From assembly GCA_964057225.1 (NCBI GenBank), contig OZ059898.1:15252001-15316000 (forward strand): a stretch of 64,000 nucleotides of DNA, given 5' to 3'. The notes beneath the pieces were generated by a model that worked only from the letters and a program-made list of their open reading frames with translations, had not been told where the DNA came from and made no database searches. Origin of the DNA: Auanema rhodensis (lineage: Eukaryota; Animalia; Nematoda). Within the stretch, counting starts at the first letter, position 1. The number at the start of each line of letters is the position of its first letter. This document shows, piece by piece, positions 1 to 64,000 of the stretch. The position numbers and the translations under genes are program-made.

Positions 1-1361
1 CAGGTTTCAAGAGTATATTCGCTGAAATTCATGTAAAAAGCTTAATTTCAGGTTTCTGGCTTAGTTTCCTCATTCATTATCCTTAGTGTCATACTATTTC
101 TTGGTCCATTACTTGAATCACTACCAATGTGTATACTTAGTTGTATCGTAGTTGTAGCTTTACGATCACTTTTCCTTAAAATCACTGAAGTTCCTCGAAT
201 TTGGAAATTCTCAAAGTTGGATACTGTCATTTGGGTAACAACAGCTATAGCAACAATCTGCATGGACATCATTGAAGGATTAGTTTGTGGAATGATTGTT
301 GCCTTATTCCTTGTCATCATTCGAACTCAATGGTAAGAAGATTCTGAAGTATAGCTCATTCTATCATGATTATAGGCCATCACTTGATACTTTGGGTGAA
401 GTTAGTCCACGTGATTATCGAATAATCGATCGTTATACGGCTTCTAAAGCTCCTAATGCTACTGTACTTCGTTTCGAAGCTCCTCTTATCTTTACTAACG
501 TAGAAACTTTCAAGAGTGAAATTCGAAAAGCTGTCCAAGTTAATTCTTCCGGTTAGTTTTTCGAAGAAAAAGGTTTTCGTTCTTTTGTCTGAATAACAAC
601 CGTTTTTGGCGTTGGTTACAATTTGAAATACGTTTCTTCTCACGTAACACGTGGAATTTATACATATTCCACGTATTACGTGAGAAGATACATACAACTA
701 GCAGTTATTCTAATTAGCATACGTGAAATTATACGTGGAAATTCAAAAAAAGATGATAAATACCTGCTTATCATATAACAATTATGTATATTTAATATAA
801 TTATAGGATCACATCTTCCGGAAAAACAGTATATCAGTCGAGTTATCGTATTAGATTGTAGTTGTTGGGCTTACACAGATGCTATGGGTGTTGAAGCAGT
901 TAAAGAAGTAAGTAGATATACATATAGTTAGATTAGTATATACATGTATGATCAGAAAATACTAAAATTAGAAAAACAACCTTCATTAAGCGGATTTTCA
1001 TGTTTTTCTTATTTTTTTTTCAGATTCATGATGAAATGCTCAATAACAATATTCTTCTCATGTTTGCTGACTTAAGAAGTTATGTTCGGATACAGTATGC
1101 TAAAGCAGGATTGTTCAGCACAATGAACGAAGATCAGGTTTAGATTGAACTTTTTTTTGTTTTTTTTTACCTTGAAAAGTTGAAAATCAAACTTGTTTTT
1201 GTTTTTTTTTTCGATAATATTTGAAATATTTGATCATTTTATTTCAGTTCTATCCATCTGTACATGAAGCTTTATTGGCAGCTGCTTCACACTATCTAGC
1301 TGAACCAAATAAATACCGTAAACCATCAGCTGCAGCAGCAGCACCCTTTAATCCAGTTTAA
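1..1361 (+). CDS. SLC26/SulP sulfate permease family anion transporter, 3' part (last TM segments and STAS domain); 5' end lies outside the window
   Basis: Exons approx. 52-332, 376-551, 807-907, 1024-1137, 1248-1361 with GT-AG introns. Spliced protein: VSGLVSSFIILSVILFLGPLLESLPMCILSCIVVVAL...IIRTQWP...LRFEAPLIFTNVETFK...VIVLDCSCWAYTDAMGVEAVKE...QFYPSVHEAL. These are typical SLC26 TM and STAS motifs. The specific sulp paralogue cannot be assigned. Confidence 0.93.
634..687. repeat. Intronic inverted repeat (fold-back) built of ACGT units
   Basis: CTTCTCACGTAACACGTGGAAT-ttatacat-ATTCCACGTATTACGTGAGAAG: 22 bp arms with one mismatch. Confidence 0.85.
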
Positions 1362-2299
1362 TCTTACAACTTTAGCTTGCATTGATGTAAAAATTTAGTT
1401 CAAAATTTACTCAAAACCTAACCTATCGTAATGCTTGTAAATAGATTTGTGATTTGTAGTTATACGAACAAAAAAAACTAAAAAAACCAAAAAGAACTAA
1501 CATAATCGCTAATTCTCATTATCAACTTTGCCAGCATGTTATGGCATCATTTTTAATTTGTATACTTGTATATAGAGACTTTTAAACTATTTTTTAAAAA
1601 AACTATACATATATTCAGATACTTTATATGTGATTTGTTCTCCACTTTATCAGATTCACGGGTTTTTTTTTCTATGAGAATATTTCTCGTGTTTCTTCTA
1701 CTTTACTCCGCATTTTGTGAAACATTTTCTGGAATTTGTATTTGGTTATAAACATATATCTATATAATTAATTTTATAAAACAAAAAACAAAAAGGAAAA
1801 TAGAAATCTTTATTGCTTGTAATGAAAACGACAAAAAAAATGAACTAACAATCCAAAAGTAACTTCATTAACAACTTGGATAAAGTTGCTTAAATTTCCT
1901 ATTAAATAGCATAAATTACATATTTAATAGAAAATTTAATATATTATTTATTTATTTTTCAAAATCAAAATAATAAAAATAATAAAAATCAAAATAATAA
2001 TAAAACACAAAGAAAATTTGGCGAATAAAGTGACATCATGCATTATTATCAAAGATTATTCGAAAATTTGAAGATTAATACATACGGAAGTGAGATTGAT
2101 GGACATGTCCAATTCATTCATTGAACCATGAAATGAGCTAAAATCTAATTGAAAAAGTCCAATAAGACAGGATTTATCTAAGATTTTCCAGAAAAACTGC
2201 TTGTATTCATGGTAGCATCAGAAGACAAGAAAAGATAGGACGAGAAGAATATATGATTTGGACCGGCAAGAGCTGCAGAATTGAACATGTGACAGCTGA

Positions 2300-5200
2300 C
2301 TACCGACCACTGAATCCGTTTGTAGTAGATGCGGATGTGTTAACACCGAACAGATTGAACTTGGATAATGATTTTGGTAGAGCTGGTAGTGAGGTGGAGA
2401 GGAGTGATAATGAAGCGACAAAGCTTCGTGATGGACTCGTTGGGGTCGTTAGAGGCGTTGGAGCGGAAACCTTTGCAGATGGTGGAGCTCGAACTTGTCT
2501 GAAACAATGACGATGAAATTGCACGAATAAAGCTGTGATTCACATACCCTTGTCCCGGTTTGGAGCCTGGGAATGTAGGACCAGTTGCTGACATACTTCT
2601 CGGAGCTGGTGGAAGCTCTCCCATCTGCATACGTAGCAATTGCCGAAAGTCAAGAGCTGATGCTTGAGCTTCATGCTCCGTAAAGTCTTCAATATCGACC
2701 AATAACGAATCATGTTCCATATGAAGACTATCTCGATCAATCAGTAAATTCACTAATTCAACATTTTTTTCTGAAAAAAAGCAAAAGCTTAATTGAAATT
2801 GAGGAGTAACATGAACTCACGTGCAATGGCTGCTGCCATGGCGTCGTGAATCTTTTGAATTTGTATCCAAGACATTTTACTAAGATGTTGCCTGGATTGT
2901 CTTGGAACACTACTCGCTTTTGATTTTGTTCTGAAAATGAAGAATTAGAGTTTGATTTAACATCCAGCTTCACAGTACCTTCGATAATGCTCTAAAGCTT
3001 GCACAGCTTCGCTCTTAGCACTGTCTAATACACGCCTGGTTTCAGAAACCAAAAGTTTATGTCGTTCATCTGAAAAAAAAAAAAATTCAGATGATCCCTC
3101 AACTTTAGGCTAACGTTGATTTTTGAAAAATTGTCTTTGGCTATCTTCAATCAAAAAAAAAAACGTTTATCTTGGCTACTCTACTACGCTTTCAGAATCG
3201 TTCAAGCTTAGTTTTTTCGTTTTTAAAGTGTCTTTGTTGATGATGAGCTGGAGTGAATCACCCCTGGGGGATTAGTACCAAATCAGGGAGGTTAAGCATG
3301 TTCTCCGTTCAAGTATGCCCTCTAGCCCTCTAGCCATCAGCTGTCAGAAAGTGTATCAACCATTTAGAACGAAAACGTCCAAACGAACGAACGAGCAGGA
3401 TTACGTGGTTGGTCCGAAAAATGGCCATTCTGATTGATCTGAGGTCATTATCAAAGCTGACAAGCTTCTATGACAAATGACCTGAGGATATAAATTGAAA
3501 TGAATGTGCAACTAGATGATTCAAAAGAAATTTTATGAATCGTCTCTTATACCGTAATTTCATTTATTTTGAAAATTTAAAATTTAATGAAAATTTACTG
3601 TAAAAGGAAATTGAATGTATTTTCTAAAACTGAGTTAGATCAATGAATTTGCAATTTTTTTTTAGATTTCTCCTCTAAATTTGAGAACACTTTTCCTTCC
3701 ATTTATCTTTTTTATTTAAAAAAAAATAAAGGATATGTCATTCAAATGTGACCATAAACTGATCAATTTTCTCATTTTTTTTTGATAAAAAAATAATTTT
3801 TGAAGATATTATAAGAGTTTCTACTTCCGTTTCCTATTGAGAGTCAGGGGGTTGTACACTTCTCTGAACTTTCTTAGCACCATGGAAAAGAGAAAGTTCG
3901 TAATGTTGTTGGGTAATAAGCATAAGCTTTATACTCTTGTTTACATCATCATTTCAATTTGATGAAAATTAAAAATATATTTAAATGAACTTACAGCCAT
4001 CAAGTATGCGATCTTCTAAAGCTTTTTGTCTTAAGCGTTCCAGCTCAGGCGCCTCTTTTGAGGATCCAGGTCGACACGACTCTGAAATAACGAAACAAAT
4101 TGGTTTTGAGAAGAAATTTGTTTCAAACACACTTTTTAGACTTGGAGATGACTTAGTGGTTGAAAGGAATGTTTCATCATCATCATCTTCCTCATCATCG
4201 TCATAGTCATCGGCATCTGTGTCGGATGTGTCCTCTTCAGCAGTGCTTTCTGCTAATTCATTCATATAACACACCTGTAAAAATAACAAATTTAGAGAAA
4301 AAAAGATTGAAAATGATTTTGAGAAGTGAAAAATGCTGTAAAATGTAAAAATTCATGCCTGGAGATTCATTGCTGTTTGAAGCCGCATGGCTAGATTGGA
4401 TCTGTTGGGTCGAGTGTTGACTACTGGACAAGGACCACTAGCTGAATCGACCTGGAGAGCAAGACGACGACGAACCTTAAGAGAGTATAATATAGAAAAA
4501 TGAAATTTTTGCTCACAATACAGAATGAGATGAGTATATTGGAGCATGAAAGCTAGCATATTGAGCATGTTGAGCGAGGGAAAATTATTTTTTTGTCATT
4601 ATAGAACATTTTTTTCTGGCTAATGCGACGAATTTTAAGTAAATTATAAGTTTTCTGATTGAAAATTAAGGATTTTTTGAAAATTTTTGCATTAACGAAT
4701 ATTGAAAGAAAATAAAAAATAAGAAAATGTTAAGAAATTAATTGATTTTTTCACAATTATAATGAATTTTTCATGAAAAGCAGATGTTTTATATGAAATT
4801 CTCTATCCACATTTCATGTTAAAAGCCAAATAAATTGTGAATTTGTGGAAAAAAAAGCATAAGAAAAGTACAAAACAGCATGATGATGTTCTATTAACAT
4901 TTGAAATACATATGAAGAACACAACGAATACGACATCGTTAGACCTCATCAACATTATCGTGAATGTCCTTTTATGAACAAGTCATTCATCTCGACTTTC
5001 ATAGCTTTCTCTCTCTCTCTCTCTTTTCCTTTCTATTCATCTTCTCTCTTAGAAAATAGTAAAAAGGAGTAGAGGATTGATGTAGAGAAAGTGAAAGATG
5101 AAGATAAGAAGTTGCAAAACTTCCTCTTATGAGGATATATGTGTGCATGTTGCTCACCAATATTCGTAGTAGCAACAGCCCAGTGAGAACAACCTTTGGT

Positions 5201-5701
5201 AGCTTATGAATGATCATTAGATTTCATTTGATGGGAGAAGTCAGTTGAATACTGCTTCTTCATCTTCTCTATTTTCTTAACAAAATTCAGAATCCTGACG
5301 TCCTTAATCAAATTTTGATTTGCCTTGCAAAGTACAGCAAAAAACTGGGAAAAGTTGAAGGCAACGAGTTGATTCATTGATATGGAATGTGTCTACTAGT
5401 TGTTTCTTTCAAATATTTCTAGTTTTCAATCTTATTTTTTTCTAAAAAATATACGAATTAGGACAAAATATCTGAGAAAAGGCTTCAACAGGGACTGGAT
5501 TGCCATAGACAAACATGCTCATAAACAACCCTGAATGACCATTTCGTTTAAAGGTTAATGCTAGGAGCTACTTGTCTCAGTTCTTCATTTCAATTTGAAA
5601 CAATAACGAAAAACCTTTGTTGATCTTGAAGCTGAATCAAGAAATTTTGGATGAAAAGTACTGTTTGAAGAGGAAAACAGTTTGTAAAGACAATACGATT
5701 C

Positions 5702-5740
<39 letters not shown>

Positions 5741-6733
5741 TTGGATATTCTCTCTTGATATTCTTAAAGGTATATACTTCCTTCTATTACAAATATATCT
5801 ATAATCAAAGATTATCTGAACTTTTATGAATAAATAAAAGTAAAATTATGCCAGATGAATTAGGAGAAAGCCAGGAGACTCAACGATATATAATCAGCTG
5901 TCTAAACTCGAACTCTATAGAATCAGAAGTCAACGACGTATTGTCGTAAGTATTTATCTTCCAAACTATTATGATTGGAATTCTCAAATGCACACGTAGT
6001 TAAGAAGAATTATTCAGAAATTTCATAAGTAATGCATCAGAAGGAGAAATGTTCATCCTCTCACCCTACCATCTGATTCTGAAATCGCTTAAAGTCTCAC
6101 GGACCATAAGAATAGAATCTTGAAGCGAACATTCACCACGAGCAAAGATTGATAGTCGTAAGAACTTTATATATAATACTGTAGCTGTCTTCTATGCTTC
6201 AGATGACTAATTGACGCATTTTACGTCAAGATAGCAGTCCATGATGTATGTCCGTGCTGACGCCGTGAGCGTATGCTTCGGACAGGCATCAGATGTGACC
6301 ATTTTTCTTTGTCCGTTACGACATTTTTGACTCACATTCAGACGTCCTTCTTGAAAAAAAATTCAAAGAAATCTATGGCGATTAGCTTATCTGTTGCTGA
6401 CATCTGTTAGTATAATCTTTCTTATTTGATAGATGTCAAGACCAACTTGTAAAACTTTTTTTCGAAACAAAAGCATTGAAACTTGAACTTTCACGCATTC
6501 AGTCCCTTGCTTTGCAAGCTTATTTATGTAATTTTTAGTTCCGATTGAAGAGGACATCACTGAAGCACGTAGATGAGGATGAAACGACAGAAGGTTTGAC
6601 GAAGACGGTTCGCTTGGGTAAACTAAAGTTTAAGTTGCGAACCAAAGCGGATTGTTGATCTTCTTCCTCATGTACATCGTCCACCATATAACTTGTGCCG
6701 ATAAGTAGACTCGCACTCCCCCTCCTCTCTCTC

Positions 6734-6780
<47 letters not shown>

Positions 6781-8318
6781 TCTCTCTATCAAATTATCTT
6801 CTTCTTCTACCTCAGCCTTGTTCTTTTACTTTTTCTTATTTTTCGGCTCTAACATTAGTTATAACCATAAGTGTTTGAGTAAATAAATGGAAATTGATGA
6901 TGTACCCCTCTCGCTCCTTACAACTTCTCCCTATCTTCCTAACTTAATGATGAGAAGGTAGAACTGTGCGAAAATCTTCGTAACAACATTTCCAAACAGA
7001 AAATTACTACAAAACTTGTACAATTTGTAAAAAAAAACTATTTTCAATAGAAAAAAAGCAACTGATAATAGAAGAGAAACATACAATAGACATCCTGCCG
7101 TTTCATTCGTCATCTTCGTGAGCTATAGCTCATCCTTAGTTTAAGCACACGACAACATTTTCACAACTTTTTGATTAATATCTCTTATACTTTCTTTTTT
7201 TCCAACAAGTTTTTGCAAGAAATGCTTGTCCATCCCTCTCGTATATCTTAGTGATTTGAGCATGCACACATACACATACACACAAATACATATGTAGATG
7301 AAATAATGTTGAAGAGGAAGAAAATAAAAAGAAAAAAAGACGAAGAAGAAGAAGAAGTATATATCCTTTTTCATGGAATAAAGAACCGCTGCACCAATCT
7401 CAGTCAAAATATAGCCCCGAGGGCATTATGTCACATACTCTCATTCACTCACAGGAGCAGAAAAACTTGTTTCCTCATGCTCTCTCATTTCTATTCTTCT
7501 TCCGGTTATAATATTTTTTTCTATTCTGAATGGAAAAAAAAACAAAAAAAAACGAAGCAAACTGCAGTTTCAATATCAAGAAAATATATTTTTTTGGATT
7601 GAAAGCAACATGATAGTAATTCAAACTATGACCCCCTCCTTCTCCTCCTTTTCTCTCGCTCTTCAGATACTATAACTACATACTACCGTGTATTTGATTG
7701 TTTTGATTACTATTCTCCTCTTTTGAATTTAAAAAAAAAGTTGGCAAAAACATGAAAAATATGGAAAAATGCTGTAAAAAGGTTACAAAGTCAGCGATAA
7801 AATTTACAAGTAGAATACAAAAAGAGAGAGAGAAAGAGAGGGAGAGAGAGAGAGAGGGAGAACATAAAAAACAAATGATATGTGTGGTAGCTGTCGCCAA
7901 TATAAGCGTACAAGCCAGAAAGTGGGTTATATACATGAATTCTTGACCACCGTGTGGCTCATAAATCATCAAGAAGGCTCATTACTTGTGAACATCTCTC
8001 TTCATAAATAGCTTGTATGTATGTCATTTACGAAGCATATACAAGCTTTAGATGATAGAGAGCTTATGAAGAGCTTGACGACAAGCATTCATTCCAGTCA
8101 TATTTCTATTTTAGAGAGTCAAATATAACTTCTTTTTTTCAATTTGTAACCTTATCTTATCTAATTGGTAGTCAATTTTCAGTTTTTTTTCATCATTTGC
8201 ATGGAAACATAAGAGAGACGGGAAATGAGAGAGAAAGAGAAGAGGGGGTGGAAATAAAGGTTGACTAAACATTATCCATAATAATGAAAGATATTATATG
8301 AACTTTGTCAACCTTTAT

Positions 8319-8417
<99 letters not shown>

Positions 8418-10915
8418 TAGATCAACGCTCAAAGATATTATTGAAAATAAACGAAAGAATACTCTCTCAATTCTCAAAATTTCTCTCTTCAATCACCTGG
8501 TTAATAATTTTCACAGTATTTATACACTTTGATGAATATATATATATATTATAATTAACATAAAGATTTGAACTTTTTCTTCAAAATAAATCATTCTCAA
8601 TGACAACTTAATTCTCAAGTTGTTGATGCTCTTGAATAAGTTTTAGAAAAATGTTAGAAACATTGTCAAACGGAGCATTATTTGAAAATCAACTCAAGCT
8701 TGATATGATTGACAAACTATTTGGTGTAAATTCTTTTGTGTTTGATTCAGCTCATTCAATATATCTTCTGATTAAGACACTAACCTCTTCTCCCAATAGT
8801 CGACGTTCTTGATCTTCACGTTCACGAGCAGCTTTCTTCAGTTGTTCTTCAAGCTTATCAAAGTCCAATTCTGGCAATCCTGAAATTAGGGAAAATCAGC
8901 AAAAGAAACTCGAAATAGATGATTTGAAAATGAAAATGTTTTAATATATTTCTATATATAGTTATCTTTCAACATGTATTCTCTTTCAATTCTAAAATAA
9001 ATTGAAAAAACAACAAAACTCTGAAATTAGATGATGAAATGGACAAGTTTTTGATACATTCATGTTCAACTTAGGAGCATTAAGCTGAACACATTGGTAA
9101 AGAACAAAGCCAATAGGCGATGATGATGATGATGATTCGTTTTTTCCATTTTTTCCTGTTCTTCTGTTATTACAAACCAAAATCATCTCTCATTCACTCT
9201 ATTTAGTCCACTTGATTAGCTTCTTAACCACAATTTGTCGATGAACCAGACAAATTTCTTCTTCATTTTCAATTTCAAAAAAGATTTTAAAATGAATTTC
9301 ATGTCATTTTGAGGATTTTTTTTCATTTTTTGGGATAAAATGCAACTTTTTTCAATTAGACAAGTCTTTTTGACATATGTAGTAAGTTTTAGTTATCTCT
9401 TAGTACACTACCTTCAAAAACCTTATTTAATCTCTTGTGCTCTCTTTTAAATTCAATTTTCCCTCTTCTCTTCACTTTCTTTTTAGAAATTTTCGTTTCA
9501 AAACCAAAATGTTATTATTCGTATTCATCATCTTATTCTAAAGAGGATATGTATAGAAGTGATGAATGAATAGACGTTAAGAGAAACAAGGAAGAGTCAT
9601 GGATTGAAGGTTGTAGATAGAAGCTTGACGAAGTTAAAATTCTCATAGAAGGTCATTCAACTGTGAATTGAAGCTTTTACTTTCTGCTTCCTCTCTCTCT
9701 CTCTCTCCCTCTTTTCAATGTTTTTGGACAACACAAGCATAAACGTGTTCAAAAGAATTTTCGAATTGTCATTTCGGAATGAAAGCTAATAGCCACTCAG
9801 TCTTACGGAGCTTTTCAATAAAAATATATTTTCATCATAAAGCTTCCAACGACTAAACCTTAATATTCTCTATATTTGTCATATTTCTTCTATAATTTTA
9901 CGTTTTTTCGACAGTAGGACCGGCTGGAAATGAATGAAAACTAACCAGTATCCAGATTGCTCAGTTCTCTGCTGATGCTTTCGCGTACAGATGCTTTGGA
10001 TGCTGACGTGCATGATGTACTGATGCTTTGTAATCCAGAATAGGTAGATGAAGGAGACATCAGAAGTTCTGGATGAATGCGACGAAGACAATCTCCTAAT
10101 AGTTCATCGTCGTCGTCTTCCTCATCCAAATCTTCAATGTTTGATGATTTCTGTTCCGGAGCTAGACTAGTTGACCAATTAACATTTGGTGCAGTGGATT
10201 CTGATGTCGTGAAGAAAGAACATCCATTACGAGCTGAAAAAAGAAATATCGGATAATGACCATCTGAAGGGCATGACATCACGCACCTTCTCGTAATGGA
10301 CTTGTTTCAGGGGTTAAATCGCTTTCACGAGCGCTACATGTTGAAGACATTTCGAAAGAGTCCTCAGAGCATGAAGTTGAACCTGATCCCAAATCATCGT
10401 CATCATCATCACTTTCCACATTATTGGAACCCACGCCAACTACAAGCATTTGATGAAGAATCATGTGTATGGCTACAACGTTACCTTCATGATCTAACGA
10501 TGTCAGTGATTCCAAGCTGGAACTATTGGACATCTGTTGAGTTTCATCATCAGTTGATTTTAACTTCAAAAATCGAACAACATCGATAGCATTATTATTA
10601 TTTTGAGCATTTTCATCATTGTTATTGTTGTGTTCTGCTAATAAAAAGCTTGATAAAGCTGATGACGTCTTTGAATAGGCTGAATCTATTGTAGATATAC
10701 CGCTATCAGATCTGAATCAGAAGAAGCCGTTAGGGTGAATACTAAGGAAGAGCTGGTATTTACCTGTGTGAGCTGAAGTTTGTATGATTCATAAGATCAT
10801 CATCTGATTCTTGAGATAGCTGCAACCTTGTAACATCTATGGAGTCACAAAAGTCACGACCATCATGCTGATGTGACCCAGAAGTATCAGATGATACAAC
10901 TGTTGCACTCGACAT
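2300..10915 (-). CDS. SCHIP1: Schwannomin-interacting protein 1 (SCHIP-1) homologue, multi-exon, with a long Ser/acidic N-terminus
   Basis: Spliced exons give GLPELDFDKLEEQLKKAAR...EE (8.78-8.88 kb), VRRRLAL...LAMRLQTAMNLQ|VCYMNE (4.48-4.0 kb), YERHKLLVSETRRVLDSAK (3.07 kb) and IQIQKIHDAM...KNVELVNLLIDRDSLHMEHDSLLVDIEDFT (2.9-2.7 kb). This matches the SCHIP-1 signatures MNLQICFVN and [25 protein letters not shown]. N-terminal exons at 9.95-10.95 kb splice in frame. Start (ATG 10915) and last exon (stop 2300, or a further exon to ~2180-2220) are uncertain. Confidence 0.85.
8323..8418. repeat. (GA)n microsatellite (representative of dozens in the window)
   Basis: Near-perfect GA dinucleotide run. 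Confidence 0.97.
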
Positions 10916-12643
10916 ATCGACGGCAGAAAACCGTCTAGTCAAGCTTCTGAATTTCTGCAATATGAAAAGATTTAATTGAACTATACACATGCTATGAAAA
11001 CGAGAGAGAGAGAGAGAGAGAGATAGAGAGAAAAGATAATATAAGATAAAATGAAGATATAGAAGTGAAGGAAGAAAACATGAAAACAGGGAGTTAAATA
11101 GAATAGCAAGACGATTTGTGCTGTAAGAATTGCCAATTGATTTGAGAAAAATATGAGAAAAGTCAATAGTAAGAAGTAGTTTGAGAATAAGCTGGAGCTG
11201 CATAAAACCTGAGTGATGGACATGTGCAGAAGAAAATGTCTATCCATTGATTATAATGCTCAAAAGAGAATTTAATGGAGATAATGTGTGCTACGAAGAC
11301 AAAACTGCACAATGATGCTGCTTTCAACAGCATTTTTTTTGCGCTCAAACCCAGTCTGTTGTTAGGCTTCACATATGTTTCGGAACGGCAAAAAGAAGGA
11401 TGATTAAACAATAAAAGCTTCACAAGTAACATCTCTCAAGTTCAGATTCAACTAAATAGAAAAATAAATTGAAAAAAATTATATGTACGATCCCTTATAC
11501 ACACTTATTCGCAAGAAAATCCTCGAAGAACATTCAGAAATGAACAAAGTAATGGTTAGGGAGAGAGAGAGAGTGAAATAAGATAAGAGACAGTGAGAGA
11601 AAACAAGATGAAAGGTAAAAATTGCTTGAAATAGTCGCATGAATTGAAAGATGAAACTACGGAAATTGAGCAAATTCGATTTGAAAAAAGCTGAGGCATA
11701 GCTTGAAGTATTCAAGATCCGAATCTGACAGCCTATCGGATGAAAAAAAAGCTGAAATTATATTGAAAACTACTAATGTTCGGAGTCAGGATTAGGCAGA
11801 AACAGCTGCGTGCTGCCATTGAAGCAGTAGTGCTCTTTGCCCGCTCATCACAAACCATCTCACAACTCTGCCTCCCCCAAGCCTCCCTCTCATTTCATTA
11901 TTCAACAACCTTTTTGCTAGTAACTAGACAAGCTCTAATAGGAGAATCTGTAGCATTTTGATTGAATTTGATGTAATATATGACATCATAAGAGAATAAA
12001 ATGTTTTTTTATCATATAAATAAGGTTTCATTATCATATTATATGATATAGTTAGCATATGGCTTGCCATCAATTAGCTATAGAAGCATATACATACCCT
12101 ACTATTCAAATCTGCTGTTGGTTTTGAAGTTCTAATGTAGTTCTTCATTAGACTTGTGATATCCACAGGTATACACACAATACTCTATCTTTCACAAATC
12201 ATTCTTATCCCTTCTATGCTGTTCCCTCTCTCTCTCTTTCTCTTTCTCTTTCTCTCTCTCTCACTCTCTCTCTTCCTCTCTCTTTGAATCTTTGCTCACA
12301 AGAACCGCATTTCTTTGTCTTTTTCTATATTATATTAAGTAAGTATAAGCTGAAGACAACGACAGCTAAAGCCATGAAATAACAAGAGCAGGTTCGCAGT
12401 GGAATCAGATTCCCTCCCGTCCTTCCCTTGCTTTTCTTTGCAGACTGCAGCAAAACTCGTGTGTGGACGAGCAAAAATATTTTTCACCTCTGGGTATAGT
12501 CTGACTTCATTTTTGCCCCAAAGGACTATAAATTCAAATAACTTTGTGTTGGCGGAACTCTGCCAAAAGTTCACAAAAAAGTTTCAACCATGCTTTAAAT
12601 CTTCGTAGACTATGCAATAAGGAAGCGAAAGCAAAGAGAGAGG

Positions 12644-12688
<45 letters not shown>

Positions 12689-13292
12689 TGAAAGAGAGGG
12701 TGATAATGATCATTGGTTGCTACTACTGCTACAGGTTCACGACTGATAGTACATGAAGGCAGATAGAAGAGAAGAGGGAGTGAGAGAGAGAGAGAGAAAT
12801 GAAATAGTCTATAACAGGTAAGAAAAGAAAGAAAAATGCATAAAAAGAATATTAACTATAGCATATCAAGGTTGAATGAGCTTTCTTAGAAAATAATCTA
12901 TGAAGTGAAATAGAGTGTAAAGTTAGTTTTTATGATAAATTGAAAGAGTTTTTTCTTTTCTTTTAAAATAATAAATATTAACTTAATATATAAAAATATT
13001 ATAAAATTGAATAATTGAATAGAAAATGAAGTTCATCATATGAATGAGATTTTGAAAAAAAAGTGACAAAAGATAAAGAAGAAGGAACAAAAACTTTTTT
13101 TTTCTTTCTCTCTCTCTCTCTATGTGTTTTTCTTTTCTCTCGCTGTCTATCTCTATCTCTCTGAACAAGAGAGGGAATGTCATTGGTCAACCCTTTTGCA
13201 CAGTCATGTTTTATAATAAAAAACAGCTAACAATATGCATAAATATGTCATAGTATAGATTATGTATGTTTTTATTCTATTTTGCAATCTTT

Positions 13293-13298
13293 TCTCTC

Positions 13299-13360
<62 letters not shown>
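13293..13360. repeat. (CT)n microsatellite
   Basis: Near-perfect CT run. Confidence 0.97.
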
Positions 13361-13364
<4 letters not shown>

Positions 13365-14052
13365 TCTAATTTTTGATTTTTTCATTTCAACATTCAATTA
13401 AATCATAAATATTTGGATTATTTATATGTCTTATATGATAAAACAATTAATAGGATTATAAATGAATTTAAACATTCGAATTGCCTTTTCCCGCGTCCTT
13501 TCCCACGTAAAATTTCACGTGAAATGGTATTTCAAGTAAATGAAGTGGCTAACGTGTATCTCATTTCATATCAAAAAGGTAGATGTAGAACGGTTGATCT
13601 CTCTCTCTCTCTATCTCTCTCTATCACCTCTCTCTAGAATAATCTCATATATCTGCCTCGTGTTAGTCTAGTTTATTTTTAGAGTATATACGCAATATAT
13701 ATATATAGGTTTTTTATGTTATATTACCTAAAACAAGCTTTGTATATCCTAGATCAGCATATGTACTGCTATTACTACATAACCAACCACCCCGTCTGAA
13801 ACCCAGGAACACCGAGACATACATATACGGACATCGGAAGCCATCTCACGCGATTATGGAGGAAAGACGAAAAATTAATTAATAGTCAAATGTCGTATCC
13901 ATTTCACCGGACGGACACACACACACACACACACATACACATACACTATAGACAGGATGGCTATCCCCTCCCTCGCAATGTCATTTAACATTTGTCTTTT
14001 CTCTCAACTTTATTCATTCATATAGTCTCTCTCTGTATCTCTCCCTCTGTCC

Positions 14053-14097
<45 letters not shown>

Positions 14098-14967
14098 AAT
14101 ATTACCTATAAATCTCTTTAGATTTTGAAAGAAAGCTAAATCTAAATTATTCAAACATAGTACATATAATAAGAAGGTTGAAAAGCTATTCAAATTACAA
14201 GTTATTGTTAAATTTGTTTTTCAAAAAAAAAAAAAATTAATAAGAAACAATAAAGAATATGAAAAAGATATCAAAAAAAGTAATAAGAAGCATGTGATAT
14301 AGTTGAGAATGAAGAAGAGAAAACATCTGCTATCCCTTTTTTTTGTGCAGTTTTTCACAGAAATCAAGGCTAACACCATAGAGATTTTGACGAAATTGGT
14401 ATGTAATCGTTTCTACTCGATAACTAATGATTAGACTGTTTTAACAGCAAAAATAGGTAGATAATGGATGAAAAATGAACAAAGATTTCAATTGATTCTT
14501 AAACGATTTTTAAATTAATTCAAAGCAATTAGGTTTAAGAGCTTAGCACAGAATCTTTGGAACAATTATTTTGAAAGAGCTAGCGAAGATCTTTTCAAAA
14601 GTGCTCAGCAAATTTGATATATAAAACAAAAAAAAGAATGTTAAGAATTCTTTTAATTTATTTTAAATTTTATAAAAGAAATATTAAAAACTTTTATATT
14701 AATATTACTAATCAATATAAATTTGATATTTTTCTTTTAACTTAAAATTTACATTAAATAAACTTTTGTTATGAGTTTGAAATCTTAAAATATACATATA
14801 TAAATTGATATTTCATGAATAAAATGAAAAAAAAAAAACGAAAAAATTGAAAATTTGTGTTCAATTTTCTATTTTACACAATATAAAATATAAAATTTTG
14901 TAGTTTATAAGATGAAAATGTCTAATTATATACAGATATATACATATATAGATATGTGTATATAACT

Positions 14968-15011
<44 letters not shown>

Positions 15012-16386
15012 AGAGAGAGAAAGGTGTATGTATGTGTCTGTTTGCTGTAGAATGTCTCCGTTTTGATGTGAAAATTAGAAGAAAAATAATAAAAATACAA
15101 CTTTAAAAAGAACATTTTCTTATTTTACATAGAATGTACTAAGATATTTAAATATTCAATGCCTTTATTTACTTTTTAAAACTGCAAAATATATGAGCAA
15201 AAGATATATGAAGCAGAATAGGCGTGTTGGAATAAGCCTAAGGAGTAGGAGGAGCTTGGCGAATAACGGCGATACCAAGTGATAGGATCCTCCCCTTTTC
15301 TTTTTCTTTCTCTCTATCTCTCTATGTCACTCACACTCTGTTTGAGTTATTCCCTCGTTTGTCTTCATAACCCAAAGCAGGCAATTGGCTTTTGTTGGTC
15401 AGTTGCAGGCCAAAGGAGAAAAAAAAAGATTTTTCTCTGACCAAATAAGAAATTGAAAAAAGAATTTCAGAATTCATCATTAGCCCTTTTTTTTATTTAA
15501 AAATGGAATAAATTCTGTCGTTTTCAGATTGTCTACGAGCAATTGTCCAAAAAATATTTGGTGACCACAACTTGAGAGAGAAATATTTGCAACAACATGT
15601 CATAGAGGTGTGAGAGAGAGAGAGAGAGAAGAGAGAGAGAGAAGAGAGAGTACAGCTAACTGCCAGTCAACTACAAACTTTGTGCTAACTTCAAGTTCCT
15701 AACTGCTACTGACACAGCTCACGATTCATTTGGATAGATTTTTAGAATATTTCTGTAGAAAAGGCAGATATGAAGCTAATTTATACGAGAATAAAATAAG
15801 AAAATTTGAAGAATAAGTTGGAAATAAAAGAAAAATTGATAATTATTTCATTAAAATATCATTAATGTTTAGAATTTTTAAAATAATGAATATTATATGA
15901 ATGATGAGAATATGTTCCTGATAGAAAAATTAATCCGTAAGCTGTTTTTCTTCTTCTTCGTCTTCTTCAGAGAAGCTGAAGCTGAAGAATGAGAGGAAGA
16001 AGAAATATCAGTAAAATCTCACATCCAATGTCCATATCTGAAAAACGATCTATTATTTTGATTTTATTTTTTGAAAAATAAGACAAAAATTGAGAAAAAA
16101 AAAGAAAAAAAAACGAATTTTTATCAAAGTTGATTGGAGTCAATTTCAAAAAATAAAATAAGGAGAGATATACAGAGAGAGAAAGAGAGAGAGAAAGGGA
16201 GAGATTGAAAAAGAAATAATAATAATGGAAAAGGAAGTAAAATGTAAGGTGAGTTCTAAGTGAGCTAAAGCTTGAATAAAACTTTCAGATGAAGAATAAA
16301 AAAAACAGGAAAAAGTCACATTTTCTTAGAATGGATTTTATAAATAAGAGGAAAAAATCTTGTGTTTATCAATATTTATCTGAATA

Positions 16387-16439
<53 letters not shown>

Positions 16440-19400
16440 AGAGAAGGGGGGAGAATGAGAAAGTAGAATCTTTGTAAGCCTATATATCTGTAATCTTATT
16501 AGAGAACTGAAAAAATAAGAAAAAGCCAGTAAATAGTAGGGTAAAGCGTAATACGAACTATCTAGCCAACAAGTAGAATAAAGGTAAATATAATATTTTT
16601 ACTAATCGTTTAACAAGCCGATAATTCTTTAAGAAGAAACAAGAAAATACTTTAAGAATTTTTTGTAGAAACTTGATCAAAGAACTTCGAAAAACTTCAA
16701 CGGATCTTGAATTTTGGCAGAAAAATGTTCATGCATTATGAATAAAATGACTCATTTGCAGTCTAATATACGAGAAAAACGAACAAAAAATGAGGAAAAA
16801 GCTGGATTGGAGCCAGAGTAGTAGAGGAAAGATTTAAGAATGTGAATAACATATGTAAAAGCAACAAAGACACATCCAAGCAAAGAATGTATTGTATGGT
16901 GGAAGGAACAAGAAGGAAAATCCCTTGGTACGTAATCCTGAGAAAGCTTCAGAGATCGCAGGAATATCCTCTAATGCTTGTGGTTATGATGATAAAAGTT
17001 TTATAAAGCTTGTTAAGGTTGAGGAAACTTGAAATGGCAATCGGTGGTAATTAGTTTTGTGTCTTGCAGTTTCATTTGGTTAAATACATATTTGGTCGGA
17101 AAAACAACAGCAGAATATGAAAATAATTGATGGAAAGGTGGGAAAGGGAGATAGAAATATAGAAAATGAGTGAGAGAGAGAGAGAGAGAGAGAGAGAAAC
17201 TCTTGTATATTCTATGTATATATGGTAGCACGTGTTTGAGTACGGATTTTGCGTATTTTTCTGCCAAAAAAAGGCAAAGAAATTCATGGATTGCACATGT
17301 GCGTCTTGATGTGCTTTGTAGGCTAAACTATCCAACATCCGCCTGTTCAAGTGTTTTCTCAATAGAACGAAAATCGTCTAGAAATTGTTTTGTTTTGCTC
17401 CAATTTCACACGTACATCATGGGAATTGAGCGGAAGGCAAGCACAAGCTAGAAAGATAGGTAAAAGACAATGTAAAATTGAAAAATTGCTTTTCAGATAC
17501 AGCTTCTCATTCAGATTTGGCGGTAGCCGCTTCTGCAGAAACAAAAACGGAAACTGTGTGTGTTTGATCAAGTAGTATGCATGTAGATATGTATATCTTC
17601 AAGATATCTTCAAATCTCTACAAGCTGTTTTCTAGGTTTTTACTTCATTTCGATTTAATTTCTTCCACAAAATGAGTTCATTCTGAACTTTGTTTCAAAA
17701 TAATATTTGGAAGAAAAAGGAAAAGAACCTAACTCAGTTTTGAAAAATGTTGGAGGAGTTTGAAGCAAGCAATACAGCAGCAGCATCAAAGCTTTTTCTT
17801 TTCTTCTACTCCTCCTCCTCCTCTTCCTACACACACTAACATGTACATGAATGCACTTCGAAGGTGTTTTTTGATGAAAAAAAAAAAAGAAATGATGGGA
17901 GAAACTCACCTGTAATCTTATGTTATGATGGGAAAAGTAGGATGAGTGAGATTAAATAGAATATTTCTAATTAAAGTCCCAAAATAAAATATGAAGAAAC
18001 TGTAACAAACAAGTAGAAAGTAATATAAAAAATTTAATTAAGCTAATAATTAAAGTATTATCATTAATTATCGAAGAAGTTTTCTAAGAAAATTAGAAAA
18101 CTAAGAAGTACTTCAATATCTGCAACATTGTTCATTGAGTGTATTTCTCTTTCTCTCTCCCAATCTTCTGGATAAAGGACAGAAACTTATTGGAAAAACT
18201 CTATGAAATACAAGAAAATATCCTTTTTTTCTTATTCTTCTTCTTCTTTTTCTCACAATATATAAGACAATGAATGATTAAGTAGTATGCCTGTCTGATA
18301 TTCAAGTAAATAGGGAAAAACGAACTAAAAAATTATGATTTTCAGGTTCTAAAAAAAGGATTTTAGTCTTATATATGTATTCATATATATATATATATAT
18401 TTATATACGTAAACAACAATTTCGTGTTATTTCTCACTTCAATATCTTCGGAAAAAAAATGTTTGTTGCAGCCTGAGAATAACTGAGATATCTCATATTT
18501 CATTTTACCTTCTGCTTATACATATATAGTCATCATCTTCTATTTAAAATATTATAATAATTCTACTTTTTGGGTCTTAACACGAATTTGTTTGTTTCAA
18601 AAGAAATTAGTAATAGATCGACAGAAGATTTTTTTTTTATTTTTTCATTTAACAAGTTTTTTTTTAGTAAATAAACCGCACAACCATACAAACATACATA
18701 TGTACTACAACAGCTCATGTAAAACGGAGAGAAGGAATGAGCCAAAGAGGTATGAGAAGAGCATATACATGTACATACGTCTATTGCATACCACTATGTA
18801 GATTACGAATAAATTGCTTTGTTTGAAAGAAAAAAAACAAACAAAAAAAGTAAATTGTACTAAGTTAACTGGCATTTATCATAACAAATAATCAAATTTT
18901 TTGACTGAAACAACAGTTTTGAAAATTAAAAAATGCTCGGAAAATGATATAATTTGCTTATATTTTGAATAAATTAGTTATGAAAAATTTAGAAAAGTTG
19001 ATAGATTTCTTGAATGTTTTTGGAATAATATTAGTGCAAGAATTTGGACATAACAAGCTTGATTTCAGGTTGAGACATCCCGGATATCTAGGTGTAAGTG
19101 AATTTGAATAGTGAGCTACGAGAGAAAACAGAAAGCTGAGAAACAATCAATGCCTCCAAGGCAAAATACTGGAATAAGATTCTGCGTAGATGAAGGTCCA
19201 CAACGTAAAAAAAGGAAACAAGGCAGTCAGAAGAAGAATACGTAGTGTTTTTGGTGAAAAATATCAGTTTGTCGTTAGCCTTCTCTATCTATCTATCTAT
19301 CTATCTACCTTTTACTAGTTGCGGACTAAACAGGAAAAAATCGGAAGGAAAGGAGAAAGCGAGAAAGCTTGAGAGGGATAGAGAGACATGTTGAGTTCAA

Positions 19401-22314
19401 AAGAGAGAGAGAGAGAGAGAGGGGGGAGTAAGAGAGAGAGGGAGAGATTACAATAGAGGAAGAAAGGGAAAAACGGACTAAGAAGGAAGGAAGAATAGAG
19501 ACGAAACTCACAAAATGGCTAGCAATGAAGAAAATACGATGAAATAGAAAAAAGCGCAGAAAGAGAAGAAAATAAAACGACAAACGTACCCCAAGGATGG
19601 ATGGACGAAATTTAGTTGCAAAGTTTTTGAAAAGAAAATAAAAGAATTGAGAAACAGAAAATTACTTGACTAATGCATAAAGCCTATAGCAACAGCTGGT
19701 TCAAATTCAAAACTTAATAAATTATTGATGAAATTCTTATTTTATCATTAACTTCATAAATACGATTTGAATGTTAAATTTGAATGAAAATGCTTTGGTA
19801 TTTTGAAAAATTCGATAGAAATGTTGTTAGTTAGGATCATAATATCAGAATGAACTTTGTATCAAACTTAGAAATGTACTTAAAAATGGATAAAAGCAGT
19901 TTGTATGAGGCTAAAAATTACCACAGATCGAGAAAGAAATTGCATTTTTGTGAAAGAAAACTGAGATATTTTGGACATTAGCGGGGCGAAATTTTTTTTT
20001 TTTCGACCCAAATGGAAAGATAAAAAAAGAAGTTTTGCAGAGTGAGAGGGAGGACATGTTTAGCTAAAACCTGGCAAGAAATGATGATGATGATGAGATG
20101 AATGAGCAGTAAAATGTATATTCATATCTTAAGAGGAGAAGTTGATGAGAGATGAAGAACATTGAGATTAAGCACTTAATACTACGATGAGAAAAGTAAT
20201 ACTTGGAAGAAGTTCTTAGTCACGACATCTCAATTGAATAATCAAGAGAAATGGATATAATAAAATAATTTATCTCTATCTATATCTGATATAATATTCT
20301 GATTTTACAGCCAAAAATTGGTAAAGAAGGAATGAAGCTGAAACTGCGATAGATTGCGAATGATGGGACACGAATACGAAGCATTCACTCTGAGCATAGT
20401 AACGAGTAGAGAGAGAGAGAGAGAGAAGGAGAGAGAGAGGGGAGAGAGAGAGGGGGGAGTAGAGAGAAGTATAAATAAAATAATGACAATTTTTATTTCC
20501 GTATAAGATGATTAGAAGGCTTGAATCTATATTCTTTCATATTTTTTTTAATTTTCATTAATATGTAATGCGATTTGAAGATTTTATTACTGTTTTAGCA
20601 GAATTTTTATTTAAATTTCTGGTCGTCGTACATGTATGTGGACAGAATTTGTTGTTGTGTTTTCTTCCCTTTTGAACTTTCACAAGTTATTAGAGAGAAA
20701 ACAAGGAAATTTCTATAATACATGTTGAAAGGTAAAACAAAGTTAGAAGAAAATGTATTTGAAGGTTGAAGAGGAAAACAAGCTTCAGCATTTATCTGGA
20801 GAATTGTAAATTCATGGAGATGAGTCGAAATGTACAATGAAAACGATTATAGAATCAAGAAACTTGGTAAAAGCTTAAAGCATGAGAAGGATAATAATGA
20901 TAGTTGGAATGATTGTGCTCACCCACAGTGTTATGATGCTGAATGAACAATGAAGGAACAGAAGCTGACAAAGATGCTTGATGACGATCACGGCTGAAGA
21001 TGAAAAACCTTCGGAATGACAACTAGATTGATAGAATATGGGAAAATGATGAGTAGAAGTATGACAGCAACATGAAAATCAACAGATAAGTCATTAATAT
21101 TCTTCTGAATAGTTTCAGACAGCCATTTGACGATGGGCCGTTTTTGACACTTTGTCTTCGAAGCCGTAGTTAGTACCAGAAACAGACATACACACATGGC
21201 TTTCATACATACATGGCTTTGGGACACAGACATGTCCGGGAATGGCAAATTGCCAATGAAAATTAGATTTCCACGTGGGACCAGCAGCTGCATAGGCATT
21301 GAGTGGACGGAATACGGACGACAACTAGATGAGCAAGACAAGGAAGGAAGGATATAGACAGCGGATGAAGAAGCATAGAGGGACAACGAGAGATGAGATG
21401 AGGGCGAACGACATTGCGAGAGAGCTGTAGAAGAAAAGAAAGAGCAGAGAAACAGAAGAGAGCTAGATGAGTAAGCAGAGAAATGAGAATAAGGAGTTCT
21501 CTTTCTTTGATTAAGACTGAGATGAGTTGGAGATGTGCCTTGATTCAAGGAATATGCTAATTTCCGTCCCAGAAGACGCTTCAAATCCGCATGGCATTTG
21601 TATTTATCTAATCTTTCTTCCAAACTTTTCGAGTTCAAATGAGGAAATTATTAAAAAATTATATAATTTATTATTTAAAAATGAAGTTTTTCAAACAAAA
21701 AATGGCCAAGAAAGAGAGATTAGAAGAAAGCTTATGATCTAAAACTTGTTCAATCATTAATGTGACAATTAATTTATATAAAATAATATTTATAAATATA
21801 TATAATTAATATAAATTATAATATATTTAATAATATTATTCGTTATTATAGTTTAGATATATTTATATAATAATATAATCATATTTAAAAGTTAATTATA
21901 CAAAAAAAAAGGAAATAATCAAATAATTTACAAAACTATATGTAATATTTACCAGTTAAAATAATTAATAATTCAATTATTATTATCGAAAATTGAAAAA
22001 TAATGTTTCATTGGAAACAGAAGTGAATATATTATTTGAACTGCCTTGTTGATTATATTATTTGACGACGTGAGCTAATGGAACGTGGAATACGTGAATG
22101 ATTACGTCAATACGTGAAGTAGATGTAGCATTATTCGAATAAAGTAAGTCATTTGAACGGTTGTGTTGAGAGTAGTAATGTGATAATATGCCCATGATGA
22201 CATTAGTATATCAGAATATTCATAGAGTTTATAGTCTATATCATATAGTATATAATATATAGATAGATATAGATAGATACATATGTATTTATCTAAATAT
22301 ATTTATAAAGAGTT

Positions 22315-22356
<42 letters not shown>

Positions 22357-25300
22357 CATGACTCAATACAGCCAATTGTAGTATAATAAATTTGTATAAA
22401 GGCAAAAAATAAGAAATTTTGTTGAACTAAATGACAAAATTGTCACGAATTGTCTTGAAAAGACAAGAGACAATGCTTGTGAAGACGAAAAAAAATAGGC
22501 AAAAAGGCTGAAGAAAGATAGAGAAAGTGGGTGAGGAACGCGAACGAAAAAAAGACCAAGTCCTACAAACTGCTTAAACGGAAATCCATGTACATCTAGA
22601 AAGAGGCAAAATCGTGTGTTGATGTTTTAAGCAACAGGAGCAAAAGGCCAGTATTAAAACATCTAAAGACTCTCAACATCTTAACAACAAGCTCAAAAAA
22701 AGAAAGAATTTATATGAGAGAGAGAGAGAGAGAAATATTGGAAGATATTGGAAAAAAACGAGAGGGTATAGAATGAGAGAGGGAGAGAGATAGAGAGATA
22801 GAAAGGGCTGGAGGAAGTGGTATAGGAGATGAAGCGAAAAGAGAAGAAAAGCACTGTTACGTTAATAGGAAAAAGAAAACAGATTAAATTACATTAAGGA
22901 TTGTGATTTCAAATGTTTTATCTTTTACTTCTAAAATCAAAAAAAAAAAGAATTTGTTGTTTCATTTTTTTTTGTTTTTCCTATTCATTATTGAGATCAA
23001 ATAGCATTTCATTAGATTATTTAACATGAAAGATAACCATAATAATATGGAAAAGTATGGTTTGAAAGACATGAAAATGGAAATATTATATATTTGGATG
23101 AGAGGATATAATTTGTATTGTAAAGAGAATAAGAAGTGAGACATGATGAATGAAGCTACTTAAGGTATGAGAGATATTTCAAACTATACATATACATACA
23201 TACTTATACTATAACGATTATAACAATGAAACATTTCTAATAGAATATGTTTTAAAGAATTATATTCTATTTCTATATAATAGATAAATCTATCTATCTA
23301 TATATATATAGAATATAATAAAATACAGTTAAGCAAATAAGTTGGACTGTAATATAGTTAAAGCGTAAAGATGAAGGCTAGTTTTGAAATTTTAGTGTAA
23401 GTTAGGCAGAAAAGGACAGACGATGATCAGCCGAAGTAAACATGATTCATTCTAATCTCTCTTTTATATATTATTTGTTAAAATGTTGTACACAATAAAT
23501 GGAAAAATAGAGCAAAAGATAGAATATAAGATAAGAGAGTATTGTAGGAATTATGGGAGAAAGTATTAGTTATAGAGAGAGAGAGAGGGAGAGAGAGAGA
23601 AAACCGAATACAAGAGACTTCAAAGAATCTGGAAGTATCAAATGGTTAGTATGATGAAAAGAGGAAATAAATGATTATGCGACATCCTTGGAATTATTGC
23701 CTTTCCAATTAAAGATATTTCAAAAATTCAAAGATAGGTGAATTGAATTAAGTGAAAGCCAACTTCAAACTCGAAAAATGAGCAGGAAACTTGTGTGCTT
23801 GAAGCATAAGCCTATAAATTTAGAAGTGAAACGAATAATGGCGTATGGTTAGTTGGAGTGAATACGAGTGTGTAGGAGATACTTGCCCTCCCTGGGCCAT
23901 ATTGCTCATGGTGCTAGTGGACTTAATGGTGATATTTGGTTGGAGAAGATAGAAAAGCATGTGCTGCTGTTGGTCTGTTGGCTCTTGCGACGAAAGGGTG
24001 AGGAGGAGAAGAGGGTGGATAGAAGAGCCTTCTCCAGGGGGCAATGCCATCAAAATGTCCGTTGCGGGCGACTAGGTCGTGCCCACTGCGTGTTCTCTTT
24101 CTCAAGCTCATCTTCATTTTTCCTCCAGCCTTTTTACTCTTTTTCTATATTTACATAGTTGGTTGTCTGTAGAAGATATGTATGTAGCAGCAGAGCCGTA
24201 TGTACTCACATAGAGACACCGTCTCACAGCGTAGTCTACGATGAAAACGTATGTATACGATGACAAATAAGTAAAAGTAAAATTAATTAAAGATAAAAGT
24301 CAAATGGTTTGAAGAGACAAATCTGTGTATGTGCTTGCTTGTGTGCATGTATGTGTGTGTGTGACGCATCCGAAGTCTGATATATGTATGCATTCAAAGC
24401 AATTGAATCTGTTAAATGGCTTGAAACATAGGGATCTGTGCATTGGAATCTGAATGAAGACAATATGTGGTGGCATAGTGTGCGTTTGGAATCGAATGCT
24501 CCAATATCAGGGAAAGAAATTAAAGAGGAAGAGAGAGAGAGGGGGGGAGGGGAGAGAAATGAAGGTAATAGGAGAGAAACGGTTAAAAAGAATAAAAATG
24601 AAAAGTAAAAGAGAAAAAGCAACCGTACATTACATTATTCAATTCTAAATGGAATATGCTCACGTAGTCTAATTTCACGTAAACAACGCATGCTTAACAA
24701 CACATGAATCTTCATTATTTCCTTTTACATACTAATTATTTAATTTATTCTCTGAGATATAAGAGAAGAATTGACAGCAAAAAAAAGAGGAAAAACAAAT
24801 CGATTATCATGTAAATGGGAAATAAAATGGTTATGAGACAACATCAAATATGGTTGACACCTGTAATTGCGCAACAAGGTCCGAGGTTGAGAGTTAAAGA
24901 GGTCGATTATGGGCTCATATAAGAAGAATAAGAAAGCTGTATAAGACCGTTTGTTGTTGACATGATGCACATACCAAATGAAACGCCTTATTCGGCAATT
25001 ATTAAATAATAAAATTAATTATTATTAAGATTATTCATAAGGAGATGGATATTCAACATTAGAGTCTGATTGCTAAGGGTCGACATGAAGAGATATGAGT
25101 GTTGTCTGCTACATAGTGAACAGATGATGAAGAAGAAGAAGAAGAACACATCAATTGAACATCAAAAACTTTGAAATTATAGAGGAAAATGAAGTAATTT
25201 CAATTGAAAAATGTAAAAATATTATGTTATTTGGGTAGATATGAAGGTAGTAGATCAAATGCCTTCTCAATTTGTCCAATGTTACGGCAACTTATTGGAA

Positions 25301-25591
25301 GGCACTAGATAGATGAACATTGAGGGGAGAGAGAGAGAGAGAGACAGAGAGAGAAAGAGAGAAAGACAGGAGATGGAGTGAATATTATCATAATAGTCCC
25401 AGCACGAGGATTGAATCTTATCAAAGTTTTGAATAAAGATATAATAAGAATAACAGAGAATATATGTCAAAATGGACTGGATAGCTTATAATCATTTATC
25501 AATGAACAGGAGCCTTATGTTCAATTTTTTCTATGAATAAGCTAACTGATTAGCTTGAAAAGGTAAAAAAGGCAAAATAAGAGATGAATAC

Positions 25592-25595
<4 letters not shown>

Positions 25596-25660
<65 letters not shown>
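25596..25660. repeat. (GA)n microsatellite
   Basis: Perfect GA run. Confidence 0.97.
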
Positions 25661-25665
<5 letters not shown>

Positions 25666-26233
25666 ATGAAAATAAGAAAAATATGTGATTACAATAAGTG
25701 TTACATGTCGTCGAGCTGTCTTGAAGGCATTTATTACGGAACAACTAAAATTACTTGTCGGTAGAGCTTTCAACCTCAATTTGAAAGCAATAACCTTTAC
25801 AACTTTACAACTTTAACAGAAAGAGTAATTGTGTTGAAAGAGAATGAGGAAAATTAGGAAAAGAATGGAATAACATATACTAAAAAGATGAAAAAAATGG
25901 AAACATGACGACAGATGAAAGAAAAGACTCGAGAACGATTTGAAGAGAGAATCTCACGCTTCCATATTCTATCACGTTTTTAAGCGAAATTTTCTAAAAG
26001 CAAAAAATGCATTCAGCATTAGAAAAAATGGGGATAAACATATATTTTCTGAACATATTTCAGGTCTATAAGACATTTAGAGTAAGGTTATGTGAATAAT
26101 GGATTGCCATCTCTCATAACCGATCAAGAGAGTTTGAGAACTGAGAGAAGAGGAAGGAAAGATATACAGAGATATCAAATAAGATTATACAAGTAATGAG
26201 AGAGAGGTACTGAAGAGGTAATGGTTTTGAAAG

Positions 26234-26282
<49 letters not shown>

Positions 26283-27312
26283 GAGAGAATGATTTCAGGA
26301 TTGGGCAGGCAAAACGACCCATCAGAATAAGAAGATGATAGTGGTGTGGATCCATCATAGACAAAGACTAAACGACTCTCTATAATTGGCATAATATCTT
26401 CTTCTTCTTCTTCTTCTCCTTTCTTCTTACTTCAAATGTTAATCATTCAGTTATACATAAACTATATTAATCGATTTATGTGATGATTGGTGTTACATTC
26501 ATTATCAGAAGATATTCTAACACGAATTGATCAATGAGTGATTGGTAGGATTTAATAGTTAAGGTTAAGATGGCCAGACTAACAACTAACAGCCAATAAT
26601 GAAATATCATACTAACTTAGATACACAGACAGTCAAACAGATAGACATGGCTAGATAGAGAGATAAATCGACCACTACTTCACCACCATAAAGCTTTCTA
26701 ATACATCTGACCCGTGGCAAATACATTTAATGATCAATCATGGCTTTTCAGGTGTAAGTCAATGAACAACTTAAGCTGACCTTTATTGACAGATGAAAAT
26801 GAAGGACATGGAGGAAAAGAGGAATTTGTCACAGAGAGAAAGCAAAAAAAAAGAGAAAGAGGGAGGCAAAGAGAGAGAGAGAGAACAAGGGAGTGGGTGA
26901 GGTTGAAACTATGGATGGCTATTTTCTATGCTGGAGGGTAATAACCCTTTGTATAGTCCGCAATTTGAAAGACTTATAATGCATTTTGAAACACCTCATT
27001 TAAACTATTTGATCCGTTTCACTTTTGAAAAACTATTGCTCATCTGTGCACGATGTCTGATCCATTATAATCGAAAAATGTCTTTCGGAAGCATTTTCTT
27101 CTTAAACAACACTCTTCCATGTATTACTTCCACCTTTTTCCCAACGAATGTCACTATCTTTTCCTAATCAAGGCGGGGCCCTCGATAATGTATTTTAAAT
27201 TTATCAAAACACATTTTTTCCAAATTTCCTATCTTCTGAGTCTTTTATGACAACCTACCTTCATCTAATATAACGCATGAGATATAAGAGGGTCAGACTG
27301 TAAAGTCAAGAT

Positions 27313-27324
27313 AGAGACGCAGAG
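27313..27324 (+). promoter_or_regulatory. AGAGACGCAGAG, the GAGACGCAGA (EOR-1-type) nematode promoter motif, upstream of the angiomotin-like gene
   Basis: Exact GAGACGCAGA about 340 bp upstream of the tttgcag acceptor (27664) that precedes the ATG at 27683. Confidence 0.5.
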
Positions 27325-27682
27325 GAACCGACGCTTCCGTCAACCAGTGTGTATTAAGAAAGGTGCTCTAATTATTATTACAATTTATATTAAATTAATA
27401 TTTTTAATTTATTTTAATTTACATTAATTTCTGTTTATTATATTTTATATTTTTATATTATTGGTTAAAATATTTTTCATATATATTTCAAACTTTTTTG
27501 CTTATCAATTAATTTTGGTTTAGTGTATTTCTTATTTAATGTTTTCTAATATAATTTTATATATTAGCTGTTTTTCACATATAATAAGGAACGCTTAGTT
27601 TATGAATAGCTAATAATGTTTTATGTTTTTCATTCAATTTTTACAAGTTGACGCTTATTTGCAGCGTATTTCTTAACTTCTC

Positions 27683-30664
27683 ATGGACATACCTCAAGTA
27701 CGGGAATCCAGAGGAAGGTCCGTAGAATTAGACGGTCGTCGGATAAATGCCGTCTCACCAATGCATCTTGGTTTGTTTCGTTTTGACTTCAATTTGTTAC
27801 CTTAACCCGAATTTTCTGCAGGAGAATCTGTTTTGCAAAATTTATGGAAGGAAAAACAGTCTCAGCAACAACAGCAACAGAATCTTCAAGTTCAGGATGA
27901 AGGCCCTAAAGCAGCTAAATGTAATTCATGAAAATTTAATCATATTATTTAAATTATTTCTATGATTTTAGCTGATGACAATGAAAGAAAGCTGATGATG
28001 ATGTTAGAGAAGTATCAGAGTCAAGTTAAGTTACAACAGCAAAGAAATCCCTCACAAGCGTCTTCAAGAAATAATTTACATAAAATCGAGAAGATGTACG
28101 TTGACTTTCACTTTATTTTATTTATTTTATGTTCATAATTAGGGCCAACTCAAGGCCTCCGAATGGTACTCCTGCTTCTCACATGAGCCACTCTCAACCT
28201 TGCTTAATAGCTATAACCGATAGACCTCCTGATTAGTAAGTTCAATTTTTTTTTGGCTCAAGTGCAGTTCCTGATAGAAGTAGATCTACGCTCCAGGGAT
28301 GTATTGAATATTCAATAAATCCTGGAAGTTCTACTATATCAGACTGCTAGCGCGCTTACGGGGATTAGAATCTGGTAAAAGGTATATCTCCTGCCGATTT
28401 AAAATTATACAGATTGACAAAATGTATGCACCGTTTGGCAAAAGGGGCGGGGGCTTAGGGGGGAAGTGCACTAGAGCCAATATTTTGTTTTACCTTCTTT
28501 TTAATATTAAGTTTTCTCTATTTTCTATGTTGTTGTATTTAGCAGCATTAGTCAACCGATGAGTAGTCATCAATACCAACGAAGATCGTCAGGCTCAGGA
28601 TCCAGTGATCATCACGAGGGTATAGGGAATGGCTTAGCTACTCAACGAGTCAGTTATCAAACTTCTTATTTCAAAAATTATTTTACTGTTAAGGCGAATA
28701 ACAACCAAAAATTGTTACAATCTTTACGAGATCAAAATGTTCATTTAAAGCGCGAAGCTGATACGTTAAAACATAAGCTTAACAAGTTGCAACAGGTAGT
28801 TATATTTCAATGATCTCGGTTCTCATTTAATTGTTTTGCAGATCGAAACAGCTTATGATAGGATAGAGAGGGACTATGAAATTTTATTAAGAGAGAAGGA
28901 AAGACAAGAAGGTTTGGAGAAAAACACTTTATCACAAATGGAACATTGCATTCGAAGGTGAACCTTCTAGTTATCTTCATATAACTTTTTTTGATTTTGT
29001 TTTACAGAGTATTAGCAGAAAGAGATATGTTACAAGAAAAGTTAGAACAAGTTCAAGCTAGCCTTCCCAATATGAAAGCTCAAAAACTTTCTGGAGAAAA
29101 TTATAGCCAGTTTAATATTTTATTGAGTGAACTTTTACCGCAACGTATGTCGTTTGACAATTTTATCTCCTTTTAAATGATTTTTTTTATTTCAGATGAA
29201 GAATTGAAAGCTTGCAATGAACGACAAAAATTGGAAATTAATGCACAGTCCGCTACATTAGAAGAACAGCGAAATCATATTTCTATGCTGGAAAAAGCTC
29301 TTAGTAATGCTCAAGATAGATTAGCTAAACGAGAAGAGGTTTGTAATATTCTGTATCCAAATAAATTCAGTTGAATTTTTCTGTTAGGCTGTTGAAGAGT
29401 TGAGAAGTTCCCATGAACGTGCAAAAATGTGGCAACGCCAACTTCAAGAAGTTCTCTTGGATAAGCAAGCCAGGGATGAAGCGCATGCTCAAGAAAGAGC
29501 ACAATGGGAAATGGATATTACTCAGTTGAGGCTACAATTAAACAAGGTTAGTTCTATTAATTGAAAGTTTTTAACGGTTTTTATTTGTTAGGATGCTTCT
29601 CTGAATGGAAGTTTAAAAAGATCGAATGGTGTTCGCTCTTCTATAGATAGTGGCGATGAGGCTGTCATTCGTTTGAAGAAAACTTTACATGCTCGCGACG
29701 AGCGTATCACTCAATTAGAAAGAACTATAGTAGAACTTCAAGGGTAATATTTGTTGAAATTTTTTTCTTAAATTGCTTTATTTATTTCGAATTTCTGTTC
29801 TCTATTTACTGATTAGCTTTACTGATAAGCATGTGATCTTTGCTTGTTAACATTTTTTATTATTTAGGAAACTTCATGATGAAACAGAACGAAAGAAAGT
29901 AGCGTTAGGGGCCTTGAGTGAGAATTTAGAGTCAAAAATAAAACGACTGGAAGAAGAGAAATCGGAAAAAGTTTGTTTGAATTTTTCAAATGCTTCAAGT
30001 TGATTTTTTTTTCCAGGATCGAATAATTGCTGAGCTGACAGAAGAAAAAGAAAAACTAGGGGATTTCTTAGGGGAAAATCGAGGGTATGTTTCAAATACG
30101 CATTTGTTTTGCAATATTGTTTCATTTCAGACCACACCTTTTTCACCCCACACAACGAGAAGATGGGGCTAGTCGTGATCTTGAATTAATTGGACAAAAA
30201 ATTCAAGAGAGGAGGCGGAAGGGAAGATTATGTCCAGCTGGAGGGTATTGGCATTCCAATCATCTCAAGTTTATGTCATACTTTTAGATTGATGGGTATC
30301 GCTACTGATCATTCACGTTCTTCTTCTGGTTCTTTGTTGCAAACAAGTCACCAAAGGTTAGTTGCATTACATTGAATGTAGAGAACGGTTGCATTCTTTC
30401 CGGTGTTGGTATACATTCATTTTAATTAATATTATAGAACTTCTTCGGGTAGTACACGTGATCAGAATTTACTAAATGATAATACATTGCTTGATAATAC
30501 TTATACTAGTAAATCATACGTAGAGCATAATGGTAATTCTGATTTCACTACAAAAATTTCTTTTCGGTCTGTTTCTCTTTTTATCAAACTGATATAATAA
30601 TTTATTATTTTTAAGCGGTGAGAAGCGAGAGGATGAAAACGGGGATTCCGTATGGAATGTGTAA
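27683..30664 (+). CDS. AMOT: Angiomotin-like (Motin family) coiled-coil scaffold with PPxY motif and C-terminal PDZ-type ligand
   Basis: Many short exons. Spliced protein: MDIPQVRE...GESVLQNLWKEKQ...RPPDY...LLQSLRDQNVHLKRE...KLNKLQQIETAYDRIERDYEILLREKERQEGLEK...SATLEEQRNHISMLEKALSNAQDRLAKREE...LHARDERITQLE...GDSVWNV*. It is colinear with the vertebrate AMOT coiled coil ([58 protein letters not shown]). Confidence 0.85.
28253..28480. mobile_element. MITE-like non-autonomous element in an angiomotin intron
   Basis: Terminal inverted repeats TTGGCTCAAGTGCAGTTCC ... GGAAGTGCACTAGAGCCAA match at 17/19. There is an internal imperfect hairpin at 28264-28347 and no ORF. GC is higher than in the flanks, and the host intron is ~307 nt versus ~45-50 nt for most neighbours. 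Confidence 0.6.
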
Positions 30665-31813
30665 ATATTTTGTATTTCAATAGTAGTAAGGGAACGTTTA
30701 GTTTATTTTTTATTGAAAGATGATATTTTGGTCATATTCTTAAGACATAATAAGCATAATATGCCATTTTAAAAATGAAAAAAAGTGGCCATTGTTTCGG
30801 ACGATTTCAATTACCTTAACAACGTGCCTTGTTTTATCAAACATGTGATTATTTTCCTGTGCTCAAGATTTTCGTACTATATATATTGCTTCTTTCATAC
30901 ATCACAGAATTTGCCAATCTTTATAGATTATTTAATTTTTTAATTAATTGGATATGCAAAGGTTTTTATGCACTAATTTTTCATTTACCAACTAATACTG
31001 CGCGTGTCTATCTGTTTGTTTTTTCTCTTTTTTTGTACAGTTTTTAACAGTTGAAAGACTGTGATAGCTTTTATGCCAATGTATATACACTCTGGTGCAA
31101 AATATTGTATCCTCTCGAAAGTTCTATCAAATTTTTCTATTTCCAAATCAAGTATATAAATATTTTTCTAATATGCATTTAATACATAAAATGAAAATGA
31201 AAAGTTTAAAAATTCTTAATATAGTTCATGTTTGGAAAAATTTATAAAAAATATTTCATATATGTTAAGGCTTTTTCTTCGAAGCAGCTGAAAAAAGTTT
31301 CAAACTTGAAATAGATTCGTGAGAAATCTAAAGAAAAATAATTGAAAAATAATGTATAATTCTTTATATATAATATAAATTGAGATCTACCCATTTGACA
31401 ATAATAATAATAATAATATTTTTCTTTAAATAGTATGAAAATATTCGAAAAAGATGTTAAGTTTGGAATTATTCTCAAACGAGAAGAAAATAATAATAAT
31501 GAGCATATAGTGAGGTGGCACCGAGGAAAGTATTATATATAAAAAGAAATTATGATCCTTGTTAACCGAAAATATACATCACATATGTAAAGGAAGGTAG
31601 GAATTTCAAAAAGTGAAGACAAAAGGCAACAAGTTGGTTCGCTGAAGCTATTTAACGAAAAAGAACTTCTAAAAGCCTCATGTAAACGAGGAAACGAAAT
31701 ATAATTCAGAAGAATATAAAAAGTTTGAGTTTAAAATACAGAATTTAAATATAATTAGGAATAATTATATAAAGTTCTTTTGACTATATATTGATTTGTG
31801 AAGATGAGAGAGT

Positions 31814-34800
31814 CTAGAAATATACAGTAGGAGCTCCATCTTGGTTAGTTACCGTAACCGGTACGAGATGAGCACCTTGAGCTCGTTTGGGGGCTGGTGA
31901 CTTGGCAGATTCAAAAGCTCGTTCCTTTTCACTATTCACGACATATCGACTGAAAAAAAAGAAAATAAAAAGACTATTGAATAGAATGAGGTGTAAAACT
32001 AAAAAGAATAATAAGGTATAAAGGCTATAAAACTATTGTTAAAATTAGAAAACAAGGACGATTATTGTTAATATTGATTAGTAAATATTAATACAATTAT
32101 TAATTTTGAAATATAATATGTTATTAATGAAATAAATTGTCTAATGAATTGAGGATTTGGTCAGAAAAGTGAAAGCTGAACTCATTTCGGGTGATTTATG
32201 TGCCTACCTTGGTGTCGTCATGGTTCCGGTAATAGTAATTCCAGTATCGTTCGTATTATTCATCCAACATATACTTGTACGTTTATGACTTCGCCATCTG
32301 AAAAATTAGTTTTCTGTCCGAGACCATTATTTCATCAGAAGATTTTGTCATTTGAAGAATGTATTGTGATGTTGTTATAATGAAGAATGATAGAAATGAA
32401 TATTTTACATTCGTTCGTTCGTTTCATACGAATTGTTTGTTGAGAAATAGGACAGGTGACAGTGGACAAGAACGATTAAACTATATACATACATAGTTCA
32501 TATAGCTTATATTAACCATTGAGCATTCAAAGTTATAAGAAAATGCTTTGAATTATGTTTTTATGCTTGAAAAAGTTGGTTTAAAACTTACGCATAATGC
32601 ATTTTTCGGCAAATAATTATGAGGAGAATTGAGAAAATTAGAGCCAGAAGAATGAGAATAAGTACAGTGAGTACAGATGAAGTTGAGATAGAATATAGGC
32701 TGTTTTGAATGACTACCTGAAGAAAGGTTTTAGAAATATTGAGCATGTCTGATGTGAATGAAGGGAACCTTAGTTAGTGCTGAAGCGCCAGCTTCATCCA
32801 AGGCTTGAATAAGCAATTCGCATGTTGAGCAAACTGGACGTGCTCCTGATTTGAGGCGTAGAACACCGCGCTCATCAAGCGAGAAATCTCTGAAAATCGG
32901 AGATATAACGACTATTCTATTGAATCGAAGTCATCTTATTTCCAATGACGCAACATACTTGTTCATATTCAAAAGCTGCATCTTCGTTGATCTGCTGTTG
33001 TTGGTGCTGAGCTTGATCTGGCCAAGAACAGGTAGATGATTGCTAGTAGACATCTGGATGACGTATTCGGCTTTGTCAAACGCAATGCTATTGGACTCGT
33101 TTCCGGATGCCACCACAGCCGGGGGACAGGATACAATCGTGTCGGCTGTTGGTGCAATTGTCGGTCTAACCGGATCAGTTTCAACAGTCAATAAGAAAGG
33201 TACAATTGTGCTCTGAAATGCGTTGTATTAAGCCTTTTGTTTTTGAAAAAACTGTCGACTAACCTCATTGGTTGAGCTGCTTGTAGCAGTTACATTGACT
33301 CTATGTTGACCAGTCTGCTTGATGTGTCCAGCTACAGTAACTTCACCGGTTTGGACATTGATTGAAAGCGGAATTTCATGATCAGAATCTTTCAACGAAT
33401 ACACAACCATATCATCAACCATCTGAAATACATCATAAAGATGAAACACTTTATCAGATTATCATTGAAATTACATCTTTGTTTTCAGCTTTAACCTTCA
33501 TAATCACAGTTCCAGGTGATGTTGACATGTAAATCTGCAAGAAATCAATACATATGTACTATATCTAACTATTCTTTTATAAATTAGAAATTGTAGATGA
33601 TTATAATCAATTATGATCAATTTAAATATAATTTCCAACCTTAGTTGAATACATCTGATGCTCAAACTGGATGGAATTTTTCAAATTCACAAGGACAATA
33701 GCTGTAGCATTCCTTTCCTTGTTGTCAGTTTCAACAGCCTGAAAACATAGAATATGATTTGAGTCCCTTTGATATAATAAATTTAAAATTTCTTGTTAAC
33801 TTCGTAGAATTCAACACACTGAACGTGCAGAATCGCTTCTTCAAAGGTTCAAAAGAAAAAAAATTCTAACATCGAATGAGCGTTAGGTGGACATCAAGGA
33901 CATGATTTCCTTGATGTCCATGTGGAAAGGATTGATTTCAAAGCCGAATTAATGAGTTTATTGGTTATGTTTTTCTTTTATCTGTTGAATATTTATTGTT
34001 TGAAGAAACTCACATTGACAAAAAGAGTTGCCGTAGTTGGTGGCGGAGTTTTGGAGACTAAGATGACACCTCGTTTATCAATTGTAAAATATGAGCTATC
34101 TTCTGAAATTAAATTATATATTATAGATTATATGTATATAGAATATGATTATATAATTATATTTTTAACTCCATTATGATGTTGTTTTAAACTATTTGAT
34201 TTAGCTTTGTCTATTGAGATAAACATATGTGCAGGCAAATACTTTTCGTTCTTCTCTACACCAAGAGGGGAAGGAAGGGAAGATGGCCCTCACATCATCC
34301 TAACAGATAGAATAGAATCCAATTGAAATTCTAGATGAAACTTTTGTTCCAACATGTCTATGTGTATGTCAATTCGTGTAGATTGAATATCAAAACAGAA
34401 TATTCGTATTCAATCAAATGGTCAAATAAGAACATTTTCAATATTTTTCGTTTTCTTTGCACTTTTTTGCACAAAAATTCTTTTCAGCATACATAAATTA
34501 TAAAATATTTAATATATATTGATATAATTAAAACATAATAAATCAATTAATATATAATTTGTGAAGAAGAAAAATTAAAAGTGCAAGCTGACCTCCTTCT
34601 AATGAAAATTCGATGTTAGCACCAAGATTATCCGCATCACTGACCTGGATTGGCTCTGGCATTAAAACTAATTGGCCATTCTAAAGAAGATTATATGATG
34701 TGCTTTAGACATGAATGAAGTTTTTACTTTGATTTTTGAAGAATTATATAATTTCCGATTGAATAATGGATTAAGATCATTCACATTCTCAACTGTAACT

Positions 34801-37800
34801 CGTAGAGGAACTCTTGAGAATTGACTTGGCTCTCCTTGGTCACGAGCTTCTATCTCTACTTCAAATTCTTTAATTTTCTCATAATCGATTCGATTCTTAA
34901 AACAGAAATATGTTTTTTACATACATATATATGAATTTTCAAATACCTTAATCGTCACAACTGGTTTGAATGGATCAGCTATTTCAAGAAGATCCGAATG
35001 AGGTCCCGGCACAATGGAATATTGTATAAAGCTATTTGGGCCTGGCTGATCACGATCAACAGCTTCGAAGTCAGCAAAAACAATTGTTCCTGAAATAGAA
35101 AGAAATATATTAAATATGAATACATGAATAATGAACTAACCAGCTGGTAATTCTTCTTTGATTGTGATGTTATACTCTTCAGCATCAAATTCTGGAGCAT
35201 TATCATTGATATCCTTGACCGTTACAAATACACTGATATTTAACTGAAATCATATAGTTAGCATAACTATATGATATCATATGAATGTAGTTTTGTATCC
35301 AAAAGTACAACATTTTATAAAATACTTTGTACTTTGGTTCCATTTCTCTAAGTCTTATCTTAAACTCTCAATTGATTAATCGATTTTTTTGAAAAATGTT
35401 CAGATGATGAATCTTCAGTAGAAGGCTAACAGTATGAAGGGATAAGCCCGAAAACAAGCAGAGAATCTATAGGCTTATCACACATTAAAAGTCAATAATC
35501 TTGTGAATTTCCTATTTAAACATTGAAAAGATGATGATGTACATGTATGTATATTGAAGATTTCTTCTTAATTATATCATATAATTTAAATATTTTACTA
35601 GTTATATATATATAGAAAAACCCGTTTCTTCAAGTATTATTTACATTAATCGAGACACTCAAATAGAGATGAGTGATAGACAGATATAGTTTATATAGTT
35701 TATGATACCTGATTGAAATCTGCATCAGCATCTGATGATTTACATTCAACAACAGCTTCAAAACGGCTTGATCCCTGAAATGAATGAATATGAAATTTTT
35801 AAAAATATTGAGGATTACTGTAAAATTTATGTGGAAAATGTTTTATTTCTTTTAACAAAATTTTAAAAAATGAATCAAAAATTAAAAGATCTTTGACCTA
35901 AGTCGTTTTCATTTTTATTTTCTTGTCCCATACTCATTTTTGTGTGAAAAATGAAGAACATTTTCTATTGTTAAGCTTTTGCAAATGGTATAGAATTTCT
36001 TTTCTTGAAGAGCAGTTTTGTAAATTAAAACGGCCATTCTTCATGTTTTAGCTGTCGTAAGTAAATGGTCAGCTTGTCTATATGCTATGTTAGTGTATGT
36101 CGAAGAAGTAGCCAATAGTATGTGATTTGTTTCCTCTTCCATCTACGTTTCTCTTTCTCTTCATACAGCTCTTCATTCTCTTTGTTTTACTAGACATACG
36201 AGCACTTAAAGCACATCGCTAGACAACAACATCATTATCATCGTAGCAGCAGCAACAGCAACAGAGCAGCACTAGCAACACCTATAACAGGCTACGACGA
36301 CAACGTTGATGTCGTTGTCGTCGTCACTATGAGATGCTTTGTAACATATGTGAGGCTACATTATTCGTCAAGGATGCACAATGAAACTCACACAATCACT
36401 ATCGAAGCTTGTATACACATATATACAATTAAATATCTCAAAGGTTTAGCACAAATATATTTGGACTAGATACATATGGTTAAAAATTCTTCTGATTACT
36501 AAACTAACCTCATCTCGATCGAGTGGAGTTTTTAACTTCAACTTCTTAGTTCCGGGTTCGATATCAACAATATCATTGCCTTTGACAAGTTTTAATGACA
36601 GTTCGGGCTTTTCACCCGTCACTGTTCCCTGGATTGGTAGCTCACCCACAATTTTTCCTGCAAGAAAATGAAGTATAAAACTTTTTTTTTTCAAATTTAA
36701 ATCAGATATGAACCCCCATGGAGAATAGGATGATCTATAATCGCTAATGATCACAACAGCCGACAGATCCCAAAAAAAAGGAGTTTGATGTTTAACATTC
36801 ACTTCATATGACATGTTAATTCCACAAATGAAAACAGGAAATTCTTAGATGAATAAGGTATTAAATGAGATTTCTTAGCGTGGATTCCAATTTAACATTT
36901 TTTTTGTTTTCCTTTGATAATTAGCGTTTTCTACACCATGACTGTTTCTCAACTTCATCACATTCCTTTTCCCAATTTCCTCGTTTCTTCTCATTCTTCA
37001 ATAGATCTCACATGCATTGTTCAAGCCGTTTGTTCGGCTGTTTTATTACACTCAAAATAATTTGCTACATACAGTCTATATTTAGAGAATAACAAAAGCT
37101 TTCCATGTAACCAATCAACGCGAAACGACAGATGAAATGACGCAGTCATCTCTTCAATAACCAGGTTCAACCGGGATTATGCGAAATGAGCCTAATCAAC
37201 CAGCTGGTCGTCCAATTGCTGTCGACTTATCTCAAGTTATTCAAGCATCTTGCACTCAACTCAGATAGGAAGAAACATACAAGCAAGAATCATGAAAATT
37301 CATTTTTCGGAATTATTTCGTTGCCAAATCGATTCAATATTATGAAAAATATTTAATAATTTAGAAAATTAGCATACCAAATACATTATGAAGTGGTTAT
37401 TAGAATAATTAAAGATTCTCACGTGGCACGTGGCACGTGCTTCATTCAATTTTCATGCAAAATATGACACGGTTGTACATGATTACTTCCTACTTCTTGT
37501 TTTCTTTTAGTCAATAGTTTGTTTGTTTTCATTCAATTATGATAATTAGTTTTATATAAAGGGATTTAATATATATGTATACATATATAAACATAATATT
37601 TATATAAAATATACTATACATATAGTAAACTTTAGGTAAATGACCATGCATGTATAGCAAAGACTGGTATAAGCATAAAGAAAAACCGGAAGATAACGAG
37701 ACTAGAGGTTATACCGTCTTACAAGTGACTTTAACGCCATTGCCCCCCCCCCCCCTCTCTCTCTCTCTCTCTGAACGGTTTTCGTTGCTTCAGCCTCAAT

Positions 37801-38063
37801 CCATCTCCCTTCATAGCCACTATAGAACAATGAAAAAGAAAAATGATAAGAGCTAAAACCATTGGTGAACATTTCTTTTTTCAAAGACAAATCCTCGAGA
37901 ATCTAGAAGAATACAAGAGGCCCGCTTACAGAATATCAGCTGCTTCTCTTCACAATCGCTTCGGACACAACTGAGAAAGTCACTTTTGAGAGATTATAGT
38001 GAGCCTATTCTGATCAGTAGTCTTTTTCAAACAATTTTTACATCTTTTCCCTATTTCTCTCTA

Positions 38064-38096
<33 letters not shown>

Positions 38097-38761
38097 GTCT
38101 CTCTCTCTGTCTCTCTTCTTCTTCTTCTTCTACTTCGCCTTCTTCTTCTTCTCTCTTTGTTTTGATTTTGCCTCCAAACATTGAATTAAATCAAAAAATG
38201 ATTCTATTTCTGGCAAAAGGTACATGAAGGAATATAGCCTACTTATCGTAGTTTTTTGAAAAACTGGGTTTACATCGTTCTTTTCATCAAAATAAGCTGC
38301 AATCTAGACTTCATGGAAACGTGAAGTGGATCAGGAAACAAACGAATTTTCTATTTTCCGAAATATTTTTCAAAAAAAAATGAAAAGATGTTTGAGCTCC
38401 CTCAAAGGTTTTAATTCAAGTTTGAATAGTATTGTTTTCTAAATAGGTGGTTTCGGAGAAAAATATAATTGATATTTGATATAATTCTATGGAGATTGGT
38501 GAAAGAGGATGGGAGGTCAGAGTCAAATCAAGCTCTATCCAATAAATTGGTCAAGCTCAAGAGGTTGAAGATAAAATGAGCAAACATCTATTGTTTGGAG
38601 CCGAATAAAATAAAATGTTTGGAAGAAAATATTTTAATGAATCATTTTACTATACCTGGTTCTAAATCCTCAAAGACTGATAAATAGACAGAATTCATGC
38701 CATTTTCCAGCAGACATCCATGTACTGTTGAGATTAAGAATAGTAGAAATCGCCACCTCAT
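31814..38761 (-). CDS. cdh-9: Non-classical single-pass cadherin (cdh-9-like)
   Basis: Signal peptide MRWRFLLFLISTVHG. Cadherin Ca-binding motifs LDRD, VKDINDNAPEF, EAVDRDQPGPNS, IDYE, ARDQGEP, VENVNDLNPLF. TM helix VLTVLILILLALIFSILLIIIC (~32.6-32.7 kb). Short tail ending GAPTVYF*, with no classical catenin-binding domain. The cadherin call is secure; the cdh-9 name rests on size and architecture and on recalled linkage to ser-1 in C. elegans. Confidence 0.85.
37420..37439. promoter_or_regulatory. Triple tandem E-box (CACGTG x3, 7-bp period) in the first intron of the cadherin gene
   Basis: CACGTGgCACGTGgCACGTG is seen directly; a function is only inferred. Confidence 0.5.
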
Positions 38762-41700
38762 CTTAGTGAAGTTATATTGAGTTATGGATAGTTTAATTTC
38801 CTAAAGCTTGTGGGAAAGACAACTAGTAATGTGAGGACGATTTCGTCAGAGAAAAACTGAAAAGAAAACGATATACATACTTCAGAACATATTATGAAAT
38901 CTTATAAATGACGGAAATGAAAGCAAATTTCAAAGAAAAAAGGTAAAAACGAAACAAGCTGGGAGGATGTTGAATGCTATGTTTTGAAAAAGAAAGAACA
39001 TGAGAGCTGATGAGACGCACTTTCGAATCAGGATGTAGTGATGAAGACGATGATGCTAAGAGCAGTGAAGAGAGTGGGACAGTTTGACAAAAAAGGAACA
39101 AAAAAGCAAAGTTTGAAAAAATTGGACAGCATCTGACAATTGGCGATAATTTAAAGTAAATAGTCGAATGAAGACGAATGTTAAAGAAGGTGCGATTGAA
39201 CGATTTTGGCCTTTGGATGATCAATTAGAGTTGTAGAGTTATAGGTATTACGAGAATAAAAACTGTTTTTCTAGTAATTATTCATGTTTTGTAGTTATTT
39301 TAAGAACAAAAACCTAATAAATGTATCTGAATTCATCCAAACTTCAAACAATTGAGCCATCCTTTTTTGAAAAATCAGACATTTTTGCCTAAAATACTAG
39401 AAATGTTCTTTAAAAAAAGAAGATTATCGTGATCTTTAATCAAAACATATGTATTTCAACAATGATGATAAAACTAAAAAAATAGCTGGACATATATCAA
39501 TAGGTTAGGTGAATTGATCCGAACGAAGCTTAGAAAAACAATGAGATGCAGTGGGAGGCCTAGCCACACCTTACAAACTGTCAACAAATCATCATGACTG
39601 TAAGAAGTTGTAGATAATGAATGAAGATAGCTGATATGAAGGCAATTTTTAATGTAAATTCGCGCAAATAGCTTTCAGAATACTGTAGTATTCCTGTAGA
39701 CAAGGTGGAGGACTGTATGAGAATCAAAGGGAATTTCAAAAGGATTCGTGCTTTCAGCCTTCTATCTTCTCATGCCTTTGCGTGGCTCTTCTGTTGTCAA
39801 TCATCCGAGAAGAGATGAGATTCAAGAGATGGGTGAGAATAAGTTTCATTCAACAATCGGCATATCACGCTTCAACATTTCAAAAAGCATTATCAGAAAA
39901 ACACCCGTAAACTACGATTTCAACAAGCTTCTTTTGAGCTTGAAAAAAAAAGAAAAAAGTGCCGAAGAAGAAAGATGAAACGACAAAGTGAGCTACAAAC
40001 TTTTCAAATGGAACTGAACAAGCTTTGGACGAGGATTAGGTTTACAAATATTTTAATGAAATTACAATATACAGCTTTGTGTTTATTAAGTTGGATAGTT
40101 TGTAATTAGGTTTCCCAACCTTTTCTTAAAACTTGAAGATTAGAGTATAGAGCAAGAACAGAGGGTTTGAAACAAACACTGGAAGTGTACGATTCTGATA
40201 TCATTTATAAAAATCAGACGAACTATAGATAGGGTCGACAAAATGAGATGAAGCTGAATCACAGAAATAACTGACACGAGTACCGATGTGAGAGGCCATA
40301 CAAGGAGATCGACAAGAGCCGATGTAAGGTAAAAGGACTTTGGTTAGTATGGTAAGAAGGACAGAAGTCTGACAGTCTTTCTCTCTCAACACCTATTTCT
40401 CTACTCGCTTCTTCACCTCTAGATCCCATCTCACCCTCCCTCCTCATCTCTCTTAACCTCTGTTACTATCTCTAAGCTTCTCTTGTTCATTCACTTGAAT
40501 AAGAGGACACAAGCCGGTGGGTTGTTTGAGTAGAAAGACGAGGCGTCCTCCCTCATCGTTTGACCACTCCTTCGTGCTCACAGTTCGTCATCTCTCGACT
40601 GAAAACTCACAGAAGAATAGAATACATTCATAAGCACAGCTATTGCGTACCATAACTGAACACTAAAGCATAATCATTAAGAAAATGACTAACTGGACGT
40701 TCCCGTTCAGTTATCGGTAGTCAAAACAACGGTGAAATAGCCTGACGAAGCTAACGACGACCGATTCGTTAACGAGATAATCGCTGATGGCGGACAGCTA
40801 ACGTTAGCTAACAAGCTAAGACACGCCCATACATCTCCTTATGGAAAAATTATTTTGGGTGGTAGAACACACAAAAGACTATGAGGAATGGAAAAGGGGT
40901 TGGATCTTAGGGACTAAGGAGGTGGAAACCAAAGGAGATACGGAAGGATATAGAGATAATACGAGAAGAGAAATAACCCAAAGGGATCTCATAATTCTGA
41001 CCTAGTTGATAGCTGGCTGTCTCGTGAAAGCTGACAGTCAATGGCAGTAAGCTTACTTACTTGTCCATAGAAGGAAGAATAACGAGATGAGAGACGAAGA
41101 AGTGGGTAAAAGAGAAGAAGAAGAAGAATATGATGATGATGATGAGAAGGAGAAATATGAACGAGGGAGAGAAAGAGAGAGAAGGTTATTCAATACACAA
41201 TATAGTACGAAGTGATGAGGAGAGGCAAAGCAATATGGTTGAAGATGGTTGGCAAAAGAAGAAAATAGAAAGCCATATAAGGATAGAGTAGATGGATAGA
41301 ATAGTAAGAGCAAGTGAGAGAAAAGGAATATATGTGTATGAGGTTGGAGGTAGAAGATAGAATGACTGTACACAAATACTAGAAAATCAAAAGGTGAACC
41401 TATATATGTACATATAATAAAGTCTCTCATTTCAATATAGAAGGTAATAATGGTAAAAGCTGTGACTTCAATTGGTTATGAAGGTAATTTGCTTAGGTTT
41501 CAGTTTCTATGATTTTCCATTAGCACGAAATGTGGAAAGCTGAGTGTTAATTAAGAGAAAAAATAGAATTGTTTACATAGGAACTATAAAGATTGAATGT
41601 AGCAGCTCTATTACATAAGTTATGCTGATGTTTTGACAAGTTTTTTACAGTAGAAAACTTACTTATCAGGTAGTTTAATGCTGAGAAAAGGGTGTCAATA

Positions 41701-44700
41701 ATATGTCGTAAAGCTGAGATAAAGACAGTGAAACCTGTGGCGTGTAATGATTGACCTTAAGCCTAATCAAACACAAGCAGTAAAGTAGTTTGCCAAATCC
41801 AGATCGAAAAGAAAAGCAGCAAGAGACATAGTGAGAGAAATGTAGAACGAGGTAAGAAGAGATTGGTGAAATCAAGAACATGTAAGCATATTCCTATATT
41901 ATATTCAAACTTAAACTAAACAAGACACATCAATAAAGGTAAGAGAGGGGAATGAGGAAAAGCCATAGCATAGCAGTAAAGAAATTATGAATCAAGTCAT
42001 GCCTATAAGTGTGTAACGAGAATAGCATTTATCTTCATACATTCATAGATACATCATATACAGGTATCTATAGAAATATAATTTGACATCCTCACTTCAA
42101 GATTAAACTACAAATAAATAGAAAAATATAAATATTAGTTTATAGTTTGATTCCTTAAAATCGAAGTTTATCATGCACAGCACAGGCATACATGTTGTGC
42201 AATTACTATTAAAACACAAGAAATGACATAGAAATAAATTACGAATTCCAGTAAAATCTATATCTTCAAAAGGTATTTTATCAGACAACAAAGGCGTTTT
42301 CTTTACCAACTTTTTTTCTAAGAACTTTCCTCCGATTTTCTAAAAGTAGAAAGTGACAGTTCCAGGTTCACTGACACATGTTCAAGGTAAGCATGCATAT
42401 TATGCCAATTTTCAATTGAATAGCAATTGCTTGCGACATACAAACTAACTTCAAATTTCTTTGATTTCTTTTGTTAAATATCGACAATTTTTGGATAGTT
42501 TTATCTCAAATTATAATTACATAATTCTCATGGCAATAATATCACATGTACCTATCTGACCATTAAGTTTATTCATCTGATTCTACTCTAAGTTTAAACA
42601 TTTTAAAAGCTAAACAAGAACAATTAATCGCGGTTTATTACGAAATAAAAACATGAAAATTTGATTTCTCATAAATGGGAAAGGTACGGCTTCAAAAGAT
42701 CCCGACTGTCCATCATGATCTACATGTATGGTAGAGATGGCTGGCGAACTGATTTACGATGAGCGATGTCGGGCAGGTTCCCAGATAATCTAAAATCTTA
42801 ATTTCTTTCCGTTTTTTTTCACCCATTTCCTGATTCATATTTTCAATTCTATAGAATATTCGTCGAAAGGTCTACGAACATAACAATATGAATTCAGCGT
42901 TTCTAATGATACGATGAAGAAAAAACTGCAAAACTGTAAAAGGTATATGAATCCCAATATGACTTTCAACCTGTTCCCCTGACACAGTGCTTGATGAAAA
43001 CCGGTACATCTTTACCTCAAGAGTGTTGTCTATTCCTAACTCAATGAAGGGAAATCTGCTGTTTCAATGACAATTGAGTTATATATTTCAAAAAAAAAAA
43101 AAAAACAATTTCAATCTCTTTGAAACGACAGAATTTCCACTCAGCGTAACTGACTTGTCCCCTTTTCCTATTCCAATATTGTTGGGTAAGGTAATCTGAT
43201 TAGCATATTTTACACGTGAGCATTTTATTTATTGAATAAAAATTATAATGAGCGGTTGTATGGCAAAACAAACATATTATACGTACTTATTAATGAATTT
43301 CCATTTTATTTTACATTTTCATTATTATCTAATAGATGGTTAGAAATATCAAATTTGGGCGAAAAATCGCATCTGAAAGGCATCTTGATGATCATCCAAT
43401 AATCTTCAACAGTGCCTTTCTGTTAATTTGTATGAATTAGCAACGATTGGAATCTGTCATCATCCACTTAGCTTAAACATGTGTTAAGTCTTTGTCAACT
43501 CTTAGCTAGATTTTCCAGAAGCCAAGAAGAGAGAAGTATTACTCTTGTACATAGGCATCGTCTATATACAGAGAGAGAAAGATTGGGAGGGAGAGAGAGA
43601 GAAAGAAATCACACAGTGTCAACTCAATTTCTTTAATTACCAATTATCTGTTAGTATGGTAATCTGTCGGATAAAGCAATTGATTAGAAAAGGATAAAAA
43701 GAAAATTTGTCCATTGTTCACCAACCCTGATTTATATATTATTTTTTCTTTCACATCACTCAATTCTATAAGCAATTTTTAAGAAGAATATAGGAAAAGA
43801 AGATTGTTATTTTGGTTTTTTCGTTTTTTGTTTCTTAGATTATAACTGGAAAGGCTTCATCAGTATACATTTACTGAATAATAACAAGAAAATATTTGCG
43901 AATATACAGAATATTCATTGATAGCGACTTATTTAGACAACTAGTACCCTCCCAAACAATATTAAAATATAGCGCGACAATATAGTACTAACTTATCTGA
44001 TATATTTAGTATATATATATACATATTTTTTTCTATTTACTACTCGAATGACTAGCTTTACTAGAGAACAATTATATATATGTGGTGAAAAATATTTATA
44101 ATAATATATATTGGATATGTCATCTCATTATAACTATTAAGAATACATTGGTCTAATTAGATTGTGCTCTTTTGGAAGCACATGAGGGATAAGGAAGATG
44201 AGCATTATTCACGTAAGAATACCCGATAACCAACAGTGAAATAACACAATAATAACATGAGTAATATGCTCTTAAGAGGACAAGATCCAATAACTTGATT
44301 AGGTTATAATAAAGCTTCAGCATTATATAGTATATGTGTGTATGAATATCTTCTACATATATATATAGGTTATGAATATATGTATACAGCTTATATTAAA
44401 GTTCTATTTGGGATCCTATACTTGAGAACATATTCACTTGAAACTATTTCCCTTGAAACTTTAAAATTTACTAGTGTAAAACCCCTCAAATATGTAAAAG
44501 GAAAATCACAGCAACATTTTCCTATATTAACCATGGTAAAATAGAAAATAACGCCATTTCTTTCTTTTATTCCTAAAGTTCAAAGCTCGGAAATTTTAAT
44601 TCAGACCTCCGGTAAACCTTCTATAATGTGCACTTACATTCACTTCTTTAAATTCTTTATTCACACTTAGTTTCTGAAGCTGTTTGCGCCAAACTAATCA

Positions 44701-45694
44701 GTTACTTTATACTGTGATTAGTAGAGGAATTGCTAGAATAGAATGGAAAAACTACGTGAACCAATTTGCAACAGAAAAAACATGAGCACCGAAAAATGGT
44801 GAACAGCAATTTCCTCTACCTCTCCAAAATTTTCCTCAATTACATTGAAATATTGATCAGTAACCTCTCCAATTTTCCTACGAACTCTTGTTTCTATGGA
44901 ATCCATTTGAAAAAAGATTCTCTCTTGTTTCATTAGAAAACGAAAAATTTGACAATAAATCATTAATTATACATAAAGGGTATCAATTCAAGGAAACATG
45001 ATGAGTATTCTTACATTGCTTTATTTGAGTAAGCAACTAACGATTACTTTACACATGCATATATAGAAAATAAAATGTTCTGAATTAGTATTGCCATCAA
45101 ATTATCAAAAAAAGTATTGGATATACAAAGTTCCCTCCAATTTATGAAACTTTTCAAATATATCTTGTTATGTTACAAAGTGTCGAGTCGAGTATCTGAT
45201 TTCGATTAGTCACTCTACTTTTTCATGGAACATTACAAACCAGCGTTTAATAAGCTTTTTAGATGTTTCAAAAAAAATTTATCTAAGTCAATTGATTAAG
45301 TATAGTACAAAATCCAAGAATAACTCATACACTAAGGTCCATTGATTAGTAAAAAAATTAACGAATACCTACTCTTAAAAAAAACCAATATTTTCAAGTA
45401 CGAATTAAAATTTAACTTTCCTAATTATAAAAATTTCATTTAACTTTAATTCAAATAAAATAGCTACAAATAAAACTATATTACACTTGCCCGGCTATTT
45501 GAACAGAACGTATGAGATATCTTCATAAAAAATTAAAGGTCTGCGTTTCAATTTTCTCAAAAATATTTGGATACGGTAACCCGAAATTGCGCTGTTTTGT
45601 CATCATTTGAATCGTATAATTTTCTATTTATTTATAATTTTTATCTTTGCTTTCACAGGTTCCTTACATTAACGGTACCTGAGATTTTATAGAA

Positions 45695-48600
45695 ATGCAA
45701 CTTATTCTTAATGCCTGGAAAAACCGTGTTGGAGGACCAGTTGACGCAAGTAAGAATTAAACAAAAAATCCATTTGTAAGCATTAATATTATTAGGTGCT
45801 TTTTTGCAAACATTAGAATCCCCCAGAGCTTTACATAAGGAGAAGGAACTTATTATTGAAACTTTTGACGATTGGGATGTTTTAACTAACACTTGGTTTG
45901 AGGTAATTTTTTTTAAAAACAATTATCTTATATATAAAATTATCATTGTAGATTGCTGATTCCTTACCTTTCATTGAAGGCTTGTTTGAAGATATTACCT
46001 TCCCTGCTCGTCAAAAGGCCGCTCTTCTCGCTTCAAAGGTTTACATTAATTTCAGCTTTCAAATTATTTGTGAAATTCAGGTTGCATTTTGCCTTGAAGA
46101 TTATAAACTTGCTCTATCTCTTGCTCTCTCAGCTGATGGAGCTTTTCAACTTTCTCCCCGTCCATCATCTAATTTAGTCGGAAATAAAGATGAAGAAGTG
46201 ATACTTAATAATTATTTTAAAATTTTAATCTATGTATTCTAGTATGTTAACAAAATTATCGAAGTAGCCTTGGATTCATACAAGGTTGCCAGAAGTGAGG
46301 ACGAAGAAATTGATTCAAGATTAGAAGCTTTGGTTAATCGCCTTTTTGAAAGAAATCTAGAGAAGGTTAGCTTTTTTTCTATATAAATTATTACATTTAA
46401 TTTTTTTATAGAAAGAATTCCGTTATGTTGTTGGGCTTGCCCTTGAGACTAGACGTGTTGATATGGTTGAACGCGCCATTAAAGCTAGCAATGATATATC
46501 AGGCATTTTCTTTTTATCTTTTTTGTGTTATATAGGCTGTTTAGGATTATTAACTGAAACTGTTCAAAAGGTTCTTGATGGTCATCTTGATGCTTCGCTT
46601 AGGAATTCCCTCCTTGATATGCTTCTTGGTATATTCTCCACTCAAGATCAGCCAGATTTTGTTGCTCTTGTTCAGGTTTGTTAAATTAATTCAACTGTAA
46701 TGATTTTACTTTTTCAGTGTCTCATTCGGCTCGAGAAACCAGCTGATGTTGCTGATTTGTTGAACCGACTTTTGAATCAACCTGTAAGTTTAAATTATCC
46801 AAATAGCAATACTATTTTTTTTAGGAAGGCGAGTTGTTAGCTTACCAAATTGCTTTCGATTTATATGAAAACGCATCTCAACAGTTTATTGGCAAGATCT
46901 TAACTGTTCTTAACTCCGAAGAAGCATCAAGGTAGTTATTAGATTACATCATACGAATTATTTGTTTATTTTCAGATCAGAGTCCAGCGAATCTCCTGCT
47001 GATAGCACCAAGAAGGTAAAGGATATTCTCGTGGCTTGGGAAGCAGTAAGTACTCAGTGTGCTGCATGCCTGAGACTGCTTTTTAATATTTGACAACTAA
47101 TTCCACCAAACTAAATTAACAAACACGTTGTCTTAGCTTAATATTTGTTGTTTAGGTGACTCCTCACTCCCGTTTGAGAGCTATTCTCAGAGGCGAGGAG
47201 ACTATTAAGCATCATATGCAATTCCTTATCAAAAATAATCACACAGATATGCTAGTTTTGAAGGTCAGAGTACTTTATAAGTTTTTTAAACAGAATTTTC
47301 TTTTACAGGAAATGAAAGATTATGTACGTACTGCTACAGCTCACAATGCCACTTTAATGGCCAATGGTATCATGCACTTGGGTACAACTTGTGATGATTT
47401 CTTGAGAGATAATCTCGATTGGATCAGCAAAGCTACTAACTGGAATAAATTCAATGCTGTTGCTTCTCTCGGTCTTATTCATAAGGTAATTTCATCATAC
47501 TTCTGTGTCATGATTATCATTTAAAGGGACATGAAACTGCTGCTATGAAGCTTCTTGAACCATACTTACCAAAAACAGAAACTGATCAATTTGGTTTCAA
47601 AGAAGGAGGATCTTTATATGCACTCGGTTTGTTTCTTTGTATCAATTTCTTTTTATTCGCTAAATTGTTATTCCATCTAGTTTCATTTTTTTTCATTTTG
47701 AGCTTTTCTCTCAAGTTTGAGCTGTAGCGCGTTTGGCTATTGAATTTTCGCATTTGATTTAAAAAAAGCTTCTCAACATGGTCCTCAAAATGGCTCGATT
47801 ATAATTACGATTTTTAAAGGTTTGATTCATGCTAACCACGGAAATCCCACTGTCATCAAATTCTTGAAACAAGAAGTTGCCAATGCTTCCACTTCCGCGG
47901 TTCGCCACGGAGCTTGTCTTGGGTTGGGATTGGCTGCAATGGGAACTCACGATCAGGAAGTTATTACCAAATAGATTTCTGTTTTGAAATAATTGTTTTT
48001 CAAGGTTTACTTGACCCTTCGTGATGCTCTGTACCTGGATGATGCAGTTACTGGAGAAGCCGCTGGTTTGGCAATGGGTCTTGTCATGGTATAGGATCAT
48101 GCAAGAAAAAGCTCACTTCATTTAATTTCAGGTTGGAAGCTTACATGAAACTGCTTTCACTGAAATGGTTCAATACGTCAGTGATACTCAACATGACAAA
48201 ATTCAGAGAGGTCTAAGAACCGGAATTTCCCTTCTTGCCTACGGTTAGAATTTGCATTTGTTTGTGATAAATGGTTCACGCTTTTAGGAAGACAAGAGGA
48301 GTGTGAGAAAGTAGTTACTCCTCTCCTCGAAAACAAGAGTAATGCTGTTCTGAGAGCCACTGGTGTTTGCATGCTAGCTATGGCTTATGTTGGAACTGGA
48401 AAGGCAACTGTTGCTACCAGACTTTTGGAAAAAGTGAAATTATTAATGATGTTATGGGGAACGTTTAGTGTTGTTCTTCCAGGTTGCAACTGATCCCAAT
48501 AATGACGTGAAACGCTTCGCTGTAATGGCTTTCGGATTCTTGTTGATCAAGTACGTGTTTTTTTTCTTTTTGATTTTCTTATTTCTTCAATATTATGAGG

Positions 48601-51600
48601 GGAAGTGAGGAAAAGAAAAAAGTTATCGATAACGTTTTAATGCGAAATACTAAGAATACTGGTTTGTACAAACGTGTGACACGAGTAGATATGACTACCG
48701 TTTTGATAAAAAAAATACATGTTAGGAGGAACCGTGAGAAAGAGGAAATACACGTATTAAAGTATGAAAAATTCTTCAAATGGAACATAAAAATAAATAA
48801 ATATGGACATATATCTTGTGAGCGACCAGTGAGTGAGCAACTTGTTGGTTTACAGAAAAGTTTCTTTTATTTGTTTACCAAAAGCGGATGAAAAAAGTGT
48901 CAAGTGTTGAGGACAACTATTGGCGGAGGATGACATAGTAGTATCAGTATCAGAACTATCCATCATACATCTGCAGCGCTGGCAATCCATACAGGAAACG
49001 GATTTCGGGAAATCAGAAATATTAATAGTACTCGGCGTAATTAGAGTGGTGAAGGACTTGCGGATGACGACAGAAGTATAGATACGAGGTGGTATTAGAG
49101 GCTTTTGCTCGCTTATAATATCTTCATCACTGGTTTCTTCCGTCGTTGCTCGCGAGTCCCTGAATACGCTTCCGCTCAAACTGGGTTGTTGACTGGAATC
49201 CTACAAAGAAAAACGTTGAGAAATGCTCAAAAACGTAATTGTTAACCTTTTTCTCTCTGCTGGTTTTACTGTCATCACTATTTTGTCTTTGCCAAGAATC
49301 ACATCCGTTTTTTAAATTTTCTGTCGCAGTCGTTTCCTCCTTTCCATTAACGGATACCATTCTTTCATGATTAGACCTGAAAAAGTTTCATTTTATGGCT
49401 TAAAAAGAGGTTAAATTTGTGGAAAAAAGTTGGATATTTCTATATGGGAACTAGCTGTTGTGCTGATGAAATATCAATGGATACGTACTTCCGGTGGATG
49501 TGGGTTTGCCAATACAATGGCTTAGTAATCTTTATTCCACTAAATAACTAAATGCTTTGTCTATTTGAATTGCTCTAGCGATTAGGTCGAAGTCTTTTCA
49601 TGATTTATAGTTTCACATATGGAGGAAGTTGGTTTTTTCTTTTTTCGAAAAAAAAATTTGATTGAAGCTCTTCGTAACTTGAGATCGTACATGTTATTTT
49701 TTGAAACAGAATTGTGTATCTGTTTTGAGTAAAGTCGCACGTTTATCTTACCAAGGTGATTACGACACATTGGCGGCTGTTCCAAGTATCGAATATCAAG
49801 ACCTGGTTGCTCTCAAAGCAGAAGATTATATACACAAGGACATGGGAAGAAGGTTAAAGTGAAAGCAAAAAAAAATTTCCATCTTCTTGTACTCTTGGAA
49901 AACTACGTCTACATTTGCGCCTAAGAATATTCTGCGCCTCTTATTTCTGCTATGATTTATTCAGGAAGACAATTGATTTTTGCGCGTCTAAACCTTTCGC
50001 CAGATCCTCGCACGGGAGGCACTCAACAGTGAATTCCTAACTAAGAAGAACGACAAAGACTCACCATGTGTAGGTGTCTGGAATGACAGTGGTGAAGTTA
50101 CGTGAATATAAGGCACTTTGATCTCTTAAGGGATGGAAGCACTGACAACGAAGGATCCGTACAAAAGCTTGTCGGAACCTCTTGTTGAATACAGTATAGA
50201 TAATTGGATTAATAGTACTGGAAATATAACCAAGCCATAGGAATAACGAGCCAAGCCATGAAGGAGGAGCACAATCGGAACCACAAAATCCCATGATAAA
50301 GTTAGCAATAAAGAAAGGTGTCCAGCAAATAAAGAAGCAAATAAATACGACAGCGAGTACTCTAGTGGCCTTGTGCTCATTTGCAAGTTCTTGACTTGCT
50401 GCCTGTAAATTATCAATTTGAATGTGATTTTTGACAGATGGGTTTTTATTTGTAACTTGCTAACCTGTAATGAGCTTCTGCGACTTACACGACTTGCAAT
50501 ACTAGACAAATAATTAGATGTTCTGGACTTCCATCGGTTTATCGTAGATGTTTTTGTCAACACAGCATGTCCGTTGGACGTTTGTGACTTGCTCTTTTTC
50601 AAAGTAATCAACTTGGTCATGTCTGCATCCGTCAGGCTTGGCTGATAGCTATTTGAATAACTAGCAATGCTTGTCTTGGGGCCGTTACTGCAATTTAAAT
50701 CGTATGGTGACGAGATATATTTTGTCACCTGTTACTGCTTGATTTGTGAGTTCCGTGGCTAGCGAATCCATTAGTTGACGTCGAGTTTGTTCGTACATAG
50801 CCTAGTTTCCTATGGGGAATCGTGCGGCGTAGCCCGTTGCCGTTCAGCTTGTCGTTCGCACGTTGGCTCAAAATGGATGCTTGCTTGTTAAGCAGATTTG
50901 TTGTGCGCACATAGGTGACAGCCATGATTCCGAATGGGATAAGGAATGTTAAAGTCGACCCGTAAATAATATAGTATTGACTGAAAACTGTGAATAAAAG
51001 GAGGAATGTTTAGGAAAAGCTGTACCTGAATATCATGCAGGTGTTATCTCTGAGAATATTTGTATTGTCAATAACTGCTAGTACTGCTATTGGCGAAGAT
51101 ACTAGTAAAGTTATGAACCATACCAAAGCTATCTTTGTTAGAATCATAGTTTTTGACTTATTGCGTGTTCGAAGAGGCTGAGAAATGCCTAAGTACCGGT
51201 CCAGCGAAATGACGGACATATGAACAATACTGGCACTGCACAGAAAAACGTCAGCATATACATATAGAAGACACATAGACACGTTCCATGTCCATAGTCC
51301 TGAATTTGGAAATAGATTAAATATACGTCATATATCCCTAGGTTTTTAGTGGTGCACTGAGATTGTCAGGGTGGGCTTTTCAACTGTTTGTTTGTATAGT
51401 GTGTGAAATTTTTCGTTTACCTTTGCTTATTATTTGCAAGAAACAATGTTTAAAATGTACTGAAGAATAGGAGCCGTCATGATTAAGGGTTTGGTTCAAA
51501 ATTCAGTAGATAGAAAATGAAAGTTATAAGAATGAGGGAGTTGACTCAATGAGGATTCATTACTAATATTATTCAAAGTTAATGATACAGAAGAATAAAA

Positions 51601-54600
51601 CAAACCGTGTCTAACTTCAACTACTATGCTCAAAGGCATAACGATGCAACAGACTAATAGATCTGCTAAAGCCAGTGAAAACAAAAAATAGTTGGTAACA
51701 TTATGCAGCCTTCGATCTGTGCTAATTGCGATGCATACTAATGCATTACCTGAATAGTTCATGATGAAACAGAAGGAAATGAAAAGAGAAGTGGGGGTGG
51801 AATTATTGAAATTCTAGCAGTTTCGAAAAAAGGCCAAAGCTTGAAAAGATAATCACCAATCAATCCAACAAGGCATAGTGCCGGTAATAGCAGAAGTGCT
51901 AAAACGTTAAGAGTATGTCTAGGATTGGTCATCTGAACACGTATAGAAGAAAATTGCCATTGTGTCATGTAGGCATGGGATGTTTGATAGAATGGAAGCG
52001 AAGAGGGGCAAGAGACGAGGCTAGGCCGACCAACGCCTTGAGCTGACTGGCGGCAGCTCCGCCCCTTGAAATACCCGCCTCTTTGAAAAGAGAGAAGAAG
52101 AAAGGAGCAGTATGTATGTATCACACTGTGATTATTCTGAAAAAAAAAACATAATGGTAGAAAGCATAGAGAAATAGTAAACTAGAAACTAACTCGCTAT
52201 TCGGGTTTATGTTGGAAAAATTTCTAGTTTGATTTGGAGTGATAAAATGTGAGAGAAATGTATATATGTGAAGGTATTGTAGTCGGCTGTTTTAAAATGT
52301 TATGAGGGTCAAAGTAAACGGATATTATCCTATGGTTTCAGTGATCCCGAAATCTGCTTATCTTACGTTGGAATGCTCGTGGAACATTTTAACAGCTATG
52401 TAAGATATGGAGCTGCTATGGCTCTTGGAATCGCTTGTGCTGGTTCAGGATACAAGGTTAGTTTTTCCTTTTTTTTGTTAAGATTTTGTCATCGGTGCAA
52501 CAGTTGTTTTTGATAGCTTTTTGTGGTAACGTGAAAATTCTACTTTCATTCTAGTGTATTGAGATTGGACTTTGGTGGTCCCATTTGAATATGAAATATG
52601 AAACCCACGTTTGTCTTATTAATTCCTGATTACTCGCTTTTGGAGTTGCATATGCTAAACGTTTGGGCTTCAATATTTAAATCATTTACCTCTACGGATG
52701 AGTTTGTCATTTCGTGAACTCATTCTTTTATATCTATCCTATTTCATTTGAAGTCCTCAATTTTTGAGTGTCTTATTGACGATAGGCGAATAAGAGATTG
52801 AGCACTTGACGCGGAATCTGCTTGAAGATAAACGAAATTGGTAGGGGGGGGGGATAGATATTTCATAAAAAAATATGCTAGCATTGTCATTAAAAGCTCG
52901 GGAAGTTATAAAACTTTATTTTTTTCCGCAATATGTGTCATTTTACAATGGTTGATTTCCTGTTTTTTACAAAAAATTTTTTATTCACACCTTCTGTTTG
53001 TTTTGATGTTATTAAAACAAAACAGAAAACAAATTCCATAGAGGAATGTCTATATTTCTGACTTGTCAGATCTGACTTTGCTTGTTTCCAGGAAGCTATT
53101 GCCCTTATCGAACCCTTGTTATCTGCCAAGGAACACTACGTCAGACAAGGAGCTGTCATCGCCTTGTCCTTCATTCATATCCAACAGACGGATGCAACTT
53201 GTTCTAAGGTACGTTTTATATTTTTCCTTTGTTGTTGTTGTTGTTGTTGTGATAGCTGTTGCTCAAAGCTTTCACTTATAATGCGGACTTGCCAAAGCAT
53301 GTAAGGATCCATCAGATTATTTGCGGAGAGATTTAAAATTTTTCGCATTTTTTTTGTTTAAGTTGTTACTTCTGAAAAATTGAATAGACTTCAGAAATAC
53401 TGCTATTCCATTAGATAAGACAATTTTCTATAAGTACACCTAATTTCATGATTATGGACGATTCATTCTTGACACTTTGTGAATTCTTCTGCGGGAATTG
53501 GTGTAAAAGATTAGCGTATATATGCTTGACGAGAGGTTTTCAGCAGGGACTTAAAGATTTTCTCACATTATCTGTTAAGTTGGAAACTTCTTCTAATCCA
53601 TTCAAGTACAAATATTTGATGAATGTGCAAGCTTGTAACAAGTGAAGATATTATCAATGCCGTTAAACTGTTTGATATCCCTCTTCTAAAGTTTTCAAAA
53701 TAGCTGAAGAGTTCTTATATTTACTTATTTGGTGTTACTGAATTGCTGATTTACACATGTAACTAAAGCTGAGCTTGCTAAAGAGTGGTATTCATCTTTG
53801 TAACATCTTCTTGCTTTTATTTGGATTTCTACTATATTATTCTTCACATTTGTTTGTTGGCACATTCACGCAGTTGTGTTTTGTGGAACTCTTTTTGATA
53901 CTCAACTTGACAAAACATCTTGACTTAGAAATAGGTTTTATGATGCAGCGCATCTACCACATCTAGTAAACAGCGACAATTTGCCAAAACTAAATTTTCA
54001 TAACTTTATGCGGCGGATCTGATAACCTGTGGCGCTATAGCTCTTGACCATTCAAGCGGCCTTTTTAGTGTAGTTTGAAAGGGCGTGGAGATGCTTTTGT
54101 TGTGAGTTCAAAATTTTTGACGTTACATCATATCTATAAATAGACTTTCTTCCACAGGAAGTGAATTCCAACTTAAAGAAGCTTTGTGGAGATGGCCGTG
54201 GTGTCAATCAGCTAGACACATACATTTTTAATTCGGCAAGACTCTTAGTGACCCGTTAGCGCTTGTGAAAGTTAGCTGTACGTAATAGGACATTCGAAAG
54301 GGAATTGTTTTGAATGTATACTACGTTTATTTAATTCTTTCCCAAATCTAGCTTTTGCTTTATTCCCTTCTTGAGTTGTGTGTGTGTTCTTTCTTTTACA
54401 TATTATCCATGCCAATGTGATGCGGGAAGTAGAGCTTATTATTTACGCACAAGAAAATAGCTTTGTCTATTTTTTTTACTAACTGTGAAGTATTCTCTGA
54501 GGATTCATTCGTCTGAGACCGCATTTTTTGGTTGTGCTTTTTTGTCACCAATTGAACTAAGCTTTCACAAAAAGACAAGCTTGACAAATGCATATTGTGA

Positions 54601-57020
54601 CGGCAATTGGGAATGGTTGCAATTCGAGGAAAGTAAATGTGAATTGATAAGATACGCTACCAGTTTAAGCTTCTTTGTTTGCCAGCAACAAGAAAACAAA
54701 TTGTTTAAGCTTTTCTATGCTTTCATTTTTTGCAGGTTTCGGAATACCGTAAGCTTCTTAACAAGATGATCACAGATAAGGGAGAAGAAGCTATGGCCAA
54801 GTTTGGAGCATTCATCGCTCAGGTATTTTGTTAAAAAAATTTCTGTATTTACAGTTTTTAACAGGGAATTCTTGATGCTGGAGGTAGAAATCTTACCATT
54901 TCCCTTCACAACCGAACCGGACATCCTGATATGGGAGGTGTTGTCGGTATGATGGTCTTCCAGCAATACTGGTACTGGCATTCTATGGTGAACTTCATTT
55001 CCTTGGCTACTAAGCCTACCTGCCTCATCGCTTTGAACAAGAATTTGGCTGTGAGTAATTAAACTGCTTGAAGAGAAACATGTGCTTGTTCAGATGCCAA
55101 AGATGGAGTTCAAGTGCAATGCCAAGGCATCCATGTTTGCATACCCACCAATTCTTGAATCGAAGAAGAAGGAAGAACAGGAGAAGGTATTATTTGAAAA
55201 TTATAAAAGCGTTTCAAACGTTCTCTTTCTAGGTTGAAACTGCCGTTCTATCTATTACCAACAAGAAGAAGCAACAGAAGGCTGCTAAAGAGGTCGTTAA
55301 GGAGGAGAAAATGGACATTGATCATCCAGAAGAGAGCAAAGATAAGAAAGAGGAAGAAAAGTACGTTGTTTTGAGATGGTTGCAAAATCTGTCACTACTA
55401 AGTTCATGCAAACCACTGGGGTTAAAGAACCACTTATTTTCTCATATTCGTAACAGTTTTGAATGTATGAGATCAGATTTCATTAATTTTTCCCATGATT
55501 AATCCTATTTTTATCCTGGAGGGACCCCGAAATAGCCGCACATCCGATGACTTATTCCAGTCCGAAGCTGTCGCACGCCCTCGCAGTGCGCACACTGGGA
55601 ACAGATAGATTTTGCTAGTAGCACGAACTTACACTTTAAAATGTGGAAGTTCTTTTTTAATCAGAGAGATAGCATTTTTTATTTAAAGGGAACGTGGAAT
55701 CTTCTATGTCTTTGTTTGTGGTTTCTCATTCCACATTTCAAACTTGAAAAACTATGGTTGAAATTTTCAAAGCCAACTTTATTCAGTTCTAAAGGCGATA
55801 AAGAAATTATTGCACGCCCTATTTCTCATCGAGCTTGGTTTTAGCTCTTTAATCTGGGATAGAGCCTGCTTTATGACTTGCTCGAAATAGGAGATCCGTT
55901 AAGAACCGTTGATTGAGGCTCGGCAGGGGGCTTGAACGCTTTTCAAAAGTAGTATTGCGTGATTTTGATATGGGTTAGAGGGCACGACTTCTTGTTAGTT
56001 TGTGGATTTGTCCTGAAAGTTCTTTTCGTTATGATGTTCCCATAAGTGATTTCTTACCAGGGTCATTACAACGGTCTTATATATGGGTCCCATTAGTTGT
56101 GCGTCATGGGATTCTTCCTGAATGTTTTTTCACAAGTGGTTGATCTGTCACAGCACGAAAGCTATATTTTATCCGCAGTATGAGCAGTGCCAGAAAGAAG
56201 TCAATCATGGCAAGAGTCGGACCACCTGTTTACATCAGCGTGGGGGGGGGGGACTAAAAATAAGGACGACTACTTTTCATTTCGATGGATGAATTCATGT
56301 TTTCTGAATTGGGGGATTCAAAAGTTCTTTTTAATTTTTTGAATTCTTTCACTAATGATGTAGAAGTTGTATACATAAACTCAGAATAGGAATATTCTGC
56401 ATATGTCTTTGTTTCTGGCGTTAACAATGCTCAAGTTTTTTGTCATGCAAAATATGTGTCGTTGTCAAAGAAAATGCCTTTTGATTTAGAGGAAGAATGT
56501 ACATTAATAATATAATAATTAAATTGTTTTCAGGAAGCCAGAAGTTGAGCCTCCTTTCCACAACATTGAAAATCCTTGTCGTGTAGTTCGCCTTCAACTG
56601 AAAACTCTGTCTATGCCCGAAAATGCCAGGTTTATAGAGTTTTCTTATTTCAATGTTTGACAGCGTAATGGTAATTCAGGTACAAACCTGTGAAGGCTAT
56701 TAATCAAGGTGGTATTATCCTAGTAAGAGATCGTAAACCTAATGAGGCTGAAGAACTGGTAGCACAGGTAAATTATTTTAGTTGTTGAGAACTTTTGAAA
56801 ATACACAAAAGAAATGAACAAATATAGTCCTACAAAGTATGCAGAATTTCTTTCATGAAAAAACAAATAGAATAAGCTTTGGAGTGAAAAGCGGAAACAT
56901 TTTGCCCACATTTATCTTCATTTTGTGTTTTAGGTTGTCGCTGGTGGAACAACTACTGATCCTGCTGCCCCTGAAAAGGAACCACACTCAACTTTTGAAA
57001 TTGATCTGAGCGAGTACTAA
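45695..57020 (+). CDS. rpn-2: 26S proteasome non-ATPase regulatory subunit RPN-2 / PSMD1
   Basis: Many exons giving [164 protein letters not shown], ending [12 protein letters not shown]. Confidence 0.97.
48850..51932 (-). CDS. ser-1: 5-HT2-like serotonin receptor SER-1 (class A GPCR), nested in an rpn-2 intron
   Basis: About 8 exons (approx. 51857-51932, 51606-51749, 51027-51299, 50729-50980, 50465-50687, 50065-50403, 49246-49377, 48850-49201). Motifs: [100 protein letters not shown]. Very short N-terminus and C-terminal ETFL PDZ ligand, as in C. elegans SER-1. Confidence 0.96.
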
Positions 57021-57452
57021 TTTATTAAATTCCTACGGCGTCTCATAATAAGCACGGTTTAATCGTTCCTCGCCTTTGTTCTTATTTTTCTTTCCTCAAC
57101 AATTTCCTTGTATGTAGAGCTGGCGGATGTGTCAGACATATTTATTGCTTGAATGAACAGTGGTCCATTCATTTCTATCTTATTAGTTTTATTAAGTGCG
57201 TTGTGAAAACTACAATTCGTCTATGGAGATCTAATTTTTTTCGAAAAAAAAGATTCTATTACATATAGAAATACATGGGAACGTAAAACCCGTTTTAAGC
57301 TGGGAGGCTTATTATTTTACAATTAATGATATACAGTTGAGCTCTTGTCAATGACAAGTGATTGTTTCTTTCGTCTTGGTAGACAATGTTTCCTTTTTTT
57401 ACAATGAAATTCACTGATGACTGTGAAGCAAGAATGAGGCTAATCCTTCATA

Positions 57453-59945
57453 TTACGGGCTTGTTCGTGGAATAGATGGTTTTTCCTGCCATTGTCCCTG
57501 AAGTTTCTCGAAGTACAGGTCTCGCGCTTCGTCTATAGTCACACTATCAACGTTGCGATGTGAACTTGCGGACATGAAGCGATCAATTTTGGTAATACGG
57601 AAGAAGGATCTGAAAGACGATGAGAATGGCTACACTTCTTGCTTTATGATGAAATTACCTTTTGATGTTTTCGGAAAACATGGGCAATAGAAGTATAAGA
57701 AGTAGGGTGAGAATTGGAATTAACGTTATCTGCAAAGGAAAATTCTCTATCTGGATTTCGAGAATCTAGGGGCATTACTTGAAAGTCAGCGAAAGGAGCA
57801 TAATCTTCTATTTGTCTGAGTACACTTGTAGTTACTACGGTGTCTCTCGTAAACAGCGGAAGTTTCATCATGTAAACCTGAATTGTTTTGATACGATTAC
57901 AAGAATATGCTGGCAAGAGATTGCCTAACTCACAATATCTGCTGAACTAGTGAGGCCGAGGAATATGATCATAACTGGAATCATCAAACGAGTTGTACTA
58001 ATATTTTCTTTCAGCTGATATCTAGTGGATAATACTCGAAGCTGAGAATCAACGAGATTTTTCTGAAATATCAAGAATAAAAATTAAAAAAGTGGAAATT
58101 CAAATGGAGTATCATGCTTTACAGCTGAAAATCACGTGGTGGTGATTTCAGTTTTTAATAGATGCTTGCATAAATGGAACAGCTTTTAATTTTATGAAAA
58201 ATCCCACCAAAAACTTTTTTTTGATTCTTAAAATTAGTTTAGAAGGCCATCTGGTAAGAAGGAAATGAGCTTCGGTCCCGCTTCACTTGTTCGCTTTTTT
58301 TGATATCACGAAGGCAGCATGATGCTGTCGATGTAGGAAGTAGAGAAGATGTACGTGGAATATCTGATGTAGAACTCTACGACTTCAAGTAGAAACTCAG
58401 AATTTAGCAGATAAGAAAGCAGATGAGGGGGTGTTTGGAGAGTCACATATCATTTCTCGAAGTTACGTAAGACGTCTATCTGATCAGCTTAGCTAATGAT
58501 CACGAACGACTGAATGATAAAAACAAAAATTGTTAAGCAGACATTGAAAAGACAATGTACTGTTTCCGGTCAAAAGAAAGGTTCAATCACATCGAATTTG
58601 TCATTTATGTTCAAGAAGGAAGTTTTTATTTGTCTTCAAAGTGAATGACTCATAAAGTTTTAACTAAAACTACAATAATTTTGAATTAAACAATGACATT
58701 TAACTTCGAATTTGATTTTTGAGCATTATAATCGTGATAGCCATATAGGAGAAACTGATATATTATTTGGAATGAGCTAAAGGGAAAGTTTGGAAATTCA
58801 AATTGTTTGATATAGTAGATGAATTACAGTTTAAAACTTTTAAAAGTTGTTGCGTCTCTACGTTGACTTCTCGAATTAGACGTTTTTGGCAAAGAATAGA
58901 CAACCGTTCGCTGAATGCTTGTACAGCAAGTTATGATCAAATCAAGTAAATATGCTTTAGATGTACGTGATAGTTGACGTGAATATGCTAATTATGATGA
59001 CGTGAGAAGCAAAACATGAATTTACCGTTCGAGATCGATTGATTAGCCATAGATGTGAAAATATGAGTAGTGCTAGGATGTTGAATCCCACAAGAAAATG
59101 GCTCATGAACAAGCTACCAGCTCCATTATTCTGAAATCACATCCATGTTGAGATTTGAAATGAAATTCAGAAATCAGTTACAAATTCTAATGAGCAGTAT
59201 GGTACGGTCCGAGGGCGTGACGTAGAGATATAGATGTAAATACAGGCTGAAGCCTAGAAGAAGAAAAAAATGTAAGTCGAATGAAAAGATATGATATTGA
59301 GAAGAAGATGCAAGTAAGCCAGATTTGACAAATATTTACTTGTAAGCTGATGAGTGCTAATCCGAACCAGCCATTAGAAATCTTCTCGTACGTTTTGAAC
59401 ATGATTGTTGCAACCATTCTTTCAATTGCTAACAAAACAGTTGAAAGAGCTATTCCAACTCCACCAGCAGCATAAATTGAGCGCAAACCTTAAAACCTGA
59501 TGCTGATTCGCGTTTGAGTGAGCCGAAATAAAATGAGATTGATAAGAGAGCTCTGAAACATACGATAGCATGCTGACGGTGCAAATACTTGAAAATCGCA
59601 TCGGGATTCTTCAGGTAAAACATAAGATATTACAAGGGTATAGAGAGATTCTGATAAAACACCTATAAACATGGAATTATTTAAAATTTAGTTAGCTATG
59701 CTGATTATATGTGACCTACCTATGTTACATATAATCATTGAAATAGTTACGCTGACAAGTAACAGACGAGCATTAACATGAAGTAGCTTTGTATATGCTA
59801 TAGCTATACTGAGTAGACAGATACCCAACAAGCTTACAGGCCCCAGTATCACTCGAAGTATTAGTGTGTAGTGAATGAATGAATTTGGAGCATAGATGTT
59901 GGCTGCGGAACCGCAGAGCTCACAACGAGTACAATTGATACTCAT
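57453..59945 (-). CDS. Nematode serpentine chemoreceptor, Sra superfamily (srab/sra/srb-like)
   Basis: Spliced protein contains LLHVNARLLL, LLAIERMVATIMFKTYEK, LSTRYQLKENISTTRLMIP and C-terminal DLYFEKLQGQW. These are hallmark Sra-superfamily motifs. Hydrophobic segments are consistent with a 7TM fold. Confidence 0.88.
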
Positions 59946-61068
59946 CCGTCCGTTGTCTAGCTGCTATCCTTCCGGCAAATTACGTTTATATTGTATTTCA
60001 GCTGATAATTCTGAAACATAATTCTGAAGACATACATAGCTAGGACAAGACATCATTCAACAACGCTGATCGTTATCAAACAGCAAAGGACTCGGAAAGT
60101 ATAGAGAGGAGGAAACATAATTTTTGGAAAAAGAAGGTTGATATTACAGATGTGTTGATTGGTATAGCAAGCGATTTATACATAAATCGTAAATTCATAA
60201 ACGAAACATTAGAGAGAGGGAGTAAGAGAGTAAGAGAGTGAGAGAGAGAGAGATAGAGAGAGAGAGAGAATAGTTATGATTTGATCTTGAGAGTAATAGA
60301 TACAATACTTATAGAATTAAAACTTTTTTAGAAGAAGACTTTTTCTCCTTTATATGATAGGATAATTCGATTTTCTTTCTGCTTTAATGTGAAAAGAACA
60401 TGAGAATGATTAAGTAAAACTGAAAATTCGAGAAAGACATACAGAGACAGGAGAAAAGATGATTAAACGAATATGATGATGAAGAAGCAAGTGACAAGAG
60501 TAAAGAAAATACTCTAAAATCGTCGTCAGATACTGATGCTGATGGGTTGGAAGTCTATATAAGAATTGAGTGTTGTTGCAATAGAAGCACGATTACGAGC
60601 ATCATGATCGTGATGACGCCAATGGTGATCAAGTTGAGGAGCTAAGACAGGGCGAAGATGAGAAAAAAATGCTTTAATAACTGAAAAGTTGGCTAAAAAA
60701 GGAAAACTTTGTTATTTCTGATCATGAAGCCAGAAATAGAAAGAGGTTAATAATGATATTTGTATGATATGAATGACTTTTACTTTATTCTTTAAGAAGA
60801 AAATAATAGAAAAATGAATTTTTAATAATATAAATAAACAAGAAAAAAACTTTTTTTTTGTATTAAAATATTCAGAAGAAGTAAAAAACCAGAATCTTCA
60901 ATTATGTTTCAAAATAAAAGTTAAAGTTGTGCTATGAATCTGAAACTTCTTAGAAATACATACATATGTTTGAAATTTTAAATTCTAATTAGAGTATGCG
61001 GAAATTAAAAAAGATAATAATTAGTCTATATAGAACAAACTTTTACTATATGATTTGAGGAGATGAAC

Positions 61069-61091
61069 AGAGAGAAAGAGAGAGAGAGAGA

Positions 61092-61168
<77 letters not shown>
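61069..61168. repeat. (GA)n microsatellite
   Basis: About 100 bp near-perfect GA run. Confidence 0.97.
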
Positions 61169-61172
<4 letters not shown>

Positions 61173-61371
61173 TACTGGTTTGACAGGGACTTAATGAAAA
61201 CAAAAACAGAAATATACAATGTTTCAAAGTTTCATTGAAAAATGACAACATGAATGATGTCGACGACTATTCATAGCCAGATTTATTCACATAATAAGCT
61301 AATTCGAAAAACAAAAAAAAGTTTATAAATATTGAATTCATATATGCGTCTTGAGAGTAAGATTGAGAAAG

Positions 61372-61413
<42 letters not shown>

Positions 61414-62028
61414 TCTGAGAGTGGAGATATGCTATGAGAATTATTAACAAGCTGGTTTTCAAGATTGAAATCATGAAAGAGTATATTTTGATGTTTTGTC
61501 TTCTCATTGAGAATAATCTGGAAGATGTAAAAGGAAGAATATTCCGGAGAAGACAAATTTGGATTGAGCTTTCTCACACTTCCGGAAGAAAGAGAAGTAT
61601 GATGATGATGATGATATCGGGATTCAAAGAAATCTCTCATCTTACTTTCATTTAGTTTTCGTATTTGCAATATTGTGAATTGAAAGTCAATTGTTTCTTT
61701 TTATAAATTAATAAAAAACATTAATTAAATGAAATAAAGGAAGAAATTAATTAGTTAAAGGATGAAAAACGAATTAATGACAATATCTATATGAATAAAT
61801 TAGAAATACATTAACATACAATTACAGTAAGTACACATAATTAACATTTTTATAAAAATTTATAATTTTTATAAATATAAATATAATAAATCAAATATGA
61901 ACATATTTATAAATTGAGAAAATAATAAGAAAAAAAAACAAAAACAAACAAATTATGTGTGAAAGAGAAAAGAGAAAAGGTGTGTGTGTGTGTGTGAAGT
62001 GGAAAGAAAGAGAGAGAGAGAATAGAGG

Positions 62029-62087
<59 letters not shown>

Positions 62088-63119
62088 ATAAGGAAGGATG
62101 AGTTAATGCAACCTTCCTGTCGACTTTGCCGCGATTAAATGACTTGTATAGTAGACACGTCACGTCATCCCATATACATATGCTAATTAAGCTTTTCACA
62201 ATATTAAAATAAACATTTATCATATATAATCAGTAAAATCTTGATAAAATCTTAATTCAAAGTACAGATATTGAAAATAAATGTTGAAATGCTGCAGTAA
62301 CTGTTGCATTGACGCTAAGTAGTGTAGATGTATCTGGTGAAACATGTATGTTGTTCTTAGCTTTATGGCTTTAAAGAGGACATTTAGCAATATTCCGAGA
62401 TAGGAAAGACATTCAAAAACATTTGAAAACAAGCTAATTCAAATAGAAACACTTATTTACTTTCAAAAATAATTAGGACATTTTCTAATATTAGTAAAAT
62501 ATGTATTTGAATTATAGAAATTGAATTTAAAAAAGTTGAGATATACATATATGGCTGGAGGAATGATGATGATGATGATGTGATATGATAAAACTTTGTT
62601 AGAAATAGTGATGGATAAGCGAGAAAATACAGTATCTGAGGAATTCGAAAATGGATTGAAAAGTTATAAAATATGTTTGTTTGGATGAAGAGAGATCGAC
62701 CAAATGAATCGCTTTCTCATCTTTAGCGTGAAGATATCTGTATTGCAAAATCAAGGCTAGCAGCTCAAGTTGCATGAAAGGAACACAAAAGAATTGATGA
62801 TGATGATGATGATGCTGTTGGCTTGGTTAGGCTTAGCTATGCTAGCCTAGGGTATGCTAAGATCAGATGGATCTATCACTGGTAGTGATATTGCTGTTGA
62901 CGGTAGGGCTTGATCATAAAACCAAATCATGATCATAGCAACAAATGCATTCCGTTGGAAGTAGATCAAAAGCGATCATAAATTTGGATTGGGTATGTAT
63001 CGGCACACTACTCATGATAGTATTTTTGACACAAATTTTCATATAAAGTGTGACCATCAGAAGGTGAACAACGATGCCAAATTACACAAAACTATTTAAG
63101 GGTACAATTCAAAATAGAC

Positions 63120-63131
63120 AGAGAGAGATAA

Positions 63132-63187
<56 letters not shown>
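63120..63187. repeat. (GA)n microsatellite
   Basis: Near-perfect GA run. Confidence 0.97.
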
Positions 63188-63190
<3 letters not shown>

Positions 63191-63617
63191 GTTGACAGGG
63201 ACTGATTGAAAACGTTGAGAGTTTCTATGTTTTATTTAGTATAGATAGACTGAGAATCTCGTTTAATTGGTGAGCAGAGATCGAGAAAATTGGATGAAAA
63301 ATGTACTGAAAGTAATTTACGTAAAACGTTAAATATGAATAAAGTATGATGTCATTGTTTTGAGAAAATTGTCAAAAACTTATCGAAACAACGTTTTTGT
63401 CTAAGAAGAGCATAAGCTTTTCTTCTATACAGTATAAACCTTTATGTTTGAATTTAAGGTATTCATTATATGAAATTGAAAGAGAAAACAGTTTTTTTTA
63501 GAGAAAAAAGCTTGTCAATGAAGATAAGAACAGACATTGGAAAATCATAACGATGAGCAGAAATAGACAAAAAGAAAGATATATGAAGAGAGTAGGTGTG
63601 TGTGTGTGTGTGTATGT

Positions 63618-63660
<43 letters not shown>

Positions 63661-64000
63661 GAAGTGAGAGAAAGAGATGTAAGAAAGGGATTTGTATAAA
63701 GTTTTATATTCAAAGTAACATAATGTATGTTTAAATAAATAAAAAAGAATAAAAGTAAAGTCAATACAATAGTTGGATAAAATTTCGTAAAGCTGATACT
63801 TGGAGTAGTTCTCGTCCTTTTCACCTTTTAGTGTATAACAAAGGAGATGAAGAAAAATCGAGAGATTAGAAAATCTTGTGAATGTTTGAATTCAAAGAAT
63901 TTCAGCGAAAAATTAAAAAACGGAAAAATTTGAAATAGTTTAAAACTATCTTGATTTCAGGAATTGAATTGAACGAAAAAATCATATGAAAATCTGCAGA

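Follow-up and report, generated by a model that had tools for sequence, protein, structure and literature searches.

In the nematode Auanema rhodensis, ser-1, a predicted serotonin receptor gene, lies whole and antisense within a single intron of rpn-2, the gene for the 19S subunit Rpn2/PSMD1 of the 26S proteasome, and the two form an opposite-strand nested pair whose transcripts are both present and correctly spliced. The pair sits in a stretch of 64,000 nucleotides (contig OZ059898.1, positions 15,252,001 to 15,316,000, assembly GCA_964057225.1), hereafter the window, to which all positions refer (Table 1). The nest is very probably ancestral, an arrangement in which the whole ser-1 unit lay antisense in the rpn-2 intron and which was later lost several times.

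The extent of rpn-2 is backed exon by exon by homology to rpn-2 of Caenorhabditis auriculariae, Auanema sp. JU1783, Pristionchus mayeri, Steinernema and Brugia pahangi. At the exon level the Rpn2/PSMD1 class is recognized by RPN2_N, a PC-repeat exon and the C-terminal exons. The RPN2_N match in Pfam falls in one exon (45982-46242) and scores 24.6 bits, under the whole-protein cut-off of 27; RPN2_N, PC_rep and RPN2_C are all recorded for orthologous rpn-2 genes. The longest stop-free piece of rpn-2 is 261 aa, and its mRNA is represented by a full-length spliced transcript contig of 4.4-4.5 kb. Like the known Rpn2/PSMD1 genes, among them C. elegans rpn-2, it has PC-repeat exons that align to human PSMD1 608-666, but unlike them it contains a 3.8 kb intron housing another gene, which lengthens it to about 11 kb. 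The pairing of the name rpn-2 with C23G10.4 in C. elegans follows PMC3630107.

Table 1. Features of the rpn-2/ser-1 locus and its neighbours in the window.
Feature	Position	Strand	Remarks
rpn-2 (Rpn2/PSMD1, 26S proteasome 19S subunit)	45783..57017	+	approximate CDS extent, first exon approximate
rpn-2 exon directly 5' of host intron	48483..48550	+	22 residues and 2 nt of the Asn codon
Host intron	48551..52341	+	3791 nt, GT..AG, phase 2 within Asn codon
rpn-2 exon directly 3' of host intron	52342..52456	+	starts at the split Asn (N|), ends SGYK
rpn-2 C-terminal exons	56523-56657, 56675-56785, 56934-57017	+	readable
ser-1 transcription unit	48630..52035 (about)	-	8 exons, RNA contigs
ser-1 coding exon 1	51857..51968	-	ATG at 51968; TM1
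ser-1 exon 2	51606..51749	-	TM1-TM2; Pfam, RNA
ser-1 exon 3	51026..51299	-	TM3-TM4, TM3 Asp, DRY motif; Pfam 7tm_1, RNA joints
ser-1 exon 4	50729..50980	-	TM5 and start of intracellular loop 3; Pfam, RNA
ser-1 exon 5	50465..50687	-	intracellular loop 3; RNA
ser-1 exon 6	50065..50402	-	TM6-TM7, helix 8; Pfam 7tm_1, PDB 5-HT receptors
ser-1 exon 7	49247..49376	-	C-terminal tail; RNA
ser-1 last coding exon	48850..49200	-	...KETFL, then TAA 48850-48852
Cadherin gene exon	34671..34916	-	Pfam Cadherin, E 3.6e-6
srab-class chemoreceptor gene (part)	59187..59945	-	Pfam 7TM_GPCR_Srab

The exon upstream of the host intron ends in TTG ATC AA at 48550 and is followed by gtacgt; the intron closes with tttcag at 52341, after which the coding sequence resumes with T GAT CCC GAA ATC TGC. 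Read across this joint, the frame is GFLLI-N-DPEIC, its Asn codon divided 2/1 between the exons, in agreement with the original prediction of a GT-AG intron of about 3.8 kb at GFLLIN|DPEIC. The GT..AG joint 48550/52342 is present in contigs of all four RNA runs of one study, with 0 mismatches and 100% identity to the window, so that both halves of rpn-2 are joined exactly where the prediction had placed the junction; the same contigs hold seven further rpn-2 joints. These RNA data are assembled contigs from a single study with the library type unrecorded, and the transcript ends are approximate. The exon on the 5' side is bounded by the joints 48433/48483 and 48550/52342, and that on the 3' side by 48550/52342 and 52456/53092. 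The peptide of the former is 100% identical in Auanema sp. JU1783. A PDB sequence search placed it at human PSMD1 608-626, weakly (E ~1) and with every match being Rpn2/PSMD1, and placed the 3' exon at 630-666 (E 1e-11); the two exons are thus adjacent in the protein, and the host mRNA is spliced in frame over ser-1. Neither of these short exons gave a match in Pfam. Neither Rfam (at its gathering thresholds) nor a tRNA scan over 44000-58000 revealed any RNA gene, and so none accounts for the host intron.

The gene inside the intron is equally well delimited. The ser-1 contigs, of 2059-2111 nt and from the same four runs, carry seven joints that read CT..AC on the plus strand and so must be spliced on the minus strand; host joints read GT..AG, and the open reading frames of the two genes lie on opposite strands. 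The whole unit falls within the one host intron, leaving about 80 nt of it on the ser-1 3' side and about 300 nt on the 5' side. The reading frame is complete, with 607 codons from the ATG to the TAA and internal splice sites that are all GT/AG, and the 3' UTR reaches about 48630. A second in-frame ATG at 51932 corresponds to the start in the JU1783 model, giving a product of 595-607 aa that ends in KETFL from an mRNA of about 2.1 kb. A complete antisense ser-1 within one rpn-2 intron had been claimed from the sequence, and it stands, with RNA contigs for both genes.

Pfam 7tm_1 matched four of the ser-1 exons. In the translation of exon 3 the strings ...YADVF... and ...LDRY... (the TM3 Asp and the DRY motif) can be read, and the top PDB matches of this TM3-4 exon are 5-HT2A/2C/2B. 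Exon 6 is 88% identical to the C. auriculariae protein. The closest relative of the product is that of Auanema sp. JU1783 (86% identity), and among full-length proteins its nearest relatives come from nematodes and include C. elegans F59C12.2 and CBR-SER-1. C. elegans SER-1 (F59C12.2) is a serotonin receptor of the 5-HT2-like type that couples to Gq, and identity to it is 63% over the aligned exons. The KETFL terminus, a PDZ-type ligand, is shared by the window and 13 Rhabditina orthologues, F59C12.2 included, and is thus identical to that of C. elegans SER-1, which binds the PDZ protein MPZ-1 according to a statement in PMC3282746 that cites Xiao et al. (2006). Its closest relatives, the KETFL end and its neighbours identify the nested gene as orthologous to C. 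elegans ser-1, encoding a predicted receptor of the 5-HT2-like type; enclosed by rpn-2 here, the gene is free-standing in the C. elegans group.

The neighbours of ser-1 match those of its C. briggsae orthologue, namely an srab gene and a cadherin gene. The srab gene is also found beside ser-1 in the loci of four relatives, including Auanema sp. JU1783, C. auriculariae and C. briggsae. The cadherin gene extends leftwards from about 38760 and is collinear with that of Auanema sp. JU1783; the Pfam Cadherin exon on the minus strand agrees with the earlier statement that the cadherin/ser-1 linkage is kept here. In the source genome, lon-2 is nearby.

Nesting of this kind is common, with 567 opposite-strand nested pairs in C. 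elegans (PMC12274878). A comparable pair is ceh-10 in polq-1, a nest present in C. elegans, C. briggsae, Pristionchus, Onchocerca, Brugia and Trichuris (PMC12274878). As in that pair, the inner gene of the present one, probably tissue-restricted, is antisense and enclosed entirely by a single intron of a widely required host gene, transcripts of both genes are present, and the nest has been kept over long nematode distances. Unlike ceh-10/polq-1, the ser-1/rpn-2 nest is absent from C. elegans and hence outside its 567 catalogued pairs. A literature search found no paper mentioning ser-1 in rpn-2. The pair is a further member of a common kind, and as such of modest interest.

The nest was traced in relatives from gene tables and by tblastn of the two flanking rpn-2 exons, which in the nested species fall to the left and right of ser-1 and on the strand opposite to it. 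In Auanema sp. JU1783, C. auriculariae, P. mayeri and B. pahangi, ser-1 occupies the same intron, with the same phase (Asn 2/1) and the same orientation, and the position and phase of this rpn-2 intron agree with those of its homologue in five other nematodes, Steinernema included. Because the intron and the orientation are the same in Brugia and in the other three nested species, the nest appears to be at least as old as the ancestor shared by nematode clades III and V, with clades III and IV represented by one species each. The whole locus aligns to that of Auanema sp. JU1783 at 70-78% (DNA), and conservation of the intron between these two therefore marks no functional elements.

In other species the nest is missing. 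The 10 kb to either side of ser-1 are free of rpn-2 exons in C. briggsae, C. bovis, C. angaria, Diploscapter, Haemonchus, Angiostrongylus and Mesorhabditis; for Haemonchus and Angiostrongylus the absence is weaker, as a host intron there may be longer than the 10 kb flanks. Where the nest is lacking, a relaxed tblastn with the two flanking exons (E up to 0.01) likewise detected no remnants of rpn-2 next to ser-1. In crown Caenorhabditis the srab gene, ser-1 and the cadherin gene are kept together and rpn-2 is missing from the block. In Steinernema carpocapsae, rpn-2 is intact, its 5' end is separated from ser-1 by 5.3 kb, and its intron at the host position is only 46 nt long. The nest would thus have dissolved repeatedly: in crown Caenorhabditis, where rpn-2 would have gone from the srab/ser-1/cadherin block, in Diploscapter, in Mesorhabditis and probably in the strongylids, and in Steinernema ser-1 would have come to lie outside rpn-2 while the old host intron shrank.

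Several other readings of the locus were considered. Three public annotations cut rpn-2 at ser-1 (349 + 670 aa in C. auriculariae, 388 + 650 aa in Auanema sp. JU1783 and 358 + 740 aa in B. pahangi), as would be expected if the halves were separate genes or the locus misassembled and there were no true host intron. That possibility is practically nil, since a single contig of 4.4-4.5 kb contains the in-frame joint 48550/52342 in each of four runs, a complete Rpn2 is impossible from either half alone, rpn-2 of P. mayeri is annotated around ser-1 as one gene of 902 aa, and five independent assemblies agree. The original prediction had left two histories open, ancestral nesting and local rearrangement in this lineage. 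The second is what the window suggests when seen from C. elegans alone, as species of its group have ser-1 without rpn-2 and the nest then looks derived, but it is highly improbable: C. auriculariae, P. mayeri and B. pahangi share the intron, its phase and the orientation of ser-1. The mapping of orthologues proposed with that prediction thus decides against local rearrangement and, with the intron position common to clades III and V and an antisense ser-1 in four other nematodes, for ancestral nesting. It is also quite unlikely that rpn-2 and ser-1 were once mere neighbours, as they are in Steinernema, and that ser-1 entered the intron repeatedly or that the nest arose once with Steinernema outside. 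The S. carpocapsae locus, with its short distance, intact host gene and tiny intron, fits such a beginning, as does the lack of the nest in many lineages. However, it is very unlikely that ser-1 entered an identical intron separately in clade III and in clade V, each time with the same orientation, and the cadherin gene stays with ser-1 both in the nested state (Auanema sp. JU1783) and in the un-nested one (Steinernema). If the Steinernema state were ancestral, two origins of the nest would be needed, and the accepted nematode tree, which groups clade IV with clade V, makes that state derived.

A further question is why crown Caenorhabditis lost the nest. Selection may have favoured the departure of rpn-2, an essential and germline-expressed gene, from the germline-silenced X. 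The ser-1 block of C. briggsae is on the sixth and last chromosome record (22.2 Mb), which is taken as the X from its order and size, lon-2 is near the locus in the source genome, and rpn-2 of C. elegans (C23G10.4) is autosomal, on chromosome III. This cause is nevertheless rather unlikely. C. auriculariae, a basal lineage of Caenorhabditis (PMC7991662), keeps the nest, and since the nest was lost in Diploscapter, Mesorhabditis and probably the strongylids, its loss is not special to Caenorhabditis; with the local un-nesting in Steinernema as well, no special cause is needed. The fuller proposal, in which a very old nest was held by ser-1 control DNA interleaved with rpn-2 introns and was dissolved in crown Caenorhabditis by moving rpn-2 off the silenced X, is unlikely.

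The ser-1 gene would be driven by its own promoter, probably situated between its 5' end and the 3' end of the host intron, a space of roughly 300 nt. In addition, control DNA of ser-1 may be located in the rpn-2 introns that lie upstream of the receptor gene and are long (635 nt, about 1.5 kb and about 1.2 kb); on its other flank, most rpn-2 introns measure 41-49 nt. The host polymerase would have to traverse ser-1, which seems to be tolerated, the receptor gene probably being active in few cells.

At the rpn-2/ser-1 locus C. elegans represents the derived state, and because it lost the nest, its catalogue cannot contain this expressed and deeply conserved pair of host and nested gene, which is added here. 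At least three public annotations cut the essential rpn-2 into two false genes, an error that skews both orthology tables and gene counts. Crown Caenorhabditis, Diploscapter, Mesorhabditis and Steinernema, set against their nested relatives, offer natural experiments in un-nesting, and such comparisons bear on how nests persist, how they break and whether they affect expression. Should the departure of rpn-2 from the X prove true, the locus would provide a datable and testable case of sex-chromosome silencing breaking up a nested pair.

The Rpn2/PSMD1 proteasome subunit gene rpn-2 is on the + strand of the window, where the exon ending at 48550 reads ...TTG ATC AA followed by gtacgt, the host intron closes at 52341 with tttcag, and the next exon opens with T GAT CCC GAA ATC TGC. 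Across this junction the protein reads GFLLI-N-DPEIC, and the intron interrupts the Asn codon 2/1. In PDB searches, the 22-residue exon before the intron matched only Rpn2/PSMD1 chains (human PSMD1 608-626), with a weak E-value because the exon is short, and the 38-residue exon after it matched PSMD1 630-666 (E 1e-11); the two exons are therefore adjacent in the protein.

Assembled contigs from four runs of one study, whose ends are approximate, were examined over 47450-53400. They match the window with no differences and carry splices, and are therefore of RNA origin. The rpn-2 contig (4.4-4.5 kb) has eight GT..AG joints, including the splice uniting the rpn-2 halves that the original prediction had read from the genomic sequence. 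A second contig (2.06-2.11 kb), spanning about 48630 to 52035, has seven CT..AC joints and was thus spliced from the minus strand. This ser-1 mRNA is wholly within the host intron, leaving about 80 nt of intron beyond its 3' end and about 300 nt beyond the 5' end. The contigs show that rpn-2 and ser-1 each give their own correctly spliced mRNA, one from each strand. Low-depth contigs (about 3) of two runs at 49381-49836, within the 688-nt ser-1 intron 49377-50064, are probably unspliced precursor of rpn-2 or ser-1; searches around them for Rfam families and tRNAs found none.

The ser-1 frame comprises 607 codons over eight exons with GT/AG at every splice site, and four exons match Pfam 7tm_1. 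Among solved structures, the best matches of the TM3-4 exon are 5-HT2A, 2C and 2B, and the TM6-7 exon also matches serotonin receptors. Against 1.8 billion representative proteins, nematode receptors rank top for the TM6-7 exon, including C. elegans F59C12.2 and C. briggsae CBR-SER-1. The protein ends in KETFL, as do F59C12.2 and all Rhabditina orthologues checked; the multi-PDZ protein MPZ-1 is a known binding partner of SER-1 (PMC3282746, citing Xiao et al. 2006). Among the orthologues, Auanema sp. JU1783 has the nearest one (85.6% identity across exons). A complete antisense ser-1 within one rpn-2 intron, as originally predicted, is thus borne out by this frame and by the RNA contig inside 48551-52341.

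Features of the rpn-2/ser-1 nest in the window and of its counterparts in other nematodes (L-numbers denote ser-1 loci)
Feature	Position	Strand	Evidence or remark
rpn-2 joint	47482/47524	+	RNA contig, GT..AG
rpn-2 joint	47625/47819	+	RNA contig, GT..AG
rpn-2 joint	47959/48005	+	RNA contig, GT..AG
rpn-2 joint	48087/48131	+	RNA contig, GT..AG
rpn-2 joint	48242/48287	+	RNA contig, GT..AG
rpn-2 joint	48433/48483	+	RNA contig, GT..AG
rpn-2 joint across ser-1	48550/52342	+	RNA contig, GT..AG; skips 3791 nt
rpn-2 joint	52456/53092	+	RNA contig, GT..AG
ser-1 coding exon 1	51857-51968	-	RNA joints and reading frame
ser-1 coding exon 2	51606-51749	-	RNA joints and reading frame
ser-1 coding exon 3	51026-51299	-	RNA joints and reading frame
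ser-1 coding exon 4	50729-50980	-	RNA joints and reading frame
ser-1 coding exon 5	50465-50687	-	RNA joints and reading frame
ser-1 coding exon 6	50065-50402	-	RNA joints and reading frame
ser-1 coding exon 7	49247-49376	-	RNA joints and reading frame
ser-1 coding exon 8	48853-49200	-	RNA joints and reading frame
ser-1 stop TAA	48850-48852	-	directly after exon 8
Cadherin gene, left of nest	34671-34916 (Pfam Cadherin)	-	collinear with JU1783 cadherin
srab chemoreceptor gene, right of nest		-	
Auanema sp. JU1783 rpn-2	L006 6254-9958, 13355-16287		nested, ser-1 opposite strand between halves; annotated as two genes of 388 and 650 aa
Caenorhabditis auriculariae rpn-2	L001 3347-9827, 15315-22024		nested, ser-1 opposite strand between halves; annotated as two genes of 349 and 670 aa
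Pristionchus mayeri rpn-2	L010		nested, ser-1 opposite strand between halves; annotated as a single gene of 902 aa that encloses ser-1
Brugia pahangi rpn-2	L012 4447-8245, 16258-21336		nested, ser-1 opposite strand between halves; annotated as two genes of 358 and 740 aa

The surroundings of twelve ser-1 orthologues, with one species each from clades III and IV, were searched with the window rpn-2 exons, one query per exon. In all four nested species, the exons flanking ser-1 are orthologues of window 48483-48550 and 52342-52456, with identical splice site and phase (...AA|gt ... ag|T or C, then GAT or GAC). Within 10 kb either side of ser-1, no rpn-2 exon was found in C. briggsae, C. bovis, C. 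angaria, Diploscapter pachys, Mesorhabditis spiculigera or the strongylids Haemonchus contortus and Angiostrongylus costaricensis. The predicted retention of cadherin/ser-1 linkage was confirmed by the cadherin left of the nest and by the same srab/ser-1/cadherin block in C. briggsae; C. bovis has ser-1 and cadherin, and C. angaria srab and ser-1. Farther out, at 16000-26000 and 60000-64000, both GC skew (reaching 0.37-0.40) and AT skew of the + strand are strongly positive, and there are numerous short simple-repeat matches to the JU1783 locus.

The original prediction had left open whether the nesting was ancestral or arose by local rearrangement in this lineage. The latter is contradicted by the same nest in C. 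auriculariae, P. mayeri and B. pahangi, and on these genome comparisons the nest is not special to the A. rhodensis lineage. Since intron, phase and orientation are identical in clade III and three separate clade V branches, the simplest account would place the nest in the common ancestor of clade III (Brugia) and these branches, with several later dissolutions; this decides between the two alternatives in favour of the ancestral one. In Steinernema carpocapsae, rpn-2 is compact and complete; it and ser-1 are divergent and 5.3 kb apart, the cadherin follows on the other side, and rpn-2 retains the homologous host intron at just 46 nt. A ser-1 lying close beside a host that still has this intron, now tiny, points to local rearrangement. 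Most C-terminal-half introns of this rpn-2 (L011 1379-4704) are lost, and its tblastn matches are contiguous. In crown Caenorhabditis, rpn-2 is absent from the block and ser-1 and its neighbours remain. The C. elegans rpn-2 is located on chromosome III. It is paired by name with C23G10.4 (PMC3630107), and C. auriculariae represents a basal lineage of the genus (PMC7991662). A special cause of nest loss, such as the suggested escape of rpn-2 from a germline-silenced X, is unnecessary, because the nest was lost in several other lineages.

Transcription of ser-1 would start from a promoter of its own within the final 300 nt or so of the host intron. Upstream of ser-1, rpn-2 has long introns (635 nt, about 1.5 kb and about 1.2 kb), and most on the other side measure 41-49 nt; the long introns may contain control DNA of ser-1, and this would favour retention of the pair. 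Two single-copy non-coding stretches in rpn-2 introns, 54350-54593 and 56025-56264, match JU1783 at 82% and 74%, and their counterparts there (L006 4693-4939 and 5269-5498) are not within rpn-2 but beyond its 3' end, before the srab gene; the two species thus differ by a minor rearrangement of conserved non-coding DNA. The rpn-2 intron after exon 53092-53211 also has a short simple repeat (53219-53259) with a Cys codon run in one frame. For C. elegans nested pairs, published work reports lower co-expression than for ordinary neighbours, and short host transcripts that can be induced by an inner gene (PMC12274878).

Opposite nested pairs are common: C. elegans has 567, and nematodes at large conserve the ceh-10/polq-1 nest (PMC12274878). 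In the literature searched, no mention of a nesting of ser-1 in rpn-2 was found, and the pair is a newly found, well-supported example of common opposite-strand nesting, of modest interest. The public annotations of C. auriculariae, Auanema sp. JU1783 and B. pahangi divide rpn-2 precisely at ser-1 into two gene models, one with RPN2_N and one with RPN2_C. Such a split would be wrong for A. rhodensis, because spliced RNA joins both halves, and the finding is of use for genome annotation as a by-product.
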